From contig JACRCO010000071.1 of NCBI GenBank assembly GCA_016218975.1, positions 83,288 through 147,287 on the forward strand: 64,000 nucleotides of DNA, written 5' to 3'. Positions 1 through 64,000 of the stretch are shown here, piece by piece (the stretch's first letter is position 1; every line of letters starts with the position of its first letter). The position numbers and the translations under genes are program-made. Under the pieces are notes generated by a model. It searched no databases. It was not told where the DNA came from and worked only from the letters and a program-made list of their open reading frames with translations. Origin of the DNA: Deltaproteobacteria bacterium. GTDB lineage: Bacteria > Desulfobacterota > Deferrimicrobia > Deferrimicrobiales > Deferrimicrobiaceae.

Positions 1-1
1 G

Positions 2-487
2 TTATTGATATCCCGAACGTTTCGATCGCTCCTGCCGGCGCTGCCGGATAAATTCGTCGATGGAAAACCTGCCCGCACCTGTAAAAACCAGCGAGAGGAA
101 CGGAATTAGGTACAGGAGCGCGGGTTCCTTGGCAGCCCAGGACTTCGAGGCGCCCGTCATGAACAACCTGGCCCCTTCCCCCATTGTCCAGGGATCGTTG
201 CTGTGGACGACGGCCGCGGCAACCGTCATCCCGAATATCAAGGGCACTGCGGCAAAACGGGTCGCGAATCCAAATATAACGGACAGGGCGCAAAAGAACT
301 CCGCGAACGTCATAAGCGCCAGGCTAATCCCCTTCCCCAGCCCGATGGGATCGGCGAACTTGTCGAATTGGCCGGCGAGCAGCATCTGCAGTTTCCCCAA
401 GCCATGCGTGAGCATGAATGCGCCGATGCCGACCCGCAGGACCAGCAGACCGATCGAGCTCGCGATGTCATCCCTTTTCTCTTCCAT
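2..487 (-). CDS. DoxX family inner-membrane protein
   Basis: 161-aa ORF with four hydrophobic helices. LLVLRVGIGAFMLTHGLGKL and FAEFFCALSVIFGF segments are typical of the DoxX/DoxD-like family. Confidence 0.75.
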   Translation of the reverse strand: MEEKRDDIASSIGLLVLRVGIGAFMLTHGLGKLQMLLAGQFDKFADPIGLGKGISLALMTFAEFFCALSVIFGFATRFAAVPLIFGMTVAAAVVHSNDPWTMGEGARLFMTGASKSWAAKEPALLYLIPFLSLVFTGAGRFSIDEFIRQRRQERSKRSGYQ

Positions 488-582
488 AACGGCTCCCTCA
501 CGGATTTCGAAGTTTACGTTTCCAGGCTCTTATGATGCGGATACCGCAAGGCAAGGCTCATGTCACATGAGGATGGAAATCC

Positions 583-768
583 TTTAACCCGCTTTTCTCA
601 CCACGGTTCGTCGCGAGGCGGTGGAGACGGGTATGGCTACAAGGCGTCGCGACCGAGGGCACCGCAGGCGTAGTTTACACTACGTCGAGGAGCCCGACCG
701 AGCGCAACGCAGTAGACATGCCCGTATCCGCCGCAGCAGCAGAAGCGTGGTGAGAAAAGCGGGTTAAA
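583..768. repeat. MITE-like / structured-RNA-like palindromic element, copy 1
   Basis: Perfect 23-bp terminal inverted repeat: TTTAACCCGCTTTTCTCACCACG at 583-605 and its reverse complement at 746-768. An inner imperfect stem pairs 618-636 with 716-734 and includes T:G wobbles. A small hairpin lies at 669-684. A related copy sits at 29365-29485. No credible ORF. Confidence 0.6.
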
Positions 769-963
769 CCTTCGAACGGTCCAGATCTGCGCTGACAGAA
801 AGACCCGGTTCGCCTTGATGTTCCCCCGATTTATCTTGAGCAAAAAAGCGAATGAAAATAATATATTGTGGATTTTTAAAATAGTTATTTATGGGTATAC
901 TTTTACGCGCAAATTGATTATAAACAACTCCTGTAACGATCCAATTTCCCATCAGAGGCCCAC

Positions 964-1968
964 ATGATACGCGGGTATCCTCCGATGAACGCATGGAAGA
1001 GTGTTCTCCCGCCGCTTTTGCTAATTGTTGTCAATCTGCTGTTCGTCCTCACCATTGTTTCCTCATGCAAGCCTCAGGCGAAAAACGGTTACCTGATCGG
1101 CTATATCAATCCCAACCCGGAAGAAACGGAAGGCGCGCAAGGATTTCTGCGCAATATGCCCGCATTCGGATACATCGAGGGGAAGAACGTCACCTACATC
1201 AAATTCGAAAAGAGAGACCATAAGGAGATCGAGGCCGCGGCGAAGGATATGGTCGCGAAGAAAGCCGACCTGATTTTCACCATGACGACGCCCGCCGCGA
1301 AACTGGCCAAGAAAGCCGTCGAAGGAACGAAAATCCCGATCGTCTTCGTCATGTACGACGCGATCGAATCCGGCGTGGTGGAAAGCATGGTAAAGCACGG
1401 CGGCAACATTACAGGCGTGCAGCTGACCGGAAGCACCCGCAAGGCGCTGGATTGGCTGCTCGCGATTTCCCCCCGTGCGAGGAATATCTTCGTCCCCGTC
1501 TGCTTCGACACGGGGGCTGCGCGCCATAGCCTCGAAGATCTCAAAAAAGCCGCCGCTCACGCAGGCCTCAAGGTGACCGTTTCGGAGGTCGACACCCTGG
1601 AAAAATTGCGGAAGTCGCTCTCCGCGATGCCCGCGGACGCCGGAGCCGTTTTCATACTTCATTCCTGGCTAATCGGCTCCAACATGGAGACTATTCTCGA
1701 TTCCGCGAAAAAGCGGAACATCCCCGTCATCTCGGCGGGGCATGTGAACTTCGACGGAGGCGTGGTTTTTTCCTACGGACCTCTCGACGACCGGACCGGG
1801 ATGCAGGCCGCCAGGCTGGCGCACGGAATCCTTAAAGGGGCTTCTCCCCGCGACCTGCCGGTGGAAACTTCGGATTTCTACCTCGGTATCAACCTGAAGA
1901 GCGCAAATGCGCTTGGAGTAAAAATCCCGGACGACGTACTGCAGCAGGCCGACTACATCATTCGTTAA
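964..1968 (+). CDS. Periplasmic solute-binding protein, ABC_sub_bind-like, probably sensor-associated
   Basis: 334 aa with an N-terminal signal/lipobox-like VSSC. The YINPNPEE...GYIEGKNV...KKADLIFTMTTPAA...IPIVF pattern is typical of the ABC_sub_bind family. It lies 10 bp upstream of a histidine kinase. Confidence 0.75.
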   Translation: MIRGYPPMNAWKSVLPPLLLIVVNLLFVLTIVSSCKPQAKNGYLIGYINPNPEETEGAQGFLRNMPAFGYIEGKNVTYIKFEKRDHKEIEAAAKDMVAKKADLIFTMTTPAAKLAKKAVEGTKIPIVFVMYDAIESGVVESMVKHGGNITGVQLTGSTRKALDWLLAISPRARNIFVPVCFDTGAARHSLEDLKKAAAHAGLKVTVSEVDTLEKLRKSLSAMPADAGAVFILHSWLIGSNMETILDSAKKRNIPVISAGHVNFDGGVVFSYGPLDDRTGMQAARLAHGILKGASPRDLPVETSDFYLGINLKSANALGVKIPDDVLQQADYIIR

Positions 1969-1977
1969 GGACGGCGC

Positions 1978-4605
1978 GTGACTCACCTCATGAGGAACAG
2001 CATCAGGAAGCGCCTGACCATCACCTTCATCGGGCTTTCCATCTTACCCGTATTGCTTCTCGGCGGGTTCCTTTTATGGCAAAACCTCGAAATGCAGCTT
2101 CAGGAAGCCGAGGAAATGCAGGCGAAGCTGACGAAGATGGCCGCCCACGAACTGCAAACCCATATCCACGGGCTCGAATCACTACTGATCTCCTTCACCA
2201 GGATCACCCGTGTGATGGAAGCGGAGCGCAAACAGCAGCGACTCATGATTTCGAAGCTTCTCTTTTCCGCAAACGATAAATACCGCAGGGACATTTTCCA
2301 TGAGATCGTGCTTCTCGACAACCGCGGGAGGGAGCTGGCGCACGTTTCGCGGGATCGGGTGGTGGCGGACGCCGAGCTCGGCGACAGGTCGAAAGCCGAA
2401 GAATTCGCGAAGCCGTCGAAGGGCCGGGAAGTCCATTACAGCCCCGTGTTCTTCGACGAGCGGACCGGCGAGCCCCGCATGAATCTCGGCGTGCCTATCG
2501 TGGATGTCCGGAGCGCGCAGGTAAAGGGCGTTCTCGTAGCGGCGATCAACCTGAAATTCATGATCGAGGTACTGGAAGACCTGAAAATCGGAGAGACGGG
2601 AATCGCCTACGTCGTTGCGGAAGACGGAAGGGTGGTCGTTCATCCGAATCTTTCCGTGGTCTTAAGGGGAACCTACCTGAAAAGGGCCGAACGGTCCGGC
2701 ATACACAATGGGATACAGGGGACGAAATCCCTGCTTGCGTACGATACCATGCGGGTCGGAGGCCAGGAATTCCGCATCGTAACCGAGCTGCCGATCGCCG
2801 AAGCGGGAAAATACGCCGCCCGCTCCCTGGTCGCCATACTGATCTTCCTCGCCGCGACGCTGGCGGGCGCGATCGCGGTCGGCGTCGCCCTCGTCCGCCA
2901 GATCATCAGTCCGCTCGAATCCCTGTCGGGAATCGCCAAGGCTATCGGCAAGGGCGATTATTCGCAATCCGTCACGATCGAAAGGGACGACGAAATCGGC
3001 GCGCTCTCGAAAGCGTTCGGAGTCATGACTTCAAGGCTGATCGAAACGATCAACACTCTCAAGCGCCAGATGGCCGAACTGCGACAGGCGGACGAGCGGA
3101 TCACGCAGCAGCACGATCTCCTGAAAAACGTCATGAACTCCCTCACGCATCCGTTTTACGTGATCGACGCGATGCGCCACACCATCGTCATGGCGAACAC
3201 CGCCGCCCACTTCGGCGAGCTCACGGAACAAACGAAATGTTACAAAATGACCCATCACCGGGATTCCCCGTGCGAAGGGGACGACCATCCCTGCACGATA
3301 CGGGAGGTGACGAACAACCGGAGGCCGGTGGTACTGGAGCATTACCACCACAATTCCACCGAAAAGCCGAAATATTACGAGGTGTACGGCTACCCGATCT
3401 TCGACGGGCAGGGGAACGTCGCCCAGGTCATCGAATACACGCTGGATATAACGAACAAGAAAAAGCTGGAGAAGCAATTCCTGCAGGCGCAGAAGATGGA
3501 GGCGGTCGGCCAGCTCGCGGGAGGCATCGCCCACGACTTCAACAACCTGTTGTCGGCCATCATCGGCTACAGCGAAATGGCGCTTGAGGAACTTGCCCCC
3601 AACCACCCCGCACGTGAAAAGATCCGGACGATCAACAACGCCGGGGAGAAAGCCGCAACGCTCACGAGGCAGCTCCTTGCCTTCAGCCGGAAACAGATCC
3701 TCGAACTGAAAGCGGTGAGCCTCAACTCCATCGTGGAAAACATGACGAAGCTCCTTCATCGCGTGATCGGCGAGGATATCCATCTCGAAATCAACCTGAA
3801 CCCTTCCCTCGAAAACGTGAAGGCGGACGCCGGCCAGATCGAGCAGGTGCTGATGAACCTTGCGGTGAACGCCAGGGACGCGATGCCGGACGGCGGACGG
3901 CTGATCATCGAAACCGAAAACGTCGAGCTGGACGAGGAATACGCGAAGGCCCGCGAGGGAGTCGCGCCGGGTTCGTATGCGATGCTTTCCGTGACGGACA
4001 CGGGGATGGGCATGAGCCGCGATGTGCTGGAAAACATTTTCGAGCCGTTCTTCACGACCAAGGGGGAAAAAGGGACGGGGCTCGGTTTGTCCACGATCTA
4101 CGGGATCGTGAAGCAGCACGACGGGAGCATAGGCGTTTACAGCGAGCCGAACGTCGGGACTACGTTCAAAATCTATATCCCCTCCACGGGCGAAGCCGGG
4201 GAGGATGCGGCGCCAGGCGAATTCGAAATCCGGCTTACGGGTTCCGAAACGATCCTGGTGGTCGACGACGAGCCGTCCATACGGAAATTGATCGTAAGCA
4301 CGCTCCAGCCGCTGGGGTTCAATCTCCTCGAAGCCGGCGACGGCGTGGAAGCGCTCGAATCAAGCAGGTCCGTCAAGGGGACGATCGACCTCCTGATCAC
4401 CGACATCATCATGCCGGAGATGAACGGGATCGAACTGGCGGGAATCATCAGGAAAGAACGGCCGGATATCCTGGTGATCTACACGTCGGGATACACGAAC
4501 AGCACGATACTGAAACAGGAGATTTTCGACGACCGAACGAGTTTCCTTCAGAAACCGATCTCGCCAAAACGCCTCATGGCGAAGCTGAAGACCGTACTGG
4601 GGTGA
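1978..4605 (+). CDS. Hybrid sensor histidine kinase (TM-Cache-TM-HAMP-PAS-HisKA-HATPase-REC)
   Basis: 875 aa. H-box GGIAHDFNNLL, N/G boxes (NLAVNARDAM, DTGMGM, GTGLGLS) and a C-terminal receiver (ILVVDDEP...DLLITDIIMPEMNG...QKP). GTG start. Confidence 0.9.
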   Translation: MTHLMRNSIRKRLTITFIGLSILPVLLLGGFLLWQNLEMQLQEAEEMQAKLTKMAAHELQTHIHGLESLLISFTRITRVMEAERKQQRLMISKLLFSANDKYRRDIFHEIVLLDNRGRELAHVSRDRVVADAELGDRSKAEEFAKPSKGREVHYSPVFFDERTGEPRMNLGVPIVDVRSAQVKGVLVAAINLKFMIEVLEDLKIGETGIAYVVAEDGRVVVHPNLSVVLRGTYLKRAERSGIHNGIQGTKSLLAYDTMRVGGQEFRIVTELPIAEAGKYAARSLVAILIFLAATLAGAIAVGVALVRQIISPLESLSGIAKAIGKGDYSQSVTIERDDEIGALSKAFGVMTSRLIETINTLKRQMAELRQADERITQQHDLLKNVMNSLTHPFYVIDAMRHTIVMANTAAHFGELTEQTKCYKMTHHRDSPCEGDDHPCTIREVTNNRRPVVLEHYHHNSTEKPKYYEVYGYPIFDGQGNVAQVIEYTLDITNKKKLEKQFLQAQKMEAVGQLAGGIAHDFNNLLSAIIGYSEMALEELAPNHPAREKIRTINNAGEKAATLTRQLLAFSRKQILELKAVSLNSIVENMTKLLHRVIGEDIHLEINLNPSLENVKADAGQIEQVLMNLAVNARDAMPDGGRLIIETENVELDEEYAKAREGVAPGSYAMLSVTDTGMGMSRDVLENIFEPFFTTKGEKGTGLGLSTIYGIVKQHDGSIGVYSEPNVGTTFKIYIPSTGEAGEDAAPGEFEIRLTGSETILVVDDEPSIRKLIVSTLQPLGFNLLEAGDGVEALESSRSVKGTIDLLITDIIMPEMNGIELAGIIRKERPDILVIYTSGYTNSTILKQEIFDDRTSFLQKPISPKRLMAKLKTVLG

Positions 4606-4614
4606 TGACCGGTC

Positions 4615-4860
4615 CTATATGGGGATATTCCGCCCCTTGAGATAATGCGGGCTGGCGTAAAATTCGCACTTCATGCAGTTTCCGAGTTTCTTCGCGAAAG
4701 TTCCCTGGACGACGCCTCCGCAAAGAGTGCCTGCCACCCTCGCGCAGAGCCTGCCGTTGTTCGGGTATGCCGGACAGACTCCCAAATCGCCGGCCCTTGC
4801 CCCCCCGGCTTCCCTTCCGCATTTCCTGAATTCCCAACAATTCACCGTATAACCCCGCAA
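4615..4860 (-). CDS. Small Cys-rich protein resembling the two-CW domain
   Basis: 81 aa with NCWEFRKCGRE...GVCPA...CARVAGTLCGG...C..CEFY spacing, like the two-CW domain-containing proteins annotated in anaerobic deltaproteobacteria-like genomes. Recognised from memory only. Confidence 0.55.
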   Translation of the reverse strand: MRGYTVNCWEFRKCGREAGGARAGDLGVCPAYPNNGRLCARVAGTLCGGVVQGTFAKKLGNCMKCEFYASPHYLKGRNIPI

Positions 4861-5059
4861 TGCGTGTTTCCCCCTTCATATCATCGGATGAACGAGGCAA
4901 GCCTTTAACACTTTAAGTCAGGAAGACCGCTGAGCACACACATCCTCCATCTTGAAAGGAAGCATATGCACCATCAGGTTACAGATAGGTTACACATTCG
5001 ATAAAATCGTGATTTGCATATTGAAATCAAAGGGGTATAGTTGTCGATAAGACGAAATT

Positions 5060-5593
5060 ATGGGCGGCCGTAACGTGAACGGCGATTGCGCATGGTGCGG
5101 AAGTCCTTTAGCCCCTGTAGACAAAACGGCGGATGAAATCATCACCCACTGTTTTTGCCGGGGCTGCAGGGAAGATCTGTTTACAAGGCAGGAGTCCTGC
5201 TCCCTCCAGGAATACCTCGACAGGTTGAACATCCCGATCCTGCTGCTGAACAGCGATGCGGGAATCGTCACCGGCAACCACGCCGCCTGCAAAAACCTGG
5301 GCATAGACCATCGGCACGTCGACGGACGCCGGTGGGGCGATGCGATCGAGTGCATCAATTCGCGGCTGCCGGGCGGGTGCGGAAAATCGGTTCACTGCCG
5401 CATCTGCACCGTCCGCGCAACGGTAACCGACACGTATCTCACATCGCAGAACCATTACCAGGTTCGCGCATTTGCCGATTGCGCCACGCCGGAAGGCGTC
5501 CGTAAAATCCGTTTCCTGATTTCAACGGAAAAGTTGGGGGACCTTGTGCTGCTACGGATCGACGCGTTCGAAGGGAAAAAATCCGCCCGCTGA
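5060..5593 (+). CDS. Cys-rich hypothetical protein (zinc-ribbon-like N-terminus plus PAS-like fold with a Cys cluster)
   Basis: 177 aa. CAWCGSP...CFCRGC at the N-terminus, and ECINSRLPGGCGKSVHCRIC in the body. This frame has protein-like composition, unlike the overlapping Arg/Pro-rich frames. The RBS is weak. Confidence 0.5.
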   Translation: MGGRNVNGDCAWCGSPLAPVDKTADEIITHCFCRGCREDLFTRQESCSLQEYLDRLNIPILLLNSDAGIVTGNHAACKNLGIDHRHVDGRRWGDAIECINSRLPGGCGKSVHCRICTVRATVTDTYLTSQNHYQVRAFADCATPEGVRKIRFLISTEKLGDLVLLRIDAFEGKKSAR

Positions 5594-5754
5594 ATCTCAA
5601 CCGCCTTAAGATGGCTTTTCCTCCCCCGACAATGCCAAGATCATCGCCTGTCGATTTTCCCCTTGTGCAGTCCGCCACCAACGGATAATTTATTGAATTC
5701 AGACGTTTTAACCGGGTTCGAAGCATTACCGATAACTTCGGGGGGAGGGATGGC

Positions 5755-6921
5755 ATGAAGAAGACGGCTTTGCTTTTTGCGCTTTCTTTGGCTGTCGCCA
5801 TGGTATTTTCGGGCTGCGCCGATACTTCGGGGCCGACCGTCAAGGTCGGAGTGATCGCGGAACTTACCGGAGACATTCCCGCGGTCGGGGCGTCGTGCAG
5901 AAACGCCGCGGAACTGGCCGCCAGGGAAATAAACGATGCCGGCGGTCTCGACCTGGGCGGCAAGAAATACAAGATCAAGCTCTTCATCGAGGACAACGCG
6001 GGAAAGGCCGAACAGTCCGTCTCGGCCGCGCAGAAACTTATCACTCAGAACGACGTCGTTGCGATCGTCGGACCCAACGCCAGCAGGTACGCGGTCCCGG
6101 CGTCGGAAATCGCCGAAAGCTCCAAGGTGGTGTTGATTACTCCCTGGTCGACGACGCCGAAGACGACGCTGGACGCAAGGACGGGCGCTTCCAAGAAGTA
6201 CATCTTCCGCGCATGCTTCACGGATCCTTTCCAGGGCCGCGTCGTGGCGCGGTTCGCGCTGGAAAACCTGAAGGCGAAGAAGGCCGCCGTCCTTTACGAC
6301 GTCGCCTCGGAGTACAACAAGGGTATCGCGGAAATATTCAAATCGGCGTTCGAGGAAAAGGGCGGCAAGGTGGTCGCCTTCGAGACGTACACGACTAACG
6401 ACAAGGACTTCTCCGCGCAGCTGACCAAGATAAAGAAAGCCGGACCGGAGGTCGTGTTCCTTCCCAACTATTACAGCGAGGTCCCGCTTCAGGTACAGCA
6501 GGCCCATCGCCTCGGGATCAAGGTCCCGTTCATCGGCAGCGATTCGTGGGGAAGCGAGGAGCTTGTCAAGCTGGCAGGCAAGGATGTAGAGGGCTACTAC
6601 TTCAGCACCCATTACGCGGCCGACGCCGCCACCCCCGCCGCCACGAAATTCATCCAGGCGTACAAGGCGAAGTACAACACCACGCCGGACGACGTCGCAG
6701 CCCTCACGTATGACGCATTCGGGCTGCTTATCCAGGCGGTCAAAAGCGCGGGGAAAACGGACCGGCAGGCCGTCCGCGACGCACTTGCGAAGATCCCCGG
6801 TTACGAGGGCGTGACGGGGAACATGCAGTTCAAGGAAGGGTCCGGCGACCCGATCAAGAGCGCCGTTATCCTCAAGATCAAGGACGGAAAGTTTGCCTGG
6901 TTTGCAAACGCGAATCCCTGA
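5755..6921 (+). CDS. livJ: Branched-chain amino-acid ABC transporter substrate-binding protein
   Basis: 388 aa with a lipoprotein-type signal (FSGC). VKVGVIAELTGDIPAVG...VVAIVGPNASRYAVP is typical of the LivJ/LivK periplasmic binding fold. Followed by livHMGF. Confidence 0.85.
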   Translation: MKKTALLFALSLAVAMVFSGCADTSGPTVKVGVIAELTGDIPAVGASCRNAAELAAREINDAGGLDLGGKKYKIKLFIEDNAGKAEQSVSAAQKLITQNDVVAIVGPNASRYAVPASEIAESSKVVLITPWSTTPKTTLDARTGASKKYIFRACFTDPFQGRVVARFALENLKAKKAAVLYDVASEYNKGIAEIFKSAFEEKGGKVVAFETYTTNDKDFSAQLTKIKKAGPEVVFLPNYYSEVPLQVQQAHRLGIKVPFIGSDSWGSEELVKLAGKDVEGYYFSTHYAADAATPAATKFIQAYKAKYNTTPDDVAALTYDAFGLLIQAVKSAGKTDRQAVRDALAKIPGYEGVTGNMQFKEGSGDPIKSAVILKIKDGKFAWFANANP

Positions 6922-7000
6922 CGGATTCGGGACGGGCGCGCCGATTCTCTTAAGCGGCGCGCCTTCCCTGCATCGATAACGCCCGCAGCCCGCACGCCGC

Positions 7001-7876
7001 ATGAACTATCTTCTTCAGCAGTTGCTCAACGCTCTCCAGCTGGGGAGCATCTACGCCCTCATCGCGCTCGGCTACACGATGGTCTACGGCATCCTCACCA
7101 TGATCAATTTCGCCCACGGCGACCTCTTCATGATCGGCGCCTTCCTCTGCTTCCTCGCGGGAGTCACCCTCGGCCTCCCGTTCGTGCCGACCCTGCTTTT
7201 GTCCATGGCGGGCGCGGCGATGCTCGGCGCGGTGATAGAGCGCCTCGCGTATAAACCGCTCCGCAACGCCCCCCGGGTTTCCCCCATCATCACGGCGCTC
7301 GGTGTGGGGCTCTTCCTCGAGAACTTCACGCTGGCGCTCAATCCGTATCCCAAGCACATCGCGCCGCTTCTTCCCACGCACATCTGGACGGTGGGGGGTG
7401 TTTCCGTCTCTTCTCTCCAGGCGATCATCATCGTCCTCTCGATCTTCCTCATGGTGCTGCTGGATCTCTATGTGAACCGGACGATGACGGGGATGGCAAT
7501 GCGGGCGATTTCCTGGGACAGGGCCAATGCCGCCCTCATGGGCCTGCCGGTGGACGGGATAATTTCAGCCACGTTCGCCATCGGGGCGGGCCTGGGCGGA
7601 GCCGCGGGCGTCATGTACGGCCTGGCCTACCCGGTCATCGACCCGTACATGGGCATCATGGTCGGTTGGAAGGCGTTCATCTCCGCCGTGGTCGGAGGCA
7701 TCGGCAGCATCCACGGTGCGATGCTGGGCGGGTTCCTCCTCGGGGCGGTCGAAGTTCTCGTGGCGGCCTACTTCCCGTCGACCTTCCGGGATTTCGTTTC
7801 GTTTTCACTGTTGCTGGTGCTGCTGGTGGGCAGGCCGTATGGAATACTGGGCAAGCCCAGGCCGCAGAAGGTTTGA
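7001..7876 (+). CDS. livH: Branched-chain amino-acid ABC permease
   Basis: 291 aa. N-terminal LLQQLLNALQLGSIYALIALGYTMVYGIL is the LivH signature, and the protein is polytopic. Confidence 0.9.
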   Translation: MNYLLQQLLNALQLGSIYALIALGYTMVYGILTMINFAHGDLFMIGAFLCFLAGVTLGLPFVPTLLLSMAGAAMLGAVIERLAYKPLRNAPRVSPIITALGVGLFLENFTLALNPYPKHIAPLLPTHIWTVGGVSVSSLQAIIIVLSIFLMVLLDLYVNRTMTGMAMRAISWDRANAALMGLPVDGIISATFAIGAGLGGAAGVMYGLAYPVIDPYMGIMVGWKAFISAVVGGIGSIHGAMLGGFLLGAVEVLVAAYFPSTFRDFVSFSLLLVLLVGRPYGILGKPRPQKV

Positions 7877-7878
7877 CG

Positions 7879-8922
7879 GTGGAGAGCGCAAGCGGACAAG
7901 GAAGATTCCGGGGCATCGTCCGGGGCCTCGCGGACAGCCGGCGGGCGGCGCGCGTCTGCCTTTTCCTTGGTTTCCTTCTCTCGTTCGCAATCCCGCGCTT
8001 CGGGCTGCTGGACCAGTACGTGCAGCTTATCCTCATGTACGTCGGCATCAACGTCATCCTGGCTGCGAGCCTCAACCTGGTAAACGGTTACATGGGTGAG
8101 TTCTCGGTCGGCCATGCGGGCTTCATGGCGGCAGGGGCCTACCTTTCATCCATGCTGACGATCTTTTCGTTTCCCCCCGGCTTGTCGGAATGGCTGTTTC
8201 CGCTGGCGGTCTTCGCCGGAGGGGCGGGCGCGGCGCTGATCGGGCTGTTGGTGGCGGTCCCCTCGTTCCGGACGAGGGGAGATTATCTCGCCATCGTCAC
8301 GCTGGCTTTCAACATGATCGTGAAATCGGTACTTGAAAACATCGACGCTGTCGGCGGCCCGCGGGGGGTCCTGGGCATCCAGAGGATGACCACGTTGCCG
8401 TGGATCTTCTTCTGGACGGTCTCGGCGATCTGGGTGATCCGGAACTTCGTCTATTCCAATCACGGCAGGGGGGTCCTTTCCATACGCGAGGACGAGACCG
8501 CCGGGGAGCTGATGGGCGTCGACACCCGGCGTGTCAAACTGCTGGCGTTCGTCGTTTCCGCATTCTTCGCGGGAGTGGCGGGCGGGCTCTTCGCGCACCT
8601 GATACAGTTCATCAACCCCAGGATGTTCGACATCCTGAAATCCACCGACGTCCTCATCATGGTCTACCTCGGCGGCATCGGGTCGATCGCGGGCTCGATA
8701 CTCGGGGCGACGATCTACACGGTCTTGCTGGAGCTTCTCCGTCCTCTCGAAATCTGGCGGATGGTCCTGATGCCGCTGATGCTCGTGCTGCTCATGATCT
8801 TCCGCCCGCGGGGAATCATGGGGCTGAGGGAGTTCCGATGGTTCGTGCCCGCCCGTGAATGGGCCGCCTCCGTCGCGAGGATACGGGCGGGAAGGGGGGC
8901 CGATGCATCTACTCAAGGCTGA
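7879..8922 (+). CDS. livM: Branched-chain amino-acid ABC permease
   Basis: LivM-like core (GINVILAASLNLVNGYMGEFSVGHAGFMAAGAY). The ORF track starts at 7666 inside livH. I place the start at the in-frame GTG at 7879, just after the livH stop and behind GAAGG. Confidence 0.8.
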   Translation: MESASGQGRFRGIVRGLADSRRAARVCLFLGFLLSFAIPRFGLLDQYVQLILMYVGINVILAASLNLVNGYMGEFSVGHAGFMAAGAYLSSMLTIFSFPPGLSEWLFPLAVFAGGAGAALIGLLVAVPSFRTRGDYLAIVTLAFNMIVKSVLENIDAVGGPRGVLGIQRMTTLPWIFFWTVSAIWVIRNFVYSNHGRGVLSIREDETAGELMGVDTRRVKLLAFVVSAFFAGVAGGLFAHLIQFINPRMFDILKSTDVLIMVYLGGIGSIAGSILGATIYTVLLELLRPLEIWRMVLMPLMLVLLMIFRPRGIMGLREFRWFVPAREWAASVARIRAGRGADASTQG

Positions 8923-9673
8923 GCGGCTCACCCATCGTTTCGGAGGCCTGACGGCCTTGTCCGATTTCCGCCTCTCGCTCGAGCGGGGCGAGCTGGTCGG
9001 CCTCATCGGTCCGAACGGAGCGGGAAAGACTACCGTGTTCAACCTGATTACGGGAGTCCATCCCCCATCGGAAGGAAGCATCCTGTTCGAAGGAAAGGAG
9101 ATAACCGGAAAACTCCCGAACCGGATCACCGCGATGGGAATCGCTCGGACGTTCCAGAACATCCGGCTCTTCCGCGACCTTACCGTGCTGGACAACGTCC
9201 GCACCGCCTTCTACGCCCAGGTGGAGTACGGCGCCGTCGAGGGGCTGTTCCGGTTCGGGCGGTTCTCACGGGAAGAGGAGCGAATCGCAAGAAGGGCGAT
9301 GGTGCTGCTGGATGCGTTCGGCTTGCGCGAGTGGGCGGACGTGCAGGCGAAAAACCTTCCTTACGGTCTGCAGCGCCGCCTGGAGATAGCCCGCGCGCTG
9401 GCGACCGGCCCCCGCCTGCTGCTGCTCGACGAGCCGGCGGCCGGGATGAACCCGAACGAGATCCTTTTGCTCATGGATTTCATCCGATGGATACGGAAGG
9501 AATTCGACCTGACGATCCTGCTCATCGAGCACCAGATGCCGCTCGTGATGGGGATCTGCGAGCGGATAGTCGTGCTCGATTTCGGCGCCACTATTGCCGA
9601 GGGAACTCCGAAGGAGATCCAGAAACACCCGCGCGTGCTTGAAGCATACCTGGGCGACGAGACGAAGCCATGA
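8903..9673 (+). CDS. livG: Branched-chain amino-acid ABC ATPase
   Basis: Walker A GPNGAGKTT, signature LPYGLQRRLEIARAL, Walker B LLLLDEPAAG. ATG at 8903 behind a GGGGGG RBS. Confidence 0.9.
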   Translation: MHLLKAERLTHRFGGLTALSDFRLSLERGELVGLIGPNGAGKTTVFNLITGVHPPSEGSILFEGKEITGKLPNRITAMGIARTFQNIRLFRDLTVLDNVRTAFYAQVEYGAVEGLFRFGRFSREEERIARRAMVLLDAFGLREWADVQAKNLPYGLQRRLEIARALATGPRLLLLDEPAAGMNPNEILLLMDFIRWIRKEFDLTILLIEHQMPLVMGICERIVVLDFGATIAEGTPKEIQKHPRVLEAYLGDETKP

Positions 9674-10392
9674 CGGCCACGCCTCTCCTTTCCGTGCGGA
9701 ATCTTTCCGTTTCCTACGGCAACATCCAGGCCGTCCGGGGCGTTTCGTTCGATGTCCACGAGCGGGAAATCGTCACGCTGATCGGAGGGAACGGAGCGGG
9801 CAAGTCTTCCACGCTGCGGGCGCTTTCCGGGATAGTCCGGTACGAAGGGGGCGTCTTCTTCGATGGGGAAGACCTTCGCGGCGTATCCGCCCAGGGGATC
9901 GTCGCACGTGGGATCGTCCAGGTCCCCGAGGGGCGCGGGATCTTCGGCAACCTGACCGTGATGGAAAACCTTGTGCTTGCTACGTGGCAGCGGAAGGACA
10001 GGGAGGAGGTCGCGCGGGATTTCGAGCGGATCTTCTCCCGGTTCCCGCGCCTCGCAGCGCGCAGGCGGCAGCTTGGCGGGACGCTCTCCGGAGGCGAGCA
10101 GCAGATGCTTGCCGTTGCGCGGGCGCTGATGACCCGTGGACGGCTCCTGCTGCTGGACGAGCCTTCGATGGGGCTTTCGCCGATGCTGGTGCGCGACATC
10201 TTCGACACGCTCGTGGAGATCAACCGGGGAGGAACGACGATCCTGCTGGTCGAGCAGAACGCCAACATGGCGCTCCAGACGGCCGCGCGGGGCTACCTTC
10301 TCGAAACGGGCGCCGTCACCCTGGAGGGAACCGGCAGGGAGCTGCTCGGCAACCCGAAGGTCCGTGAAGCATACCTCGGCGGGACGGGATAG
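9670..10392 (+). CDS. livF: Branched-chain amino-acid ABC ATPase
   Basis: Walker A GGNGAGKSS, signature LSGGEQQMLAVARAL, Walker B LLLLDEPS. ATGA overlap with livG. Confidence 0.9.
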   Translation: MTATPLLSVRNLSVSYGNIQAVRGVSFDVHEREIVTLIGGNGAGKSSTLRALSGIVRYEGGVFFDGEDLRGVSAQGIVARGIVQVPEGRGIFGNLTVMENLVLATWQRKDREEVARDFERIFSRFPRLAARRRQLGGTLSGGEQQMLAVARALMTRGRLLLLDEPSMGLSPMLVRDIFDTLVEINRGGTTILLVEQNANMALQTAARGYLLETGAVTLEGTGRELLGNPKVREAYLGGTG

Positions 10393-10427
10393 CCCACTCT
10401 GCATACCTGCGGTAAGCGTCGGCGTCC

Positions 10428-11039
10428 CTACCTCAGGAAGTTCCGCACGATTTCCTTGAATACCGGTTTCTCGACCTTCGCCGCGATGCCGGGGACGTAT
10501 GCGCCGCCGTCGGGAAGGGTGCCGCCGACGCCGACCGGGCGGGCCAGGTACGCGCCGACGAACTCGTACAGGCGCGCAAGCTCGCGCTCGATCCAGGAAG
10601 GCGCCTCGGCCGCGTTCTTAAGTTCGTCCATGTTGCTCGCCATGGCGGTGGGATACATTGTGACGAGGTATCCCTTCCTGTAAGGGTTGTCCCTGGTCAT
10701 GGCCGCCCGCGCCGCATCGCGCCGGACATCGGCCACCTCTCCGTCGATCGGAGAGATGAAATCTACCTTTCGATCTCCGGAAACTACGGTGAACAGCGTA
10801 TCTCCCTGCCGGACCTCCCTGTGGAGTTCGGGCAGCTCGATCCGGTCGATCGTCCCCATGAACTGGCGGGCGAAGTCATCGATCCCGACCCGCGCCAGGC
10901 CCGTGTCCTCCAGGTACGCCCAGGTATGGCCGCGGTGGAAAAGTGCGTTTTCGGCCGCTTCCCGCTTCCTTTTGCCTTCAAGCGCCAGGTCGATGACCAG
11001 GAACGCAGCGATGCCAAGGATCATGAGCAGGATTGTCAT
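10428..11039 (-). CDS. Membrane-anchored glycine-cleavage-H-like (GcvH-like) protein
   Basis: One N-terminal TM helix (MTILLMILGIAAFLVIDLAL), then HTWAYLEDTGLARVGIDDFA...ELPE...G...ISPIDGEV as in the GcvH fold. Strong RBS AGGAGGTGA before the ATG at 11039. The ORF-track start at 11090 is rejected. Confidence 0.7.
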   Translation of the reverse strand: MTILLMILGIAAFLVIDLALEGKRKREAAENALFHRGHTWAYLEDTGLARVGIDDFARQFMGTIDRIELPELHREVRQGDTLFTVVSGDRKVDFISPIDGEVADVRRDAARAAMTRDNPYRKGYLVTMYPTAMASNMDELKNAAEAPSWIERELARLYEFVGAYLARPVGVGGTLPDGGAYVPGIAAKVEKPVFKEIVRNFLR

Positions 11040-11073
11040 GACGTCACCTCCTTGTTTTGCTGACTTCCATTGG

Positions 11074-11089
11074 AGCATCGTTCGTGCCA
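11074..11089 (-). promoter_or_regulatory. Sigma-54-type promoter candidate (TGGCAC-N5-ATGCT) for the GcvH-like gene
   Basis: The minus strand reads TGGCACGAACGATGCT with correct -24/-12 spacing, about 35 nt upstream of the ATG at 11039. Confidence 0.45.
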
Positions 11090-11321
11090 ACGGTGGATCC
11101 GCCCCGGCGGCGACATTAATATCATTGAAATAAATGGGGAATGTTGGCTATCAGGAATGGATCGCGGGAATCGGTTAGACGCTCAAACTGTTGAATATAT
11201 CTACACGGTATCCGGCTTTTTAATTTTTCTACAGGTTTTTGATGGGATAGGGTGTTGAGAAATTCACCGGCAAGATGAATTTTTCAACACTTGTTTTTCT
11301 CCATAAAAAAAACCTGCGCCA

Positions 11322-12464
11322 TCATGAAATAACGACTGGAATTTTTCGTTCCATGCAACCCTGGAATATATCCCGTAGTTCCCCCTCCGCGACGGGGCGA
11401 CGGGTCGAAAGTACCCTGCGCCGAATCAAAGGAAGTATTTTACGCGCTTCGTCCAGGCCGATGTCGATGCCCAGCTCATGCAACCGGAAGCGGACTGCAG
11501 CGGTGCCGGAGTGCTTGCCGAGCACGAGGCGCCTCGTGGCGCCCACCTCCTCCGGCGGGAAAGGCTCATAGGTGGAAGGATCCTTGATCACACCGTCGAC
11601 GTGGATCCCCGACTCGTGGCGGAAAGCGTTCTCCCCCACTATTGCCTTCCCCGCGGGAACCGCCCTGCCGGAGGCGCGGGCCACGTAGCGGCACAGATCG
11701 AAGAACAGTTCGGTGCGGATACCCGCATCGATCCCCTCCACTTTTTTCAATGCCATCACCACTTCTTCGAGCGACGCGTTCCCCGCCCGCTCCCCAAGGC
11801 CGTTCGCGGTCACGGTGACGTATCGCGCCCCTCCCCGGATGCCCGCAAGGGCGTTCGCGGTCGCCATCCCGAGGTCGTCGTGGGTATGTATCTCTATCTC
11901 CATCCCCGTGGCCTCCTTAAGCCTGCGCACCGCGTCGCACGTGCGAAACGGATCCAGCACCCCCACGGTGTCGCAATATCGCAGCCGTTCGGCGCCCGCC
12001 TTGCGGACCGTCTCGGCGAACCGGACGAGGAAACCGAAATCGGCCCGCGAGGCGTCCTCGGCCCCGGCCGCCACGGCAAGGCCGGCCCTTCTTGCGTAAC
12101 GGACCGCTTCGGCGGCCCGTTTCAGCGCCTCATCCCCGTTTATCCGGAGCTTCATGCGAAGGTGAAGGTCGGATACCGGAAGGGAAACGAACACGAAAGA
12201 TACACCGCACGTTGCGGCTGCTTCGATATCCTGTGGAAGGGCACGGCACCAAACCGAGATCCTGGCGGAAAGCCCTGAAGACGCGATCTCCCTGATCGCC
12301 TGCCTTTCCTCCTCTCCGGAAGCGGGGGATCCCGCCTCGATCTCCGGCACGCCCATTTCATCCAGCATCCGGGCGATCCGCACCTTCTCAGCCCGTGAGA
12401 AGGCTACCCCGGCCGCCTGTTCCCCGTCGCGGAGCGTGGCGTCGTTAACAATTACCTTGTACAT
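11322..12464 (-). CDS. nifV: Homocitrate synthase
   Basis: 380 aa. The N-terminus VNDATLRDGEQAAGVAFS...EAG and HTHDDLGMATANALAG are HMGL-like/NifV motifs. Last gene of the nif operon. Confidence 0.9.
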   Translation of the reverse strand: MYKVIVNDATLRDGEQAAGVAFSRAEKVRIARMLDEMGVPEIEAGSPASGEEERQAIREIASSGLSARISVWCRALPQDIEAAATCGVSFVFVSLPVSDLHLRMKLRINGDEALKRAAEAVRYARRAGLAVAAGAEDASRADFGFLVRFAETVRKAGAERLRYCDTVGVLDPFRTCDAVRRLKEATGMEIEIHTHDDLGMATANALAGIRGGARYVTVTANGLGERAGNASLEEVVMALKKVEGIDAGIRTELFFDLCRYVARASGRAVPAGKAIVGENAFRHESGIHVDGVIKDPSTYEPFPPEEVGATRRLVLGKHSGTAAVRFRLHELGIDIGLDEARKILPLIRRRVLSTRRPVAEGELRDIFQGCMERKIPVVIS

Positions 12465-13647
12465 GCAATTCCTCTTCCCCCGGTGCGGGCCACAGCGTCC
12501 GCAAGCCGAATTCCAGAGCGATCCCTGCGCCGAAAGCGATGCTTAAATTGCCGGTCGCCAGGGTTATCAAGCCGATGGAAACGGCGACACCCGTCTCGCG
12601 CGGCAGATGGAGGATGTCCCGGATGAGCCTGCCATGCTCTATCCCCACGTAGAGCAGAAACATGCCGAGGACCGCCGCCGGAACCAGCGAGCACAGGGAC
12701 GATATGGAGTTCCCGAAGAACGCTCCGAGCAGCAGCAGGATCGAACCGATGAAAAGCCCCGCCCGGCCGGTGCGCGCGCCGAAACGGTAATGGGCCGTCA
12801 CGCCGCCGGAGCCGTGGCACATGGGAAGCCCTCCCGCAAGCCCCGAGAACAGGTTCGCGGCTCCCAGGGACGCCGAGAGGCGCCGCTCCGTGACCTTTTC
12901 GGCCGATTTTCCGAAGCAGGTGCGGCAGGTAGCGGCCGTAGCGACGATCGAGTTGGCGAAGGTCAGGGGAATCTGAGGCAGGAGGAGCGTGAAAAGCACG
13001 GTGTCCAGGTCCGCCGATGACGGGATCGAAAATCCGGGCAGCGAGAAACCGGCCGAAAGGGAAGACAACGTCCCCGGTGCAGCCCACCACAAGCCGCACA
13101 GAACCCCGAGCAGGACAGCCGCCAGCGCAGACGGGAACCTGCGATCCCGCGCCGAAAGGAGAAGAAGGACCGCCGTGACGGCTGCGACGATCGCGCCCGC
13201 CGGGATCGTCAATCCTGCTGCCTCGAATGAAGGAGTCCAAAGGTCCTTCCCAAGGAGATTCCATCCGCCCTTGACCAGCAGTATGCCCAAACCGAGCTGG
13301 ATCCCACGGACTACCGGACGCGGGAAGAGCGCTTTCAGCGGTCGGTCGAGCCGGAACACAGCGATGGAAATGAAGATCGCGCCCATGAAGAGGGCAGTGG
13401 CGGCGATTTCCTGCGGAGCGGCGCCGATGGCGATAGCGACGGCGGAAGTGGCCTTCAGCGGCTGAACAGGCATGGGAAGCCTGAAGGACAGGCTCGCGGC
13501 GACGTAGAACAGCCCCGCCGAAAAAAATACCGGCGCCGCATCGAGCCCGCAAACGGCAATCAGGGAGACCGCCAGGGGCAGAAACGTCCCGAGGTCGCCA
13601 AGCGAGCCCGAAAATTCCTGGACGTTGCGGCGTAAAGCGTCTTTCAT
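12445..13647 (-). CDS. MOT1/MOT2-family molybdate transporter-like membrane protein
   Basis: GSLGDLGTFLPL and PMPVQPLKA motifs are characteristic of the MOT-type molybdate transporter family, and the protein is polytopic. The start at ATG 13647 overlaps the nifB stop (ATGA). The ORF-track extension to 13803 is rejected. Confidence 0.75.
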   Translation of the reverse strand: MKDALRRNVQEFSGSLGDLGTFLPLAVSLIAVCGLDAAPVFFSAGLFYVAASLSFRLPMPVQPLKATSAVAIAIGAAPQEIAATALFMGAIFISIAVFRLDRPLKALFPRPVVRGIQLGLGILLVKGGWNLLGKDLWTPSFEAAGLTIPAGAIVAAVTAVLLLLSARDRRFPSALAAVLLGVLCGLWWAAPGTLSSLSAGFSLPGFSIPSSADLDTVLFTLLLPQIPLTFANSIVATAATCRTCFGKSAEKVTERRLSASLGAANLFSGLAGGLPMCHGSGGVTAHYRFGARTGRAGLFIGSILLLLGAFFGNSISSLCSLVPAAVLGMFLLYVGIEHGRLIRDILHLPRETGVAVSIGLITLATGNLSIAFGAGIALEFGLRTLWPAPGEEELHVQGNC

Positions 13648-14909
13648 ACGACTGCGCCTTCGCTGCGACGCCGCAGCAGCGTCTCGTAATTTTCCCGGAC
13701 GGCGTCCTCGATCCTGTTGCACGTCATCGCCGCATGGATTCCGTATGAAGCCAGCACCCTGCGCGGCTCGTCCCCGATCCGCACGGAAAGGACGGCGTGG
13801 CACCCGGAAAGGCTCGCGAGAACCCGTTCCATCCGTTCCCCGGGGTCGTCGCAGGCAAACCTTGACGCGCAGTACTTGTCCACTTTCCGGCGCTCCATGA
13901 AGCGGATCGCGGACCCCTCGGCGTCGTAGATCAGGAACTCGTCCGCGTGACCGAAGTGGAGGTCCACGAGAAAGCCGCTTCGGGAAGCGACCGCGAACCG
14001 CAGGGACTCGCCCCGGCTATCCCGCTCCCCGCCGGATGCGACTGCGCGGTGAGGGAGCTCCCGCACCGTTCCGTTTTCCACGAAGAGGGGGCGTTCGTCG
14101 AGAACGTTCCCCACGGCGTCGGCGCGGCACTGGGCGCAATGTCGCATCTGGGGAAGTATCCCGGACATTTTCTCCCGAACGATCGACAGCGCCTCGCGGC
14201 TCACCATGGGGAAATTCCCGAAAAAGGTGCCGGGCGTCGGGATGAACGGCATGATGTTGGCGATCTCCGCTCCCTTTTCCCTCGCGAACCGGACGATACC
14301 CCCTGCCTCCGCGTCGTTCACGCCGGGGATGTAGACGATGTTGACCTTTACGTGTATTCCCGTCCCCCGGAGCGCATCGAGCGCCTCCTCCTGCCGGGCC
14401 AGGACGAACAGCGCCGCGTCGATGCCCGAATGCCTGATCTCTCCGTCGTCCGCCCATGAATAGAGCATCCGCGCCGTTTCCGCGCGGCGGGAGTTGATCG
14501 TGACCGTTACATATCGAAGCCCCGCTTCGAGCATCCCGGATAGATGCCGGGGAATCCCGACGCCGTTTGTGGAAAGGCAGAACTCGATATCGCGGTCCTC
14601 TTTCCTTATGAGTCCCAGCGTCCCGAAGGTTTCCTCCGGGTTCGCCAGGGCATCGCCCGGACCGGCGATCCCGACGACGCGCAGGTTCGGGAATGCCGCT
14701 TTCATTCTGCGGAACCGTTCCAGCGCCTCTTCGGGCGTGAGGACGGCGCTTGTCACCCCCGGCCGGCTCTCGTTCACGCAGTCATACTTCCGGTTGCAAT
14801 AGGCGCACCGGATGTTGCACTTCGGCGCCACCGGGAGATGGAGGCGGCTGAACCGGTGCGCTGCGCCGGCGGAAAAGCAGGGGTGCTCCGCGGAAGCGAG
14901 GTCGGTCAC
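13644..14909 (-). CDS. nifB: Radical-SAM FeMo-cofactor biosynthesis protein NifB with a C-terminal NifX-like domain
   Basis: HPCFSAGAAHRFSRLHLPVAPKCNIRCAYCNRKYDC is the NifB radical-SAM motif. The C-terminal roughly 100 aa are NifX/NifB-like (FGHADEFLIYD). The start is set at GTG 14909, which overlaps the ferredoxin stop. Confidence 0.9.
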   Translation of the reverse strand: MTDLASAEHPCFSAGAAHRFSRLHLPVAPKCNIRCAYCNRKYDCVNESRPGVTSAVLTPEEALERFRRMKAAFPNLRVVGIAGPGDALANPEETFGTLGLIRKEDRDIEFCLSTNGVGIPRHLSGMLEAGLRYVTVTINSRRAETARMLYSWADDGEIRHSGIDAALFVLARQEEALDALRGTGIHVKVNIVYIPGVNDAEAGGIVRFAREKGAEIANIMPFIPTPGTFFGNFPMVSREALSIVREKMSGILPQMRHCAQCRADAVGNVLDERPLFVENGTVRELPHRAVASGGERDSRGESLRFAVASRSGFLVDLHFGHADEFLIYDAEGSAIRFMERRKVDKYCASRFACDDPGERMERVLASLSGCHAVLSVRIGDEPRRVLASYGIHAAMTCNRIEDAVRENYETLLRRRSEGAVV

Positions 14910-15169
14910 ATCGGCACCGGTTCGAACGAGAACGCTTTCTTGGAGCAGGTCCGGCCGCAGGCCCGGCAGCCGATGCAGTTGCCCGGGTTTTCGACCGTCA
15001 TGAACATTTTGGCCGAATCGTCCTCGTCCGCTTCCTTGCATCCCAGGACGCCGTAAGCGCAGATCTTGAAGCACCGGCCGCAGCCGATGCACATCTCTTC
15101 ATCGATGGACTTGATGAAGTGCGGTGTCCATTCCCGCTTGTCCCGAGTCAATCCGGTGATGTAAGCCAT
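14906..15169 (-). CDS. nif-associated 2x[4Fe-4S] ferredoxin (ferredoxin III-like)
   Basis: 87 aa with two CxxCxxC(x)nC clusters (CIGCGRCFKIC, CIGCRACGRTC). Sits between nifX and nifB. Confidence 0.8.
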   Translation of the reverse strand: MAYITGLTRDKREWTPHFIKSIDEEMCIGCGRCFKICAYGVLGCKEADEDDSAKMFMTVENPGNCIGCRACGRTCSKKAFSFEPVPM

Positions 15170-15214
15170 CTTTATCCCTCCGTCTTTTATTCTGTTCGCC
15201 GGGCGCCGCCTCGT

Positions 15215-15601
15215 TCATTCTTCTTCCGCAAACTTTTGTGCATTCACCGCGTTCATGGCCTTCCTGAGCCACGGCGGCGGGCTCCCTTTCAGCACCTCCT
15301 GGAGCCTCGCGACCGCTTCCGCGACGGGCAGCGCACCCCCGGTTTTCATCGGGTGTATCCTGCGGGCGACGAGCCTGGCCGCCGCCGGACCTCCGATCTG
15401 CAATGTATAGACGATGGCGCATCCGGCGATCGCGTCGGCGCGGGCCGCGATCCTGTCCTCCTCGTCGCCGCCGCCGCCCGGACTCACCTCCTCGAGGAAC
15501 TTCGCCTCATCGGGCCCCACTTCCCACACGTGGAACGACCGCGCCGCTCCGAAGTGCTCGTCGATCCGTTCGCCGGTTGTGCTCGTGAATGCAACTCTCA
15601 T
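15215..15601 (-). CDS. nifX: Nitrogenase cofactor-binding protein NifX
   Basis: MRVAFTSTTGERIDEHFGAARSFHVWEV...AIAGCAIVYTLQIGGPAAARL is the dinitrogenase iron-molybdenum cofactor family pattern. ATG 15601 lies behind GAGG. Confidence 0.8.
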   Translation of the reverse strand: MRVAFTSTTGERIDEHFGAARSFHVWEVGPDEAKFLEEVSPGGGGDEEDRIAARADAIAGCAIVYTLQIGGPAAARLVARRIHPMKTGGALPVAEAVARLQEVLKGSPPPWLRKAMNAVNAQKFAEEE

Positions 15602-15619
15602 GGCGTTCACCTCACCATT

Positions 15620-18379
15620 TCAGTTGTGCGCCAGTTTCAGCGCCTCGGCCGCGTTTGCCTGGAGCAGGTTCGCCGCCTCGAATAGAAGGTTCATCGTCCC
15701 CCGGTATCCCGTCCACATCTTCATATGGGCGCCGAGCCGGTCGAAAACCGGCAAACCGGCCCGCAGGTGCGCCTTGATTCCCAGCTTTTCCGCCGCCTGC
15801 CTGCCGTTCGAGTTCGCCACAAGCAGGTCCGTCCCACCGCCCGCTTCCTCCAGGTCCTCGAGGTCGCCGACGAATACCCTGTCGCAAGGAAGGTCGTCGA
15901 GCCCCCGGGTACGGGTGGCGGATATCGCCGCCCGGATTTCGCATCCCATTCCGGCGAGGAAACGGACCATCCCCTTCAGCGCGTCGGCTTCGAGCGCGAT
16001 GACAGCCTTCTTCGCCCCGAACTGATAATGGCTGTCCGCCATCGCGTCCATGAGGCGGCTGCGCCAGCGGCGCTGCTTCTCCGGAACAGGCCGACCGCTT
16101 ATGGCCGACAGTACGGACATGAGGCGGTCCGTCTCGGCAATACCCGTCACGGAAGTGAACCCGTACGCCGGAATGCCGAAGTTTTTTCCAAGCATCAGAG
16201 CCGCCTGGGCAAGGGAATCGCCCACGAACAGCGTGGCGACGCTGCGCCCGGCCATCCCTATCCCATCCACGGAAATGCCGCCGGTTGAAAGGGGCGACGC
16301 TTCGTCATCGATGTGGCCGTCGAGGGAGCGGGAGATGTCCGGCACGGCCAGGACGGTCAGCCCGAAGGACTCGATCAGCTCCTTGATCTCCTCGACGTCC
16401 GCCGGAGTCAGATGGCCCCCCGGCAGCAGGGTCACCTGCCCCCGGACCGGCTCCCCCCCCTTCGCGAGGGTGCCGACGATGGACTCGACAGCCGCCGCAA
16501 AACCTTCCTGCATCGAGCCGCAGTAGTCCGGCGTGCGGGCACAGACGATCGGGATCGATGCGATTTCAGGGTTCTCGCGGCGGAAGTGGACGATGGCGCT
16601 CCGCACGTCGTCCCCCATCGTCTCGGTAAGCCCCGAGGTCATCACGCCCACCACTGCCGGATGGAATTTCTCGATCGCCCGGCGAAGCCCTTTTTTCAGG
16701 TTCTCCCAGCCCCCGAAAATGGCGGTGTCTTCACTCATCGCGGTCGAGTTGAGGGCGATCGATTCCTTGAAGTGGCGCGAGAGCTGAAGGCGGATGAAAG
16801 TGGAGCACCCCTGCGCACCGTGCAGGAGCCCGAGCATCCCGTCTATCCCCAGGTACGCCAGGGTCGCTCCCAGGGCCGGCGAATTTTTCTGGGGATTGAC
16901 CGTCGCAGCCTTGGCCGGGATCGTGACCCGCGATGCGGACAGGTCCTCTGCAAGCAGCGCACGGGCATGACCGGCCGCCTTCGATGCATCGGTCTCCACC
17001 CGGCCGCCGCCTTTTTCCCACGGCGCCCCTGCCGAAAGGACCGGCCAGATCGGATTGTTGACCGTCAGGTCGAGCTGCTTCGCGAAGGTGACCATGCCTT
17101 CGTATCCGGCGTACGGCCAGGCCCTTCCGTGATTGATGTCGAGGAACGGGGTCCTGGTCTTTAGCGCCAGAAACTTGGTCTTGCCGCCCGCTACGATCAG
17201 GTCGGGCATCTTCTCCCGCATGATCGCCAGGAGTCCCGCCGTGGACGTATCGTCAATGATCCGGGCGTCCTTGTGCATCAAGTCCTTCATCCGGCGGAAG
17301 TCGTCGAGCGTCGAGTTCTGCGTTCCGGCTGCGAGGACCTCCACACCCAACTCCCGCAGGGCGTTGACCATGGACCAGGTCTTCACGCCGCCGGTGAAGA
17401 GCACCGCGCGCTTCCCTGCGAGACGGGCGCGGAAGGGGGCGATCCGCAAGCGGCAGAGAGCCTCTTCCTGCCGGATGAGCCGCTCCGCCCTCTCCTGCAG
17501 AAGCATCGAGCCGGGGCTTCCTGCGGCGTTGTCCAGCTCCCGTGCGATTTCCCTCATCGCCTTGGCAGTATCGGTCGTGCCGTAGAAAGACTCCTCGAGG
17601 TACGGCATTCCGTACCGTTGCTTCATTTTCCTGGCCAGGTTGGTGAGGCTCTTGGAGCAGACGACCACGTTGAGCCTCGCACGGTGGGCGTAGCGAAGAT
17701 CCTCGAACTTCGCATCGCCGCTGAAGCAGGAGAGTATGTTGATTCCGAGCCTTTGGAAAAGGGGCTGGATCCCCCAGAGGTCGCCCGCGATGTTGTACTC
17801 GCCGATCAGGTTGATGTCGTAGCCGGTGGTCGCCGGAGGCTCCGCCGTCCCTATTACGTATTTGAGAAGGATCTCTCCCGCGAGCCGGTTCCCTATGTTC
17901 TTGTCGCCGATAAACCCCGGAGTGTTGACCGGGATCACGGGAACAGGGATCTTCTCCGACGCCGCCTTGCAGACCGCTTCCACGTCGTCCCCGGTCATGG
18001 CGGTGACGCAGGTCGCGTAAACGAAGATCGCCTTCGCCTGTCCGCGGTACCGCGCTGCCAGGTCGAGGATCGCCCGGTGAAGCTTTTTCTCCCCGCCGAA
18101 GACGACGTCGTTTTCGAGCATCTCGGTGGTGAAGCCGCGCCTGTAGAGCCGGGAGCCCGACGAGCGCGCCCCCCGGTTGTCCCAGGAATTGCCCGCGCAG
18201 GCGATCGGGCCGTGGACCAGGTGAATCGCATCCGTGATCGGCATCAGGACCACTCTCGCCCCGTCGTAGGCGCAGCTCCGTTCCGTCCCCTCCCCCGGTT
18301 CCGATTTCCTGCAGAACCTGGGTGCGCCCTTTTCAAGTTCCGCGCACTCCTTCGGGTCGTAATAGTCGGGCCGCGCCAC
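15620..18379 (-). CDS. nifEN: Fused NifE-NifN FeMo-cofactor scaffold
   Basis: One 919-aa ORF. The N-terminal half is NifE-like (SCAYDGARVVLMPITDAIHLVHGPIACAGNSWDNRG). The C-terminal half is NifN-like (ALGATLAYLGIDGMLGLLHGAQGCSTFIR). No stop codon separates the halves. Confidence 0.9.
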   Translation of the reverse strand: MARPDYYDPKECAELEKGAPRFCRKSEPGEGTERSCAYDGARVVLMPITDAIHLVHGPIACAGNSWDNRGARSSGSRLYRRGFTTEMLENDVVFGGEKKLHRAILDLAARYRGQAKAIFVYATCVTAMTGDDVEAVCKAASEKIPVPVIPVNTPGFIGDKNIGNRLAGEILLKYVIGTAEPPATTGYDINLIGEYNIAGDLWGIQPLFQRLGINILSCFSGDAKFEDLRYAHRARLNVVVCSKSLTNLARKMKQRYGMPYLEESFYGTTDTAKAMREIARELDNAAGSPGSMLLQERAERLIRQEEALCRLRIAPFRARLAGKRAVLFTGGVKTWSMVNALRELGVEVLAAGTQNSTLDDFRRMKDLMHKDARIIDDTSTAGLLAIMREKMPDLIVAGGKTKFLALKTRTPFLDINHGRAWPYAGYEGMVTFAKQLDLTVNNPIWPVLSAGAPWEKGGGRVETDASKAAGHARALLAEDLSASRVTIPAKAATVNPQKNSPALGATLAYLGIDGMLGLLHGAQGCSTFIRLQLSRHFKESIALNSTAMSEDTAIFGGWENLKKGLRRAIEKFHPAVVGVMTSGLTETMGDDVRSAIVHFRRENPEIASIPIVCARTPDYCGSMQEGFAAAVESIVGTLAKGGEPVRGQVTLLPGGHLTPADVEEIKELIESFGLTVLAVPDISRSLDGHIDDEASPLSTGGISVDGIGMAGRSVATLFVGDSLAQAALMLGKNFGIPAYGFTSVTGIAETDRLMSVLSAISGRPVPEKQRRWRSRLMDAMADSHYQFGAKKAVIALEADALKGMVRFLAGMGCEIRAAISATRTRGLDDLPCDRVFVGDLEDLEEAGGGTDLLVANSNGRQAAEKLGIKAHLRAGLPVFDRLGAHMKMWTGYRGTMNLLFEAANLLQANAAEALKLAHN

Positions 18380-18412
18380 GGTATCTTCCCTCGTCCCCTT
18401 TTTTTCTTCGCG

Positions 18413-19882
18413 TTACCGCATCATTTCGAAATGACGCTCGTCGCAGGTCTCGTCCGTAATATCGATGAACTTGTTGCAGATCTCGGTGACCATGTTGATG
18501 ACCCCCTGGTAGCCGATCAGCGGAAACCGGTGCCGGTTCACCCGGTCGAAAATCGGGAAGCCGAACCGGAACAAAGGGATCCCCGCGTCCCGGGCGGCGA
18601 ACTTTCCGTGGGTGTCGCCGATCAGGGCATCGACCGGATCGGTCATAAGGAGACTCCGCAGGTGCCACAGGTCCCTGTTCATGTAGATCTTTCCCGCCTT
18701 GCCGTACGGCGAAGCGTCAAGGAGCGCCTGTATCTCCTTCCCCAGCTTCTTCGATCCCTTGCTGCACAGGATGTGGTACGGCACCGCCCCCATCTCCAGC
18801 AGGAAGGAAACGTATCCGGTGAGATGGTCCGGGTCTCCGTAAAGAGCGAACTTCTTCCCGTGGATGTACTGGTGGGAGTCGGTCATCGCGTCCACCGCGC
18901 GGCCCCGCTCCGCCTTGAGCGAATCGGGGACCGGCCTGCCGAACAGCTCGGAGAGCTTCATCAGGAGCGCGTCTGTCCTTGCGATCCCCATCGGCATCGG
19001 CAATGCGGCGTGGCTTCCCGGGTAATTTTCCCTGATCCAGGCAAACGTCTTCGCGGTGGCGTACGGAGCGACGGTCAAAGTCGCCTTTCCGTTGATCGAG
19101 TCGCCCGCCTCCTCCAGCCCGGTCCCGCCGGGGTATAGCCGATAAGTGCCGTCGAGCGGAGAGTCGAAGGTCTCGGATATGTCCGCAAGGAAAGCGCACG
19201 GGATCCCCATTGCCTGGAAGATCCGTTTGTACTCACGGTAGTTCCCGGTATTGGCGTCGAAGCCGGCGATGAAGTTGATCTTCCCCGTGCAGCGCCCCTC
19301 CACCGCCTTTCCGGCGGTCAGGTTCTGGAGGATGGAAAGAAGCATCGCGTCGTAGCCGTGGATATGGGATCCGTTGAAGCTCGGCGTGTTGGCGTAGGCT
19401 ACGGGAAAATCCTGGGGGATGTGCCCCTTTTGCCTCGCGTTCCTGATGAACGCGGTCAGGTCGTCGCCGATGATCTCCGGCATGCAGGAAGTGAACACGG
19501 CGATCATCTTCGGCTTGTATAGCGCGAAGGCATTCTCCAGCCCCTCGTGGAGGTTGTTCTGCCCGCCGAACACCGCTCCGTCCTCGCTCATGGCGCTGCA
19601 GACGGCCGGGGCGGGCTCGCGGAAGTGGCGGTTGAGCGTCGAGCGGTAGTAGGAGGCGCACCCCTGGGATCCGTGCACGAAGGGGAGGCATCCCGCGAAC
19701 CCGTGGGCCGCCAGCTCCGCTCCCAGCGGCTGGCAGGTGTGGGCGGGATTGATCACCAGCGCCTGGCGGGCGAAGTTCTTCTCCCGGTACTCTTCCGTAT
19801 TTATCCATTCGGAGACCCGTAGCTCCTCTTCCGCCGGGATCGGGGTAACCGGCTTCACTTCCAGTCCGAGATTGTTCGCCAT
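18413..19882 (-). CDS. nifK: Nitrogenase MoFe protein beta chain
   Basis: 489 aa. CQPLGAELAAHGFAGCLPFVHGSQGCASYYRS...SAMSEDGAVFGG is NifK-typical. Directly follows nifD. Confidence 0.95.
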   Translation of the reverse strand: MANNLGLEVKPVTPIPAEEELRVSEWINTEEYREKNFARQALVINPAHTCQPLGAELAAHGFAGCLPFVHGSQGCASYYRSTLNRHFREPAPAVCSAMSEDGAVFGGQNNLHEGLENAFALYKPKMIAVFTSCMPEIIGDDLTAFIRNARQKGHIPQDFPVAYANTPSFNGSHIHGYDAMLLSILQNLTAGKAVEGRCTGKINFIAGFDANTGNYREYKRIFQAMGIPCAFLADISETFDSPLDGTYRLYPGGTGLEEAGDSINGKATLTVAPYATAKTFAWIRENYPGSHAALPMPMGIARTDALLMKLSELFGRPVPDSLKAERGRAVDAMTDSHQYIHGKKFALYGDPDHLTGYVSFLLEMGAVPYHILCSKGSKKLGKEIQALLDASPYGKAGKIYMNRDLWHLRSLLMTDPVDALIGDTHGKFAARDAGIPLFRFGFPIFDRVNRHRFPLIGYQGVINMVTEICNKFIDITDETCDERHFEMMR

Positions 19883-19897
19883 GCTTTCGCTCCTTCC

Positions 19898-21343
19898 TCA
19901 GAACGGCGACTTGACAAAGCCCCAGGTCGGGCTGTTGATCGCCATGTCGATGTCCCGCGCGAAGATCGGGAAACCCTTGTAAGCGTGATACGGGCCCGAA
20001 TAGTCCCAGCTGTGCATCTGCCGGAAAGGGAGCCCCATTTTCTGGAAGACGTACTTCTCCTTTATGCCGCTTGCCACCAGGTCCGGTTTCAGCTCGTCGA
20101 CGAACCGTTCGAGCTCGTATTCGGAGGCGTCGTCGTAGATGACCGTGGCGTCGGGCATCTCCGGGGAGGTCCGCTCGTAATCGTCGGAGTGGGCGAACTC
20201 GTACCCGGAACCGACGACGATCATCCCCAGGTCCTCGTATGCGCCCACCGTGTGGCGGGGGCGCAAGCCCCCCACGTACAGCATCACCTTCCTGCCTTCG
20301 AGCCGCGGCCGGTATTCGTCGATCACCGCCTGCATCTGCGGATCGTACTTCGCGATCGCCGTCTCCACGTTCTCCTTGATCCTGTCGTCGAAACGCTCCG
20401 CCAGCTTGCGCAGGCTTTCCCGGATCTTCGTCGGCCCGAAGAAATTCAGCTCGATCCACGGGATGCCGTACTTCTCCTCCATGACACGGCTCATGTAGTT
20501 CATCGAGCGGTAACAGTGGATGATGTTGAGTTTCACCCTGTGCGTGGCGGCGATCCGCTCGATTTCGCCGTCGCCGGTCCAGGTGGCCTTTACGTTCAGG
20601 CCGATTTCTTCGAGCAGCGGTTTCACCGACCAGACGTCTCCGCCGATGTTGTAGTCGCCGATCAGCGCCACGTCGTAAGGGGTCTGCGGCTCGGTGAACT
20701 CGCGCGTCTCTATGACGAAGTCCCGTATGGTGTCGTTGGAGATGTGGTGGCCGAGGGACTGTGAAACCCCACGGAAGCCTTCGCAGTTGCACGGGATGAC
20801 GGGGAGATCCAGTTCCTTGCTCATTATCCTGGCGACCGAGTTGATGTCGTCGCCGATCAGTCCGACCGGGCACTCGGAAAGGACCGAGATCCCCTTGGCG
20901 AGCGGGAAGAGCTCGCGGGCTTCCCGCAGAAGCACCGCCAGCTTCTTGTCCCCTCCGTACACGATGTCCTTCTCCTGGAAATCCGAGGTGAACTGCATGG
21001 CGAAGTTGGTGACGCCGTTCCTGCCGCTCATGAGGTTGCGGCGGGTCCCCCAGGAGTACCATCCGCAGCCCACCGGTCCGTGCGATACGTGGAGCATGTC
21101 GCGGATCGGCCCCCAGACCACTCCCTTGGCGCCGGCGTAGGCGCAGCCGCGCGCGCTCATTACGCCCGGGACGGTCTTCCGGTTCGATTTCACGCAGGCG
21201 CCGCACGAGGACGGGTCGTTGGGCGCCAGGTGCGGAGCGCGCTTCTTCCTCCCCTTCTCGGGATAGGCCACAAGCGCCCGGTCGATCATCTCAAGGGTCG
21301 ATTCCCTCGTTATGCCTTCCACTTTCTTGACGGGGTGCGTCAT
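19898..21343 (-). CDS. nifD: Nitrogenase MoFe protein alpha chain
   Basis: 481 aa. [39 protein letters not shown] is NifD-typical. No anfG/vnfG-like gene lies between D and K, so this is the Mo type. Confidence 0.95.
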
Positions 21344-21401
21344 CGGTGGACTCCTTCAAGAGATTGGGGACGACATACATGTCCCTGGCCCGCGGGTCGG
21401 C

Positions 21402-22352
<951 letters not shown>

Positions 22353-22430
22353 TCACCGGAGAAAAAGATTTCCGCCCTCCCGCCCGGGGCGGGACCGCAA
22401 CAAAAACGGCGACGATAAGGTCTCCGGGGT

Positions 22431-22444
22431 CGACAATATTGTCG
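22431..22444. promoter_or_regulatory. 14-bp perfect palindrome CGACAATATTGTCG, candidate activator/repressor site in the nifH-draT divergent region
   Basis: Perfect dyad, about 110-120 bp upstream of the nifH -24 element and about 105 bp upstream of the draT ATG. It is not the canonical NifA UAS TGT-N10-ACA. Confidence 0.3.
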
Positions 22445-22549
22445 GAAACAGCGCGCCGCGGAATGCCGTGGCCCCTCCCCTGTGCCCGAATCTCGCGGTC
22501 CTGCGGGCATTTTCCGATCCGGTCCGGCTTTTGCTGTCCTGATGAACCC

Positions 22550-23347
22550 ATGAAACGTCCGCGGCTGACGATGAACCTTTGCAATCTGCCTTCCTGGGCG
22601 ATCGCATCGCGGGGCTTCAACGAAAACCCGCGGCCGATCGTGATCCAGGGAGTGCGTGGGGCGCACCGGCAGCTCTTCCTGCGCCTCGACGCGCAGGAAG
22701 ATCCCGCGCTGCGAGGAGCGGCATTTCACGACTACATGGACGTGGCGTTCCAGCTTCACCAGTGGAAGGGGGAGGAATCGGAGCTGGGACGAAGGAGCCT
22801 GAGGAACAGCTACCTCCGGTTCCTTCGCGGCTGGATGTTCGACGCCAATTCCATGGAGGGAGCGGTGCTTAAAGGGTGGGTGGAGAGCCGTTTCGGCATC
22901 CCGCCGACGTTCCACAGGGAGCCGATCGACGACATCCACTCGGATGCGTATTCCCGCTACACGATCGATCGGATGAACGGTATGGCGCGAACGAATTCGA
23001 TACAGGCCCAGCTCGATGTCCTTTATGAGTTTACGCAGTACGAGCTTGCGCGCCGGAACCCGGATTCCTTTTCGTTCACCCTTTTTCGCGGCGTGCACGA
23101 TTTTTCCGAACACCGCGTCCTTGAAAATCTCTCGAAGGACCGGTGCATTTTGCTCCTCAACAACCTCAACTCGTTCACGCGCGATTTCGAACGCGCCTGG
23201 GAATTCGGAAGCCGGGTTCTCGAAGCGATTGTCCCCGCGCAAAAGATTTTCTTCCGCGCGGACCTGCTGCCCCTGCTGCGGCTTAAAGGGGAAGAGGAAG
23301 TCATCGTCATCGGCGGGGAATACGAAGTTCGGGTGCGTACGTCATGA
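22550..23347 (+). CDS. draT: NAD+--dinitrogen-reductase ADP-ribosyltransferase
   Basis: The NLCNLPSWAIASRGFNENPRPIVIQGVR N-terminus and overall length are like DraT. Immediately followed by draG. The start at ATG 22550 is uncertain (22571 is an alternative). The ORF-track extension to 22190 runs through the nifH promoter and is rejected. Confidence 0.8.
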   Translation: MKRPRLTMNLCNLPSWAIASRGFNENPRPIVIQGVRGAHRQLFLRLDAQEDPALRGAAFHDYMDVAFQLHQWKGEESELGRRSLRNSYLRFLRGWMFDANSMEGAVLKGWVESRFGIPPTFHREPIDDIHSDAYSRYTIDRMNGMARTNSIQAQLDVLYEFTQYELARRNPDSFSFTLFRGVHDFSEHRVLENLSKDRCILLLNNLNSFTRDFERAWEFGSRVLEAIVPAQKIFFRADLLPLLRLKGEEEVIVIGGEYEVRVRTS

Positions 23348-24279
23348 CGCACGGCGATCTCCTTAAGCGCGGAAGGGCGGCGTTCCTCGGCCTGGCGGTC
23401 GGGGACGCCCTGGGGGCAACCACCGAGTTCATGGTCCCGGGAGAGATACGGGACCGGTACGGCGTGCACCGGACGATCGTCGGCGGCGGCTGGCTCAGAC
23501 TCAAGCCCGGAATGGTGACGGACGACACGGAGATGTCGCTATGCATCGCGCGGGCTTTGGTTCGCGCCGGCGGATGGGACTTAAGAGGGATCGCCGACAA
23601 TTTCGCCATGTGGTTGAGGAGCAAACCTGTGGACGTGGGAGCCGCCTGCCGGCGCGGGATACGCGATTACATGCTTAAAGGACGTCTATCGGCGCCTTGC
23701 AACGAGTGGGACGCCGGAAACGGGGCCGTCATGCGAATGACCCCGGTGGCCCTCCTCACGCTGGGGGACGGAGAAACGCTCGCCCGTTGCGCCGTGGAGC
23801 AGGCGCGCATAACCCATAACCATCCTCTTTCGGACGCCGCCTGCATCGCGGTCGGGCGAATGATCCAGGAGGCGGTACTTGGCGCCCCGCTTCAACGCCT
23901 CCGGGCGATCGCCGAGGAACTCGCACTGTCCCATACCGCGTTCGCTTTCGAGCCCTACCGCGGGGAAGCCTCGGGATACGTGGCCCACACCCTTCAGACC
24001 GTTTTTCACGACTTCTTCGCGGCCGACGGTTTCGAGGAGTGCCTTGTGCGGGTGGTCAACCGTGGAGGAGACGCCGATACGACGGGAGCGATTGCAGGGT
24101 CCATCGCCGGGGCTTATTACGGGCCCGATGCCATCCCGGCCGCATGGCGCAGGAGGCTCGACAGCGCCGTCCGCGCGGAGGTGGAGGGGCTGGCGGAATG
24201 GCTGGTCCGGCTCTCCCCCTCATGGACGCGATCCGAAAGATTCCCCGACGAACATCAAGAAGGGAGGTTGCCGGCATGA
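23344..24279 (+). CDS. draG: ADP-ribosyl-[dinitrogen reductase] glycohydrolase
   Basis: 311 aa. [18 protein letters not shown]...[11 protein letters not shown]...[20 protein letters not shown] are ADP-ribosylglycohydrolase motifs. ATGA overlap with draT. Confidence 0.85.
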
Positions 24280-25931
24280 ACGAGAAAGGATCCGCCTCGC
24301 TTTTTCCCCGCGACCTGCGGCAGCAGGTGCTGGAGCTTACCGCCCTGTACGAAATCAGCAAGGTCCTCACCGAGTCGCTGGACCTGAAGGTCACCTGCGC
24401 GCGGGTGCTGAAGCTCCTTTCCCAGATCCTCGGCATGGAACGCGGAACGTTCCTCATGCGCGACCCGGGTAAAAAAGGGTCGTCGATAGTCGCGGCCCAC
24501 GGCATGACTCCCGAAGAAATCCAGCGGGGGAAATACCGTGTCGGCGAAGGAATCGTGGGGAGCGTGTTTTCCACCGGGAGCCCTGTCGTCGTCCCGAGCC
24601 TCGGAAGCGAACCGCTGTTCCTGAACCGGACCGGGTCGCGCACGCGGCTGCTGGAGCGGCAGGAGATCGCCTTCATCTGCGTTCCCGTCAAGGTGCGGGG
24701 CGAGGTGGTCGGGGTCTTGAGCGTTGACAGGGTATTCCCCGACCGGCTCTCGTTCGACAACGACGTCCGCTTTCTGACAATCGTCGCCGGCAGCCTCGCG
24801 CAGGCGGTGCGGATCAGCGAAATGGTGCGCGATGAGAAGCAGCGCCTTCTCGACGAAAACGCCGATCTCAAGGCCGAACTCAAAGGAAGGTACCAGTTCG
24901 ACAACATCATCGGCACCAGCGACCGCATGCAGGAGATCTTCGGCCAGGTCGACCGCGTGAGCAGGAGCACCGCCACCGTGCTCCTGCGGGGAGAGAGCGG
25001 AACGGGGAAGGAGCTGATCGCGCGGGCGATCCATTACAATAGTCCCCGCAGCCGCGGTCCTTTCATAAAGCTCAACTGCGCGGCGCTGCCGGAGACGCTC
25101 CTCGAATCGGAACTGTTCGGCCACGAAAAAGGGGCCTTCACCGGCGCGACCGGCGAGAAGAAGGGGCGGTTCGAACTGGCGGACAGCGGGACGCTCTTCC
25201 TCGACGAGGTCGGCGACATACCGTTAACGTTCCAGATGAAACTCCTGCGGGTATTGCAGGAACGGCAGTTCGAGCGGATCGGCGGGACGGAGACGATCAC
25301 GGTGGACGTGCGCCTCATCGGCGCCACGAACAGGGACCTGGAGGAAGCGGTGCGCAAGGGGACGTTCCGCGAGGACCTCTATTACCGCCTGAACGTAATC
25401 CCCCTGTTCCTCCCGGCGCTGAGGGAGCGAAAGGAGGACATCCCTCCGTTGATCGAGTTCTTCCTCGGCAGATTCAACGCCGAGAACAAGAAACAGGTGC
25501 GGCTCGGCCGCAAGGTGGTCAACACGCTGCTCTCCCACGCATGGCCCGGAAACATTCGGGAACTACAGCACACCATAGAGCACATCGTGGTCATGGCCCG
25601 GAGCGACGAGGCATCGACGGAGGACCTTCCCCTCTCCCTGCGCAACGGGCATGCCGCCGTATCCTTCTCCGCGCTTGCTCCCCAATCCTTGTCATCGACC
25701 CCGTATTTTACGCCGGACCCGCTTCCTCGCGAGGGACTGGCTCCGCAAATATCTTCTTTCCCGCGGAGTATCCGGAACCGCTCCAGCATCGCGGAGGCCG
25801 AGCGCCAGCTAATCGCCGATGCGCTGCGGAAATGCGGAGGCATCCATGCCCGCGCCGCCACGCTCCTGGGGATCACAGCCAGACAGATCGGTTACAAGAT
25901 AAGGAAGTACGGGTTGGAACAGGCACGGTAA
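24276..25931 (+). CDS. nifA: Sigma-54-dependent transcriptional activator, NifA-like (GAF-AAA+-HTH)
   Basis: N-terminal GAF ([13 protein letters not shown]...), AAA+ core ([38 protein letters not shown]) and C-terminal Fis-type HTH ([20 protein letters not shown]). ATG 24276 lies behind AAGGGAGG and overlaps the draG stop. Confidence 0.8.
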
Positions 25932-25996
25932 TGGGGGCGGAAATCACGGAACAGACATTACACCGGGTCGTCGGTGGCCCGGCGTGAAATCGACCG

Positions 25997-26422
25997 TCAG
26001 ACCGCCATTACCGACAGGTGCTTCGCCTTCCCGTAGGCAAGTATCCTCTTGTCCCGGGTCAGCAGGATCGCCCCTTCCCGGCGGGCGGTGGCGACGATAA
26101 TACGGTCGGCCGGATCGCCGTGGAATGTCCCCGGCAGACGACTGCTCTCCACGGCGATTTCCGGCGCCAGGGGGACCAATGCGATTCCCGGCGCGCCCAA
26201 CGCCTCATTGACCCACGCCATGCAGTCTTTGGACAGGCGGATCCGGCCCTTCGCTTCGAGCATCGCCACTTCCCACACCGAGATGGCGGATATTCGTACA
26301 AGTCCTTGAGATGCCGCTTCTTCCATGACCCTGACGCCGGAAGGCTTCATGTCCCCTTCCCCGCTCATGAGCCAGAGCCACACGTGAGTATCGAGGAGCA
26401 GGACACGTTCAGTTTTCGGCAT
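25997..26422 (-). CDS. vapC: PIN-domain toxin VapC
   Basis: 141 aa with the LLLDTHVWLW...D...A acidic PIN residues pattern. Overlaps the upstream antitoxin gene by 14 nt. Confidence 0.8.
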   Translation of the reverse strand: MPKTERVLLLDTHVWLWLMSGEGDMKPSGVRVMEEAASQGLVRISAISVWEVAMLEAKGRIRLSKDCMAWVNEALGAPGIALVPLAPEIAVESSRLPGTFHGDPADRIIVATARREGAILLTRDKRILAYGKAKHLSVMAV

Positions 26423-26633
26423 CCCACTTCTCGCCCAAGGGTGAGATGACGTCTCCGACTATCGTGATCGTGTTCTTCATGAAACCGTGGATTTCAACCG
26501 GCGTCTCCTCGTAAGGAACGAGCCTCGCGACCGGCTTTCCCCGCTTGGTTATTACAACTTCCCCGTGACGGGACTTTACCTCGTCCATCAGCTTCAGGCA
26601 CTTCGCCTTGAATTGTCCCGCGGAGATCTTCAT
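26409..26633 (-). CDS. vapB: Phd/YefM-type antitoxin
   Basis: MKISAGQFKAKCLKLMDEVKSRHGEVVITKRGKPVARLVP is the classical Phd/YefM N-terminus. I place the start at ATG 26633, so the ORF-track start at 26657 lies in the operator. Confidence 0.8.
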   Translation of the reverse strand: MKISAGQFKAKCLKLMDEVKSRHGEVVITKRGKPVARLVPYEETPVEIHGFMKNTITIVGDVISPLGEKWDAEN

Positions 26634-26650
26634 CGAATATCCCTCATGAA

Positions 26651-26678
26651 TGGTCACATAACCATGGTCATATTACCA
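26651..26678 (-). promoter_or_regulatory. Candidate vapBC operator (tandem 14-bp boxes)
   Basis: TGGTCACATAACCA (26651-26664) is directly followed by TGGTCATATTACCA (26665-26678). Each box has TGGT...ACCA dyad ends and lies just upstream of the antitoxin start. Confidence 0.4.
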
Positions 26679-26863
26679 TCCAGGAATCGACGCGTCAATC
26701 CGGCTTCGGCCTTTTGCCGGCCCCGCCCCCGGCCGGCATTTTCAACCGGAGATCATCGCGAGGCGTGGAGGGAACACTGCGCGGGGATACGGGTTTAATA
26801 ATATGTCGCCATAGCATCACTGCCTAACAGGCGACGGAAGAAAAGTACGGAGGAACAAAATAT

Positions 26864-27178
26864 ATGCCTAATATCAAGCAGTTGATAGCGGCGCCAGTGT
26901 TTGCGGTCATTCTGTCGGTTTTTTCGGCCGCGGACGCGTCCGCCGGGAGCAGCTTCGGTTTCAGCTTAAGTTACAGCGTTCCTTACTACTACCCATACGA
27001 TTTCCGGGCGACGTACGGGTGGCGGGACGGCCACGCCCCATACGGCCATTGGTCGGGCGATCGCCACCATTATCGTTCAGGCTGGGGCGGACATCATTAC
27101 CGGAATTACGACAGGCATTATTACAGGCACCATGATCAGTATGGCCACCGGCATTGGCGTGGGTACGGACGCTGGTAA
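26864..27178 (+). CDS. Small secreted His/Tyr/Arg/Gly/Trp-rich protein
   Basis: 104 aa. Signal peptide MPNIKQLIAAPVFAVILSVFSAADASA, then a low-complexity mature part with 11 His and many Tyr/Arg/Trp (HHYRSGWGGHHYRNYDRHYYRHHDQYGHRHWRGYGRW). GGAGG RBS 9 nt upstream. Confidence 0.5.
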   Translation: MPNIKQLIAAPVFAVILSVFSAADASAGSSFGFSLSYSVPYYYPYDFRATYGWRDGHAPYGHWSGDRHHYRSGWGGHHYRNYDRHYYRHHDQYGHRHWRGYGRW

Positions 27179-27191
27179 GAGTTGAAGCGGG

Positions 27192-28337
27192 TTATTGCAG
27201 GAGCATATGGACAAGACCGGCGGCCGCCCCACCGAGCACCAGCCATGTCGCATTGACTTCGTACCGGATGAGAAGGACCGCCGAAACGAGCCCGATCGCG
27301 ACTGACTGCGGGTCCACAAACGAGGCGCGGCCCAACTGCCAGGTCACCGCGGCCATGAGGCCCAGCGAGGCGACGTTGACGCCGTCCAGAAACCGCCCCG
27401 CCGTGGCCGACCCCCGCAACCGTTGAACGAAAGGAAAAGAAGCGGCGACGAAAATAAAGGAAGGCAGAAAGATGCCGAGGGTCGCAAGCAGCGCCCCCGG
27501 CATGCCTCCGAGCAGGTAACCGATGAACGTTGCCGTCGTGAAGACAGGTCCGGGCGTCACCTGGCCGATGGCAACTGCGTCGAGTAACTGCCGGTCGGTG
27601 AGCCAACCGAGGCGGACGACGAAATCGGCGCGCAGGAAAGCGAGCAGGACGTAGCCGCTGCCGTACAAAACGGCCCCTATTTTCAGAAACACAAGGAACA
27701 ACACCGGCAGGCTGAACGGCACGACACCGAGAGCGGGCAAACCCGATCCGGCGAAAAGCGCAAAGAAACCCGCTACGTCACCCTTTCCCATCCGGCGGAT
27801 GCTCGCGGCGAACAGTACGGCGAACCCTCCGGCGAACAGCAAGACGATCTCGTTGGCACCGAGGAAATAGAGCACAAGTACGGCAATCCCGACTGCAGCC
27901 GTCAGCGGGCCTTTGACCGCTTTTCGCCCAAGGTCCCAAAGCGCCTTTGCAATTATGGCGATGATGACGGGCTTTATGCCGTACAGGGCCGAACCGATTT
28001 CGGGAATGGAACCGAAGCGTACATAAGCCCATGCAAGTGCCGTCACGACGAGAACAGCGGGCAGAATGAAGCAGAGGCCTCCGAGTATCAGGCCCGCCCA
28101 TCCCGCGCGCAGGAAGCCGAGATGAATCGCCATTTCCGTGGAATTCGGCCCCGGGATGAGGTTCGTGGCGCCGAGCAGGTCGAGGAAGCGCTGGTTATCC
28201 AGCCATTTCCTTCGATTGACGACCTCCGCATGCATCATGGATATGTGCGCCGCGGGACCGCCGAAGGCGGTGATGCCGAGCCGCAGGAAGTATCCGGCCA
28301 CTTCCGCCAGTCTTCCCGGCGGGAAACGGGCTGCCAA
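27192..28337 (-). CDS. chrA: Chromate ion transporter (CHR family)
   Basis: 381 aa. FLRLGITAFGGPAAHISMMHAEVV...W and a second GAVLYGSGYVLLAFL half show the duplicated CHR domain architecture. Confidence 0.85.
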   Translation of the reverse strand: MAARFPPGRLAEVAGYFLRLGITAFGGPAAHISMMHAEVVNRRKWLDNQRFLDLLGATNLIPGPNSTEMAIHLGFLRAGWAGLILGGLCFILPAVLVVTALAWAYVRFGSIPEIGSALYGIKPVIIAIIAKALWDLGRKAVKGPLTAAVGIAVLVLYFLGANEIVLLFAGGFAVLFAASIRRMGKGDVAGFFALFAGSGLPALGVVPFSLPVLFLVFLKIGAVLYGSGYVLLAFLRADFVVRLGWLTDRQLLDAVAIGQVTPGPVFTTATFIGYLLGGMPGALLATLGIFLPSFIFVAASFPFVQRLRGSATAGRFLDGVNVASLGLMAAVTWQLGRASFVDPQSVAIGLVSAVLLIRYEVNATWLVLGGAAAGLVHMLLQ

Positions 28338-28355
28338 AGGACTGCCCCCCCTTTT

Positions 28356-28691
28356 TCATCTTTTCCTTTTCCCGCGCGAGACTTCGCCTCGAAGTTCCTC
28401 GAGCTGCGACAGGATGATATCGAGGACATCACGCCCCTTGTCGGTCAGGTAGTAGCTTTTCCGGGCGTGGAGGCCCCCCTTGGCGGCCGTCACGCAACGC
28501 AGCCAGCCGTTGCGTTCCATCCGGCGAAGCATCGGGTACATTGTCCCCGGGCTGACCTCGTAGCCATGCCGGCGCAACTCCTGTAGCATCCACTGCCCTA
28601 CGACCGGTTCCTTCCCGGCGTGATGCAGGATGTGAACTTTCCAGAAGCTGAATAATATTTCCCGCGTGATCGTCTTCATTTCCTGCTTCAT
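28356..28691 (-). CDS. PadR family transcriptional regulator
   Basis: 111 aa. ILHHAGKEPVVGQWMLQELRRHGYEVSPGTMYPMLRRMERNGWL is the PadR winged-helix signature. Upstream of chrA. Confidence 0.85.
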   Translation of the reverse strand: MKQEMKTITREILFSFWKVHILHHAGKEPVVGQWMLQELRRHGYEVSPGTMYPMLRRMERNGWLRCVTAAKGGLHARKSYYLTDKGRDVLDIILSQLEELRGEVSRGKRKR

Positions 28692-28696
28692 GATGA

Positions 28697-28725
28697 ATAT
28701 CGTAGACGATTATCGTAATATCGTC
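28697..28725. promoter_or_regulatory. Overlapping ATCGT/ACGAT dyads, candidate PadR operator
   Basis: ATATCGTAGACGATTATCGTAATATCGTC contains ATCGT-AG-ACGAT and ACGAT-T-ATCGT dyads, immediately upstream of the padR ATG in an AT-rich spacer. Confidence 0.3.
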
Positions 28726-28847
28726 AATCCGACGAGATATAATGATTTGCCGGACCAACCATTAGATATGGCTGGTAATGCGCGGAAATACCAGGTTCTA
28801 CGGAAATACCTATGAGACGATTTCGATCGATCAAGGAAAGGGATCGA

Positions 28848-29219
28848 ATGACCGGCCCAGCCCCCGCGTCGAACGACCGGCAGTACGCGGTCTGCAACAC
28901 GTGCACGATCATGCTCGTCGCGTTGTGCTACGAGCGTGTCCGGTGGTTTCGCGTGTTGCGTGAACCGCTGCTGCTTGGGATGCGGGTTTTGTCACGGTGG
29001 CACCGGATCGACCCGCGAAACTTTCGGGTTCGAACCGAAAGCTGTTACGGGTGCATTCGCTTCATGAAGGAATCGCTGAAGGAGAAATCGTACGTTGCGC
29101 GGCGGGTGAACGACCTCATAAACCCGATGTTCAATCGTATCCGTGATTCCATCGTAACCGAGGAAGAAATCGCGGAAGCCAAACGCTTGGCGCGCGAAGC
29201 CACGCATCCCCCGGAATAG
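28848..29219 (+). CDS. Hypothetical Cys-containing protein
   Basis: The ORF has a plausible RBS (GGAAAGGGA) before ATG 28848. CNTC...C...CYGC residues. No family recognised. Confidence 0.4.
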   Translation: MTGPAPASNDRQYAVCNTCTIMLVALCYERVRWFRVLREPLLLGMRVLSRWHRIDPRNFRVRTESCYGCIRFMKESLKEKSYVARRVNDLINPMFNRIRDSIVTEEEIAEAKRLAREATHPPE

Positions 29220-29364
29220 CGCCTTTTCCCGCCAAAAGCCCCTGAAACGTTTTCAGGAACCGTGAATCATAACAATTGAAATTTGCATTTCCCGTTAATC
29301 AGGAATATATGCTGTTAACAATTTCGTGTCACCGGTAATGCAGGCAAAACCTGCCCGAGAGTCC

Positions 29365-29485
29365 TTAACCCGCATTTCTCACCAGGGTTCGTAGCGAGGC
29401 GGTGGAGACGGGTATGGCTACAGGGCGCCGCGACCGAGGGCAACGCAGTAGACATGGCCGTATCCGCCGCGTGAGGAGCGATTAA
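29365..29485. repeat. MITE-like / structured-RNA-like element, copy 2 (shorter, right arm decayed)
   Basis: Aligns with 585-661 and 707-734 of copy 1 with few substitutions. It lacks the 45-bp module 662-706, and its right terminal arm is degenerate (GTGAGGAGCGATTAA). Confidence 0.55.
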
Positions 29486-29523
29486 AGAACATGCAGAACC
29501 GTTTTTAGAGGAAAACGCGCTCG

Positions 29524-31011
29524 ATGGAGACCGCACTCCGCATCCGGACATTCGTGAGACGGATATCCGAAAATATATCGGCGCTCCTCAGGAGCCGAAG
29601 CGTTCCCTGGAAGATCGCTCTCGTATACGCCGTTGTCGGGGTGACATGGCTCCTGTGCGAACATTACCTGCTCGGCGGTCTTGCAGCGCTCAAGGACATC
29701 CTTTACCTCCTCGCATCCGCCTTGCTGCTTTATAAAATCAGCGAATACTGGGTGGGCGTCATCCGGCGGCAGGAAATCGAGCTTGGATCGATCCGGGAAC
29801 GCATCCGCATCGTGGAACACTTCAGGCAGATGTTCGAGCAGAATGAAGAACCCATCCTGCTTTTCGAGCCGGGGACCGCCCGAATCCAGGATGCAAATCC
29901 CGCTGCTGAAGCTCTATATGGATATACCCGGCAGGAAATGACAGTGAAGGGACCCTCCCTGTTCGTCGTACCGGTCGAGCTGCCGGAATTAGAGAAACGG
30001 ATATCGGGCATAGACGAACATCGGCGGCTCGTCCTTGACAGGGTCCGGCACATCCGCAGGGACGGGGAAAATATCATCGTGTCGGTCCGCGGGAAGTCCA
30101 TCCGACTGCTGGAGGGCGGCAGCATCAGCTACTGCACGTTCCGCGACGTCACGGAGAGAATCCGGATGGAAAACGAGGCCATCACTCGACAGGCGCAGTT
30201 GATTCACGCCAGCAGGATGGCGGCGCTCGGAACAATCGTCTCAGGCGTGGCGCACGAGATCAACAATCCGAACAACCTGATAATGTTCAACGCGCCCATG
30301 ATAGGCAAGGCCTGGCGGGACGCCGAGCCTGTCCTCGAGAAGTTCCACCAGGAAAACGGCGATTTCCTCCTGGGCGGTCTCCCCTTTTCCGAAATGAGGG
30401 AGATCGTTCCCAAGCTGGTCGACGGAATCTCGGGCGGGTCCGCAAGGATCCGCAACATCGTGGGGACGCTGAAGGAGTTCGCGCGACAGGATACCCGGAA
30501 ACAGGATTGCCGGGTCAGCGCAAACGACGTCGTGAAAAACGCCGCCGCGATACTGAACCACGAAATAACGAAAAAGTGCCGGAATTTCCGCGTCTCTTAC
30601 GACGAGTCCGATCCGGCGGTCCAGGGATGCTCCCAGCAGCTGGAACAGGTCGTCGTCAACCTGATCATGAACTCGCTGCAGGCGTTGCGGGACAAAAACC
30701 GCGCGATACGCATCTCGACCTCCTTCGACCGCCGCGAGGGGAAAACCGGGATCTGCGTCGAGGACGAAGGTGAAGGGATGTCCGAAGATGTGATAAAGCG
30801 TCTTTCCGAGCCGTTCTTCTCCACGAGGTCGGAGGAAGGGGGCCTGGGTTTGGGCCTCTCCATATCCTTTTCCATCATCAAGGAGCACGGCGGAACCATC
30901 GAATACCGTTCCGAGGCGGGCAAGGGGACCGCCGCCCGCATTATCCTCCCGGCTGCGCCGGAATCGCTCGAACACCAATGCCGGAAGTCGGAGGTGCGGA
31001 TTCTCAGATGA
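29524..31011 (+). CDS. Sensor histidine kinase (2 TM-PAS-HisKA-HATPase), NtrB-like partner of the downstream activator
   Basis: 495 aa. PAS (ILLFEPGTARIQDANPAAEALYGYTRQEM), H-box VSGVAHEINNPNN, and N/G boxes (NLIMNSLQAL, DEGEGM, GLGLGLS). Confidence 0.9.
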   Translation: METALRIRTFVRRISENISALLRSRSVPWKIALVYAVVGVTWLLCEHYLLGGLAALKDILYLLASALLLYKISEYWVGVIRRQEIELGSIRERIRIVEHFRQMFEQNEEPILLFEPGTARIQDANPAAEALYGYTRQEMTVKGPSLFVVPVELPELEKRISGIDEHRRLVLDRVRHIRRDGENIIVSVRGKSIRLLEGGSISYCTFRDVTERIRMENEAITRQAQLIHASRMAALGTIVSGVAHEINNPNNLIMFNAPMIGKAWRDAEPVLEKFHQENGDFLLGGLPFSEMREIVPKLVDGISGGSARIRNIVGTLKEFARQDTRKQDCRVSANDVVKNAAAILNHEITKKCRNFRVSYDESDPAVQGCSQQLEQVVVNLIMNSLQALRDKNRAIRISTSFDRREGKTGICVEDEGEGMSEDVIKRLSEPFFSTRSEEGGLGLGLSISFSIIKEHGGTIEYRSEAGKGTAARIILPAAPESLEHQCRKSEVRILR

Positions 31012-32462
31012 TGGAACCGGATGACACGCGGAGTTCACTTTGCCGACCCGTCCTGCTCGTGGACGACGACCCGGCGTTTCTGCTTTCCTCCCAGGTGACG
31101 CTCCGTTCATCCGGGATCTCACCTGTCGAAACGATCAACGACAGCAGGCACGTTCTCCCTTTCCTGTCGGAACGGGAAGCATCCATCGTCGTGCTCGATC
31201 TCACCATGCCGCATATCGGCGGAACGGAGATCCTCGAAAAAATCAAGGCGGAGTTCCCGCACATTCCCGTTATCGTGTCGACCGCCCAGTGCGAGGTCGA
31301 TGTGGCGGTAACCTGCATGAAGGGCGGCGCCTTCGATTACCTGGTCAAGCCGATGGAAAGCAGCCGGTTTGTCTCGAGCGTTTCCCGGGCGCTCGAGCTT
31401 CATGGTCTCAGGCAGGAGGTCTCTTCGCTGAAAAAAAGCCTTCTTTCCTCCCGGTTGGAGGATGAGGCGGCATTTGCTGAAATCCTCACGCGAAGCGGTA
31501 AGATGCGGGCGATCTTCCGGTACGTCGAAGCCATCGCTCCGTCCGGCCAGCCCGTGCTCGTTACCGGCGAAACGGGGGTGGGAAAGGAGCTGATCGCCAA
31601 GGCGGTACACGACCGGAGCGGCTGCAAGGGTGCGTTCGTCCCGGTCAACGCTGCCGGACTCGACGACACGATGTTTTCGGACACCCTGTTCGGCCACAAG
31701 AAAGGCGCCTACACCGGCGCCGATCAGGCGAGGGAAGGGCTGATCGCCTGCGCAGCGGGCGGAACGCTGTTCCTCGACGAAGTGGGCGACATGAAAGTCT
31801 CCTCGCAGGTCAAGCTCCTTCGTCTCCTCGAGCAGAGAACCTACTATCCGCTCGGATCGGACGTCCAGAAGCGGTCCGATGCCAGGATCATCTGCGCCAC
31901 CGACAAGGATCTGAAGGCGCGCATGGTGGAGGGTACGTACCGCAAGGACCTTTACTATCGCCTGGCCGCCCATCACATTCACATCCCGACGCTGCGCGAA
32001 CGGCCCGAAGACCTTCCCCTCCTTGTCGGCCTTTTTCTCAAGGATTCCGCTTCGACGATGCGGAAAAGGGCGCCCTCGATTCCGCAGGAACTTTTCCTTC
32101 TGCTGTCTACCTATTCGTTCCCCGGAAACGTCCGCGAGCTGAAAACGATGGTCGCCAACGCCGTGGCGCAGCACACGACAGGCGTCCTTTCGATCGAAAG
32201 CTTCCGTAAAAAAATAGAGGAGGAGCGGGCGCACGCCGGTTCCAGCCCGTTACCGGTGCCGGGAAACGGTAACGTGCCTTTTCCGATCCCGGAGCGTTTT
32301 CCCACATTGAAGGACACGGAGCGATACCTTATCGCGGAAGCCCTCGAAAGATCCGGGAACAACCAGGGGGTCGCTGCGTCGCTTCTTGGAATTTCCCGCC
32401 AGGCGTTGAACAAACGGCTTGTGAGAATGGAAAGATCAGAAGGTTCAAGGCACAAGGGGTGA
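31008..32462 (+). CDS. Sigma-54-dependent response regulator (REC-AAA+-HTH, NtrC family)
   Basis: REC (VLLVDDDPAFLL...VVLDLTMPHIGG...KP), AAA+ ([31 protein letters not shown]) and Fis-type HTH (AASLLGISRQALNKRL). ATGA overlap with the kinase gene. Confidence 0.9.
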   Translation: MMEPDDTRSSLCRPVLLVDDDPAFLLSSQVTLRSSGISPVETINDSRHVLPFLSEREASIVVLDLTMPHIGGTEILEKIKAEFPHIPVIVSTAQCEVDVAVTCMKGGAFDYLVKPMESSRFVSSVSRALELHGLRQEVSSLKKSLLSSRLEDEAAFAEILTRSGKMRAIFRYVEAIAPSGQPVLVTGETGVGKELIAKAVHDRSGCKGAFVPVNAAGLDDTMFSDTLFGHKKGAYTGADQAREGLIACAAGGTLFLDEVGDMKVSSQVKLLRLLEQRTYYPLGSDVQKRSDARIICATDKDLKARMVEGTYRKDLYYRLAAHHIHIPTLRERPEDLPLLVGLFLKDSASTMRKRAPSIPQELFLLLSTYSFPGNVRELKTMVANAVAQHTTGVLSIESFRKKIEEERAHAGSSPLPVPGNGNVPFPIPERFPTLKDTERYLIAEALERSGNNQGVAASLLGISRQALNKRLVRMERSEGSRHKG

Positions 32463-32673
32463 AACTTCCGTCGCACCCCGGACGATTCCTTTTTGCCCTC
32501 CAAAGCTTGAATAACTAAAACATTCTATCGATTCGGCGAACCGCCCGTCCGGCGAACCGTCGCAGCCCTCCTGCGACCGCAATCTCCCGGTAATTTCACG
32601 GAAGTACCTGATATTCCGTCCGAAAATTACTCCGCGACGAATTGGCACTACTCTTGATACCAAGGGGTTCTCC

Positions 32674-33108
32674 ATGAGGGAGCCGAACGGAGAAGAAAAG
32701 TGCCCGGAGCGCCGGAAACACATCCTGCTGGTGGACGACGAACCGGATTTCCTGTACTCCGCGACCGTGGCCTTGCGTGGGGCGGGCTACGACGTAACCG
32801 TCGCGGGAAGCGGAGCTGATGCGTTGAAAATGATGATCGACGCTCACAACGGAGGCAGGCGGTATTCGCTTCTTCTCACGGACATAGTGATGCCGGGAAT
32901 GTCGGGGCTGGATCTGATCGCAGAAATGAAACGCCGGGAGATCGAAATTCCCGTGCTTGTCGTGACAGGCGTGAGCGACACCGTCCTGATTTCGGAATTC
33001 GGAAATGACGGGTGTATGGGGTATATCCAAAAACCGTTCCAACCGCCGGACCTGATCGGACTCGTCGGGAGGTTTCTCCAGCAAACGGAAAAGGAGGTTG
33101 AACTATGA
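32674..33108 (+). CDS. Single-domain CheY-like response regulator
   Basis: 144 aa. HILLVDDEPDF, phospho-acceptor context LLLTDIVMPGMSG, VLVVTG and IQKPF. Its stop overlaps the start of the 1777-aa gene (ATGA). Confidence 0.85.
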   Translation: MREPNGEEKCPERRKHILLVDDEPDFLYSATVALRGAGYDVTVAGSGADALKMMIDAHNGGRRYSLLLTDIVMPGMSGLDLIAEMKRREIEIPVLVVTGVSDTVLISEFGNDGCMGYIQKPFQPPDLIGLVGRFLQQTEKEVEL

Positions 33109-36100
33109 GAACCGTGAAGCGTAGCTGCATTCGGGAAAAACGGGCGGCATGGATAGGGGCGATATTGCCCGTCCTGCTTGTCGGAATGATCGTCCTGCAT
33201 ATCTCTCCCTCCGGGGCGGCGACTTTGGAAGTGGTAGGGGTAAACCGCAACCCGGCGGGATCTCCTGCGGGAACGCCGCCTCCTCCCCCTACATCCGTCG
33301 GCAGGTATTACTGGACCCTGCAGGAGGACGCGACGTATCCGGTCCGTCCCGGGGACAGCTCGACCAACCAATTGGCGGTCAGCTTCCATAAAAGCTACAT
33401 GCCGGTGATCGCCTCGGGATGCGTCGACCCTGCCGCAGGGCCGAGCAACCCGCAATGCAAGGCCGGCAGCGGGCTGGAATCGGTGGTGCTGGACCCCGCC
33501 AAGCGGTACTACGTTTCGGTGCTCCCGCTTGAAGCCGGAAGCTTCAGCAACAGCGGGACGTCCATTGCTCCTGGCCAGGCAAGCGTGAAGGTTTATGTTA
33601 ACAAGCTCCCCTTCCCCATGGCGCAGGTCAACATCTTCGCCACCGAGGACAACTACCCGATCAACGGATTCCCGGATGTCCCGGCGGAGAATCCCTTCCC
33701 TAACGTCGCCTTCTACCTGGTGGACACGGGCGGCCGCTACGGCATCTCCGGCGGACCGATGCTCACGGACGCCTTCGGAATGGCGCTGGGGACGACCTAT
33801 GAGCTCGATGCGAACGGGCAGCTCGTCGACAGCGACGGGGACGGCGTCCCCAACGTCGTGGCGGAAGGGTTGGGGTTCGTTCTCTCCGATTCCAACGGGA
33901 TGGCCAGCTTCAAGTACATTGCGCCGGGAAAATACAGCATTGTCGCGGTGCCGCCCGCTCCGTACATCCAGACGACCACGATCGAAGGTTCGAGGGTGAT
34001 CGACGCCTGGGTCAAGCCGAACGAGCCTCCCTACCTTCTTGAGTTCGGCCCCCCGACGCCTCATATCATCATGAGTTTCGCGAAGCAGACGCCCCTCGAC
34101 CCGGCATATGCCGGAATGCAAACCGTCACGGGGCAGATCGTCAACGACCACCTGGGGCGGCCTCCGGGGATTTCCTCCAACCCGGGCGCGCCGTTCAAGC
34201 ATACGACCCCCTGGATCGGGCTGAACGACTCCGCTACCGGGAAGGGGATCTACGTCGCGCGCACCAACGAAGACGGGACCTTTACCGTGCCTGCGATAAA
34301 GCCCGGCACGTACCAGCTCGTGGTCTGGGACGACTTCCTGGACATCATCATCAACTTCTCGACGGTGGTCGTAGGAAACGCCGACGTGAATCTCGGCAAG
34401 ATCCCCGTCATCCACTGGTTCACGCGGCAGGAGCACTACGTGTATCTCGACGAAAACGGCAACGGCGTCCGGGATCCCGAGGAGACGATGGGCATGCTGG
34501 AGCAGGCCGTCAACCTCCGCTGGCGTGACGGTACGATGTATCAGTCGTTTTTGACCGATGAGATGGGTTTTGCTTCCTTCAACGAGATCTTCCCCTTCTT
34601 CAACTGGCAAGTTTCCGAGGTGGATTTTCTCAGGTACAAAGCTACCGGCGTCCGGGTAACCGTGGACGACGGCGGACCGATCGACCCCTTGGAGCCATGG
34701 TCCTGGGGCGGACAGGTAACCCCGCAGATCCAGGCCGACGGCGGAAAGACCCGCATCGAAACCGGGCCTGTGCTCCTCGAAGCCTTCCAGGGGTTTGTTG
34801 GTTCCACAAGCGTATTCGAATGGGGTAAGAGCCCCTACGGGACGGACGAGAACGGCGGAATCACCGGGATCGTCCACTATTCGGTCACGCGCGCCGAGGA
34901 CGACCCGGTGTACGGCTTCGGGGAACCCTGGGAGCCGGGCATCGCAGGCGTTCAGGTCAACCTTTACACGGGAAATTTCCTTGCCGGGACCATCGTAGAC
35001 TCGAACGGCAACGGAACCATCGACCTTGCCGACATCGACAATTACCCGTTCCAGTGGACGGGCAAGGGTGACACGGCATACCCCGGCTACACGGGTGTGC
35101 CGGGTCCGGAGGATGTGGATCGCAACGGCAACGGCGTTTTCGATCTCGGCGATGCCGTACAGGCGACCTGGACCGATAGCTGGGACGAGAACATCCCCAC
35201 CGAATGCAGGGGTCCGTCGTTCTCCTTCCAGGGCAACCCCTCCGACTGCTTCGACGGCTTGAGAAACTGGAACCAGGTCCGGCCCGGGCTCTTCGACGGT
35301 GGGTACGCTTTCGGCACCGCTGTCACCGGCGATCCCAAATCCCTTCCCAGCGGCGTTTATATCGTCGAAGCGGTCCCTCCTCCGGGCTATGAGATAGTGA
35401 AAGAAGAAGACAAGAACGTCGACTTCGGCGACAACTACATGCCGCAGCCCGCCGCCGACTTCATTCCTCCGCTCGCGGACACTGGCGCGCCGCCGCCGCC
35501 CTTCAATCCGTTCGTCCCCCTCGGGGCTCCGCAGTGCGTGGGGGACCGCCATTTCGTGCCGGAACAATTGAGCCTGTTTCCCGGCGTTCCAACGGCTTTC
35601 TCCGGACAGGCCCGAAAGCTGTGCGACAGGAAATACGTGGTTCTCCAGGACGGTGAGAATGCGGCCGCCAATTTCTTCCTGTTCACGAAGGCTCCGATCG
35701 CGGGACAGTTCACCGGGTTGACCACCGACGACATCACGAACGACTCACGTGCATCGTCGCCTAACGCCGGGGAAAAGTACTCCCCGCCATGGATTCCGAT
35801 TTCCATCCGGGATTGGACGGGCAGGGAGCTCTCGCGCATCTACGCCGACGAGTTCGGCAAGTTCAACGGCCTTCTCCCCTCGACCTATACGGCGAACACC
35901 CCCTTGCCGAGCGGCATGACGCCGCAGATGATCACGACGTGCATGAACGACGCGATGATGCCGAATCCGGCGTACGTCCCGGGGGGCGAAGAGGACGAAT
36001 TCATCCTGGATCCCAGTTTCAACAAGTCTTACGGCCAGTTCTGCTACACATTCCAGTTCATGCCGGGATCCACGACGTACCTGGACCTGCCGGTGCTCCC

Positions 36101-38438
36101 CACGGCCGCCTATGTGGGACCTACCCAGGCCCCTCTTGACTGCGATCTTCCCAACCAGACCCCGACGATCCACGCCGTCAACGTTCCGGGCGCCGGAGGC
36201 GGGCCTTATGTAACGGCGAACCCGGCGAACAGCCAGGACAAGCAGGAAATCCTCATCGTATCTGACGGCACGGTGGCAGTTCCCAATCCGTTCTACTGCC
36301 CGGGACCCGAGTCGAATTGCTCGCCCACCAACCTGAACAAAACGATAAACAGGGACCACGGTTTCGGGACGGCGGCGGGCAAGGCGACCATCGACGTCAA
36401 CGGTACCATCCTGAACCTCACCATTACCCAGTGGACCAACAGGGTGATAAGGGCCAGGCTTCCGAACGACGTGCCGTCGGGCGAGTACCAGCTTGCGGTT
36501 TCGCGCAGCAACGGAAAATCGACGGAGAACGGCGTGACCCTGACGGTGGCGCTCGGCGCCGGGCAACCGATGCGCGTTCCCACGGCTGCTTATCCGACGA
36601 TCCAGTCGGCTGTCGACGCCGCCTCTCCCGGCGAATTGATACTCGTGGGACCGGGGAATTACATGGAGATGGTGGCTATGTGGAAACCGGTACGGCTCCA
36701 GGGATGGGGCGCCGGGTCCACGACCATCAACGCAATCATGTTCCCCATAGAAAAAGTGCAGATCTGGCGTGAGAAGGTAAAGGCCCTGCTGGACGCCGGC
36801 GAATTCAGCCTGCTCCCCAGCCAGGAAGCCGGCTCTCCGGGTATCCTTCCCGTCCTCGGGATGGGCGCCCTCGGCGCCAATGTGCTTCTTGAAAGTCCGG
36901 GCGTCATGGTGCTTGCGAAAGACGACACCCAACCCGGCTCCCCGTCTAACGGATTCATCCCGGGATCCTCCCGGATCGACGGATTCAACATCATCGGCTC
37001 CGTCAACGGCGGCGGCATCATCGTCAACGGATACGCCCACAATCTTTCGATCGGCAACAACAGGATCTCCAACAATATGGGAGTCAGCAGCGGCGGAATC
37101 AGGATCGGGCACGTCGATCTCGTTTCCTGCGACACCCCCCCCTGCACCGACCCCACGGACCCGACGCGCCGCTACCAGGGAGCGTTCAATGACGGAATAC
37201 GCATCCACCACAACCAGGTGGCGCGGAACGGCGGCACGAACCTGGGTGCGGGCGGAGTGATGCTCGGCTCCGGTTCAGACGGCTACAAGGTGACCGAGAA
37301 CTGGATCTGCGGAAACATCACCCTCGGCGACGGCGGCGGCGGCATCGGGCACCACGGCCTGAGCGAAGACGGCCTGATCGCCCGCAACGCGATCATATTC
37401 AACGAAGCGTGGAGCAACCAGGCGGAAGGGCGAGGCGGCGGCATCTTCGTCGGCGGCCTTACCGCGCTCGCGCCCGCCGTCCTGACCGACGGCTCGGGAA
37501 CGGTGACGGTCGACTCCAACCTGATCCTCGGCAACGGGGCGGGCGCCGGCGACGGCGCCGGAATCGCCGCCTACCAGGTCAACGGAAAAGACGTTGCCGA
37601 TGCCCCCGGCACTCCGGACGGCTGGCACACCCTCAATATCTTCAACAACATGGTCGTGAACAACGTCACGGGCCTGGCAGGCGCCATATCGCTTCAGGAC
37701 GCGGCCAGGAGCAACATCATCAACAACACGGTCGCCAGAAACGACAGCACCGCGACCGCGCGTGCGGCCTTCACCGCCCCGCCGCCCGCCGCATCCACTC
37801 CGCAGCCGGCCGGCATCGCGTCGCGCGCACACAGCAACGTGCTGGCGTCCGCTTCGGCGCAGGCGGGGCTTTTCTCCAACCCGCAGTTGTTGAACAACAT
37901 TCTCTGGCAGAACCGGTCATTCACGGCCGTTCAGAATCCGGCCACCCTCGACTGGTCCCTCCAGCCGGCAACCGCCCCCTGGAACTACCAGGACCTGGGT
38001 GTGCTCGATACGGGAGCCGCCGACCTGTTGAATCCGATGTACGGGATTCTTACGACCCTCAACGGCTACAGTCCGAACAACCTCGGCGGGCCGGGTGCAA
38101 ACCCGAATTTCCTCCTGTCGTACTTCAATATCGGCCTGGGCGAACTGCCCGCCATATTCGACGAGGGCGGGAACTTCCTCCGGGTTTCCTTCGGGCCGCA
38201 TACCCTGATGAATACGAACGGCACGACTCCCTACGGAAACTACCACATCAATCCATCGAGTCCGGCGTCGCATGTCCCCGGAACCCGGTATGTCCCGGGG
38301 ACGCAGACGCTTCTCTGGAACATGTATCCCGAGCTCGGGAAGGATTTCGACGGAGGCAACCGTCCCTCCGTGTCGGGTCCGGACAGGGGCGCGGATGAAG
38401 TGCCCCCGGTTGCGGCTCAGGGAAGCATATTGCCATAG
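33105..38438 (+). CDS. Giant secreted protein: CNA-B/carboxypeptidase-regulatory-like folds, Ca-binding DxDxDG loops, IPT/TIG-like domain, C-terminal right-handed parallel beta-helix
   Basis: 1777 aa with an N-terminal signal/anchor. Repeated G.Y.V..VPP(G)Y motifs (GKYSIVAVPP, GTYQLVVWDD, GVYIVEAVPPPGYEIV). Loops DSDGDGVPN, DENGNGVRD, DSNGNGTIDLADID, DVDRNGNGVFDLGD. Beta-helix entry PTIQSAVDAASPGELILVGPGNYMEMV, followed by many NN.I..N repeats. Confidence 0.85.
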   Translation: MRTVKRSCIREKRAAWIGAILPVLLVGMIVLHISPSGAATLEVVGVNRNPAGSPAGTPPPPPTSVGRYYWTLQEDATYPVRPGDSSTNQLAVSFHKSYMPVIASGCVDPAAGPSNPQCKAGSGLESVVLDPAKRYYVSVLPLEAGSFSNSGTSIAPGQASVKVYVNKLPFPMAQVNIFATEDNYPINGFPDVPAENPFPNVAFYLVDTGGRYGISGGPMLTDAFGMALGTTYELDANGQLVDSDGDGVPNVVAEGLGFVLSDSNGMASFKYIAPGKYSIVAVPPAPYIQTTTIEGSRVIDAWVKPNEPPYLLEFGPPTPHIIMSFAKQTPLDPAYAGMQTVTGQIVNDHLGRPPGISSNPGAPFKHTTPWIGLNDSATGKGIYVARTNEDGTFTVPAIKPGTYQLVVWDDFLDIIINFSTVVVGNADVNLGKIPVIHWFTRQEHYVYLDENGNGVRDPEETMGMLEQAVNLRWRDGTMYQSFLTDEMGFASFNEIFPFFNWQVSEVDFLRYKATGVRVTVDDGGPIDPLEPWSWGGQVTPQIQADGGKTRIETGPVLLEAFQGFVGSTSVFEWGKSPYGTDENGGITGIVHYSVTRAEDDPVYGFGEPWEPGIAGVQVNLYTGNFLAGTIVDSNGNGTIDLADIDNYPFQWTGKGDTAYPGYTGVPGPEDVDRNGNGVFDLGDAVQATWTDSWDENIPTECRGPSFSFQGNPSDCFDGLRNWNQVRPGLFDGGYAFGTAVTGDPKSLPSGVYIVEAVPPPGYEIVKEEDKNVDFGDNYMPQPAADFIPPLADTGAPPPPFNPFVPLGAPQCVGDRHFVPEQLSLFPGVPTAFSGQARKLCDRKYVVLQDGENAAANFFLFTKAPIAGQFTGLTTDDITNDSRASSPNAGEKYSPPWIPISIRDWTGRELSRIYADEFGKFNGLLPSTYTANTPLPSGMTPQMITTCMNDAMMPNPAYVPGGEEDEFILDPSFNKSYGQFCYTFQFMPGSTTYLDLPVLPTAAYVGPTQAPLDCDLPNQTPTIHAVNVPGAGGGPYVTANPANSQDKQEILIVSDGTVAVPNPFYCPGPESNCSPTNLNKTINRDHGFGTAAGKATIDVNGTILNLTITQWTNRVIRARLPNDVPSGEYQLAVSRSNGKSTENGVTLTVALGAGQPMRVPTAAYPTIQSAVDAASPGELILVGPGNYMEMVAMWKPVRLQGWGAGSTTINAIMFPIEKVQIWREKVKALLDAGEFSLLPSQEAGSPGILPVLGMGALGANVLLESPGVMVLAKDDTQPGSPSNGFIPGSSRIDGFNIIGSVNGGGIIVNGYAHNLSIGNNRISNNMGVSSGGIRIGHVDLVSCDTPPCTDPTDPTRRYQGAFNDGIRIHHNQVARNGGTNLGAGGVMLGSGSDGYKVTENWICGNITLGDGGGGIGHHGLSEDGLIARNAIIFNEAWSNQAEGRGGGIFVGGLTALAPAVLTDGSGTVTVDSNLILGNGAGAGDGAGIAAYQVNGKDVADAPGTPDGWHTLNIFNNMVVNNVTGLAGAISLQDAARSNIINNTVARNDSTATARAAFTAPPPAASTPQPAGIASRAHSNVLASASAQAGLFSNPQLLNNILWQNRSFTAVQNPATLDWSLQPATAPWNYQDLGVLDTGAADLLNPMYGILTTLNGYSPNNLGGPGANPNFLLSYFNIGLGELPAIFDEGGNFLRVSFGPHTLMNTNGTTPYGNYHINPSSPASHVPGTRYVPGTQTLLWNMYPELGKDFDGGNRPSVSGPDRGADEVPPVAAQGSILP

Positions 38439-38456
38439 GCCCAAGGAGGTGACGAA

Positions 38457-39620
38457 ATGAAGAAGATCGGAATGCGCATAGCTCCTTTCCTTGCAGGGTT
38501 CCTTCTCCTGGCTGGAGGAGGAAATTCAGGAGCCGCGGTCCTCGTCCAGTGCGGCGACCCGGGCAACCCGAAAGACAAATGCATGCACCTGTCCTCGGGC
38601 GACGGGTTCGTCACGATGGCGGACGGCAAGGTCCTGTACACGTTCGGGTTCGGCGACATCACCGCCAGCGCCGATCCGCTCATCGACGGCATGCTGGCAG
38701 CGGAATTCACCGGGCCGACGATTTCCTTGGACGAAGGGGACCGGTTTTTCCTCAACCTTACGAACGTCGGCATGATGATGCGCCCGGACCTTTTCGACCC
38801 GCATTCGCTCCACTGGCACGGATTCCCGAATGCCTCGAACATCTTCGATGGAGAGCCCCATGGCACCATAGGAATCAACATGGGGTCCACCCTGACCTAT
38901 TTCTACAACGTCGTCGAGCCCGGCACCTACATGTACCACTGCCACGTGGAGGCGACCGAGCATATGGAAATGGGCATGCTGTCGAACCTTTACGTGCGCC
39001 CGAGGCAGAACGGCACGCCGCTCGGCACTTGCGACGGGGGGGCGCCCTGCACGATGTTCGCTTACAACGACGGCGACGGCTCCACGGGCTACGACGTGGA
39101 ATATCCTATCCAGGTAAGCGGGTTCGACGGGTATTTCCATGAGCAGCATATCGCCGTTCAACCCCTTCCGTTCCACACGTTGCGCGTCACTTATCCGGTG
39201 ATGAACGGAAGAGGCTATCCGGACACCGTCAACCCGAATCCGCTTCCTCCCCCCGCGGAAAACGGGGGAAAGGAGTCCCAGCGGGTGAGTTCCCTTATAA
39301 ACGCCTCGCCCGGGCAAAAGGTGCTCCTTCGCCTCTCCAGCCTGAGCGTGCACCATGACTTCACCCTGGCCGCTCTCGGCATCCCGATGAGGATCGTCGG
39401 CCGCGACGCAAGGCTGCTGCGCGGGCCGGACGGCAAGGACCTTTCCTACGTCACCAATTCGATACTGCTCGGCTCCGGAGAGACGGCGGACGCGATCCTC
39501 GATATCCCGCCGGACACCGCGCCGGGAACGAGATATTTCCTTTATACGACCAACCTGAATTTCCTGAGCAACGACCAGGAGGATTTCGGCGGGATGATGA
39601 CCGAAATCCGGATCAACTGA
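38457..39620 (+). CDS. Two-domain cupredoxin protein A: N-domain carries the T1 site plus half of the trinuclear-cluster His ligands
   Basis: 387 aa with a Sec signal. GPTISLDEGDRFFLNLTN...HSLHWHG (nt 38802-38819)...GTYMYHCHVEATEHMEMGM (HCH at nt 38937-38945). The C-domain has no ligand motif. Confidence 0.85.
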   Translation: MKKIGMRIAPFLAGFLLLAGGGNSGAAVLVQCGDPGNPKDKCMHLSSGDGFVTMADGKVLYTFGFGDITASADPLIDGMLAAEFTGPTISLDEGDRFFLNLTNVGMMMRPDLFDPHSLHWHGFPNASNIFDGEPHGTIGINMGSTLTYFYNVVEPGTYMYHCHVEATEHMEMGMLSNLYVRPRQNGTPLGTCDGGAPCTMFAYNDGDGSTGYDVEYPIQVSGFDGYFHEQHIAVQPLPFHTLRVTYPVMNGRGYPDTVNPNPLPPPAENGGKESQRVSSLINASPGQKVLLRLSSLSVHHDFTLAALGIPMRIVGRDARLLRGPDGKDLSYVTNSILLGSGETADAILDIPPDTAPGTRYFLYTTNLNFLSNDQEDFGGMMTEIRIN

Positions 39621-39635
39621 AGAAGGAGGCGCGGC

Positions 39636-41033
39636 ATGAGAAGAACAGCGAATATGCGCAGGATGAAATCCTTCCTGTCGATCGCCATTGCGATTGTATT
39701 GCTGTCCGTGAACGGGCCCGGCGCCGAAGCCGTCGTAGACGGCATCACCGGAACGGCGTTCAACCTGACGGCCAGGGAGGACTTCATCAGCACGGCGGAC
39801 GGGGGCTCCGTCCTGATCTGGGGTTATGACGACGGCTCCGGCAGGGCCCAGTACCCGGGCCCGACATTGATAGTCGACCAGGGTGTCGCGGTGACGATAA
39901 CGTTGACGAACGCGCTGCCGGCATCGGCCGGAAACGCCTCCATCGTTATTCCGGGCCAGCAGGTGTCGTCAAGCGGGGGGACGGCCGGCCGTTTGACCCG
40001 CGAAGCCGTACCCGGCGGAACCGTAATGTACACCTTCACCCCGGCGAGACCCGGGACCTTCCTGTACCACAGCGGCACCCTGACCGAAATCCAGGAGGAG
40101 ATGGGGATGGCCGGAGCGATCATCGTCCGGCCCGCCGGTTTCAACCCCGCCGCGCCTACCGCTTACGGCCATGCGGACTCCGCCTATGACCGGGAGTATC
40201 TTTTCATCCTGAGCGAGATGGATTCCCGGATCCACGACGTGGTCGAGTTCCTGGGCCCCGACGCGCTGGGATGGTTCGATTTCCTTTCAAGTCCTTACCC
40301 CAACTACTATTTCATCAACGGCCGGACCGCGGTCGACACCATGTCTATGAGCAACTCCCCGGGGACCGGGCTGTACCCGACGCAGCCATACGGAGCCATG
40401 GCGGTGATGCACCCCGGGGACAGGGTGCTTCTGCGGGTCGTCGGGATCGGACGGGGCTCCCATCCGTTCCATCTTCACGGGAACCATGCACGGGTGATCG
40501 CGAAGGACGGCCGCATGCTGGAGAGCGCTCCGGGGGCCGGACCGGACCTGAGCACCGAAATCTTTACGATACTGTCCTCTCCCGGCCAGACTACGGATTC
40601 CATCTTCGAATGGACCGGGAAGGGGATGGGATGGGACATCTACGGCGCCGACGCCGGCCACGAGCACCCGTGCAACGGCATGACGGTCGCGCAGGCTCAA
40701 GCGCTGCGCGCAAGCAACCCGAACGATGCCTACTTCGGTTCGCAGGATCCGGCAACGAAGGAATGGTGCGCCGACCACGGCAATGAGATCCCCGTCACGC
40801 TGCCGAACTCCCTGGATCTGACCATGGGGCCGTTCTTCAGCGCGAGCCCGTACCTCGGGAGGACGGAAGATCCCCTGGCGCTTCCGGTCGGCCAGCAGAA
40901 TTTCAACGGATACGGAGCATATATCTTCATGTGGCACAGCCACAATGAAAAAGAGCTTCTCAACTACGGAGTTTTCCCCGGCGGCATGTTGACCATGATG
41001 GCGATCCTGCCCCAATCCGTTCCGCTGGATTAG
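39636..41033 (+). CDS. Two-domain cupredoxin protein B: C-domain carries HxxHxH and HSH motifs but no T1 Cys
   Basis: 465 aa with a Sec signal. The N-domain is MCO-like but ligand-less (IVIPGQ, FLYHSGT...EMGMAGAIIVRP). The C-domain has HPFHLHG (nt 40461-40478) and WHSH (nt 40932-40943). Confidence 0.85.
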   Translation: MRRTANMRRMKSFLSIAIAIVLLSVNGPGAEAVVDGITGTAFNLTAREDFISTADGGSVLIWGYDDGSGRAQYPGPTLIVDQGVAVTITLTNALPASAGNASIVIPGQQVSSSGGTAGRLTREAVPGGTVMYTFTPARPGTFLYHSGTLTEIQEEMGMAGAIIVRPAGFNPAAPTAYGHADSAYDREYLFILSEMDSRIHDVVEFLGPDALGWFDFLSSPYPNYYFINGRTAVDTMSMSNSPGTGLYPTQPYGAMAVMHPGDRVLLRVVGIGRGSHPFHLHGNHARVIAKDGRMLESAPGAGPDLSTEIFTILSSPGQTTDSIFEWTGKGMGWDIYGADAGHEHPCNGMTVAQAQALRASNPNDAYFGSQDPATKEWCADHGNEIPVTLPNSLDLTMGPFFSASPYLGRTEDPLALPVGQQNFNGYGAYIFMWHSHNEKELLNYGVFPGGMLTMMAILPQSVPLD

Positions 41034-41051
41034 TGAAAGGAGGGATGCGCG

Positions 41052-43328
41052 ATGATTTCAGCGAACGTTGAAAAGAGAAGAGGGATATCGATTCTCGCAG
41101 GGATCGCGGTTCTCCTGCTGGCGGCCCCCTCCTTTGCGGTGACGGTCGACCTGGTCGCGAAGAAGTTCACCACGGCCATGCCGGACGGAGCGGTCGTCAA
41201 CATGTGGGGGTTCGCCGCGGATACGGGGCAGGCCTGCGACGAAACGGCCGGCTGGGTTCCAGGGCCGGCGCTGTCCGTAACCCTGCCGGATACCCTGACC
41301 GTAAACCTGCGGAACTGCCTCGACGAGCCTGCCTCGATCGTCATCGCAGGCCAAAAGGCTGTCCTTGCCCCGGTATTTGCGCCGCCTGACGCGCAGGGAA
41401 GACAGAGGGCGACTTCGTTCACCGGCACGGCAGGACCCAGTGGAGGCACCAGCCAGTACACATGGACCGGCCTCAAGCCGGGGACGCATCTATACGAAAG
41501 CGGAACCCAGCCGCAGATCCAGGTCCAGATGGGTCTCTACGGCGCCTTGAATGTCTACCCGGCCGTTGGTCTCGCATATCCGGGCGTGCCATTCGACAAC
41601 GAGGTGGTCCTGCTCTACAGCGAGATCGACAAGGCGCTGCATGAAGCCGTGGCAGGCGGCAAGTACGGAAGCAGTTGTTCCAATCCTCCCTGCACGATGA
41701 CCAGCACCATCGACTATAAGGCCAACTACTTCCTGATCGACGGCCTGCCGTTCCAGGAAGGCCAGGCGGCGCTGAACGCCGGGAGTTCCGGCCAGACTAC
41801 ACTCTTGCGGTTCCTGAACGCCGGCCTCAGGACGCATATACCCACACTCCACAACGGCGGATACATGAAGTTGATCGCCGAAGACGGCAACCTCTACCCG
41901 TATCCGAAAGAGCAGTACTCCGTGCTGCTCCCGGCCGGGAAGACCGTCGACGCCCTCTGGAACCCTCCCGCCGACGGCGCTTTCCCGTTGTTCGACAGCA
42001 CCCGCCAGGCGACGGACGGGATTCCCGGATCCGTCATGCTCGCCTACCTCCAGGCGGGGGCCGCATCATCCAATACCCCTCCCGCGGCGAACAGCCAGAT
42101 CGTCAATACGAATGAAGATACGGCCACTCCCATAACGCTGACCGGCTCCGACGGTGACGGAAACCCCCTCACCTATGCGCTTGTGGCGGGTTCAGGCCCT
42201 GCAAACGGCACGCTGTCCGGCGCGGCGCCGAATCTCTCCTACACGCCGAACGCGAATTACTTCGGGCCGGACAGTTTCCGGTTCACGGTCAACGATGGAC
42301 AAAGCACATCCAACGAAGCGACGGTTTCCATAACCGTGAACTCAGTCAACGATGCGCCGGGCTTCACCGCGGGTCCGAACCAGGCGGTGACCCAGCCCGC
42401 GGGAGCGCAGTCGGTTCCCAACTGGGCCACAGGCATTTCTTCCGGCCCGGCCAACGAATCGGCCCAGACGGTGAGTTTCCTCGTATCCAACAACAATAAC
42501 GCGCTGTTCTCGGCGCAGCCTGCGGTCTCTCCGGCGGGGACGCTTACCTACACGCCCGCCGCCGGCGCAAGCGGATCCGCCACGGTTACTGCGCAGGCGC
42601 AGGACAACGGCGGCACGGCGAACGGCGGAGTGGACACCAGCGCGCCGCAGATCTTTACGATCACCGTGAACCCGGAGCCGGCATCGGACCTGATCTTTGC
42701 CGACGGTTTCGAGTCCGGCAACTTCTCGGCCTGGAACGCGGAGCAGGATCCGGGCGGCCAGAACGACCTTAACGTGACCGCCGCAGCGGCGCTGACCGGC
42801 GGGTTCGGCATGGCGGCCACTATCGACGACAATACCGGCATGTGGGTTATGAGCAACACGCCGGCCAACGAGACGCGCTACAGGGCGCGTTTCCGGTTCG
42901 ATCCCAACAGCGTCCCGATGACCAACGGCAACGCTTTCTTCATCATGACCGCCCGCAGCGGCAATAACAACACGGGAGTCGACGTGGTGCGGATCGAGTT
43001 CGCCAGGTTCGCCGGCATCTATCATGTTCGCGCCGTATCGCGGACCGACGCCGGGGGGTACAAAAACGGCGCATGGCAGACCGTCCCGGATTCCCCCGTC
43101 GTCTTCGAGTTCGACTGGGCGGCGTCAACGGCCGCGGGAGCGAACAACGGCTACCTGACTTTCTGGATCGACGGCGTGCAAAAGACCTCTTCGACGGGCA
43201 TCGACAGCGATACGCTGAGAATCGAGTCCGCGCGGCTCGGACCGCTGTCGGGAATCGACACGGGCACGAGAGGGACCGTGTACTTCGACGATTTCGTGTC
43301 GCGGCGATTGAATTACATAGGTCCGTGA
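41052..43328 (+). CDS. Ligand-less cupredoxin pair fused to cadherin-like/Ig-like repeats and a C-terminal LamG-like jelly-roll (protein C)
   Basis: 758 aa. MCO-like framing (GPALSVTLPDTLTVNLRN...GTHLYESGTQPQIQVQMGLYGALNVYP) without His/Cys ligands. The middle has PPAANSQIVNTNEDTATPITL...FTVNDGQSTSNEATVSITVNSVNDAP repeats. The tail has DGFESGNFSAWN...YFDDF. Confidence 0.8.
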   Translation: MISANVEKRRGISILAGIAVLLLAAPSFAVTVDLVAKKFTTAMPDGAVVNMWGFAADTGQACDETAGWVPGPALSVTLPDTLTVNLRNCLDEPASIVIAGQKAVLAPVFAPPDAQGRQRATSFTGTAGPSGGTSQYTWTGLKPGTHLYESGTQPQIQVQMGLYGALNVYPAVGLAYPGVPFDNEVVLLYSEIDKALHEAVAGGKYGSSCSNPPCTMTSTIDYKANYFLIDGLPFQEGQAALNAGSSGQTTLLRFLNAGLRTHIPTLHNGGYMKLIAEDGNLYPYPKEQYSVLLPAGKTVDALWNPPADGAFPLFDSTRQATDGIPGSVMLAYLQAGAASSNTPPAANSQIVNTNEDTATPITLTGSDGDGNPLTYALVAGSGPANGTLSGAAPNLSYTPNANYFGPDSFRFTVNDGQSTSNEATVSITVNSVNDAPGFTAGPNQAVTQPAGAQSVPNWATGISSGPANESAQTVSFLVSNNNNALFSAQPAVSPAGTLTYTPAAGASGSATVTAQAQDNGGTANGGVDTSAPQIFTITVNPEPASDLIFADGFESGNFSAWNAEQDPGGQNDLNVTAAAALTGGFGMAATIDDNTGMWVMSNTPANETRYRARFRFDPNSVPMTNGNAFFIMTARSGNNNTGVDVVRIEFARFAGIYHVRAVSRTDAGGYKNGAWQTVPDSPVVFEFDWAASTAAGANNGYLTFWIDGVQKTSSTGIDSDTLRIESARLGPLSGIDTGTRGTVYFDDFVSRRLNYIGP

Positions 43329-43336
43329 ACCGTACG

Positions 43337-43753
43337 ATGAAATGCCGGGCATCTTCCATGGTAAACAGGAAGGTGCCCGGCTTCTTCATTCTGCTCTGCC
43401 TTACTGCTATTGCGCCTTCGTTTTGCCCCACAGCCCTGGCCGAGCCGAACAACCCCCCTGTGGCCGTACCCGATTCGGCTACGGTGCGCCGCAACACTTC
43501 GATCGCCATCGATGTGCTCGCCAACGATTACGACCCCGATCCCGGCACGACCCCGGCCGGCAAACTCGACCGGGCAACGGTTACGATCGTTTCAAGGCCG
43601 ATCGCCGGCGGGAGGGTGGCAGTCAGCGAGACGGGCGTGGTTACATACGCCCCGAAGAGGAAATTTCGGGGCATGGACTTCTTCCGCTACACCGTGAAGG
43701 ACGGTGAAGGAGCGGTTTCCGCGCCCGCAAAAGTGACGATAACCGTCAAGTAA
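43337..43753 (+). CDS. Small secreted cadherin-like (Ig-like) domain protein
   Basis: Signal peptide (MVNRKVPGFFILLCLTAIAPSFCPTALA), then PPVAVPDSATVRRNTSIAIDVLANDYDPD...FRYTVKDGEGAVSAPAKVTITV. The start may be ATG 43337 or 43358. Confidence 0.7.
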   Translation: MKCRASSMVNRKVPGFFILLCLTAIAPSFCPTALAEPNNPPVAVPDSATVRRNTSIAIDVLANDYDPDPGTTPAGKLDRATVTIVSRPIAGGRVAVSETGVVTYAPKRKFRGMDFFRYTVKDGEGAVSAPAKVTITVK

Positions 43754-43950
43754 TGCGTGCGGCGGCGAGGCGTATTTACCGGTTCCGTCTAGATCCGATT
43801 GCAGAATTCGCACTTTCCGCATTTTCCAAACTTCTCCCCCCGGGAATTTAAATTTCATAATTGATATTAAGAATTCATTATCGAAATCCTCTCCTGTCCG
43901 GCTGAATATTCACATTCCGCCAAATCAGCAAGTTACGACGCCCGCCCTGT

Positions 43951-43966
43951 TGGCATGGGGCTTGCT
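43951..43966 (+). promoter_or_regulatory. Sigma-54 promoter candidate upstream of the Big2-repeat cytochrome gene
   Basis: TGGCATGGGGCTTGCT is an exact TGGCAY-N5-TTGCW spacing in an AT-rich 456-bp intergenic region, about 245 nt upstream of ATG 44210. Confidence 0.6.
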
Positions 43967-44209
43967 GATAATGGTTACACCTACAGATTCTCAACCACAT
44001 AATTCGTAAATTACGGAACAAGGAAAAACCATACGGTTTTTCTCATTAAACGGATTATGGGAATCCTTGGGTGCTTCAGGCGGCAAGGATCTAGAGCAAA
44101 GCGAAAGGAGGTAACGTCGGTCACCATGGTGTCCGAAAATGGAAGTGGAAGTTCGATCGTACAAGAACAGGAAGTAACGGATTCAAAAAAAGAAAAGGGA
44201 GTATCAGTA

Positions 44210-45496
44210 ATGAAGAAAACTTTGAAAATTGCAGCTATATTGCTTGCGCTCGGCATTGCACAGACACCGGCGGTTCCTGTAGTTAACGCCGAAAACGGCT
44301 CATCCATTCAGCAGAAGATGGAGCAGCAGAGGGAGAAGGAACGCAGGGAAAGGGAAAAGGAGAAGGAACGGGCCCGCAGGGAAAGAGAGAGAGAAAGGGC
44401 GCGTCTTGAAAGAGAAAAGCAGAAGGCGCATCAGGGGTCCGGTAAACCTGGCCCTGGGACCACTCCCGCACCGGGACCTGCACCGACCCCGATCGTGACG
44501 CTTAGCGGAATCACGATCAGCGGTTCTTCCTCGGTGAACGAGGGCGCGACGGCGACATTCACGGCGGCTGCTTCATGGAGCAACGGGACGAAGACCTCCG
44601 TTTCTCCTACATGGAGCGCGAACATGGGGACGATCAGCGCATCGGGATTCTTCTCAGCACCGCAGGTGTCCGCGAACCAGACGGCGACAATCAACGCAAG
44701 CTACAGCTCCGGCGGGGTGACAAAGACGGCCTCCGTGTCGGTCACCGTCGTCAACGGTTCGGTCGTCGTTACGAAAACGCTCAGCGGCATCACGGTCAGC
44801 GGATCTTCCTCGGTGAACGAGGGCGCCACGGCGGCGTACACGGCCACGGCTTCCTGGAGCGACGGGACGAAGACCTCCGTTTCTCCGACCTGGAGCGCGA
44901 ACCTCGGCTCTATCAGCACCTCGGGCGTTTTCTCCGCCCCGCAGGTGACAGCGAACCAAACGGCGACCATCGGCGCCAGCTACAGCGTCGGCGGAGTTAC
45001 CAAGACGGCCTCTGTGTCGGTAACCGTCGTCAATGGTTCGGTTGTCGTTACGAAAACGCTCAGCGGCATTACGATCAGCGGATCTTCCTCGGTGAACGAG
45101 GGCGCCACGGCGGCGTACATGGCCACGGCTTCCTGGAGCGACGGGACGAAGACCTCCGTTTCTCCGGCCTGGAGCGCGAACCTTGGCGCTATCAGCACCT
45201 CGGGCGTCTTCTCCGCACCGCAGGTGACAGCGAACCAGGCGGCCACCATCGGCGCCAGCTACAGCTACGGCGGTGTCACCAGGACTGCCTCCGTGGCGGT
45301 AACCGTAGTCAACTCCGCAACGTCGACCATTGACGGAGGCGCGCTGTACACCCAGTACTGCTCCAGTTGCCATGGCACCTCGAAGCGCGGGAAGTCGGCC
45401 ACGTCCACCCAGAACGCCATCAACAACAACACCGGCGGGATGGGCTTCCTGAGCAATCTCACCAGCGCCCAAATCACCGCCATTTCACTGTACTAA
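44210..45496 (+). CDS. Secreted protein: E/R/K-rich helix, three Big_2-like repeats, C-terminal mono-haem c-type cytochrome domain
   Basis: Signal peptide MKKTLKIAAILLALGIAQTPAVPVVNA. Charged stretch REKERREREKEKERARRERERERARLEREK. Three 93-aa repeats, then CSSCH (nt 45359-45373) with a downstream GGMGF Met ligand candidate. Confidence 0.8.
   Translation: MKKTLKIAAILLALGIAQTPAVPVVNAENGSSIQQKMEQQREKERREREKEKERARRERERERARLEREKQKAHQGSGKPGPGTTPAPGPAPTPIVTLSGITISGSSSVNEGATATFTAAASWSNGTKTSVSPTWSANMGTISASGFFSAPQVSANQTATINASYSSGGVTKTASVSVTVVNGSVVVTKTLSGITVSGSSSVNEGATAAYTATASWSDGTKTSVSPTWSANLGSISTSGVFSAPQVTANQTATIGASYSVGGVTKTASVSVTVVNGSVVVTKTLSGITISGSSSVNEGATAAYMATASWSDGTKTSVSPAWSANLGAISTSGVFSAPQVTANQAATIGASYSYGGVTRTASVAVTVVNSATSTIDGGALYTQYCSSCHGTSKRGKSATSTQNAINNNTGGMGFLSNLTSAQITAISLY
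44498..45334 (+). repeat. Three in-frame tandem repeats of 279 bp (93 aa) inside the cytochrome gene
   Basis: Units start at 44498, 44777 and 45056 (ACGCT(T/C)AGCGG(A/C)ATCACG...). Units 2 and 3 are nearly identical at the DNA level. Confidence 0.85.
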
Positions 45497-45551
45497 TACC
45501 AATTCCGACCAGTGAGCCCTCCCCCCGGGGAGGGCTCCGTTCCACCTTAAA

Positions 45552-45582
45552 CCCCCGCCTTTCCAGGGCGGGGGTTTTTTGT
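45552..45582 (+). terminator. Rho-independent terminator after the cytochrome gene
   Basis: CCCCCGCC (45552-45559), loop TTTCCAG, GGCGGGGG (45567-45574), then TTTTTTGTT. A second GC hairpin, GAGCCCTCCCC..GGGGAGGGCTC, precedes it at about 45514-45538. Confidence 0.7.
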
Positions 45583-45668
45583 TCTTAAATTCCATAAGAC
45601 AAAATGGCGCTTCGCGGCATCGAAGCCGGGGGATTACGGAAATCGAAGGGAGGCTTTGTATCCCAATC

Positions 45669-47138
45669 ATGAAAACAATGACGTTCCGGGCTCTGGCTTT
45701 CGGCATCACCTTTCTTACCGCGGTGAGCATCTACGGCCAGGATGCCCCGCAGGATGCGGCTATAACCATGGACAACGCGATAAGGATGGCGATCCTGAAA
45801 AACCTCGACCTGCAAATCGAATCCCATACCATCTCGATGGCCAGGACGGACGTCGCGCGGAGCCGCGGGGTCTACAACCCCGTCTTCAGCGTTTCGGGCA
45901 CAGGAGGAGTTCTGTCCAGTACTGGAGATCCCTTCTTCGACTCCAGGTACGGGACTGCCGTCGCCAGCCTGTCGCAGAACCTTCCCACGGGAGGAAACAT
46001 CGCCGCATCGACCCAGGCGGGCTATACGTCCATCGGCACCGATATACCCGGGACGATATCGAACGACTGGCAGTCTACGGTGGGGCTCACGCTTACCCAG
46101 CCGCTCCTGAAAAACGCGGGCAAGGATACATTCGAGCTGAATATCACCCTCGCATCCAACACGTACCGGGAAAACCTTGAACGGTTCCGCCTTGCCGCCG
46201 CCGATACGGTCCTCGCGGCTTATTCCTCGTACAACCATTTGTATACGCTTCGCCGAATAGTGGAATCGAAAACGGCGGCCTTGAAATCGGCCCAGGATCT
46301 GCTGGACGAGTTGAGCAAGAGGCCGAAGCCGGGGCCCCTCCACAGGGTGGAAATCGCAAACGCGGAATACGCGGTCGCACAAAGACGCAAGGAACTCGTG
46401 GACGCGGAGCGGAATTCAAGGGACACGGAGGCAGGCTTGCGGTACCTGATCGGCATGGAACCGAACATCCGGATAATCCCCATCGACCCTCCCTCCAGGG
46501 CCGAGCCGCCGGAAACGGAGGACCAGGCGGTGAAGGCGGCGCTCGAGAACCGCCCCGACCTGAAGCAACTACGGCTGACGTTGAAGGCGAGCGAGCTCGA
46601 AGAGCGCGTATCGAGGCGCCAGAAGCTGCCGGAACTGAATCTGACCGGCGGAGGCGGGCTGAACGGGACCGGGGACAGCCTGGGAAACAGCTACGAACGG
46701 ATCGGAGACCACCCGGGAACCTGGTGGTCGGCGGGGCTTCAGTTCGTTTACCCCATCGGCAACGATGCGGCGAAAAACGATTACATAAAGAGCAGGATAA
46801 GGACGATGCAGGTGCGAAACCAGATCGAGGCGCTTGCGCTCAAGATCCGGAATGAAGTGGAGACGGACCTGCGGGCGCTCATTTCGGCGCGATTGCAGAT
46901 GCAGGTTACGGACAAGGCACGGCAAACCGGCGAACTGCGAAGGGAGGAATACAGAAAGAACGTGCGTGCCCGCGCGTCGACGGTCCAGGAACTGATCAAC
47001 GCCGAAAACGATCTCGCGTTGGCCGAGACGGCCCAGTTGGAAGCCGCCGAGGGATTCGCCAACGGGGTCGCTAAAATGTGGCGCGATACGGGCGTGCTGC
47101 TCGATCGGCTGGGAGTGCACGTCGACGTCGCGCGATAA
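45669..47138 (+). CDS. TolC-family outer-membrane channel protein
   Basis: 489 aa. Signal MKTMTFRALAFGITFLTAVSIYG. Two OEP-type repeats (AIRMAILKNLDLQ..., AVKAALENRPDLKQLR...). No adjacent ABC or MFP partner. Confidence 0.8.
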   Translation: MKTMTFRALAFGITFLTAVSIYGQDAPQDAAITMDNAIRMAILKNLDLQIESHTISMARTDVARSRGVYNPVFSVSGTGGVLSSTGDPFFDSRYGTAVASLSQNLPTGGNIAASTQAGYTSIGTDIPGTISNDWQSTVGLTLTQPLLKNAGKDTFELNITLASNTYRENLERFRLAAADTVLAAYSSYNHLYTLRRIVESKTAALKSAQDLLDELSKRPKPGPLHRVEIANAEYAVAQRRKELVDAERNSRDTEAGLRYLIGMEPNIRIIPIDPPSRAEPPETEDQAVKAALENRPDLKQLRLTLKASELEERVSRRQKLPELNLTGGGGLNGTGDSLGNSYERIGDHPGTWWSAGLQFVYPIGNDAAKNDYIKSRIRTMQVRNQIEALALKIRNEVETDLRALISARLQMQVTDKARQTGELRREEYRKNVRARASTVQELINAENDLALAETAQLEAAEGFANGVAKMWRDTGVLLDRLGVHVDVAR

Positions 47139-47169
47139 GGACGAGACGGGTAGCCGGAGTTGGATGCTC

Positions 47170-47337
47170 CAAGCGGGCTCGGCACGCCTCGCGGGGTACC
47201 CCTCGCAGGGGACGCTTTGCCCGGCCCTCCATGGCCAGGCTGCAGCTCGCGAGCTCCTTGCTCCGCCATCCCTGGCTCCCGCTTCGTCGCTCGACGCCCC
47301 CGCGAGGGGCACCCCGTCTCGGCGGCTCGCCCGCTTG
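47170..47337 (-). repeat. Long imperfect palindrome between the convergent tolC and gspD genes (candidate 3'-end structure or bidirectional terminator)
   Basis: CAAGCGGGC (47170-47178) pairs with GCCCGCTTG (47329-47337). 47192-47211 pairs with 47297-47316 at 18/20 positions, and both mismatches become G:U on the minus-strand RNA. The central palindrome GCTCGCGAGC lies at 47245-47254. Confidence 0.4.
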
Positions 47338-47385
47338 CATTGCACCCCTGAAATTATGATTCGGTCTACTTATTCTTAACGCGGA

Positions 47386-49812
47386 TTATTTTTTCTCCGC
47401 GGGGGGCTCCTTCGGCGGTTCCTTGCGCTCGTAGCGGATTCCCTTCGTCTCGCCGAAACGCTGCTTGAGCTCCAGGACGCGCTCCTCGAAGTCGCGGCTG
47501 AGCTGCGTCCCTTCCTCCACGCTGGAGATGACCCGCGGGGTAATGAAGACGAGCAGTTCGTTCCGGGTCATCGTGTCCGAGCGGGCGCCGAATATCCAGC
47601 CGATGATCGGGATTTTGTAGAAGAACGGGAGACCCTCCCGGTTCCGCGCCTGCCGCTCCTTGACCAGTCCGCCGAGGACGATGCTCCGGTCCTGCGTGGC
47701 GACGAGCGTCGTCTGGATGTTCCGCTTGAAGAAGCTTGGGTTCGTCGTTCCGGTGGACTCCGTGCTGCTGACTTCGCTTACCTCCTGCTCGATCTCGAGC
47801 GTAACGATCCCCTGGTCGTTGATGTACGGGGTAAAAGACAGGATGACGCCGACGTCACGATACTCCACGGTCTGCGTGGTGACCGGGGGATTGGAGTTGG
47901 CGACGATCGACGCCGTTGTGACGGGGACTGAGTCCGCGACCTGGATCTTCGATTTCCTGCCGTTGGCGGCGATCACGCTCGGGGAGGAAAGGATGGAAAC
48001 CTTGCCGTCGTTGGCCAGCGACCGGAAGGCGGCCGTCAGGCGGTCGGTCCTGTCCACCATGTATCGCAGGCCCGACGTGAATGCCGCCGCCGATGTCGCC
48101 ATGGAGACGTTGTGCCTGTAATCGCCGAACTGGCGGATATACGTCCAGTCGACACCCAGCTTGAGGGTGTCGTCGAGCTGCACCTCCCCAATCAGCACTT
48201 CGAGAAGAACCTGGCGCGGGTAGACGTCGATCGCCTTCAAGGTCTCGAGTATGGCGGCGTACTCCGAAGCGCTACCGCGGATTATGAGCGAGTTGGTCGT
48301 CTCGTCCGCGATGATGTCGTACCCTTCTCCCTCCTTCTTTTCGGGGGTGTGCGCGGCGGGTTTCGGCGCCGCGGCCTGCTGCGCGGGAGGCGGGGCGGTC
48401 AGGATCGTCGGCTTGACCGGTTCGGCGAACTGCGGCTTGAATTCCGTGGGCTTCGACGGAAGCCCCGTCGCGCGCGACGGGTAGAGCTTCTCCAGGATGG
48501 CCACGATGTCCTTTACCTTGCCGTGCCGGACCCGGTACAGGTGCACCGCGCGTGATGTGCTGGACGGTTCACGGTCGAGCTCCTTGATCCAGCGCTCCAC
48601 CTCGTCCATCGTCCTGGGCGAGGCGCTCACCACGAGCAGGGAGTTCAGGCGCACAAGCGGAACGAAGTTTATCCCGGACGGGCGTCCGCCCTTCGCACCG
48701 AAATCGAGGGCGCCGAAGATGGCATCCAGGCTTTTTGCCATTTCGTCGGGGTCCAGGAATTTAAGAGGAAACATCCTGACTCCCGCGGACTTGAACGCGT
48801 CCGCGTCGAACAGTTCCACGAGCCTGACATGCTTGTCCATGTTGCCGGCCGTGTCGGTCACAAGCAGCATGTTCGCCCGCGGCACTTCCGTGGCGTCACC
48901 CCCCGCGGACAGGAACGGGCGGATCACCTTCGCCATTTCCGCCGCGGCGATGTATTGCAGCGGGAAGGCCCGCATCGTGGGCCGGTTGGGAGAAAACGGA
49001 TCCTCCTTCGCGCCTTCGATCAGCGGTTCCATTTTCGCTTCGTTCATCGGGACGATGTGGTAGACGTTCCCCTCCCTGACCGCCGTGGCGCCGTTTACGC
49101 GCAAAATGGAGAACAGGATCTCGAGAGCGTCGTCCTTCTTCACCGTCCCCTGCGTGTGTACGTTGACGACGCCACGTACCCTGGGGTCGATGATGTAGTT
49201 GATCCCCGCAATCCGTCCGAGCGTATGGATCACTTCGTAGACGTCGGCGTTGTTGAACTTGACCAGGAACCCTCCGCCCGCGGCCGCGGGAACAGGCCGC
49301 TGCGGCAAGGCGAGCGGGCGCGGAACCGGCATGGGTCGAGCCGGGACACGAGGGGGAGCGACGGGGGCTTCCGCCGCGGGCGCAGGCGCTGCCGGGGCAG
49401 GCTCGGCGGTCCTTGGTTCGGCCGGAGCCGGGGTCTCTTCCGGCGGCGCGGGTTCGGCCGTTTTCGGAGCCGCAGGAGCGGGTGTTTCCTCCGGCGGAGC
49501 CTGCTCGGCGGTTTCGGAAGGAACAACCGGTTCCTCGACGAGCGTCGATCCGGCGGGAGGGGGCGAAGTTGTGGAAACCGCGGGCAGCCCTTCCGCCGCG
49601 GGCGGGGGCGCCGCCGCGTCGGCCGGAGGCGCCGGCGTTCCGTTCGTTGCCGTTTTTCCCGCCTCATTGCCGTTGGAAGGAGGCGGCGGCGGAACGGGCG
49701 GCTTCTGCTCGATCAGGTCGAGCGTCCGGTGGGGAAGGGGACCGATCTCTACCGCCCCCACGGACACGGCAATAGCCAGCAAAGCAAGAATCGCAAGGAT
49801 ACGAGGTATCAT
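47386..49812 (-). CDS. gspD: Type II secretion secretin with a long Pro/Ala-rich N-terminal extension
   Basis: Secretin N-domains and core (LIIRGSASEYAAILETLKAIDVYPRQVLLEVLIGEV...VLGGL...PFFYKIPIIGWIFG). ATG 49812 lies behind GGGGGAG. About 145 residues of P/A-rich sequence precede the first N-domain. Confidence 0.9.
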   Translation of the reverse strand: MIPRILAILALLAIAVSVGAVEIGPLPHRTLDLIEQKPPVPPPPPSNGNEAGKTATNGTPAPPADAAAPPPAAEGLPAVSTTSPPPAGSTLVEEPVVPSETAEQAPPEETPAPAAPKTAEPAPPEETPAPAEPRTAEPAPAAPAPAAEAPVAPPRVPARPMPVPRPLALPQRPVPAAAGGGFLVKFNNADVYEVIHTLGRIAGINYIIDPRVRGVVNVHTQGTVKKDDALEILFSILRVNGATAVREGNVYHIVPMNEAKMEPLIEGAKEDPFSPNRPTMRAFPLQYIAAAEMAKVIRPFLSAGGDATEVPRANMLLVTDTAGNMDKHVRLVELFDADAFKSAGVRMFPLKFLDPDEMAKSLDAIFGALDFGAKGGRPSGINFVPLVRLNSLLVVSASPRTMDEVERWIKELDREPSSTSRAVHLYRVRHGKVKDIVAILEKLYPSRATGLPSKPTEFKPQFAEPVKPTILTAPPPAQQAAAPKPAAHTPEKKEGEGYDIIADETTNSLIIRGSASEYAAILETLKAIDVYPRQVLLEVLIGEVQLDDTLKLGVDWTYIRQFGDYRHNVSMATSAAAFTSGLRYMVDRTDRLTAAFRSLANDGKVSILSSPSVIAANGRKSKIQVADSVPVTTASIVANSNPPVTTQTVEYRDVGVILSFTPYINDQGIVTLEIEQEVSEVSSTESTGTTNPSFFKRNIQTTLVATQDRSIVLGGLVKERQARNREGLPFFYKIPIIGWIFGARSDTMTRNELLVFITPRVISSVEEGTQLSRDFEERVLELKQRFGETKGIRYERKEPPKEPPAEKK

Positions 49813-49833
49813 GCCGTTCTCCCCCACAAGAAG

Positions 49834-50595
49834 TTATCGCTGCCCGGGCACGTAAGTCGGCCGGACCCTGCCCCTGTACGGTCTTTGCTGAAATGCCTCG
49901 GCCGGGCTCCCCGTAAGGCCGGGCGGCGCAACGGATGCGGGAGCCTGCGTCTTTGCCGGGACCGCACCGGCCGACCCCGTGCGAGCGGGCGCAGATACCG
50001 AGTCCGCCCTGATTGGAGCCGGCGGCGGGCGCGTCTGCCCTGCGGAGGCGGGAGACGCCTGCGTCGACGGGAGATCGGTCCGAAGGCCGCCCGTTCCCTG
50101 GACCTTCGGGGCTCCGGCGTACAGGGGCAGCAGGAACTCCTTCCCGTCGGCCTCCAGAAGCACTCCGTCCTGCTGGATCTCCTTCACCACGAATCCGGGC
50201 AGCGTTTCCCCGGGGCTGAGTTCGTACCGCTCAGGCCGTCCGGGAGACTTGCCGGTAACCACGGCCTTCTTCATGTCCCCGAGAAGAAGAACTCCCAGGA
50301 GCGTGAATCGGGATAGTTCTTGATCGTAGTTGCGCGCGGGAACGATCGAGGCGTTTTCCTGGAACGGCCGCCGGTCCGGCCGGAAGACCGGCCTTGCCGT
50401 GATGTACGCCACGGGAGCGGACAGTTCCACCGCCTGCGGGGGATCCTCCGGGGATATGCCGATCGGGGGAACGGCGGGGGCTGAGGGCGGCGGCGGAATC
50501 CCGTAAGCCGGCCCGGTCCAGGCGCGGTATGTCCGCCAGCCGAAGAAGAGCGCGGCAAGCGCCAGCGCGATCATGAGGAATCCCGGCCGCTTCAT
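49834..50595 (-). CDS. T2SS inner-membrane component, GspC/GspN/PilP-like (assignment tentative)
   Basis: 253 aa with one N-terminal TM helix (MKRPGFLMIALALAALFFGW), a small beta-rich domain (RFTLLGVLLLGDMKKAVV...PGFVVKEIQQDGVLL) and a P/A-rich tail. ATGA overlap with the upstream gene. The call relies mainly on its position before gspD. Confidence 0.5.
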   Translation of the reverse strand: MKRPGFLMIALALAALFFGWRTYRAWTGPAYGIPPPPSAPAVPPIGISPEDPPQAVELSAPVAYITARPVFRPDRRPFQENASIVPARNYDQELSRFTLLGVLLLGDMKKAVVTGKSPGRPERYELSPGETLPGFVVKEIQQDGVLLEADGKEFLLPLYAGAPKVQGTGGLRTDLPSTQASPASAGQTRPPPAPIRADSVSAPARTGSAGAVPAKTQAPASVAPPGLTGSPAEAFQQRPYRGRVRPTYVPGQR

Positions 50596-51221
50596 TCTCC
50601 CGGCCTTTCCGCTTTCGCTTCGGCATCGGAGCCTGCGATTCCGGCCACAACGACCGAAGTAACCAGGTTTTCCTTCCGGTTCGCCGTGGTTGCGCCGTAG
50701 TATCCTGAATGGACGGATAATTTCTTCACGCGAAGGATCTTGGGATGCCGCGCCGCTTCGGCAAGCATACGCGCCAGCCCCTCCGTCGTCGTCTGGAAAT
50801 CGATCTGGACCGCCACTTCGGCGTATGATCCCCGCTGCACGGGGGCGAGCGTACGTACGGAAGTGACGCGCGTGTCGGGGCGTTCCAGCCAGGGTTTGAT
50901 CATACCCTGGAGCGCGGAAGCGGAAGCGGCGGGGCTGTCTCCCGGCAAAAGCCCCTCCTCGAGTTCCTCGAGCCGCACGGCCGCATCGGCCAACGCAAGG
51001 TCGATCGTCCCCTCTCCCGCCGCCGCGAGGCGGTAACGAGCGAGAGTCCCCATGCGCTGCGGAACGGCTGACCTGGCTCTTTTGTAGGAATCGACCGCCG
51101 GATACACTCCGATCCGGATCACTGCGAATACGAGGACGAACCCGACTCCAAGGAGCAGGAGGAGCCGCTCTCTCTGGGAGAGGGCGCGAATCCTCGCCTT
51201 GATACGCGCGACGGCGCTCAC
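50592..51221 (-). CDS. gspM: GspM/PilO-like T2SS assembly protein
   Basis: 209 aa, bitopic (LLLLLGVGFVLVFAVIRIG), with a coiled-coil and then an alpha/beta domain. Position between gspL and gspC/N. Confidence 0.55.
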   Translation of the reverse strand: MSAVARIKARIRALSQRERLLLLLGVGFVLVFAVIRIGVYPAVDSYKRARSAVPQRMGTLARYRLAAAGEGTIDLALADAAVRLEELEEGLLPGDSPAASASALQGMIKPWLERPDTRVTSVRTLAPVQRGSYAEVAVQIDFQTTTEGLARMLAEAARHPKILRVKKLSVHSGYYGATTANRKENLVTSVVVAGIAGSDAEAKAERPGE

Positions 51222-52672
51222 GGTTTTTTCCTTGCTTCGGCCGGAGTTTCCGGCGGGACGGGCGAGAATTCCGCCCGGATCTGGAACCGTTCGAGGTTGT
51301 CCGCCTGCCGGGTGATCGGCGATGCGAATTCCACCTTTCGGAACTGCCCGTCCCGTGCGAGAGCCGGAAAGATTTCGTTCGCGGAAGGGGAAAGCCCGTC
51401 AAGCTCGACCTTCAGGTCCTCCATGCGCAGGCCGGTCAGCCATGTGCCCTGAGGCAGGCGTTCCGTCAATTGCCGCAGGACGAGGATCTGCTCCTCTCGG
51501 CCCGCTCTCGCCTCCTTGAGGTATGCGATCCGCCCCTCCAGGTCGCCGAGGATGGCAAGCGTCTCCTCCACCCGCGCCACTTCGGGACGAAGGGATGCTA
51601 TTTCGGCGTCGAGCCGGTCGACTGCCTGCTTCGTGCGCACGGCAACGGATGCAGGCCAGGAAAGCGCCAGGAGAAGGGCGGCCGCGGCGAGCGCGATCGT
51701 GGCGGTACGGGCCGTCGTGCGAAGCCTTTCGCCTTCCTTATCCGGGGAAAGAAGATCCGGGCCCTTTTCGCAAAGCGCAGCGCCCAAAGCGCCCAGCACC
51801 CGCCAGAAACGCGCCGGATCCGCCGCGTCCTCCCCCGGCAACGCCATCGCCGCTGACATCCTGTTCTCGAAACCCTCGACCGGATTTGCGCGTTCCGTTC
51901 CTGCCTGCGGAAAACGACCTTCGCGAATCCACCAGGATGGCGCGTACACGCTCGCTTCCGCCTCGGTGACCGAATCGGGCGCATCTATCAGCGACTCGGA
52001 GAGCAGGTTCAACGCTTCCACGGGGGAACCCTCCGGAGGACAGGCTCTCACCGCGGAGAAGAACGGCTCTCCGCCGGCAATCGCCGTGCATTCAACGCCT
52101 CCGTCCATTTCCCTCAGGACCGCGCAAAGTTTCCCGTCGCTCACCGCCTGCTCCCCGGCCCATCGGCAGGTTTCCGACATCGCCCATCCCGACGGAACGG
52201 CCGCGCCGAGGGAAAGCCCCGCACGGGAAACAAGCTCCTCCCATCGTTCGATATACTCCGAAGAGGCCGCGACGAGGACCAGCCGGACATCCTTTCGGCC
52301 CGCGGCGCCGTCCAGGCGGCGCCAGTTGAATTTCAGCCGGGATGCGGGGACCGGGAAGATCCTGTCCAACTCCAGAGAGAGCGCAGGGCGAAGGTCTTTG
52401 CTCTTCAATGGCGGGAAGGGAATCCTGGCGAGGAAAACCTTTTCGGCAGGGATGGCCAGCCTGGCCTCGCAACCGGCGAGGCCGTTGCGCGCCACGAAAT
52501 CGGCAAGGACGCTCTCGGCTTCCGCCATCCGGATCTGCTCCCTGTCGCCGCGAAGTTCGACAGCCACAGGAGGGACGGCCACCGAGGGACGGCCGACTCC
52601 ATACCGGACTGCCGACAACGCCAGGCGCTTCCCCGAGGGGTCGATGCCCACGACCGTTCGGAAGAGGTTCAT
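51218..52672 (-). CDS. gspL: GspL-like (PilM-PilN-type) T2SS assembly protein
   Basis: 484 aa. Actin-like N-domain (VVGIDPSGKRLALSAV...), a central TM helix (ATIALAAAALLLALSW), and a C-terminal PilN-like coiled-coil and ferredoxin-like region. Confidence 0.6.
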   Translation of the reverse strand: MNLFRTVVGIDPSGKRLALSAVRYGVGRPSVAVPPVAVELRGDREQIRMAEAESVLADFVARNGLAGCEARLAIPAEKVFLARIPFPPLKSKDLRPALSLELDRIFPVPASRLKFNWRRLDGAAGRKDVRLVLVAASSEYIERWEELVSRAGLSLGAAVPSGWAMSETCRWAGEQAVSDGKLCAVLREMDGGVECTAIAGGEPFFSAVRACPPEGSPVEALNLLSESLIDAPDSVTEAEASVYAPSWWIREGRFPQAGTERANPVEGFENRMSAAMALPGEDAADPARFWRVLGALGAALCEKGPDLLSPDKEGERLRTTARTATIALAAAALLLALSWPASVAVRTKQAVDRLDAEIASLRPEVARVEETLAILGDLEGRIAYLKEARAGREEQILVLRQLTERLPQGTWLTGLRMEDLKVELDGLSPSANEIFPALARDGQFRKVEFASPITRQADNLERFQIRAEFSPVPPETPAEARKKP

Positions 52673-52675
52673 CGG

Positions 52676-53590
52676 TCACACCACCTCTTCCAGCGAGAGG
52701 AAGTCCATCCACCGGAGTATTTTCACGGTTTTCGTTCCCGCCCCGGAGACTTCCACCCGGCACTCCACGCCTCTTGCGGTCTTTCCGCCGGCCTTCCCCA
52801 CGGAAGTGATCGTATATACCCGTCCCTGCGGAGAAGTTGTAAATATCGCAGCCGCCGCGGGCGGCACTCCCGCATCCGCAAGATATTCCGCCACCTCCGC
52901 CGGAGACCGGAAGGGATTCTCCTCGCGCCTCGACACGACGGCATCGGCCGCACGGCGAGTGAAGCCCGGGAGCACCCGCAGCAGCGCGGCGGGCGCCGAG
53001 TTGATATCAACCGACGGGGAAGCGCCGTGAACGGTGAACGCTTTCGACAGAAGCCGGACGAAAAGATCCGGCGTCACGCCGTTGACCGAAAGAAGCTCGT
53101 CCACGCTCACGAATTTGCCGTTGCGGATCTTGACGGGTGCGGGCAGGGACGCATAATGGGCATCCTCCGCTCCGTTCGGACGCGGCATATCGTCCGCATC
53201 TCTCCAGTCCAGGATTGAATCTCCTACCCGTTCCGCGTCTTCCGTGGACAGCCCACCGTTTCTCAAGACATCTTTCAACACCGTCTCGGTAACGAAATTG
53301 ACGTCGATCTTTCCGCTTTCGGAGGCGATGCGCGTTTCGTAGGAGGCGTCATCCTCCTCTCCTTTCAGCGGTTCCCTGAGGGCGTTGTCGATGGGAGAAA
53401 CGGAGAGTTGGAAGATCGCGCGATTTACCCCGGTGCGAGCCTGGTAGTAGGCCCGTGCGGAATCGACACCGTTGCGTGCGGCAAGAGCCTCGGTCCGCAT
53501 CGCGAACGAGAAGGACATCGCCATTATCCCCAGCAGAAGCATGGCCCACAGGACGACGAGCTGCGCGATTCCACGCGAGCCGCGCATCAT
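52676..53590 (-). CDS. gspK: Minor pseudopilin GspK
   Basis: 304 aa. The hydrophobic N-terminus lacks Glu5. DSILDWRDADD...GAEDAHY...FVSVDELLSVNGV is GspK-typical. Confidence 0.8.
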   Translation of the reverse strand: MMRGSRGIAQLVVLWAMLLLGIMAMSFSFAMRTEALAARNGVDSARAYYQARTGVNRAIFQLSVSPIDNALREPLKGEEDDASYETRIASESGKIDVNFVTETVLKDVLRNGGLSTEDAERVGDSILDWRDADDMPRPNGAEDAHYASLPAPVKIRNGKFVSVDELLSVNGVTPDLFVRLLSKAFTVHGASPSVDINSAPAALLRVLPGFTRRAADAVVSRREENPFRSPAEVAEYLADAGVPPAAAAIFTTSPQGRVYTITSVGKAGGKTARGVECRVEVSGAGTKTVKILRWMDFLSLEEVV

Positions 53591-54231
53591 GCACCTCCCG
53601 CCGGGAGGGGGATGACCAGCGCGGTTTTCCGGGGACCGCTCTCCGACGGGGTGACGAATTCCACCCTGACGGCTGCCGGCAGGACCTTTTTCTCCTTGCT
53701 GTCCCACGTTTCCACCCATTCCCACTTGCCTTCTTCCGTAGGTCCAGGCGAGTACCCGAAGGCAATTTCGGAGGCTTCGGAGAGCAGAACACGCGGCCGT
53801 TCGTTCCCTTCCCATGGCTCAACACCCTCCGCCCGCAAAGGCGATCCCTCGGATAACATCAATCCGGATGCATTTCGCGAGGAATCTCTTCCAAAAAAAC
53901 AGAGCAGCCGGAAACCGCCGCCGGAAATGGATGAAGGAGCCGCCGCGGAGAGAAACCGGATTTTTCCCCTTTCCCCCCGGAAATAGGATACGGAGATACC
54001 CTCCGAGGGGAGAACCGCCAACGGATCCGCGGACCGTACCGCCCGCTCCAATACCTCCGTTCCAGCGCGCAGTCTCGCCATTGCGGCGGCCTCCTCCCCT
54101 CCGCGCGAAATCGAATGCCCCGCCAGCCGAAACGCAACGGCAAGGAAAGCCGCGATCGCGGCAATGATCGACAGGGACACGACCATCTCAAGGAGGGTGA
54201 ACCCTCCTACGCGCTTCGCGCCGCTATCCAT
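53587..54231 (-). CDS. gspJ: Minor pseudopilin, GspJ-like
   Basis: Prepilin leader MDSGAKRVG|GFTLLEMVVSL. About 200-aa mature protein. Position between I and K. Confidence 0.6.
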   Translation of the reverse strand: MDSGAKRVGGFTLLEMVVSLSIIAAIAAFLAVAFRLAGHSISRGGEEAAAMARLRAGTEVLERAVRSADPLAVLPSEGISVSYFRGERGKIRFLSAAAPSSISGGGFRLLCFFGRDSSRNASGLMLSEGSPLRAEGVEPWEGNERPRVLLSEASEIAFGYSPGPTEEGKWEWVETWDSKEKKVLPAAVRVEFVTPSESGPRKTALVIPLPAGGA

Positions 54232-54709
54232 CGCGTTTCCTTTCCCACCTGGTGGCGGAGACGCTGACCGCGCGATCCCTGCCTCCATCGTCCCATCGTA
54301 CCGTCACCTGGACATGCACCGGCCGGTACGGGCGTCCCTCCTCCTCCGGCAGGAAGGACGTTCGGGCGGTCCAGCGGTACTTTTCCCCGAAGAGCCCGGT
54401 TTCCTCACCCTCCGCGGGCGAAGGAGCGAGCATCGCCTCCTCCAGCCGCTGGGAGGCGTACAGCGATGCGGCATTCGAGTCCCTCGCGCCCCCCGCCAGG
54501 CGCAAGGAGCCCGACAGCAACTCGATCAGCCCCAGCAGTCCCGCGGCAAGAATCGCAAGGGCTACGATCACTTCAAGGAGCGTAAACCCTCCTTCGCGCT
54601 TCGCGCTTCGGAGGGCAGGCTCCCAGCCGCGCTTCGCGCTTCGGAGGGCAGGCCCCCAGTCGCGCTTCGCGCTTCGGAGGGCAAGCCCCGGTTCGCGCTT
54701 CGCGATCAT
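54224..54709 (-). CDS. gspI: Minor pseudopilin, GspI-like, with a 41-aa repeat-expanded leader peptide
   Basis: MIAKRE-[PGLALRSAKRD][WGPALRSAKRG][WEPALRSAKRE]-GG|FTLLEVIVALAIL. About 120-aa mature part. ATG 54709 overlaps the stop of the upstream pseudopilin (ATGA). No alternative in-frame start codon lies nearer the G|F site. Confidence 0.65.
   Translation of the reverse strand: MIAKREPGLALRSAKRDWGPALRSAKRGWEPALRSAKREGGFTLLEVIVALAILAAGLLGLIELLSGSLRLAGGARDSNAASLYASQRLEEAMLAPSPAEGEETGLFGEKYRWTARTSFLPEEEGRPYRPVHVQVTVRWDDGGRDRAVSVSATRWERKRDG
54595..54705 (-). repeat. About 3.4 copies of a 33-bp in-frame tandem repeat within the pseudopilin leader
   Basis: Plus-strand units CGCGCTTCGCGCTTCGGAGGGCA(G/A)G(C)(T/C)CCC.. 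begin at 54595, 54628 and 54661, with a partial unit at 54694. Each unit contains an internal GCGCTTC duplication. Confidence 0.85.
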
Positions 54710-55167
54710 GTGCCCTCCCCGACCATCCCGGTCAGGGGGTCCACCAGAATGCGCACTATTCCTCCGCCCGGGGAGGAGACCGCCACCTCCGCCTCGTCGG
54801 CGCTTCCGTCAGGGCGGAAACGTACGCGGACGACTCCGCGTTCCGCAATCGCGTCCCCGAACCGGACGGTCGCCAGCCGGATGCCTTCCGGCAGCGTCCA
54901 TCTCCGCTCGTCTCCGTCGATGCCGTACTCGCCTTTCCCCAGGTCCAGGGCCACGGAACGCCCCCGGGCCTCCGATACCGCCTGCGTCCGCGCAAGGTTG
55001 AGCGCGGCGCGCACTTCTCCCGCGCTCCCCCGAAGCCGGGCGGATTCGACGGCCCCCGGCAGGGACGGGAGAACCAGGGCCGCGAGCATTCCCATGATCG
55101 CGATCACGAGGATCAGCTCGAGTAGGGAAAATCCTCCCCTTCCGATGTATTTTCCCCGTGCCGTCAA
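54706..55167 (-). CDS. gspH: Pseudopilin, GspH/FimT-like
   Basis: Leader MTARGKYIGRG|GFSLLELILVIAIMGMLAAL, then the ...ARLRGSAGEVRAALNLARTQAV pattern of the GspH family. The TTG start overlaps the gspF TGA (TTGA). Confidence 0.65.
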   Translation of the reverse strand: MTARGKYIGRGGFSLLELILVIAIMGMLAALVLPSLPGAVESARLRGSAGEVRAALNLARTQAVSEARGRSVALDLGKGEYGIDGDERRWTLPEGIRLATVRFGDAIAERGVVRVRFRPDGSADEAEVAVSSPGGGIVRILVDPLTGMVGEGT

Positions 55168-56387
55168 AACGGAACCTCGTTCAGCCGGAATATCGCAAGA
55201 AACATGGAGAAGACGATGAATCCCACAAGGATCCCCATTCCGAGGATCACCGCGGGCTCGAGAAGGACGAGAAACCGCTGGAGCCCCCGTTTCGCGGTGT
55301 CCTCGAAGGCGTCGGCGACGGATGCGAGCATCTCCTCGAGCCGTCCGGTTTCCTCCCCGACGGCGATCATCTGGAGAGCCATTTCCGGTATCGGGGTCGT
55401 CTCCGAAAGCGAACGGGCGACCTTCGCGCCTCCCTGCACGCGGAGACGCGCGGCTTCCATCCCGTCTCGGACTGCGGTATTGCCACTTACTTCCTTCGCT
55501 ATCAGGAAGGCGGAGAGGATGGGAACGCCCCCCGTGAGCAGGGAAGAAAGCGAACGCATGATCCGCGAAGTTTCCATCGCCGTGAGGATCCCTCCCATTC
55601 CCGGCAGGCGCAGCTTCGCCCGGTCCCAGTCCCGCCGGACCTCGGGGCGGCGCAATGCCGCGGAAACCAGGAACCAGGCGAACGCGCCCGCGATAAGAAG
55701 CAGCAGTCCCTGCTCTTTCAGGAACGTGCTCGTGGAAAGAAGGATTTGCGTCGGCATGGGGAGAGCCACACGGGAGGCCGCAAAGACCGCGACGAATCGG
55801 GGAACGACGAATATCAGGAGAAGAATGACGGAGAGGACCGAAGCGCCGAGAAGGATGGACGGGTAAAGAAGCGATCCGATCAGGTTGGACCGGAATTCCC
55901 TGGACCTCGCAAGGAAGAGGCAGACCTGGTCCAGCGCTTCTTCCATGCGTCCCGTGGCCGCCCCGGCGTTGACCATCTGGACCGTGAAGCGGTCGAAGGG
56001 AGCGCCGGGCGCCCGCCTCATCGCGTCGGCCAGGGAACTTCCCGCGCGGACATCCCTGAGGATCTCCGCCGCCGCCGCTCCCATCGGCCTGCCGCGATAC
56101 AGGTCCGAGAGCATTTCCAACGCCCTGTCCACCGGGACACCGGCGACCAGCAGCGTCCGCAAGCCCTGGAGGAACGGAAGGAGGTCGCGTTTCCCTCCTC
56201 TCCACCGGATCGCTGCCGGGGCCTCCGCCGATGATTTCGCGGCAGCAGGCGTAGCGGGCCACACCCGGATCGGCTGGAAACCCTTTTCCCGAAGCTGTTC
56301 CGCGGCAACCCGTTCTTCGGCCGCCTCGACCATCCCTTCGGAGACGCGACCCGTGCGGTCGGCAGCCCGGTATCCGAACACCGCCAT
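55164..56387 (-). CDS. gspF: T2SS inner-membrane platform protein
   Basis: 407 aa with the duplicated GspF/PilC domain architecture (LRTLLVAGVPVDRALEML..., SLSSLLTGGVPILSAFLIA...), polytopic. Confidence 0.9.
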   Translation of the reverse strand: MAVFGYRAADRTGRVSEGMVEAAEERVAAEQLREKGFQPIRVWPATPAAAKSSAEAPAAIRWRGGKRDLLPFLQGLRTLLVAGVPVDRALEMLSDLYRGRPMGAAAAEILRDVRAGSSLADAMRRAPGAPFDRFTVQMVNAGAATGRMEEALDQVCLFLARSREFRSNLIGSLLYPSILLGASVLSVILLLIFVVPRFVAVFAASRVALPMPTQILLSTSTFLKEQGLLLLIAGAFAWFLVSAALRRPEVRRDWDRAKLRLPGMGGILTAMETSRIMRSLSSLLTGGVPILSAFLIAKEVSGNTAVRDGMEAARLRVQGGAKVARSLSETTPIPEMALQMIAVGEETGRLEEMLASVADAFEDTAKRGLQRFLVLLEPAVILGMGILVGFIVFSMFLAIFRLNEVPF

Positions 56388-56425
56388 CTTGATGACCCCC
56401 GTTATTCCCGCGGACCCGCGCCGGA

Positions 56426-58132
56426 TCAACCGCCGCGCGTCACCCGGAGCACTTCCTCGATCGTGGTGATCCCGCGCCGGGTTTTCTCCCAGCCGTCTTC
56501 CCTGAGAAGCGTCATCCCGCGCGCGACTGCGCGTTCCCGGATCGCTCCGGCGTCGGCACGGGCCAGGATCAGGTCCTTTATCTCCTCGTCGAAGGGTAGC
56601 AGCTCGAAGATCCCCATCCGTCCGCGATAGCCGGTGCCGCCGCAGGCGTCGCATCCCGCACCGATGCGCAGGTCGCCGTCGGGCGCGAATCCCGTCTCCC
56701 GCAGGACCTCCTCGCGGAACGCGGCCGAGATCGCTCTCGGCGATGAACACCGTTCGCAGATCGTCCGAACGAGCCGTTGGGCAAGCACCCCGACGAGCGA
56801 TGAAGGAAGCAGGTACTCCTCCACGCCCATCTCCAGCAGGCGCGTTACGGCGCCGGCTGCGTCATTCGTATGCAGGGTGGAAAGCACAAGATGCCCGGTG
56901 AGCGCGGAGTGGATGGCGATCTCGGCGGTCTCCCGGTCGCGGATCTCCCCCACCAGGATCACGTCGGGGTCCTGCCGGACGATGGACCGAAGGCCCGAGG
57001 CGAACGTCAGCCCGATCTGGGGCTTTACCTGGATCTGGTTCACGCCGGAGATCTGGTACTCGACCGGGTCCTCGATGGTGATGATCTTCCGCGCGGCGCT
57101 CTTGATCTCCTGCAGGGCGCCGTAAAGCGTCGTCGTCTTTCCGCTTCCCGTGGGACCGGTCACCAGGATCATCCCGTGCGGAACGCCCGCCATACGCCTG
57201 AAGCGTTCAAGCGTATCCTCCGGGAATCCCAGGCGGCCCAGGTTCAGCGGGACGGAGGACTGGTCCAGGATCCGGATTACGACGCTCTCGCCGAACAGTG
57301 TGGGGACTGTGGACACGCGGAAGTCGATCTCCTGCCCGCCGATACGGAGCTTCACCCGTCCGTCCTGCGGCAGGCGGCTCTCGGCGATGTTCAGCCGTGC
57401 CATGATCTTTATCCGCGACAGGATCGCCGTCTGGAGCCGCTTGGGCGGCGCCTCGACGTCTTCCAGCATCCCGTCGATGCGGTACCGGACTCGCAACGTT
57501 TTTTCGTACGGCTCAAGGTGGATATCGCTCGCTCCCCGCTCGATCCCCCGCGCGAGGATGAAGTTCACAAGGCGGATGATGGGTGCCTCGGAGGCTGCGC
57601 CGATCAGCCGCTCGACCCGCTCGTCGCCGCCGGCGCGCTCCTCTCCCTCCTCTCCCACCTGCTCGACCAGCCGCTCCATCGAAGAGGCGCTCTCTCCGCA
57701 CAATTTCTCGATCGCCTCGCGGATCTCCTCCTCCGTTCCGGCCTGGACCTCGACGCGGCGGCCCGTTGCCTTGGCGACCGCCTCCCGGGTGTCGACGTCC
57801 AGCGGGTCCGACATTGCCACGGTAAGCGTTCCGTCGGAGAGAGATACCGGGACGATCAGTTTCGCGCGAAGGAACGGCAGGGGCAGGAGGTCCGGCGGAA
57901 CCTGCCGCATCCCATCGACATCACGGAGGAAAGGAGGGATGCCGCAGATGGTTTCATAGGCGCGCCGAAGCGCCTCGGGGTTGAGGATTCCCCGGGCCAG
58001 GAGAGCTTTCGGGAAAGCGGCGCCCGCCGTCCGCGCAAGGTCGAGCAGCGTTTCCCGCTCCCCCTCCGGGACGGTAAGGGAGGAAACGAGCATTTCCTGG
58101 AAGGAACGTCGATTCATCCTTTTCACCGCCAC
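56426..58132 (-). CDS. gspE: T2SS ATPase
   Basis: 568 aa. Walker A GPTGSGKTTT, Asp/His boxes, and a tetracysteine motif (CERC...CDACGGTG). The start is ambiguous (GTG 58132 or ATG 58117). Confidence 0.9.
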   Translation of the reverse strand: MAVKRMNRRSFQEMLVSSLTVPEGERETLLDLARTAGAAFPKALLARGILNPEALRRAYETICGIPPFLRDVDGMRQVPPDLLPLPFLRAKLIVPVSLSDGTLTVAMSDPLDVDTREAVAKATGRRVEVQAGTEEEIREAIEKLCGESASSMERLVEQVGEEGEERAGGDERVERLIGAASEAPIIRLVNFILARGIERGASDIHLEPYEKTLRVRYRIDGMLEDVEAPPKRLQTAILSRIKIMARLNIAESRLPQDGRVKLRIGGQEIDFRVSTVPTLFGESVVIRILDQSSVPLNLGRLGFPEDTLERFRRMAGVPHGMILVTGPTGSGKTTTLYGALQEIKSAARKIITIEDPVEYQISGVNQIQVKPQIGLTFASGLRSIVRQDPDVILVGEIRDRETAEIAIHSALTGHLVLSTLHTNDAAGAVTRLLEMGVEEYLLPSSLVGVLAQRLVRTICERCSSPRAISAAFREEVLRETGFAPDGDLRIGAGCDACGGTGYRGRMGIFELLPFDEEIKDLILARADAGAIRERAVARGMTLLREDGWEKTRRGITTIEEVLRVTRGG

Positions 58133-58222
58133 GCATTTATCTTATCCCAATCCGTACCGCTTCTCCCCGGAAAACAGGGACCGTTTATACCTGACTCGTC
58201 GCTCCCGGCCATCCCTGGCAGC

Positions 58223-58257
58223 AAAACGGGGCGGGAAGCCAAGGCCCCCCGCCCCGT
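58223..58257 (-). terminator. Candidate intrinsic terminator after the beta-propeller lipoprotein gene
   Basis: Minus strand: ACGGGGCGGG, 12-nt loop, CCCGCCCCGT (10-bp perfect stem), followed by only TTTT. Confidence 0.45.
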
Positions 58258-58282
58258 CCTGTCCTGTCCGTGCCGATCCCGT

Positions 58283-59566
58283 TCAAGGAACGGGAATGAT
58301 GAACACGTCGAAGAAGCCTCCGGTGTCCCCCGATGCGATGGCGGGATCGTCGGTGCCGAAAGCCGCGACGAGGCCGTCACCGCTGATATCCGCCCCGGCG
58401 GACTGCATGGTGGCGGCAATGCCTGCAAGGAAGGTCGTCGTGCCCGCCGCGCGGTTGCGCACGAAATAGCCGGGCGAGCCCGTCCCGCCGAGGTTCGTCG
58501 CGTCGGATTCGAAGATGATACGGTTGCCGTCGTCGCTTATCGCCTTGTGCCCCAGGGCGAAGGAAGCCCCGTTCGATTGCGCGCCGCCCGTAGCCACGCT
58601 AACCCGCTCGGCCGTTCCCGTCAGCATGTCGTAAACGAAGACGTCGCTTACCGCATTGTTATCACCCGCCACCAGGTCCGTGGCGTCCGAATCGAACACT
58701 ACGAACCGGCCGTTTCCGCTGATCCCTGAGATCCGGCTGTCACCGTTGCCCGCGGTTATCGCCACGGCGGGCCCGGGGGAAGTCCAGACGAAGATCTGTC
58801 TCAGCGCACCGCCGGGAGGAGACTCGAAAGCCACCCGCGTCCCGTTATCGCTTACGCAGTGGCCGAAGAGGGCGCCGCCGGCCGCGCCGCTGATGCGTGT
58901 CGTCGTGCCGGCAGCCCTGTTATACAGAAACACGTCCGCGATCCCGTTGGTGTCCCCCGCCACGAGGTTCGTTGCCAGCGACTGGAACGCGACGAAGTTC
59001 CCGTCTCCGCTGATGGAAGGCTTGTTGCTGTCTCCGTCCGGCTGCGTGGGCAGACCCAAGGCGGCCACGCTGACGCGCGTCGTCGTGTTGAAGTCCCTGT
59101 CCTGGACGAAGATGTCGGATTTCAGGTTTGTGTCGACACCCGCCCCCACCAGGTTCTCCGCCCTCGATTCGAACGCGACGAAGCGACCGCTCGAACTGAT
59201 GGAGGGGAAGAAGCTCGAGTCGTCGGCGTTCGAGACCTTCAGGCTGAAGGTCCCGTTGATCCGGCTGGCGACCGTTATGTCCGCCGTCTGCCGGTCGTAG
59301 ACGAAGATGTCGTAACTCGAATTGTTGTCGTTCCCCGCGCCGGTAAGGTCGGAGGCAAGGGACGAGAATGCGACGAAGCGGCCGGTCTGGCTCATAGCGA
59401 TCCCGAGGTCGCCGCTGTTGTTGTTGCCGCCGACCCTGGTGACGCCGCTGAAGAAGGACGTCCCGCCGCCGCCCCCTCCTCCGCCGCCGCAGCCGGCCAG
59501 GCCGAGTGCGGAGATTACGACCGCCGCCAGAAACCAGCTCCATTTGCCAATGCTTTCTCGTCTCAT
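58283..59566 (-). CDS. Lipoprotein with PD40/TolB-like beta-propeller repeats
   Basis: Lipobox LAGC followed by a nine-Gly linker. About 7 repeats of S(I/L)SG(D/N)GRFVAF.S.A.(N/D)LV.GD.N...D(V/I)F(V/L).(D/N). Confidence 0.8.
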   Translation of the reverse strand: MRRESIGKWSWFLAAVVISALGLAGCGGGGGGGGGTSFFSGVTRVGGNNNSGDLGIAMSQTGRFVAFSSLASDLTGAGNDNNSSYDIFVYDRQTADITVASRINGTFSLKVSNADDSSFFPSISSSGRFVAFESRAENLVGAGVDTNLKSDIFVQDRDFNTTTRVSVAALGLPTQPDGDSNKPSISGDGNFVAFQSLATNLVAGDTNGIADVFLYNRAAGTTTRISGAAGGALFGHCVSDNGTRVAFESPPGGALRQIFVWTSPGPAVAITAGNGDSRISGISGNGRFVVFDSDATDLVAGDNNAVSDVFVYDMLTGTAERVSVATGGAQSNGASFALGHKAISDDGNRIIFESDATNLGGTGSPGYFVRNRAAGTTTFLAGIAATMQSAGADISGDGLVAAFGTDDPAIASGDTGGFFDVFIIPVP

Positions 59567-59582
59567 GGTTATCTCCTCTCCC

Positions 59583-60032
59583 TTACTGGACGGTCAGATT
59601 CTCGAACCGATGCTCTCCGATCACCACCGTAACCTTGTCCCCCGGGGAAACCTCGTACCCGGCGGCGTTGAACAATATGAAATAGGTGCGGCCCGTTTCC
59701 GGCCTCAGCGTGTTCTGCCGCAATCTGCCCACTCTCGTCTCCGGAACGTTCAGTTTCGCTCCCGTGGCATGGTGAACCAGGTAGGCGGGCGTACCGCGCA
59801 ACAGCAAGGGAGCCGCCTTCTCCGGGTCGATTACCCGATACCGGAAATCGAGCATCCGTCCCGCAACCGTCCTCCGCAGACTGACGGGTTCCACTCCCGA
59901 CCGGTCCTCTACACGGAGCGCCGGGGCTTCCTTCGCGGCGGCCGGTGGAGCTTTCGGCGCAGTCGCGCAACCCACGGCCAGGACGGCGGTTATCGCCGCT
60001 GCGGCGATGTGTATGCGATATTTCCATGACAT
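59583..60032 (-). CDS. Small lipoprotein of unknown function
   Basis: 149 aa with lipobox LAVGC, a P/A-rich linker, then a beta-rich domain. No family recognised. Confidence 0.55.
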   Translation of the reverse strand: MSWKYRIHIAAAAITAVLAVGCATAPKAPPAAAKEAPALRVEDRSGVEPVSLRRTVAGRMLDFRYRVIDPEKAAPLLLRGTPAYLVHHATGAKLNVPETRVGRLRQNTLRPETGRTYFILFNAAGYEVSPGDKVTVVIGEHRFENLTVQ

Positions 60033-60048
60033 CTCCAGTGTCCCCTCC

Positions 60049-61725
60049 TTACGGAAATGGAACCGGGGCCGTGGCGGACCCGCCTGCGCCCGTCACCGTC
60101 ACCGTGTCGGGCTTCGCCGGAAGCCGCATAACTTCCGCCTCGTAAAGGTCGAGCCCCGAGCGATAGACCAGCGGCACGGGTGCGGAGGCGCCAGGCCACG
60201 TGACGGTCATGCTGTCCGTGCCCGCGGCGGCGCCGGAGGTCGCCCGCACGATCAGGCGCTCTCCTCCGACGAAGTCGGTGCTGACGATCGCCAGAGGAGT
60301 GGTTGCGCCCACCACCGCCGATGTAACGGGAACAGGGGGCGACCAGTTCCCCTCGGAATCCTGGCTGCGGATCCAGATGGTGTTGTCGGCGGGGATCGCC
60401 GAGGTCGGGACGTACGCCGCAAGATCGCTTACCGCGGCAGTTCCGAACGTCCCCGTCATCGGGTTTCCATATCCCTCCCGAACGGTTTTATCCGAAATCC
60501 ACTCGGCCGCCACGACGTTGCTGTTGCCGGTGGCGCTGTCGTCCGCCGTCGCGGCGAGAACAACAGGGGATATACCCGAGGAAGGATCGAACGAAGCAGG
60601 CGCGGTGACCGGTCCCGTCACGTCGGCCCCCTGCACCCCCAGGAACGTGAGATAGCCGCCGGGATATGCCCCGTTATTGTTCACGTAGAGCCGCCGGTCG
60701 ACGACCGGGACTTTCTTCGCCGGGGCCGAAGGCACCAAAAGGACGTCCTTGGTCTTACCCGGGGGAAGGAATACGGTATGGTGCCTCCCCGGGTAGGGGA
60801 GAAGGTTTCCGTCCTCGCCGATGACCGATACATAGGTATTCATGAAAGACGGAGCGTGCGCATTCAGGTCCGCGTTCAGGAATCGGAGGAGGGTCCCGTT
60901 GCCGCCCGGAGGTCCGATCGGCAGCGGGTCATGATGATTGACAAGAGGATCCACCTGGTTTTGATACGGCTTCCCGTTGACAAGGAAATACTTCGGCTCG
61001 TATTCGAACGTGGTGGGGAGGACATCGGTGCCGTAAGTATTATCGACTACCGCGTTGTGAAGGAACGGGTCGATCGCGCTGTAGAGGAGCACGAGTTCGT
61101 TATCGAAAGTCGTGTTCGGGTTCGTGGCAGTCGGCGGATAAGCCTGCGCCGGATCCGCAGGGCGCACGATCAGTGCGCCGTAGATCCCCATCTGGACCTG
61201 GACGGAGGGGTCGGCGCCGCTTTGATAGAGGAACGTCCCCGATTTCGACAGCGTGAACCGGTAAGTACGCGTGCCGTTGTCGGCGGGCGTCATCTGCGTG
61301 AAGGAGACGACCCGCGGCGGCAGGGAGACGTTGTCCACGACCGGGGTGACGAAAACCGGCCCCTGCTGGGCAAGGGGCGTTCCCGGAGGGTTCTCCACGA
61401 CCGGCATTCCGAGTCCGGGGATGACCAGAGAAATCCCGTTCCCTGTCCCGATGACTGTGTTGTCGGAAGGCAACTCGTTGATCAGAGTGACAACCAGGTC
61501 GTCTCCCACGGTCCCGACGAGCGTGGGGCCGGGGAACCCGAGGACGTTGTCCGTGCCCGCATTGGCGATCTTCCAGACGGGGATGACCGCATTGTCCGGC
61601 ATTACGGCGTTATCCGCCGCCACCCGCAGGGTATAGGTCACCGAGGAAGCGACTCCCGCCGTGGCCGCAAGGAACGCCGCAGCCAGGAGGACCACCCCGA
61701 TTTTTCTGAGCGCATGAGTACGCAT
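60049..61725 (-). CDS. Ligand-less cupredoxin pair with a C-terminal Ig-like extension (protein C', paralog of C)
   Basis: 558 aa. GPTLVGTVGDDLVVTLINEL...GTFLYQSGADPSVQVQMGIYGALIVRP parallels protein C. No HxH or HCH motifs. Confidence 0.8.
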   Translation of the reverse strand: MRTHALRKIGVVLLAAAFLAATAGVASSVTYTLRVAADNAVMPDNAVIPVWKIANAGTDNVLGFPGPTLVGTVGDDLVVTLINELPSDNTVIGTGNGISLVIPGLGMPVVENPPGTPLAQQGPVFVTPVVDNVSLPPRVVSFTQMTPADNGTRTYRFTLSKSGTFLYQSGADPSVQVQMGIYGALIVRPADPAQAYPPTATNPNTTFDNELVLLYSAIDPFLHNAVVDNTYGTDVLPTTFEYEPKYFLVNGKPYQNQVDPLVNHHDPLPIGPPGGNGTLLRFLNADLNAHAPSFMNTYVSVIGEDGNLLPYPGRHHTVFLPPGKTKDVLLVPSAPAKKVPVVDRRLYVNNNGAYPGGYLTFLGVQGADVTGPVTAPASFDPSSGISPVVLAATADDSATGNSNVVAAEWISDKTVREGYGNPMTGTFGTAAVSDLAAYVPTSAIPADNTIWIRSQDSEGNWSPPVPVTSAVVGATTPLAIVSTDFVGGERLIVRATSGAAAGTDSMTVTWPGASAPVPLVYRSGLDLYEAEVMRLPAKPDTVTVTGAGGSATAPVPFP

Positions 61726-61743
61726 CGATTCGTCCTCCTCTTC

Positions 61744-63126
61744 CTACGGGATGTCCACCCCGGGGGGTATGATGACCATGAAGGTCATGATCCCGCCGGG
61801 GAAAACGTCGTTGTTGGTCATTTCCTTCTCGGAGTGCGAATGCCAGATCTGGAAGAAGGCGCCGTTCGTGTTGAATTTCCCGAACCCGGGCGGGAGTGCG
61901 CCCAACTGACCCAGGAACGGGCTGCCGCTGAAGAAATCTCCCGCCGAGAGGTCATCCTGTTCCGGTATCCCGACCGGAAACGGCTTGCCGTGGTCCGCAC
62001 ACCACTCGGAAGTGACCGGATCGAACCCTTGTGCGTTCGGCGCGCAGTCGTGCGCCGTCAAGGGATCGTTCGGGTCGCCGTAGACGTCCCAGCCCAGGGC
62101 CTTGCCCGTCCATTCGAATGTCGAGTCCGACGTCCGGCCCGGGACCGTCGTCACGGTAAAGGCCAACTCACCGAGATCGGCGCCCACGTTGGCGAAATCG
62201 GCGGGATCGCTGGTCAGGGGCATCGCGTCCCATGCGATGACGCGAGTATGGTTGGAATGCGGGTGGAAGGGGTGCTGGTCCCTTCCCATCGATATGAGGC
62301 GTATGAGAGACTTCTCGCCCGGGTGCATCATGGGCAGCGCATTATACGGCTGGTGGGGGAGATAGGACGCGCCCGCCGCCCCCATGGTATCGGGCGAGTT
62401 GCGCCCGTTGATGAACCAGTAGACGGGGAAGAATGTGGTCGTGTCGATTTCTTCCCCCCTCTCCACCTGGTTGTGGTACCGGTCGTCCATCTCGCTCAGG
62501 ATGAACAGGAACTCCCGGCCCGCGGTGTAAGCGGAAGAGGATTCGCCGTATGCCGTCGGGGCGGCGGGGTTGAAGACCGCCGGCCGGACGATGATCGCCC
62601 CGAAGAGCCCCATTTCTAACTGCTTGTCCATGTTCGTCCCGCTCTGGTAGTAGAAGGTCCCCGGCCTGCCTGCCACGAAGGTGTAGGTGACGGTGCTCTG
62701 TCCTCCCGGCGGCGCCTCCCAGGTGAAGATCCCGCGGATACCGTTGTTGTCCGAGGGCGTGGCGGTAACGCTGTCCATCCCGGGGAAGAGAAGCGAAACC
62801 GGATCGGGGAGCCAGTTCCTGAGCGTAACGGTGACGGTGTCCCCCTCATTGACGATCAGGGTGGGGCCGGGGTACTGGACCGAAACGGTCCCCGAGGGCG
62901 GGTTTCCGTCGGCGTAGCCCCAGAAGAACAGGTTGTTGCCGTCGCCGTTCTGTATGTAGTCGCTCGCGGCGACCAGTGAGAAGGAGGTCCCCGTCAATCC
63001 CGGGATCTCCGCTCCGGCCGGGACGGCGAAAAAGAGGGCCGAGGCAAGGACACAGAGAACCCCCATCCCGATTTTCCTGCTTGGCGTCCAGCGCATGGCG
63101 TTCCTCCCCGTGCCGAAGGTCTTCAT
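61744..63126 (-). CDS. Two-domain cupredoxin protein B' (paralog of B)
   Basis: 460 aa. HPFHPH (nt 62257-62274) and WHSH (nt 61834-61845). The N-domain is ligand-less (LLFPGM, FYYQSGT...EMGLFGAIIVRP). Confidence 0.85.
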   Translation of the reverse strand: MKTFGTGRNAMRWTPSRKIGMGVLCVLASALFFAVPAGAEIPGLTGTSFSLVAASDYIQNGDGNNLFFWGYADGNPPSGTVSVQYPGPTLIVNEGDTVTVTLRNWLPDPVSLLFPGMDSVTATPSDNNGIRGIFTWEAPPGGQSTVTYTFVAGRPGTFYYQSGTNMDKQLEMGLFGAIIVRPAVFNPAAPTAYGESSSAYTAGREFLFILSEMDDRYHNQVERGEEIDTTTFFPVYWFINGRNSPDTMGAAGASYLPHQPYNALPMMHPGEKSLIRLISMGRDQHPFHPHSNHTRVIAWDAMPLTSDPADFANVGADLGELAFTVTTVPGRTSDSTFEWTGKALGWDVYGDPNDPLTAHDCAPNAQGFDPVTSEWCADHGKPFPVGIPEQDDLSAGDFFSGSPFLGQLGALPPGFGKFNTNGAFFQIWHSHSEKEMTNNDVFPGGIMTFMVIIPPGVDIP

Positions 63127-64000
63127 GGAGCGGATATGCGGATCTCGGTCATCATTCCGCCGAACCGCTCCTCGAAATTGTTCAGGTGGCCAAGTTCACG
63201 TGCGTAGATGAAGTAGGTGCCCGGAGCGATGCCCGTCGTGTCCAGGATGGCGTCGGCCGTCTGCCCGCCTCCGAGGCTCACCGAGTTCGTCTGATAGAAC
63301 ATGTTCGTCCCCGTGGAACTCCGAAGGATCTTGGCGTCCTTGCCGACCACGGTCATCGGGATCCCCAGGACCTCGATGTTATGGAAAGACGTCGAAGAGA
63401 GGCTCGAGATCCGGAGAAGGACCTTCTGCCCGGCCGTCGCCTCGATCAGCGCGCTCATCCTCTGCGAAGGCTTTCCGTCCGGGTTGAACGGGTCCGGGTT
63501 CAGGGGAACTCCGTCCCTGTCGACGGGGGCGGGAATCGCATCCCTGCCAAGCGTCGTGTCCGGGTAACCGCGCCCGTTGAACATAGAGTAGGTGTCCTTC
63601 ATACTGGCGAACGGGAGCGGCTGTACGGCTATGTGTTTGTCGTGGAAGTTCTGGTCGAATCCAACGATCTGGAGCGGGTAATCGACGTCGTAGCACGTCG
63701 ATCCGTCGCCATCCGTGAAGACGTATTTCTGCGAAGCGCATCCCCCGACTGTGCTGCCGTCCTGCGCCGGGAGGACGTAGAGGTTTCCGAGCATCCCCAT
63801 CTGCATGTGCTCGGTCGCCTCCACGTGGCAGTGCCACATGTACGTGCCGGCGCTGTCGCCGTCAGGCGGACCCACCTGGTGATAGAAGTAGGTGAAGCTT
63901 GCCCCGGGAACGGCCACGGTCGATGCGTCCGGCACGCCGTCGAAGATCGGGGCCGCGTTCGGGAAGCCGTGGTAATGGACCGAATGGGGGTCGAACAGGT
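63123..64000 (-). CDS. Two-domain cupredoxin protein A' (paralog of A), 5' end beyond the window
   Basis: The reading frame continues to the window edge. FDPHSVHYHGFPNA (HSVHYH at nt 63969-63986) and TYMWHCHVEATEHMQMGM (HCH at nt 63825-63833). ATGA overlap with B'. Confidence 0.85.
   Translation of the reverse strand, partial: LFDPHSVHYHGFPNAAPIFDGVPDASTVAVPGASFTYFYHQVGPPDGDSAGTYMWHCHVEATEHMQMGMLGNLYVLPAQDGSTVGGCASQKYVFTDGDGSTCYDVDYPLQIVGFDQNFHDKHIAVQPLPFASMKDTYSMFNGRGYPDTTLGRDAIPAPVDRDGVPLNPDPFNPDGKPSQRMSALIEATAGQKVLLRISSLSSTSFHNIEVLGIPMTVVGKDAKILRSSTGTNMFYQTNSVSLGGGQTADAILDTTGIAPGTYFIYARELGHLNNFEERFGGMMTEIRISAP

Follow-up and report, generated by a model that had tools for sequence, protein, structure and literature searches.

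Two adjacent genes encode paralogous two-domain multicopper oxidase (MCO) subunits, A and B, between which one set of MCO copper ligands is divided. The T1 site and two HxH pairs are in A, and two further HxH pairs are in B; no single chain carries the MCO signature (a T1 site of His, Cys, and His, with or without Met, and four HxH pairs contributing eight His), and the sum of A and B matches it exactly. We propose, with a probability of roughly three in four, that A and B share a trinuclear cluster within a ring of A, B, and C, three diverged subunits of a triplicated type-C MCO. With somewhat less confidence, we consider that the four components BIG, A, B, and C probably form a widespread periplasmic or extracellular copper machine with an A-B-C heterotrimeric ring as its core, which would be the first natural MCO with a cluster built from two gene products and a living counterpart of the hypothetical intermediate linking homotrimeric two-domain MCOs to six-domain enzymes such as ceruloplasmin. 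The preliminary description centered on A and B; its observation is confirmed and its interpretation supported, and it needs extending, most likely to a partner set of A, B, and C bound to BIG. The genes are located in the window, i.e., the whole 64,000-nt stretch of DNA that was analyzed, and all coordinates are positions in it.

Gene organization and copper ligands

As listed in Table 1, A, B, and C are separate open reading frames, each with its own start codon, a strong Shine-Dalgarno sequence, and a signal peptide. The ATG of B follows the stop codon of A by 15 nt, with coordinates and spacing as first described, and AAGGAGG is found upstream of both starts. The signal peptides of A, B, and C look Sec-type, in line with the earlier assignment for A and B, and a twin arginine is rare among the orthologues (6/149 for A, 15/144 for B, and 7/128 for C). 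The gene string from BIG to D is closed by a hairpin at 45549, ahead of which no strong terminator-like hairpin was found in the string. BIG matches Pfam and NCBIfam families only weakly and has no meaningful match in the PDB, and a search for a CXXCH motif in it found none; 299 of its residues are at least 90% conserved among 60 orthologues. The cytochrome-bearing protein D, a possible redox partner, was found in 0/116 other loci. The histidine kinase and response regulator directly upstream are possible regulators of the gene string, and a sigma-54-like -24/-12 match lies at positions 32643-32657, such matches being no commoner in the window than expected by chance.

Table 1. Positions of genes, motifs, and other features in the window
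Feature	Position	Strand	Description
PAS histidine kinase and sigma-54-dependent response regulator	29524..32462	+	Directly upstream of BIG
BIG	33105..38438	+	1777-aa secreted protein; Ig-like/SdrD_B-type domains, right-handed beta-helix region, weak NosD-like start
Subunit A	38457..39620	+	387 aa, two-domain cupredoxin protein; domain 1 with T1 site and half of trinuclear cluster
A motif HSLHWH	38802..38819	+	H116, T1 His; H119 and H121, trinuclear-cluster His
A motif HCHVEATEHMEMGM	38937..38978	+	H161 and H163, trinuclear-cluster His; C162, H169, and M174, T1 site
Subunit B	39636..41033	+	465 aa, two-domain cupredoxin protein; domain 2 with other trinuclear half, no T1 site
B motif HPFHLH	40461..40478	+	H276, relic in T1-His column; H279 and H281, trinuclear-cluster His
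B domain-2 insertion	40647..40919	+	About 90 aa, gap in profile alignment; not in A, C, or solved two-domain MCOs
B motif WHSHNEKE	40932..40955	+	H434 and H436, trinuclear-cluster His; S435 in place of T1 Cys
Subunit C	41052..43328	+	Residues 1 to ~340, third two-domain cupredoxin paralogue; no HxH pair
Small secreted protein	43337..43753	+	Big_9/cadherin-like; accessory specific to the window
D	44057..45496	+	Coiled-coil stretch, three Ig-like repeats, C-terminal monohaem cytochrome c (CSSCH)
Intrinsic-terminator-like hairpin, strong	45549..45577	+	13 base pairs, then T run; closes the BIG-A-B-C-...-D string
Beta-propeller lipoprotein, then type II secretion system	47386..59566	-	GspE, GspH-like, GspK, PilN-like, GspD
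Small lipoprotein, x173 family	59583..60032	-	Gene directly after C in most genomes
C'	60049..61725	-	Second C copy, 558 aa; no HxH pairs; 37% identical to N-terminal part of C
B'	61744..63126	-	Second B copy, 460 aa; HPFHPH and HSHSEKE, no T1 site; 46% identical to B
A'	63123..64000	-	Second A copy, runs off window end; HSVHYH and HCHVEATEHMQMGM; 53% identical to A

The closest solved structures for A and B are the homotrimeric type-C two-domain MCOs 3G5W and 2ZWN. The HMMER alignments place the two motifs of A on PHTIHWHG and YHCHVNVNEH..M in domain 1 of 3G5W, in which HTIHWH is the counterpart of HSLHWH, a motif kept in 149-150/150 orthologues; on re-reading, the full T1 set and two HxH pairs earlier assigned to A are thus found in ligand columns. 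Glu168 of A (Cys+6) is invariant in the orthologue alignment, and we take it to be the equivalent of the proton-relay Glu of CueO and CotA. Pfam domains were located at residues 83 to 184 (Cu-oxidase_3/_2) and 254 to 369 (Cu-oxidase) of A and at residues 72 to 166 (Cu-oxidase_3) and 244 to 294 (Cu-oxidase_2) of B. All three subunits score above the Pfam gathering thresholds for Cu-oxidase_3, Cu-oxidase_2, and Cu-oxidase, except that C falls just short for Cu-oxidase (score 20.8, cut-off 21). The AlphaFold2 monomer model of A (pLDDT = 87.5) has 3G5W as its best fold match (TM-score on target = 0.76, rmsd = 2.7), and that of B (pLDDT = 90.3) has 2ZWN and 3G5W (TM-score on target = 0.72-0.73, with 2ZWN at 0.73).

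In B, HPFHLHG falls on HAIHTHG and HAMHSHG in domain 2 of 3G5W and 2ZWN, respectively, and HPFHLH is conserved in 141/141 orthologues. WHSH lies beyond the HMMER alignments and was assigned by the paralogue profile alignment and by a fold match spanning the whole 2ZWN chain. Checked against the solved two-domain MCOs, the His and Cys residues of A and B are in ligand columns, as had been proposed. Of the features described for domain 2 of B, the two HxH pairs and the Ser in place of the T1 Cys stand; the residue in place of the T1 His is not Glu but Leu442 (Cys+7, as in 3G5W), a position that is Thr in most orthologues. Glu438 and Glu440, at +3 and +5 from the T1-Cys column, are near-invariant (138/141 and 139/141). 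The insertion in domain 2, with block-mean pLDDT values of ~81-97 in the AlphaFold2 model, contains the near-invariant residues His344, Cys346, Glu376, Cys378, Asp380, and His381.

The N-terminal part of C aligns with B at a probability of 100% over 293 columns in the hhalign profile-profile comparison and with A at 99.5%; the fold of the type-C two-domain chain of ~300 residues is assigned to A and B by model and to C by hhalign to A and B. Beyond residue ~340, Pfam detects Big_9/cadherin-like domains in C, followed by a C-terminal domain, and this extension is highly variable among orthologues, with Ig-like, cadherin-like, and dockerin domains.

In the paralogue profile-profile and joint alignments, HxH pairs are retained only in domain 1 of A and domain 2 of B, and C has none. 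Domain 2 of A, correctly described as lacking a ligand motif, has F/T/L at the reciprocal ligand columns, and domain 1 of B, whose ligands had been called lost, has V/V/P and (H)-S-G, Q, and L. The T1 site, located in domain 1 of type-C enzymes, is complete in A and absent in B (Ser, Gly, and Gln) and in C. Throughout ~150 orthologues, both trinuclear half-sites are found in the same chain in none of the three subunits. The eight ligands of A are conserved in 149-150/150 and the six of B in 139-141/141 non-redundant orthologues, which is far beyond chance, and both half-sites are, judging from these alignments, under purifying selection. The split is seen across Desulfobacterota, Nitrospirota, Proteobacteria, the PVC group, Acidobacteriota, and others; the original observation that neither A nor B is complete and that they jointly supply four HxH pairs and one T1 site is invariant across these phyla.

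The A'-B'-C' triad at the end of the window repeats the ligand split of A, B, and C. The x173 lipoprotein beside it, which had no match in profile family searches, was found in 111/116 loci. The type II secretion genes are co-directional with this second triad and may provide an export route; in other loci, such genes are close to the triad in only a few cases.

Co-occurrence, fusions, and hosts

Neighborhoods were counted only for loci with enough flanking sequence. Among the loci sampled via A, BIG and B are both present in 116/116 and C directly follows B in 115/116; sampled via B, A is present in 70/70 loci and C in 66/67. A and B were never found apart, as expected from the obligate co-occurrence that had been put forward. 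The intergenic gaps in the orthologous loci are usually ~15-25 nt. Three independent fusions link all four products: BIG~A (2100-2860 aa) in loci of the PVC group; B~C in P0405, P0406, and P0495, with locus L162 having the order BIG, A, B~C; and C~BIG (at least 2000 aa) in Paraburkholderia, Burkholderia, and Acidobacteria. SCO1/SenC and MofC-like genes follow the triad in 33 of the 56 loci with long downstream flanks, and the copper-handling neighbors in other lineages include CopC/CopD, DUF2946, and a thioredoxin-fold protein. The hosts are bacteria of sediment, soil, and groundwater. Many of them are strict anaerobes (Desulfobulbaceae, Syntrophaceae, and Geobacter MAGs).

Proposed assembly and competing explanations

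Two-domain MCOs form their T1 and trinuclear sites where two subunits meet (PMC11761707). Since domain 1 of one chain and domain 2 of the adjacent chain enclose the cluster in these enzymes, only the A/B interface could build a cluster here, and we infer that domain 1 of A is juxtaposed with domain 2 of B. The distribution of the ligands argues against a functional homotrimer. In the proposed scheme, a gene for a type-C two-domain MCO would have been triplicated to give A, B, and C, with the copper ligands subsequently divided among the copies. Each product would be exported by the Sec pathway and would then fold and be loaded with copper in the periplasm. By analogy with the solved enzymes, the three chains may build a ring with pseudo-threefold symmetry, its six cupredoxin domains running A1-A2-C1-C2-B1-B2, in which the eight His would be left only where domain 1 of A meets domain 2 of B; since they occur at this one interface, the ring would hold a single trinuclear Cu cluster and a single T1 Cu (His116, Cys162, His169, and Met174 of A), four Cu in total as in a laccase. 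Electrons would enter at the T1 Cu of A, and the Cys162-His161/163 bridge would carry them on to the cluster that A shares with B, where O2 would be reduced to water. C would close the ring, its variable C-terminal domains may anchor or target the complex, and the ring would be bound to the conserved beta-helix protein BIG. The reducing substrate, at a guess, would be a metal ion outside the cell or in the periplasm, or else a c-type cytochrome.

One other arrangement has A and B sharing the cluster as a heterodimer or an (AB)n assembly, with C outside the ring and C and BIG acting as peripheral adhesins or scaffolds. The ligand-free C with its highly variable extensions would suit such a role, and the dodecameric two-domain MCO 7RAB indicates that quaternary structure is not fixed in this fold. 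In addition, the covariation analysis found no enrichment for the pairs expected from a ring between B domain 1 and C domain 2 or between C domain 1 and A domain 2. However, C is a full-length two-domain paralogue aligning with B as described above, it is co-inherited as strictly as A and B and fused to B in some lineages, and all of the solved two-domain MCOs and NirKs among the fold matches are built up from trimers whose subunits have two domains. We regard a position of C outside the ring as unlikely. A still smaller chance, the smallest that we assign to any reading, is given to A, B, and C being separate proteins with no common metal site, A as a T1 electron carrier with vestigial His and B and C as copper-binding or structural pseudo-enzymes, products of decay after duplication. 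Pseudo-enzyme paralogues are common, and the assembly of A with B is so far deduced from sequence. Mutual information (~145 effective sequences) is enriched only 1.2- to 1.5-fold for pairs between A domain 1 and B domain 2; the strongest enrichment is between domain 2 of A and domain 2 of B, which is not expected from a simple ring, and the direct-coupling analysis is dominated by indel artefacts. Decay nevertheless would not leave all eight trinuclear His invariant in ~150 lineages and in a second, diverged triad of the same genome, and the components are joined by three different fusions. Moreover, the trinuclear His of the MCO/cupredoxin fold face the inter-domain interface, and no site is possible within one domain.

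The shared A/B cluster could also form and serve a chemistry other than O2 reduction. It might reduce nitrite or NO in the manner of NirK, store or sense copper, or, in anaerobes, act as an electron conduit for extracellular metal reduction of the kind proposed for Geobacter OmpB. The abundance of anaerobes among the hosts favors such functions; they are an odd home for an O2-reducing enzyme, which counts against the oxidase proposal. NirKs are among the next-best fold matches behind the two-domain MCOs. On the other hand, eight His with both HxH pairs in each half-site are the trinuclear signature of MCOs and not the three-His T2 site of NirK, domain 2 of A has no conserved His able to complete a NirK-type site, and the invariant Glu at Cys+6 of A occupies what is presumably the proton-relay position. 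Also in favor of a non-oxidase role, a MofC-like cytochrome c and SCO1 often occur in the clusters, as in those of OmpB and MofA (PMC5566968), and a two-domain MCO that oxidizes hydroxylamine has been reported (PMC11761707). On balance, a non-oxidase function of the complex seems highly improbable, a little less so than the lack of a common metal site.

Comparison with known multicopper oxidases

The best sequence and fold matches of A and B, the type-C MCOs (the blue copper oxidase of Nitrosomonas europaea, 3G5W, and the metagenomic mgLAC, 2ZWN), also have two cupredoxin domains with HxxHxH and HxH motifs at corresponding positions, and they share with A the T1 site in domain 1 and the HCH-x5-H-x4/5-M spacing. 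Their homotrimers have both half-sites in each chain and thus contain three clusters and three T1 Cu. In the triad, in contrast, the half-sites are on different gene products, and a ring could contain no more than a single cluster and a single T1 Cu; B has an insertion of ~90 aa, and the large partner BIG is obligatory. NirK is also a trimer of two-domain cupredoxin subunits with the catalytic copper at the subunit interface, but its T2 site consists of three His between identical subunits, two from domain 1 and one from domain 2 of the neighbor, whereas the set of eight His in the triad would span different subunits. NirK was rejected as an identity of A, which has HCH, intact HxH pairs, and a domain 2 lacking any conserved His, NirK being of the HCA type; the NCBIfam Cu_nitrite_red scores are 22-37 bits against a cut-off of 296.

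Ceruloplasmin, hephaestin, factor VIII, and the bacterial MnxG form a six-domain ring with a single trinuclear cluster between two particular domains. The six-domain blue proteins are thought to be derived from a two-domain ancestor by triplication followed by loss of sites (PMC3600357), and the B~C fusions P0405 and P0406 resemble partial steps towards a single six-domain chain. The six-domain proteins, however, are single chains with T1 sites in even-numbered domains, whereas the triad consists of three chains with the T1 site in an odd-numbered domain, as in its type-C ancestry, and no relationship in sequence was found beyond the superfamily level. A six-domain MCO was likewise rejected as the identity of the triad, since A, B, and C are three separate open reading frames with only partial B~C fusions in some lineages. 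In Bacillus, MnxG and MnxE3F3 make up the Mnx manganese-oxidase complex, also a heteromeric MCO encoded by adjacent genes, but its trinuclear cluster is, as far as is known, entirely within MnxG, and MnxE/F are not known to be cupredoxin paralogues.

MofA of Leptothrix and OmpB of Geobacter are large secreted copper proteins that can be likened to the triad through their accessory genes only; both are single long polypeptides, unlike the triad. Their clusters carry a MofC-like protein (cytochrome c and a periplasmic-binding domain) and an SCO1/SenC chaperone (PMC5566968). The reported export route of OmpB is a type II secretion system, and one such system adjoins the second triad. GSU1395, located beside ompB, is annotated only as hypothetical. 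In Sideroxydans lithotrophicus ES-1, three tandem genes for predicted extracellular MCOs were described together with genes for a MofC-like protein and a copper chaperone, with no function given (He et al. 2017, PMC5566968). This set, compared here by its published description only, fits loci such as L083; He et al. mention neither split ligands nor a heteromer for these genes.

To our knowledge, the trinuclear cluster of every described MCO quaternary form lies within one chain or between identical chains. No description of a three-subunit split MCO was found in curated families or the literature, and the widespread arrangement reported here appears to be undescribed. If the proposal is correct, an obligate heteromeric trinuclear cluster would be a new quaternary form of MCOs, and triplication with asymmetric loss of sites would be possible among separate genes, ahead of fusion. 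This route is the one proposed for ceruloplasmin-type proteins, with the B~C, BIG~A, and C~BIG fusions as later steps, and the triad resembles a stage towards six-domain oxidases such as ceruloplasmin. In hundreds of species, the genes are labeled only "multicopper oxidase domain-containing protein" or even "manganese oxidase"; each product would then be inactive alone. Bacteria that cycle iron, sulfur, and manganese commonly carry the BIG-A-B-C module, and its accessory genes are shared with the MofA/OmpB clusters, which are themselves linked to extracellular metal redox chemistry; these hosts and accessory genes make the module a candidate for an unassigned metal or cytochrome oxidase. The cultured carriers, which open the question of the split cluster to direct experiment, are Paraburkholderia aspalathi LMG 27731, P. 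lacunae S27, P. ginsengiterrae DCY85, Burkholderia sp. H160, Myxococcus sp. RHSTA-1-4, and Desulfosarcina cetonica.

Ligand motifs and folds of the A, B and C subunits

Direct reading of the window recovered, at the positions listed in the table, all four motifs from which the preliminary description had proposed that the copper ligands of one multicopper oxidase (MCO) are divided between the adjacent proteins A and B. Pfam places Cu-oxidase_3/_2 at residues 83-184 and Cu-oxidase at 254-369 of A, Cu-oxidase_3 at 72-166 and Cu-oxidase_2 at 244-294 of B, and Cu-oxidase_3 at 66-170 and Cu-oxidase at 236-320 of C, the third subunit. The closest solved relatives of A and of B are the type-C two-domain MCOs of Nitrosomonas europaea (3G5W) and mgLAC (2ZWN). 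The motifs of A fall in ligand columns of domain 1, aligned to PHTIHWHG and YHCHVNVNEH..M, and HPFHLHG of B falls in the ligand column of domain 2, aligned to HAIHTHG/HAMHSHG; WHSH of B lies outside these alignments, and its assignment relies on the fold match and on the profile alignment of the paralogues. The AlphaFold2 models of the A and B monomers, built from 120 and 117 homologues, respectively, have pLDDT values of 87.5 and 90.3 and pTM values of 0.86 and 0.88. In Foldseek, the top matches of both models are 3G5W and 2ZWN, followed by NirKs and three-domain laccases (TM-score on the target = 0.76, rmsd = 2.7 for A; TM-score on the target = 0.72-0.73 for B).

Judged by hhalign comparison of orthologue-family profiles, A, B and C are paralogues (A-B, 99.9% probability, 27% identity, 343 columns; A-C, 99.5%, 25%; B-C, 100%, 30%), and MAFFT therefore stacks their homologues on the same columns. 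The domain 1 ligand columns of A are occupied in B and C by V/V/P and by (H or Q)-S-G, Q and L. The domain 2 ligand columns of B contain F/T/L in A, followed by Y-T-T at the last motif, and H/V/Q in C, in which the last motif has no counterpart. Thus, the complementary split, with A domain 2 and B domain 1 devoid of ligands, is seen in the paralogue alignments; the trinuclear-cluster histidines occur in only two of the six domains (A domain 1 and B domain 2), and the blue copper (T1) site occurs in A domain 1 only. One detail did not hold, namely Glu at the T1-His position of B. Since the second T1 His is at Cys+7 in this family, as in 3G5W, the relic column in B is L442 (Thr in most orthologues), and E438 and E440 are near-invariant acidic residues distinct from it.

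Domain 2 of B also contains an insertion of ~90 residues (about 338-428) that has no counterpart in A, C or the solved enzymes. The model is confident in this region, which carries the near-invariant residues H344, C346, E376, C378, D380 and H381 and could serve as an additional site for a metal or a substrate, or as a lid stabilised by disulfides. Among single proteins, P0500 (745 aa) joins three parts, namely a complete two-domain MCO unit of type C, a unit resembling B and a cupredoxin at the C-terminus, and P0493 (696 aa) has two ligand-free C-like units within one chain.

Features of the window discussed in the text
Feature	Position	Strand	Description
Sigma-54-type -24/-12 match	32643-32657	+	upstream of BIG; one mismatch
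BIG	33105-38438	+	1777 aa
A	38457-39620	+	387 aa
A motif	38802-38819	+	HSLHWH
A motif	38937-38978	+	HCHVEATEHMEMGM
B	39636-41033	+	465 aa
B motif	40461-40478	+	HPFHLH
B insertion	40647-40919	+	domain 2
B motif	40932-40955	+	WHSHNEKE
C	41052-43328	+	758 aa
Small protein	43337-43753	+	Big_9/cadherin-like
Sigma-54-type -24/-12 match	43951-43965	+	upstream of D; one mismatch
D	44057-45496	+	Ig-like repeats, C-terminal CSSCH cytochrome c
Strong terminator-like hairpin	45549-45577	+	end of gene string
Complete type II secretion operon	GspE 56426-58132 through GspD 47386-49827	-	
Beta-propeller lipoprotein	58283-59566	-	
Small lipoprotein	59583-60032	-	x173 family
C'	60049-61725	-	37% identical to N-terminal part of C; no HxH pair
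B'	61744-63126	-	46% identical to B; HPFHPH, HSHSEKE
A'	63123-64000	-	cut off by window end; 53% identical to A; HSVHYH and HCHVEATEHMQMGM
DRAT, DRAG, NifA-like activator	22190-25931	+	activator with GAF/sigma-54 domains
Chromate transporter	27192-28337	-	

Conservation, co-occurrence and natural fusions

Pattern scans of 185,579 species genomes yielded 175, 331 and 496 relatives, 239 loci were taken from species-representative genomes, and B, searched against 1.84 billion representatives, gave 206 clusters at E values up to 1e-30. Among about 150 non-redundant orthologues of A, the ligands H116, H119, H121, H161, C162, H163, H169 and M174 are kept in 149-150 of 150, and the Glu at Cys+6 is present in all 150. 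H276, H279 and H281 of B are found in 141/141 orthologues, and H434, S435 and H436 in 139-140 of 141. In the A-sampled loci with enough flanking sequence, B and BIG, a large secreted beta-helix protein, each accompany A in 116/116, and C is present in 115/116, the one exception (L066) carrying a divergent C. Conversely, A is directly upstream of B in 70/70 B-sampled loci, and C is directly downstream in 66/67. The split of ligands noted in the preliminary description is therefore correct and far from a chance occurrence: across the sampled orthologues and loci the ligands are conserved and the partners occur together.

The hosts belong to Desulfobacterota, Nitrospirota, Beta- and Gammaproteobacteria, Myxococcota, Acidobacteriota, Planctomycetota, Verrucomicrobiota, Kiritimatiellia and others. 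Cultured strains of Paraburkholderia, Burkholderia, Myxococcus and Desulfosarcina carry the A-B-C system, which makes it directly testable.

Different lineages have three different pairs among BIG, A, B and C fused into single ORFs. In PVC-group loci, BIG is joined to A in an ORF of 2100-2860 aa, with a DTDGDG linker where the signal peptide of A would be. B and C are fused in P0405 (1156 aa), P0406 (884 aa) and P0495 (820 aa), in which a B-type unit (HPFHPH, WHSH) precedes a C-type unit, and contig L162 (71% G+C) encodes BIG, A (HTVHWH, HCH), the B-C fusion, a small gene of the x173 lipoprotein type and CopC/CopD. C and BIG form one ORF of at least 2000 aa, in the gene order A, B, C, BIG, in Paraburkholderia aspalathi, P. 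lacunae, Burkholderia sp. H160 and some Acidobacteria. By 'Rosetta stone' reasoning, these fusions tie BIG, A, B and C to one assembly. BIG has 299 positions that are at least 90% conserved; Pfam, NCBIfam and PDB sequence searches were uninformative for BIG, for the x173 lipoprotein and for the domain at the C-terminus of C. In four PVC loci with fused BIG and A (L028, L034, L038 and L045), a stretch resembling PAP2/vanadium haloperoxidase ('...ERVWAGVHF..GN...') lies between the two parts, about 240 nt before the A match.

Proposed assembly and relation to known systems

In the type-C enzymes 3G5W and 2ZWN, the interface pairs domain 1 of a chain with domain 2 of its neighbour. Given the distribution of the ligands, only the interface between A domain 1 and B domain 2 can hold the cluster. 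The heteromeric reading of the preliminary description is supported by strong comparative evidence, and we give a cluster shared by A and B a probability of roughly 0.8. This reading should be widened to a four-component BIG-A-B-C system, whose simplest complete model would be a pseudo-threefold ring, A1-A2-C1-C2-B1-B2, attached to BIG. The full ring is likely, at a lower level of confidence than the shared cluster. It would contain one T1 copper and one trinuclear cluster, i.e., four copper ions in all. Electrons would enter at the T1 copper of A and travel over the Cys162-His161/163 bridge to the cluster shared with B, the presumed site of O2 reduction; the invariant Glu168 of A is at what we take to be the position of the proton-relay Glu of CueO and CotA. 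Any one particular substrate would be an improbable choice. What the comparisons show is the folds, the ligand columns, the conservation, the co-occurrence and the fusions; the assembly with its ring order, the copper content, the reduction of O2 and the substrate are inferred.

Covariation was examined in 183 non-identical A-B-C triplets (effective number about 145). By mutual information with average-product correction, pairs between A domain 1 and B domain 2 are only 1.2-1.5-fold enriched, and several of the top pairs flank the ligand motifs (A115, A133, A136, A158, A164 and A167 with B284, B305, B421 and B431); the strongest enrichment at this effective number is between A domain 2 and B domain 2. 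The signal of mean-field direct-coupling analysis with a reduced alphabet is dominated by indel artefacts.

A, B and C descend from type-C two-domain MCOs and would work in a similar way, but each of the three lacks the defining type-C feature, both half-sites in one chain. The ring predicted here would be analogous to the six-domain MCOs, which are thought to come from a triplicated two-domain ancestor that lost all trinuclear sites but one (PMC3600357); here, in contrast, the triplication is at the gene level, and the domain that holds the T1 site is an odd-numbered one. None of A, B and C is represented by a model in NCBIfam (June 2026; best hits of 14-43 bits against cut-offs of about 300-950), and database names are 'multicopper oxidase domain-containing protein', 'FtsP/CotA-like' and, for some B homologues, 'manganese oxidase'. 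No heteromeric trinuclear cluster or heterotrimeric MCO was found in the literature searched, the matches being an alpha-alpha-alpha' form that arises by proteolysis of a single gene product (PMC11761707) and unrelated oligomeric laccases. [quoted passage not shown] The ES-1 locus is in neither of two samples: the 80 loci kept out of 331 relatives when a Sulfuricella A homologue was the query, and the five loci that a MofC-like query retrieved. In cluster composition, the triad loci share MofC-like and SCO1 neighbours with the MofA/OmpB clusters, including that of Geobacter OmpB, which suggests functional kinship.

Gene neighbourhood, export and the second triad

The gaps between BIG and A, A and B, and B and C are 18, 15 and 18 nt, respectively. 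A, B and C share one reading frame, and each has AAGGAGG 6-9 nt ahead of its ATG. A PAS histidine kinase and a sigma-54 response regulator are encoded just upstream of the string, and the sigma-54-type matches near BIG and D stand next to the regulator gene; a sigma-54 promoter for BIG was rejected because matches of equal quality are no commoner in the window than expected by chance. D consists of a Lys/Glu/Arg-rich coiled-coil stretch, three ~93-aa Ig-like tandem repeats and a C-terminal monohaem cytochrome c, and it adjoins the triad in 0/116 loci elsewhere.

An x173 gene follows C in 111/116 loci (e.g., L083:14527-15045, L162:8793-9224 and the window copy); its product has about 145-175 aa and, in Gram-negative examples, a lipobox. 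Of the 56 loci whose downstream flank extends for at least 9.5 kb, 48 encode a subtilisin-like peptidase, 33 SCO1/SenC and 33 a MofC-like protein that combines a cytochrome c with a periplasmic-binding domain; CopC/CopD, or DUF2946 together with a thioredoxin-fold protein, occur in other lineages. The signal peptides of A, B and C are of the Sec type, and Tat export was discarded, twin arginines being rare in them. Together, the accessory genes and signal peptides point to periplasmic folding with dedicated copper insertion. In the Paraburkholderia-type loci (e.g., L239:889-3023 of Paraburkholderia aspalathi), a DUF2946 protein and a thioredoxin/AhpC-fold protein, candidate copper-handling accessories, are located upstream of A. 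In a Desulfobulbaceae-type contig (L081/L082:16451-18766), a conventional 771-aa three-domain MCO is encoded on the same strand ~5 kb downstream of the triad, after a peptidase S8 gene.

The diverged second triad, A'-B'-C', has an identical split of ligands, so the complementary arrangement has been kept in two long-diverged copies. Its BIG partner, if any, would lie past the window end. Type II secretion is a possibility as a partner: its genes adjoin this triad and the triads of a handful of other loci, but it was set aside as a general partner, since most loci do not have it within 10 kb. Diazotrophy of the host is probable; DRAT, DRAG and a NifA-like activator are encoded on the plus strand of the window, and a chromate transporter on the minus strand.

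What the first reader, a model, noticed from the sequence alone, without database searches (positions are those of the whole stretch)
54595..54709. In-frame 3 x 33-bp tandem expansion inside a pseudopilin leader peptide
The GspI-like pseudopilin starts at an ATG that overlaps the upstream stop. It reads MIAKRE-[PGLALRSAKRD]-[WGPALRSAKRG]-[WEPALRSAKRE]-GG|FTLLEV. Removing the three 11-aa units leaves MIAKREGG|FTLLEV, a canonical short prepilin leader. The leader therefore seems to have grown from about 8 to 41 residues by tandem duplication of a unit that includes its own AKRE end. No in-frame ATG, GTG or TTG lies closer to the G|F cleavage site, so the expanded leader should be translated. The unit contains an internal GCGCTTC duplication and is a plausible slipped-strand substrate. 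Copy number could therefore vary and tune processing by the prepilin peptidase or the level of this minor pseudopilin. I am not aware of repeat-expanded leaders in T2SS pseudopilins.
Basis: seen in the sequence. Interest (0 to 1): 0.7.

Follow-up and report, generated by a model that had tools for sequence, protein, structure and literature searches.

The report
Repeat-built leader peptide on a pseudopilin
A minor secretion-system pilin gene starts with three in-frame copies of a 33-base cassette, giving an unusually long 41-residue leader; the same cassette, which also folds into a conserved hairpin, turns up in varying copy number in sister pilin genes of related bacteria.

Summary
Window 54587-54704 (- strand) holds 3.4 in-frame copies of a 33-bp unit that fills almost the whole leader of a GspI-like minor pseudopilin (54224-54709, -). 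The ATG overlaps the gspH stop (ATGA), follows a GGGGAGGG Shine-Dalgarno sequence, and no nearer start codon exists. A second assembly reproduces the array.

The unit is not a local invention. It is an 11-codon leader cassette (P-A-L/P-R-S-A-K-R-x-G-G) found only in the leaders of gspH, gspI and gspJ genes of related Deferrimicrobiaceae-type T2SS operons. It is always in sense and in frame, at 0 to about 5 copies. Leaders reach 22, 33, 44 and 66 residues, against 6-26 in a standard review. Which gene carries it differs between genomes. Relatives 90-95% identical in the mature protein have unrelated leaders.

The cassette also encodes a stable hairpin ending at the Gly-1 codon. It shows compensatory changes and conserved rare codons, and ordinary pilin leaders lack it.

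Best reading: a translated leader, presumably cleaved, built from a slippage-prone dual-coding cassette. What the hairpin does is unknown. This is a new variant of a known kind, of moderate interest.

The parts
54224..54709 (-). GspI-like minor pseudopilin gene (161 aa prepilin; mature part 120 aa)
   Evidence: ORF. Pfam N_methyl 28.4 bits against a cut-off of 21.2. NCBIfam XpsI and GspI are the best named hits, both below their cut-offs. It lies between GspH-like and GspJ/K-like genes.
54587..54709 (-). Leader-peptide coding region, 41 codons, ending at the Gly-1 codon (54587-54589). The predicted cleavage site lies before the Phe+1 codon (54584-54586).
   Evidence: Translation and G|FTLLE motif.
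54587..54619 (-). Cassette unit 3 (terminal): CCTGCCCTCCGAAGCGCGAAGCGCGAAGGAGGG = PALRSAKREGG. All 10 tested base pairs of the hairpin form.
   Evidence: nhmmer 32.5 bits. RNA fold -20.7 kcal/mol, z = -4.2. 10/10 pairs.
54620..54652 (-). Cassette unit 2 (PALRSAKRGWE)
   Evidence: nhmmer. 8/10 pairs.
54653..54685 (-). Cassette unit 1 (LALRSAKRDWG)
   Evidence: nhmmer. 9/10 pairs.
54686..54704 (-). Partial unit (3' part of a cassette: ..TC GCG AAG CGC GAA CCG GGG), directly after Met1 and Ile2
   Evidence: TRF counts 3.4 copies. Weak nhmmer hit at 54688-54704.
54706..54709 (-). ATGA: the gspI start codon overlapping the gspH stop codon, which suggests translational coupling
   Evidence: The same ATGA or GTGA overlap occurs in relatives.
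54713..54720 (-). Shine-Dalgarno-like GGGGAGGG, 3 nt upstream of the ATG. It is formed by the conserved GEG codons at the gspH C-terminus and, in the predicted fold, pairs with the gspH 3' end.
54706..55167 (-). GspH-like pseudopilin gene (TTG start overlapping the gspF stop; 12-residue leader, no cassette)
53587..54231 (-). GspJ-like pseudopilin gene. It has a 10-residue leader, MDSGAKRVGG, that keeps only the 3' part of a cassette (54202-54221).
   Evidence: (nhmmer E = 0.15).

Best explanation
The array is a real, translated N-terminal extension of a class III (prepilin-type) signal peptide.

Shown: the leader of this GspI-like minor pseudopilin consists of Met-Ile followed by 3.4 tandem copies of a 33-nt, 11-codon cassette. 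The cassette is a lineage-specific leader module that occurs in gspH, gspI and gspJ genes of Deferrimicrobiaceae-type T2SS operons. Each cassette encodes a basic peptide (PA[L/P]RSAK[R/H]xGG, net charge about +2) that ends in the Gly-Gly preceding the cleavage site. On the sense strand each cassette also forms a stable stem-loop: a 6-7 bp stem, a 3x3 internal loop, a 4 bp stem and a GAA triloop. The 3' arm of the stem is the Gly-2/Gly-1 codons.

Inferred:
- Translation starts at the ATG coupled to the gspH stop.
- The long basic leader stays in the cytoplasm.
- The prepilin peptidase removes the leader after Gly41, so mature GspI is ordinary.
- The copies arose by replication slippage or unequal recombination, favoured by the unit's own hairpin and its GCGAAGC direct repeats.
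- Cassettes move between paralogous pseudopilin genes by gene conversion, anchored on the conserved GG|FTLLE segment. This makes leader length and content turn over much faster than the rest of the gene.
- The terminal hairpin appears to be under selection on the sense strand. The extra internal copies are most likely tolerated by-products that decay.
For: - Array and frame.
- Start site: no nearer start codon, ATGA overlap and a Shine-Dalgarno sequence. In every relative read at DNA level, the start at the gspH stop (4-nt or 1-nt overlap) is in frame with G|F. Leaders are 8, 8, 9, 22, 22, 22, 30, 33, 33, 41, 44 and 66 codons.
- Real sequence: a second assembly is identical.
- Homologous arrays: L092 has 33 bp x 4.7 and L093 has 33 bp x 3.3.
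- Cassette in other genes: L002 gspJ has 2.4 units with the terminal unit 33/33 identical to the window's; L005 has 2 units each in gspH and gspJ; L076 has them in gspH and gspI; L092, L094 and L006 in gspJ.
- Specificity: a unit profile hits only pseudopilin leaders, in sense and in frame, in about 290 kb of loci plus the window.
- Fast turnover: mature proteins 90-95% identical carry 8- versus 22-, 33- or 44-residue leaders. Flanking DNA is highly similar while the leader segment cannot be aligned.
- Paralogues within one genome share derived variants (L092 SAKMVGG, L100 RGVK, L093; L006 91% identical).
- Hairpin stability: -20.7 kcal/mol for 36 nt, z = -4.2. Four sequence-different variants adopt the same architecture.
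- Hairpin covariation: in 26 units 86.5% of cells pair, 7 of 10 pairs change on both sides, the covariation score is 0.338 against 0.130 shuffled (0/500), and slid controls pair at 38-62%. RNAalifold finds the same fold.
- Strand: G.U 13 against A.C 2. Terminal units pair at 9-10 of 10, internal units at 6-9.
- Hairpin specificity: 237 non-cassette pilin leaders show no excess structure, mean z = +0.14.
- Codons: CCT (13% of Pro codons), CGA (6% of Arg) and AGC/AGT (20%/1% of Ser) recur in the unit in most genomes examined.
- Tolerance of leader changes: a review states that the leader remains cytoplasmic, that only Gly-1 is critical and that leaders can be shortened (PMC4471445).
Against: - There is no direct evidence of translation, cleavage or expression.
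- Frame conservation is partly built in, because the unit is 33 nt and stop codons are rare at 62% GC.
- The second assembly may use the same reads.
- Copy-number variation is shown between species and strains, not within one population.
- The covariation rests on about 26 related units with perhaps 4-6 independent events, and I derived the tested structure from these same sequences.
- Conserved synonymous sites could reflect recent lateral spread rather than selection.
- L092 has ATG codons with a GGAG inside each internal unit, and some relatives have an in-frame TTG or GTG 13-15 codons before G|F. In those genomes a shorter leader is possible.
- Diverged cassette variants (L093, L100) have lost the hairpin.
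Confidence: 0.7

Rival explanations
1. The primary function is at the RNA level. The cassette is a cis-acting stem-loop in the polycistronic T2SS mRNA that sets the output of the downstream minor-pseudopilin cistron, for example through mRNA stability or processing, elongation speed, or reinitiation after gspH. Copy number tunes that output, and the peptide is a passenger that merely has to be an acceptable leader.
For: - Covariation, including changes in a mix of synonymous and non-synonymous positions.
- Conserved rare codons.
- G.U far more frequent than A.C, which points to the sense strand.
- The terminal hairpin is the best preserved.
- The hairpin is absent from 237 ordinary pilin leaders.
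- L005, whose GspI-like protein matches the window's at only 51% amino-acid identity (best tblastn segment), differs from the window's terminal unit at 2 of 33 nt, and both changes are compensatory.
Against: - No Rfam family matches.
- The element does not look like a terminator.
- In the predicted fold the repeats do not sequester the Shine-Dalgarno sequence or the start codon.
- Whole-array z-scores are modest, -2.9 to -0.6.
- Every cassette is in frame and in sense, so the peptide is constrained too.
- Most orthologues work without the cassette.
Confidence: 0.3
2. The function is at the peptide level. The basic PAxRSAKRxGG module is a cytoplasmic docking or recognition element for the cognate prepilin peptidase or another partner. 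The leaders of the minor pseudopilins of one genome therefore co-evolve, and extra copies alter processing kinetics.
For: - Paralogous leaders within a genome share derived variants.
- S-A-K and the terminal G-G are nearly invariant in canonical units.
- The cassette is always in frame.
Against: - Within one operon some pseudopilins carry the cassette and others do not. In the window only GspI has it; in L002 only GspJ; in L005 GspH and GspJ but not GspI. One peptidase therefore handles both kinds.
- Very close relatives lack the cassette entirely.
- Conservation of synonymous sites is not explained by a peptide role.
- In studied systems only Gly-1 is critical (PMC4471445).
Confidence: 0.12
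3. The repeat region is not translated as a leader. Translation starts elsewhere, or the gene is inactive, and the array is a structured spacer between gspH and gspI.
For: - Gene callers placed starts inside or after arrays in relatives: P0009 in L092, and a 47-nt gap before P0002.
- Some relatives have an in-frame TTG, GTG or ATG 13-15 codons before G|F.
- Open frames are cheap at 62% GC.
Against: - The window has no ATG, GTG, TTG, CTG, ATT or ATA between codon 2 and Phe+1. The same holds for ATG, GTG and TTG in L089.
- A start after G|F would destroy the pilin N-terminus.
- A Shine-Dalgarno sequence and the ATGA overlap sit at 54706-54720.
- All indels between leaders are multiples of 3.
Confidence: 0.06
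4. It is a REP- or MITE-like selfish palindromic element, or an assembly artefact, that happens to sit in a tolerant position.
For: - It is a GC-rich imperfect palindrome of about 33 nt in tandem clusters.
- A GTAG immediately precedes the G-run in the L092 and L076 units.
- Hairpin-bearing units seem to be the ones that propagate.
Against: - No copies lie outside pseudopilin leaders in the window or in about 290 kb of related loci. Orientation and frame are always the same.
- Copy number per genome is tiny.
- Two assemblies and several independent metagenomes show homologous arrays.
Confidence: 0.04

Closest known systems
Class III (type IV prepilin) signal peptides of T2SS minor pseudopilins GspH/GspI/GspJ
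   Same: A basic hydrophilic leader ending in Gly, then Phe+1, Glu+5 and a hydrophobic helix. The gene sits in a gspE-F-H-I-J-K-L-M-...-D operon. Cleavage by a prepilin peptidase on the cytoplasmic side is expected.
   Different: The leader is 41 residues here and up to 66 in L092, against 6-26 in the review PMC4471445. It is built from tandem 11-residue cassettes. Its coding sequence carries a conserved hairpin that ordinary pilin leaders lack.
Long leaders of type IVb pilins and Tad/Flp pilins (about 15-30 residues)
   Same: Long hydrophilic leaders removed by a prepilin peptidase.
   Different: Those leaders are not repetitive, are typical of their whole families, and belong to different machineries. 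Here length varies from 8 to 66 residues among near-identical orthologues.
Slipped-strand contingency repeats in leader-coding regions, such as the Neisseria opa CTCTT repeats (from my own knowledge)
   Same: Tandem repeats inside the signal- or leader-peptide coding region, with copy number prone to change.
   Different: The opa unit is 5 nt and switches the reading frame ON and OFF. Here the unit is 33 nt, so the frame is always kept and only leader length and hairpin number change. Variation within a population has not been shown.
REP/BIME extragenic palindromes, including their role as mRNA stabilisers within operons (from my own knowledge)
   Same: GC-rich imperfect palindromes of about 35 nt that can occur in tandem between cistrons of an operon.
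   Different: REPs are extragenic, occur in hundreds of copies and in both orientations. This cassette is coding, always in frame, and restricted to pseudopilin leaders.
The d(GCGAAGC) GAA-triloop mini-hairpin (from my own knowledge)
   Same: The core of the canonical unit is GCGC-GAA-GCGC, and GCGAAGC occurs in the canonical units.
   Different: That mini-hairpin is a biophysical motif and not a genetic element. Here it is only the tip of a longer stem-loop, and its relevance is inferred.

Membership tests
Type IV prepilin-like protein (class III signal peptide) | Gly at -1, Phe/Met at +1, Glu at +5, followed by about 20 hydrophobic residues | tested here: met
   ...REGG|FTLLEVIVALAILAAGLLGLI. 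Pfam N_methyl 28.4 bits against a cut-off of 21.2. TIGR02532 21.5 against 16.3.
Type IV prepilin-like protein (class III signal peptide) | Short hydrophilic leader (6-26 residues per PMC4471445) | tested here: not met
   The leader is 41 residues. It is hydrophilic and has a net charge of about +7.
Type IV prepilin-like protein (class III signal peptide) | Cleavage and N-methylation by a prepilin peptidase | not testable with these tools
   Needs biochemistry or proteomics. I did not look for a peptidase gene in the window.
T2SS minor pseudopilin GspI | Sequence match to GspI/XpsI models | tested here: inconclusive
   TIGR01707 gspI scores 41.1 bits against a cut-off of 44.35. NF047828 XpsI scores 47.6 against 150. 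These are the best named hits but both fall below threshold. JGI names many homologues general secretion pathway protein I.
T2SS minor pseudopilin GspI | Position between gspH and gspJ-gspK in a T2SS operon with E, F, L, M and D | tested here: met
Slipped-strand contingency (phase-variable) locus | Repeat-number change switches the reading frame or promoter spacing | tested here: not met
   The unit is 33 nt, so the frame is kept at any copy number.
Slipped-strand contingency (phase-variable) locus | Copy number polymorphic within a population or strain | not testable with these tools
The 90% protein cluster has a single member. Variation is shown only between strains and species.
REP/BIME-type repetitive palindrome | Extragenic, many copies per genome, both orientations | tested here: not met
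   There are no copies outside pseudopilin leaders. All copies are in sense and in frame.
Conserved structured cis-RNA element | Base pairs maintained by compensatory substitutions across homologues | tested here: met
   Seven of 10 pairs change on both sides, 86.5% of cells pair, 0 of 500 shuffles reach the score, and slid controls pair at 38-62%. RNAalifold agrees. Caveat: the sample is small and related, and the structure was derived from the same sequences.
Conserved structured cis-RNA element | Membership of a described RNA family | tested here: not met
   Rfam 15 gives only chance-level hits, E of at least 2.

The most novel reading that the evidence does not exclude
The 33-nt cassette is a previously undescribed dual-coding element: a selected sense-strand stem-loop embedded in the leader-peptide codons of minor pseudopilin genes. 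The stem-loop would act in cis to set minor-pseudopilin stoichiometry, or would serve as the recombination module that lets leaders be swapped between gspH, gspI and gspJ. Its copy number would be a fast-evolving tuning knob of the T2SS.
Probability: 0.3. Interest if true: 0.65.

Novelty: new variant of a known kind. Interest (0 to 1): 0.52.

Why it matters
Prepilin leaders are usually treated as short, featureless basic tags in which only the final glycine matters. In this lineage they are modular and repeat-built. They reach up to 66 residues, are exchanged among paralogous pseudopilins, and turn over far faster than the mature proteins. Their coding sequence also carries a covarying hairpin.

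If the hairpin or the copy number affects expression or processing, this would be a simple, evolvable way to adjust the ratios of the tip-complex pseudopilins GspH, GspI and GspJ. Control of that stoichiometry is poorly understood.

There is also a practical point for annotation. Gene callers mis-start these genes. P0009 was truncated by 40 codons, and several GspJ homologues were called from an internal Met.

Tried and rejected
1. Searching 1.84 billion representative proteins with the 47-residue leader plus FTLLEV returned only unrelated repeat proteins.
2. A four-unit leader profile searched against the 5.8-billion-protein set returned nothing at E of 10 or below, probably because of composition filters. 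The distribution of the cassette beyond the fetched loci is therefore unknown.
3. My first idea was that each unit's UGCCCUCC sequesters the gspI Shine-Dalgarno sequence (GGAGGGCA). The predicted fold does not support it. There the Shine-Dalgarno sequence pairs with the gspH 3' end and the repeats pair with each other.
4. The REP/RAYT idea, prompted by GTAG preceding the G-run in L092 and L076, was rejected because there are no extragenic copies.
5. An intrinsic terminator or attenuator in the array was not detected.
6. A G-quadruplex from the spaced G-runs is unlikely, because each G-run has a complementary C-run and the loops would be about 27 nt. This was reasoning only and was not computed.
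7. Rfam gave no match.
8. The metagenome scan with the family alignment returned only relatives at 58% identity or less, without cassettes in GspI. The close relatives had to be fetched one at a time.
9. The SAKREGG|F leader in Arenimonas (L008) is a peptide-only coincidence picked up by the search pattern. It uses different codons and has no hairpin.
10. No DNA could be fetched for the closest relative, P0002.

Full report
**1. Observation**

The gene lies on the minus strand at 54224-54709 and encodes 161 residues. Tandem Repeats Finder reports a 33-bp period with 3.4 copies and 90% matches at 54594-54704. The 24-nt core occurs three times in the window and nowhere else, against 0 matches in 100 shuffles.

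The translation is MIAKRE-PGLALRSAKRD-WGPALRSAKRG-WEPALRSAKRE-GG|FTLLEV. No codon between Met1 and Phe42 is ATG, GTG, TTG, CTG, ATT or ATA. The ATG overlaps the stop of the upstream gene as ATGA and sits 3 nt after GGGGAGGG. A Logan assembly of SRR12113407 is 100% identical over 8.2 kb, array included.

**2. Context**

Pfam and NCBIfam identify a T2SS-type operon on the minus strand:
- GspE, 56426-58132.
- GspF, 55164-56387.
- A GspH-like pseudopilin, 54706-55167.
- The GspI-like gene.
- A GspJ-like gene, 53587-54231.
- GspK, 52676-53590.
- A PilM/PilN-like GspL, 51218-52672.
- GspM, 50592-51221.
- A GspD secretin, 47386-49827.

Homologues come mostly from Candidatus Deferrimicrobiaceae and "Deltaproteobacteria" MAGs.

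**3. Leaders of relatives**

Of 120 GspI homologues, most have 4-10-residue leaders. A minority carry the same motif:
- Once, after an older degenerate copy: P0003 MTPLRSSNFGGPALRSAKREGG|F, and likewise P0011 and P0033.
- As decayed 33-residue leaders: P0015 and P0022.
- As a different 11-residue repeat: P0024, with 44 residues.

At DNA level, L092 (P0009) has 4.7 units. Its reading frame is open from the GTGA overlap with gspH, which gives a 66-residue leader. The gene caller had chosen an internal ATG. L093 has 3.3 units.

In every relative read at DNA level, the start codon that overlaps the gspH stop is in frame with G|F. The leaders are 8, 8, 9, 22, 22, 22, 30, 33, 33, 41, 44 and 66 codons. 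In L089 as well, no ATG, GTG or TTG lies nearer the cleavage site. A review gives 6-26 residues as the range for leader peptides (PMC4471445).

**4. The unit is a shared cassette, not a local invention**

A profile of the unit hits only pseudopilin leaders across the window and about 290 kb of related loci. Every hit is in sense and in the same frame. The gene that carries the cassette differs between genomes:

| Genome | Cassette distribution |
|---|---|
| Window | gspI 3.4 units; gspJ keeps only a remnant (SGAKRVGG) |
| L002 | gspI leader of 9 residues; gspJ 2.4 units, terminal unit 33/33 nt identical to the window's |
| L005 | gspH 2 units; gspJ 2 units; gspI none |
| L076 | gspH 2 units; gspI 2 units |
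| L092 | gspI 4.7 units; gspJ 2-3 units |
| L006 (binned as Planctomycetota) | gspI and gspJ 1 unit each, 91% identical to each other |

A search with the L002 GspJ protein found six more GspJ homologues with one or two cassettes, among about 55 with recognisable leaders.

Paralogues within one genome share derived variants: SAKMVGG in L092, RGVK in L100, and the PLPxT type in L093. Mature proteins 90-95% identical can carry 8- versus 22-, 33- or 44-residue leaders. In two such pairs the flanking DNA is highly similar while the leader segment cannot be aligned.

I read this as rapid turnover by tandem duplication and deletion plus exchange between paralogues. Co-evolution with a shared partner is the alternative.

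**5. The cassette is also a hairpin**

The terminal unit folds as a 7-bp stem, a 3x3 internal loop, a 4-bp stem and a GAA triloop. Its energy is -20.7 kcal/mol for 36 nt, with z = -4.2 and 0 of 200 shuffles as stable. Its 3' arm is the Gly-2/Gly-1 codons. Three other sequence variants give the same architecture.

Results on 26 distinct units:
- 86.5% of cells pair.
- 7 of 10 pairs show changes on both sides, for example CUC..GGA against CCC..GGG and CGCC..GGCG, and GCGC/GCGC against GUGC/GCAC, CCUGC/GCAGG and CGA/UUG.
- The covariation score is 0.338 against 0.130 for shuffles (0 of 500).
- Slid controls pair at 38-62%.
- RNAalifold independently predicts the same helices.
- G.U pairs outnumber A.C 13 to 2, which points to the sense strand.
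- Terminal units pair at 9-10 of 10 positions, internal units at 6-9.

The 237 pilin leaders without the cassette show no excess structure, with a mean z of +0.14, the same as control windows. The unit recurrently uses codons that are rare in this genome: CCT 13% of Pro codons, CGA 6% of Arg, AGC/AGT 20%/1% of Ser. The L005 unit differs from the window's at 2 of 33 nt, and both changes are compensatory, although L005's GspI-like protein matches the window's at only 51% identity in the best tblastn segment.

Caveats: the sample is small and related, I derived the structure from the same sequences, and lateral spread could mimic constraint.

**6. Mechanism**

Shown: an in-frame array of a dual-coding cassette in the leader; variable copy number and variable host gene across relatives; a covarying hairpin.

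Inferred:
- Translation is coupled to gspH. In the predicted fold the Shine-Dalgarno sequence is paired with the gspH 3' end.
- The leader, with a net charge of about +7, is retained in the cytoplasm.
- A prepilin peptidase removes it after Gly41, which leaves an ordinary mature GspI.
- Units are gained and lost by slippage or unequal recombination, promoted by the hairpin and the GCGAAGC direct repeats.
- Leaders are exchanged between paralogues by gene conversion.

The role of the hairpin is not established. The options are mRNA stability or processing, effects on translation, a recombination module, or simply a driver of mutation.

**7. What it is not**

It is not a frame-switching contingency repeat, because the unit is 33 nt. 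It is not a REP element, because it has no extragenic copies. It matches no Rfam family. It does not look like a terminator.

**8. Verdict**

The origin from an 8-residue leader is wrong, and the conserved cassette-plus-hairpin nature and its spread across gspH, gspI and gspJ were missed. Three literature searches found no description of repeat-built prepilin leaders. I rate this a new variant of a known kind, of moderate interest.

Noticed in passing
window 60049-63935 (-): Three ORFs with multicopper-oxidase domains lie about 2 kb upstream of gspE on the same strand; a PD40-repeat ORF and a 152-aa ORF with no family hit sit between them and gspE. This recalls the Geobacter T2SS (OxpG) that exports the multicopper oxidase OmpB. 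That link is from my own knowledge; a paper search listed relevant titles only.
   Followed up: partly
window 54713-54745 (-): In the predicted mRNA fold the gspI Shine-Dalgarno sequence (GGGGAGGG, the GEG codons of the conserved ...DPLTGxxGEGT* C-terminus of GspH) is paired with the CCCCUGACC segment of the gspH 3' end. This would make gspI translation depend on ribosomes finishing gspH. The C-terminal motif and the 4-nt overlap are conserved in relatives.
   Followed up: partly
L092 2412-2566: The 4.7-unit array has a higher-order 66-bp period, with alternating PAPRSAKMVGG and PAPQSAKMVGG units. Every internal unit carries an in-frame ATG preceded by GGAG at Shine-Dalgarno spacing, so this genome could make leaders of several lengths. 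The gene caller started at one of these ATGs.
   Followed up: partly
L093 196-330 and 700-785; L076 about 290-325: There is a second cassette class ((P/R)APLPxTxxTGG, 33 bp x 3.3) and a third class (PAPRSR[W/C/S]L[V/A]GG, seen in L076 gspI, L092 gspJ and L094 gspJ). The third class keeps the hairpin with a completely different inner stem. The second class does not fold.
   Followed up: partly
P0130, P0151, P0154, P0156, P0159, P0166, P0168 (GspJ homologues): Seven database GspJ proteins begin at MI(V/I)SLSIL, the Met+6 of FTLLEM. Gene callers cut off the whole class III signal peptide, possibly misled by the Shine-Dalgarno-like GGAGGG of the Gly-Gly codons.
   Followed up: no
window, whole 64 kb: A motif scan finds only three class-III-signal genes (the GspH-, GspI- and GspJ-like genes). 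No GspG-like major pseudopilin follows gspF here, although L005 has one before its gspH. I did not look for a prepilin peptidase gene.
   Followed up: no
window 51218-52672 (-): The protein in the GspL position is a 484-residue protein with a C-terminal PilN domain and weak PilM-like N-terminal similarity. It is more like a PilM-PilN fusion than a classical GspL.
   Followed up: no
window 49834-50595 (-), L001 5865-6626: A 253-residue gene between gspM and the secretin gene has no Pfam hit. It sits where GspN or GspC would be expected.
   Followed up: no
L006 3000-3520 (MAG binned as Planctomycetota): The core CGAAGCGCGAAGCG(A/C)GAAGG matches the window's at 19-20 of 20 nt. It occurs in both the gspI-like and gspJ-like leaders of a genome assigned to another phylum. 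This suggests lateral transfer of the operon or cassette, or a binning error.
   Followed up: no

What the first reader, a model, noticed from the sequence alone, without database searches (positions are those of the whole stretch)
61744..64000. A second, inverted A'/B' pair preserves the same ligand partition
The paralogs on the minus strand keep the split exactly. A' has HSVHYH and WHCHVEATEHMQMGM. B' has HPFHPH and WHSH, again with Ser rather than Cys, and a ligand-less N-domain. Elsewhere the paralogs have diverged substantially. Around the HCH motif, however, the DNA is still highly similar: compare 38928-38984 with the reverse complement of 63790-63846 (ACCTACATGTACCACTGCCACGTGGAGGCGACCGAGCATATGGAAATGGGCATGCT versus ACGTACATGTGGCACTGCCACGTGGAGGCGACCGAGCACATGCAGATGGGGATGCT). 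Retention of every putative ligand in two diverged copies argues for selection on a functional, partitioned metal site rather than pseudogenised MCO remnants.
Basis: seen in the sequence. Interest (0 to 1): 0.72.

Follow-up and report, generated by a model that had tools for sequence, protein, structure and literature searches.

The report
Split copper oxidase, second operon copy
The minus-strand genes are an intact second copy of a very widespread operon in which the copper-binding residues of a multicopper oxidase are divided between two neighbouring proteins. The oxygen-reducing copper cluster can therefore probably form only where the two proteins meet.

Summary
A' (63123 to the window end, minus strand) carries HSVHYH and WHCHVEATEHMQMGM. 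B' (61744-63096/63126) carries HPFHPH and WHSH, and its N-domain has no ligands. A' is not truncated: the full 444-aa protein from the same contig is P0121.

The pair belongs to a conserved cassette, Big-A-B-C-D. Scanning one genome per species found it in at least 574 stretches. In the 80 loci fetched, B follows A in all 78 with enough sequence. All eight A ligands are 100% conserved. The six B motif residues, including the Ser that replaces Cys, are 99-100% conserved. All genes are under purifying selection (dN/dS 0.1-0.3 against orthologs).

A, B and C are mutual paralogs. A' and B' fold like homotrimeric two-domain multicopper oxidases. A keeps only the domain-1 half-site (type-1 copper plus four His), B keeps only the domain-2 half-site (four His), and C keeps nothing.

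The best reading is an obligate heteromer with one trinuclear cluster at the A/B interface, probably an A-C-B six-domain ring. It is likely secreted, because a type II secretion operon follows cluster 2. The assembly itself is inferred, not shown.

A and A' are ancient paralogs, not a recent duplication. Two Sideroxydans papers noted the gene triad, but I found no description of a split site.

The parts
63123..64000 (-). A' is a two-cupredoxin-domain protein, cut at its 5' end by the window edge. The full protein is P0121 (444 aa), with 153 aa lying beyond the window. Domain 1 carries the type-1 copper set (H, C, H, M) plus four His for the trinuclear cluster: HSVHYH at 63969-63986 and WHCHVEATEHMQMGM at 63792-63836. 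Domain 2 has no ligands.
   Evidence: The AlphaFold2 model has pLDDT 85.5, and its best PDB matches are the two-domain multicopper oxidases 3g5w and 2zwn (TM 0.73-0.74 normalised by target length).
61744..63126 (-). B' is a two-cupredoxin-domain paralog. Public gene calls start it at 63096 (450 aa); the longest ORF starts at 63126 and overlaps the A' stop codon by 4 nt. Domain 1 has no ligands. Domain 2 carries HPFHPH at 62257-62274 and WHSH at 61834-61845, with Ser in place of the type-1 Cys.
   Evidence: The AlphaFold2 model has pLDDT 84.4, and its best PDB matches are 9cck, 2zwn and 3g5w.
60049..61725 (-). C' is the third paralog (558 aa). It has two cupredoxin-like domains with no copper ligands, followed by a C-terminal extension.
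59583..60032 (-). D is a small conserved protein (149 aa) with a lipoprotein-like N-terminus. It is the fifth cassette gene. It has no Pfam or NCBIfam match and no conserved His or Cys.
   Evidence: found in 56-63 of the fetched loci.
58283..59566 (-). E is a PD40/TolB-like beta-propeller protein (427 aa). It was found only in the A'-type cassette.
47386..58132 (-). A type II secretion operon lies directly downstream of A'B'C'DE. It encodes the E ATPase, the F platform protein, pseudopilins, K, a PilN-like protein, a GspB-like protein and the GspD secretin.
   Evidence: The same arrangement occurs in the ortholog locus L082.
33105..38438 (+). Big (1777 aa) is the first gene of cluster 1. It is a secreted giant protein with SdrD_B and carboxypeptidase-regulatory-like domains and a beta-helix-like region. 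In many other lineages it is fused to A.
38457..39620 (+). A (387 aa) is the cluster-1 counterpart of A'. HSLHWH lies at 38802-38819 and YHCHVEATEHMEMGM at 38934-38978.
39636..41033 (+). B (465 aa) is the cluster-1 counterpart of B'. HPFHLH lies at 40461-40478 and WHSH at 40932-40943.
41052..43328 (+). C (758 aa) is the cluster-1 counterpart of C'. It has ligand-free cupredoxin domains followed by Big_9/cadherin-like domains and a weak polysaccharide-lyase-like match.
29524..33081 (+). A sensor kinase, a sigma-54 response regulator and a single-domain response regulator lie upstream of cluster 1. The same trio precedes both ortholog cassettes elsewhere.

Best explanation
A'-B'-C' (followed by D, E and a type II secretion operon) is an intact, selected second copy of a widespread operon, Big-A-B-C-D. 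The operon appears to encode a secreted, heteromeric relative of the two-domain multicopper oxidases (2dMCOs).

In ordinary 2dMCOs one chain carries both half-sites. Three identical chains form a ring of six cupredoxin domains, and a trinuclear copper cluster forms at each chain-chain interface, between domain 1 of one chain and domain 2 of the next.

Here the ancestral gene has been triplicated and the ligands divided:
- A/A' keeps only the domain-1 half: the type-1 copper ligands His-Cys-His-Met plus four cluster His.
- B/B' keeps only the domain-2 half: four cluster His, with Ser in place of Cys.
- C/C' keeps nothing.

The proposed mechanism is as follows. A single type-1 copper plus trinuclear cluster is assembled at the A(domain 1)/B(domain 2) interface. 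Electrons enter at the type-1 copper of A and pass through the His-Cys-His bridge to the shared cluster, where O2 is reduced. C most likely closes the ring as the third, catalytically silent subunit, giving the cyclic order A-C-B.

Steps that are shown: the motifs, their invariance, the synteny, purifying selection, the two-domain oxidase fold of A' and B', and the paralogy of A, B and C.

Steps that are inferred: the heteromeric assembly, the role of C, copper occupancy, secretion, and the substrate. The substrate is possibly Fe(II) or mineral-bound metal, based on published Sideroxydans proteomics.
For: - **Motifs and integrity.** Motifs are present and A' is full length.
- **Paralogy.** A, B and C are 25-29% identical over both domains. 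Each matches two-domain oxidases or nitrite reductases in the PDB by sequence.
- **Fold.** The A' and B' models (pTM 0.86 and 0.85) best match the homotrimeric two-domain oxidases 3g5w, 2zwn, 9cck and 7rab, with TM about 0.71-0.75 normalised by target length.
- **Partition.** Domain-1 motifs are HxxHxHG and YHCHVEAtEHMQMGM in A only. B and C read vS.vFPG and YhSGT there. Domain-2 motifs HPFHhHG and WHSH occur in B only, and the second is deleted in A and C.
- **Invariance.** A H116, H119, H121, H161, C162, H163, H169 and M174 are 100% conserved in 82 sequences. B H276, H279 and H281 are 100% and H434, S435 and H436 are 99% conserved in 77 sequences. C has no conserved ligand set.
- **Wider family.** More distant A-like proteins (38-45% identity) also carry HxH/HCH motifs only at domain-1 positions.
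- **Co-occurrence.** At least 574 stretches, from a collection holding one genome per species, encode an A relative. In 78 of 78 fetched loci with enough downstream sequence, B follows A, and C then follows wherever the locus extends far enough. The median A-to-B gap is 20 nt and the B-to-C gap 18 nt.
- **Selection.** dN/dS is 0.11-0.32 for every cassette gene against orthologs.
- **Copper and secretion context.** A SCO1/SenC copper chaperone gene lies downstream in a Gallionellaceae locus. A full type II secretion operon follows cluster 2 here and in ortholog L082.
- **Literature.** A likely equivalent cluster in Sideroxydans ES-1 (three tandem oxidase genes) is predicted to be extracellular (PMC5566968). 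Slit_1816-1818 are co-induced on magnetite (PMC12016527). Two-domain oxidases form their trinuclear sites at interfaces between units (PMC11761707).
Against: - No direct test of the complex was possible.
- No natural A-B or B-A fusion was seen in 80 loci or among 150 cluster representatives, whereas Big-A fusions are common.
- Many hosts are named as taxa usually regarded as anaerobes (Desulfobulbaceae, Geobacter, Thermodesulfovibrio, Syntrophobacterales). An O2-reducing enzyme is not obviously useful to them.
- Additional invariant residues are unexplained: A H228, B H276/H381/E438/E440, and a D-x3-H motif shared by A, B and C. They could indicate a non-canonical metal site.
- In the Sideroxydans proteome the three proteins show unequal abundance percentiles (PMC12016527).
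- Cluster 1 in this window has no D gene of its own.
Confidence: 0.65

Rival explanations
1. A and B form the shared copper site as a heterodimer or other A/B oligomer. C is not part of the catalytic ring. Instead C acts as a separate adhesin or scaffold whose degenerate cupredoxin domains serve another purpose.
For: C and C' are the least conserved of the three (37% identity; dN/dS 0.28 for C). C carries variable C-terminal Ig, cadherin or lyase-like modules. C length varies from 195 to 2672 aa among loci.
Against: C is a full two-domain paralog of A and B. It follows B at a median of 18 nt in 60 loci. Known two-domain oxidases close a six-domain ring with three chains, and an A/B pair alone leaves the ring open (established knowledge of 2dMCO structures such as 3g5w and 2zwn).
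Confidence: 0.2
2. A and B work independently. A would be a type-1 copper electron-transfer protein or a non-canonical oxidase, for example as a homotrimer using its four His plus the invariant H228. B would bind copper or another metal for a separate role. The complementarity of their motifs would be coincidental.
For: Invariant residues outside the canonical set exist: A H228, and B H276, H381, E438 and E440. No A-B fusion was found.
Against: HxH plus HCH in A and HxH plus HSH in B are exactly the two halves of one trinuclear site as seen in the homologs 3g5w and 2zwn. Neither protein keeps the other half in about 80 species. The two genes are never found apart in the fetched loci.
Confidence: 0.12
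3. The minus-strand genes are decaying remnants of multicopper oxidase genes, or a recent duplicate kept similar to the first copy by gene conversion.
For: The local DNA identity peaks at the HCH motif (49 of 56 bases). There is a marginal excess of synonymous identity there (P=0.04).
Against: The reading frames are intact and A' is full length. dN/dS is 0.18-0.32 against the orthologs in L082. Cluster 2 has its own orthologous cassette, including the secretion operon, in another metagenome. A' is among the most distant relatives of A, and dS between them is about 2.
Confidence: 0.02

Closest known systems
Homotrimeric two-domain multicopper oxidases with the type-1 copper in domain 1 ('type C' 2dMCOs): Nitrosomonas europaea blue copper oxidase (PDB 3g5w) and the metagenomic laccase mgLAC (PDB 2zwn)
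   Same: These are the best sequence and fold matches for A/A' and B/B'. All have two cupredoxin domains. The Cys-to-His loop in domain 1 has the same length (HCHVNVNEH against HCHVEATEH). Domain 2 carries HxxHxH and an H-x-H without Cys (HDH against HSH).
   Different: In the known enzymes one chain carries both half-sites, and three identical chains form three trinuclear clusters. Here each half-site survives in a different paralog and a third paralog has none. At most one cluster per A/B(/C) unit is therefore possible, and a heteromer is required.
Ceruloplasmin and hephaestin (six cupredoxin domains in one chain)
   Same: If A-C-B forms a ring, the result is six cupredoxin domains with a single trinuclear cluster at one domain interface. 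This is the same overall logic as ceruloplasmin (established knowledge; not tested here).
   Different: Ceruloplasmin is one polypeptide, is eukaryotic and has three type-1 sites in the even-numbered domains. Here there would be three polypeptides and one type-1 site in a domain-1-type position. No direct homology beyond the cupredoxin fold was tested.
The 'three tandem MCO/cupredoxin genes' of Sideroxydans lithotrophicus ES-1 (Slit_1816-1818, within Slit_1812-1818)
   Same: The published description fits. Two proteins have oxidase motifs. A third, larger protein has none and carries adhesin and lyase-like domains. A SCO1/SenC gene and a cytochrome gene lie nearby. The proteins are predicted to be extracellular (PMC5566968, PMC12016527). 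A related Gallionellaceae locus fetched here (L030) shows A-B-C-D, then a subtilase, then SCO1/SenC.
   Different: The Slit sequences themselves were not compared here. Those papers treat the proteins as separate oxidases of unknown function and do not describe a partitioned copper site or a heteromer.
Mnx manganese oxidase complex of Bacillus (MnxG with MnxE and MnxF)
   Same: It is a multi-subunit multicopper oxidase complex that oxidises a metal outside the cell (cited in PMC12016527).
   Different: MnxG alone holds all the catalytic copper ligands, and MnxE/F are small accessory subunits. Here the catalytic cluster itself would be shared between two subunits.
Geobacter OmpB and Leptothrix MofA
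   Same: These are extracellular multicopper proteins. [quoted passage not shown] Cluster 2 here is followed by a type II secretion operon.
   Different: OmpB and MofA are single large oxidases and are described as not homologous to the tandem trio (PMC5566968).

Membership tests
Canonical single-chain multicopper oxidase (laccase/CueO type) | All four copper motifs (HxHG, HxH, HxxHxH, HCHxxxHxxxxM) lie in one polypeptide | tested here: not met
   A/A' have only HxxHxH plus HCH..H..M. B/B' have only HxxHxH plus HSH. NCBIfam equivalog scores are 14-43 bits against cut-offs of 296-950.
Two-domain multicopper oxidase (2dMCO) | Two cupredoxin domains with the 2dMCO fold | tested here: met
   The AlphaFold2 models of A' and B' (pTM 0.86 and 0.85) best match 3g5w, 2zwn, 9cck, 7rab and 3gdc, with TM 0.71-0.75 normalised by target length.
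Two-domain multicopper oxidase (2dMCO) | Each chain carries trinuclear-cluster His pairs in both domain 1 and domain 2, so a homotrimer forms three clusters | tested here: not met
   Domain 2 of A and domain 1 of B lack the His motifs in 82 and 77 sequences respectively. C lacks all of them.
Two-domain multicopper oxidase (2dMCO) | A type-1 copper site (His, Cys, His, Met) is wired to the cluster through His-Cys-His | tested here: met
   This holds for A and A' only: H116, C162, H169 and M174, together with H161 and H163, are invariant. B and B' have Ser at the Cys position (99% conserved).
Two-domain multicopper oxidase (2dMCO) | Trimeric ring quaternary structure with interfacial clusters | not testable with these tools
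Copper nitrite reductase (NirK) | A type-2 site with His ligands, His-Cys not followed by His, and the NirK equivalog score | tested here: not met
   The motif is HCH, which is the oxidase type. TIGR02376 scores 16-37 bits against a cut-off of 296.
Big-A-B-C-D cassette (the conserved operon defined here; probably the Sideroxydans 'three tandem MCO' cluster) | Gene order is A, then B, then C, on one strand with short gaps | tested here: met
   In the window, A'-B'-C' run from 63998 down to 60049 and A-B-C from 38457 to 43328. In 78 of 78 loci with room, B follows A, with median gaps of 20 and 18 nt.
Big-A-B-C-D cassette (the conserved operon defined here; probably the Sideroxydans 'three tandem MCO' cluster) | A giant Big protein lies upstream of A, or is fused to it | tested here: inconclusive
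   This is met for cluster 1 (33105-38438). For cluster 2 the upstream region lies beyond the window. The ortholog L082 has a 1763-aa Big gene directly upstream of its A'.
Big-A-B-C-D cassette (the conserved operon defined here; probably the Sideroxydans 'three tandem MCO' cluster) | Sequence identity with Slit_1816-1818 | not tested
The equivalence rests on the published description and on the related locus L030.

The most novel reading that the evidence does not exclude
The cassette encodes an obligate 1:1:1 A-C-B heterotrimer: a ring of six cupredoxin domains with a single type-1 copper plus trinuclear cluster. It would be tethered to, or in many lineages fused with, a giant beta-helix/adhesin protein. 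It would be exported by a dedicated type II secretion system and used to oxidise mineral-bound or dissolved metals such as Fe(II) or Mn(II) at the cell surface. Such an enzyme would resemble, in separate subunits, the six-domain single-cluster layout of ceruloplasmin. It would also be a very widespread but unrecognised enzyme type.
Probability: 0.35. Interest if true: 0.8.

Novelty: new variant of a known kind. Interest (0 to 1): 0.6.

Why it matters
In the descriptions I found, the trinuclear cluster of a multicopper oxidase is built either within one chain or between identical chains. A family in which the cluster must be built between two different gene products, with a third silent paralog, would be a clear case of subfunctionalisation of a metal site. 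It would also be a natural model for how six-domain, single-cluster oxidases could arise.

The family is large. Thousands of proteins were found, and at least 574 stretches in the one-genome-per-species collection, spread across Desulfobacterota, Nitrospirota, Acidobacteriota, Gammaproteobacteria, Planctomycetota and others. It includes iron oxidisers in which the likely equivalent proteins are induced on magnetite.

Current annotation calls each gene 'multicopper oxidase domain-containing protein', or even 'manganese oxidase'. That wording hides the likelihood that neither protein can be an oxidase on its own. Anyone expressing A or B alone would probably obtain an inactive protein.

Tried and rejected
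- **Recovering the contig beyond the window.**
  - The 460-aa B' is not on record.
  - C' and the 450-aa B' were found only on a 6.1-kb Logan contig that also starts inside A'.
  - An exact 60-mer from the window end gave no match in the metagenome collection.
  - The full A' was finally obtained as protein P0121 from a protein search.
- **Predicting the complex.**
  - A chimeric query aligned with separate A and B homologs was mis-aligned by MAFFT, which placed the B homologs on the A part.
- **Looking for fusions.**
  - Apparent 700-811-aa 'B' ORFs turned out to be artefacts of start-codon choice in GC-rich DNA, or B with unrelated C-terminal domains.
  - P0374 and P0356 are A with unrelated C-terminal repeats and are not A-B fusions.
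- **OmpB/MofA identity.** Considered and rejected: those are single large oxidases, and the literature states the trio is not homologous to them.
- **The JGI name 'manganese oxidase' on some B homologs.** Not followed further. I took it to be an automatic label.
- **Sigma-54 promoter scan.** One near-consensus site lies at 32643-32657, upstream of the small response regulator and Big genes. The window-wide count is no higher than chance.
- **Gene conversion at the HCH motif.** Only marginal support.
Full report
**1. What is at the coordinates**

On the minus strand the window ends inside an open reading frame, A' (63123 to the window end). It reads LFDPHSVHYHG ... TYMWHCHVEATEHMQMGM and runs on without a stop or frameshift to its stop codon at 63123. 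Three genes follow on the same strand:
- B' (61744-63126; public gene calls start at 63096),
- C' (60049-61725),
- a 149-aa gene, D (59583-60032).

B' contains DQHPFHPHS and IWHSHSEKE. Its N-terminal domain reads SLLFPG and YYQSGT at the positions where A has its His motifs.

The plus strand holds the counterparts A (38457-39620), B (39636-41033) and C (41052-43328), preceded by a 1777-aa ORF, here called Big. Amino-acid identities are 53% for A/A', 46% for B/B' and 37% for C/C'.

They match at 49 of 56 bases, against 63% identity gene-wide.

**2. Is A' intact?**

The contig beyond the window could not be fetched. A protein search with the A' fragment returned a 100% identical, 444-aa protein from the same 155,674-bp contig (P0121). 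It has a signal-peptide-like N-terminus, and its last 291 residues equal the window translation.

**3. What the proteins are**

Pfam sees only weak multicopper-oxidase domains in all six proteins. NCBIfam equivalog scores are far below their cut-offs.

The best PDB sequence matches of A and B are the two-domain multicopper oxidases 3g5w and 2zwn. The matches of C are nitrite reductases and a related two-domain protein. A, B and C are 25-29% identical to one another across both domains.

AlphaFold2 models of A' and B', built on alignments of 66 and 73 homologs, are confident (pLDDT 85.5 and 84.4; pTM 0.86 and 0.85). Their best structural matches are again the two-domain oxidases 3g5w, 2zwn, 9cck, 7rab and 3gdc, with TM 0.71-0.75 normalised by target length. 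These enzymes are homotrimers whose trinuclear clusters form at the interface between two units (PMC11761707, and established knowledge of 3g5w and 2zwn).

**4. The partition is a property of the whole family**

Scanning one genome per species found at least 574 stretches that encode an A relative. They span Desulfobacterota, Nitrospirota, Acidobacteriota, Gammaproteobacteria (including Gallionellaceae, Thiobacillus and Rhodoferax), Planctomycetota, Hydrogenedentes, Myxococcota and others. Protein searches found more than 6,000 A-like and more than 7,600 B-like proteins.

In the 80 fetched loci:
- B follows A in all 78 that have room, and C then follows wherever the locus extends far enough.
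- D usually follows C.
- Big lies upstream, or downstream in a few loci (mostly Acidobacteriota).
- Median gaps are 20 nt from A to B and 18 nt from B to C.

| Family | Sequences | Ligand positions | Background |
|---|---|---|---|
| A | 82 | H116, H119, H121, H161, C162, H163, H169, M174 all 100% | 77 of 387 positions reach 98% |
| B | 77 | H276, H279, H281 100%; H434, S435, H436 99% | 57 of 465 positions reach 98% |
| C | 63 | no conserved ligand set | not applicable |

A joint alignment of the three families shows the pattern directly:
- Domain-1 motifs are HxxHxHG and YHCHVEAtEHMQMGM in A, against vS.vFPG and YhSGT...Q.(E/Q)MGL in B and C.
- Domain-2 motifs are HPFHhHG and WHSH in B. They are absent or deleted in A and C.

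Even A-like proteins at 38-45% identity carry HxH/HCH motifs only at domain-1 positions. The second refutation criterion therefore fails as well.

**5. Selection and history**

Against their nearest orthologous cassettes (L083 for cluster 1, L082 for cluster 2) every gene shows purifying selection. dN/dS values are A 0.11, B 0.22, C 0.28, Big 0.15, A' 0.21, B' 0.29, C' 0.18, D 0.27 and E 0.32.

A and A' are not recent duplicates:
- dS between them is about 2.
- A' ranks 96th of 97 among A's relatives.
- Their common ancestor spans the whole neighbour-joining tree.
- Each has its own clade of orthologs at 72-88% identity.

The peak of DNA identity at the HCH motif follows from 17 of 19 identical residues, four of them Met. 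Synonymous identity is 9 of 13 against 6.1 expected from codon usage (P=0.04). This gives no real case for gene conversion.

**6. Surroundings**

Cluster 2 continues with a PD40/TolB-like protein (58283-59566) and then a complete type II secretion operon (47386-58132). The ortholog L082 has the same order and shows what probably lies beyond the window: sensor kinase, sigma-54 regulator, small response regulator, Big' (1763 aa), then A'.

Cluster 1 has the same regulatory trio upstream (29524-33081). Downstream lie a small Big_9 protein and a protein with Ig-like repeats and a C-terminal CxxCH haem motif.

Big is fused to A in one reading frame in 6 of the 80 loci and in many cluster representatives of 1,366-2,816 aa. 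No A-B fusion was found. A Gallionellaceae locus carries a SCO1/SenC copper chaperone gene downstream.

**7. Mechanism**

- *Shown:* the motif partition, its invariance, the obligatory co-occurrence of A and B, selection on every gene, and the two-domain oxidase fold.
- *Inferred:* A lacks the domain-2 half-site and B lacks the domain-1 half-site. Neither can therefore form a trinuclear cluster as a homo-oligomer. The only complete site is between domain 1 of A and domain 2 of B.
- *Electron path:* by analogy with the homotrimeric relatives, electrons would enter at the type-1 copper of A and pass through His-Cys-His to the shared cluster, where O2 is reduced.
- *Role of C:* the ring geometry of two-domain oxidases needs three chains. 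C, a ligand-free full-length paralog that is always present, is the natural third subunit, giving the cyclic order A-C-B.
- *Location:* secretion through the adjacent type II system and attachment to Big are plausible but untested.
- *Substrate:* unknown. Published proteomics in Sideroxydans show the likely equivalent trio induced on magnetite (PMC12016527).

Direct tests of the complex were blocked.

**8. Comparison with what is known**

The closest homologs are two-domain oxidases with the type-1 copper in domain 1. The proteins here meet the fold criterion and, for A, the type-1 criterion. They fail the defining 'both half-sites in one chain' criterion. They are not canonical three-domain oxidases and not nitrite reductases.

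He et al. 2017 noted the gene trio as 'three tandem MCO-coding genes', predicted extracellular and of unknown function (PMC5566968). Keffer et al. 2025 noted 'cupredoxins', two with oxidase motifs and one without (PMC12016527). Full-text searches for heteromeric, heterotrimeric or heterodimeric multicopper oxidases found nothing that describes a split cluster.

**9. Verdict**

The second copy is one instance of a family-wide rule and not special in itself. The underlying feature, a multicopper oxidase site divided between two gene products with a silent third paralog, appears undescribed and is widespread. I rate it a new variant of a known kind, with interest 0.6.

Noticed in passing
L031:3794-11032, also L041, L042, L055, L065, L071; representatives P0353, P0354, P0361, P0365 and others: In several phyla the giant Big protein and A form one polypeptide of 2,100-2,800 aa, with A at the C-terminus. 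This links the copper protein physically to the beta-helix/adhesin scaffold.
   Followed up: partly
window 38457-43328 (+): A, B and C of cluster 1 all lie in the same reading frame. They are separated only by a stop codon plus 5 codons (after A) and two stop codons plus 5 codons (after B).
   Followed up: no
A H228 (window about 39138-39140), B H200, C H197: A D-x3-H motif at the start of domain 2 is conserved in all three paralog families (100%, 96% and 97%). No known copper-ligand role explains it.
   Followed up: no
B H276, H381, E438, E440 (B' equivalents near 62272-62274, 61990-61992 and 61822-61833): B keeps the His that would be the type-1 ligand, although its Cys is replaced by Ser. 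It also has invariant Glu residues just after HSH and an invariant His in a CxDHG motif. Together these could form a different metal or substrate site.
   Followed up: no
window 43337-43753 (+): A small secreted protein with a Big_9/cadherin-like domain (138 aa) lies just after C. Its gene sits inside a longer ORF that overlaps the end of C. The same small gene is called in the ortholog locus L083.
   Followed up: partly
window 44057-45496 (+): This protein has three near-identical Ig-like repeats and a C-terminal CxxCH haem-binding motif. It resembles the MofC-like cytochrome described next to such clusters in the literature.
   Followed up: partly
window 41052-47138 compared with 59583-60032: Cluster 1 has no D gene of its own in the window, although its ortholog L083 has one. 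The only D copy belongs to cluster 2.
   Followed up: partly
window 32643-32657 (+): TGGCACTACTCTTGA is a near-consensus sigma-54 -24/-12 element. It lies between the sigma-54 regulator gene and the small response regulator and Big genes. The window-wide count of such sites is no higher than chance.
   Followed up: partly
window 33105-38438, residues about 1166-1209: The beta-helix part of Big gives a weak match (E=0.001, far below the cut-off) to NosD, the maturation protein for the copper centre of nitrous oxide reductase.
   Followed up: no
B' model, residues about 371-440: The C-terminal segment that carries WHSH has low confidence in the monomer model (pLDDT 43-61). This would fit a region that becomes ordered only at a subunit interface or with copper bound.
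   Followed up: no
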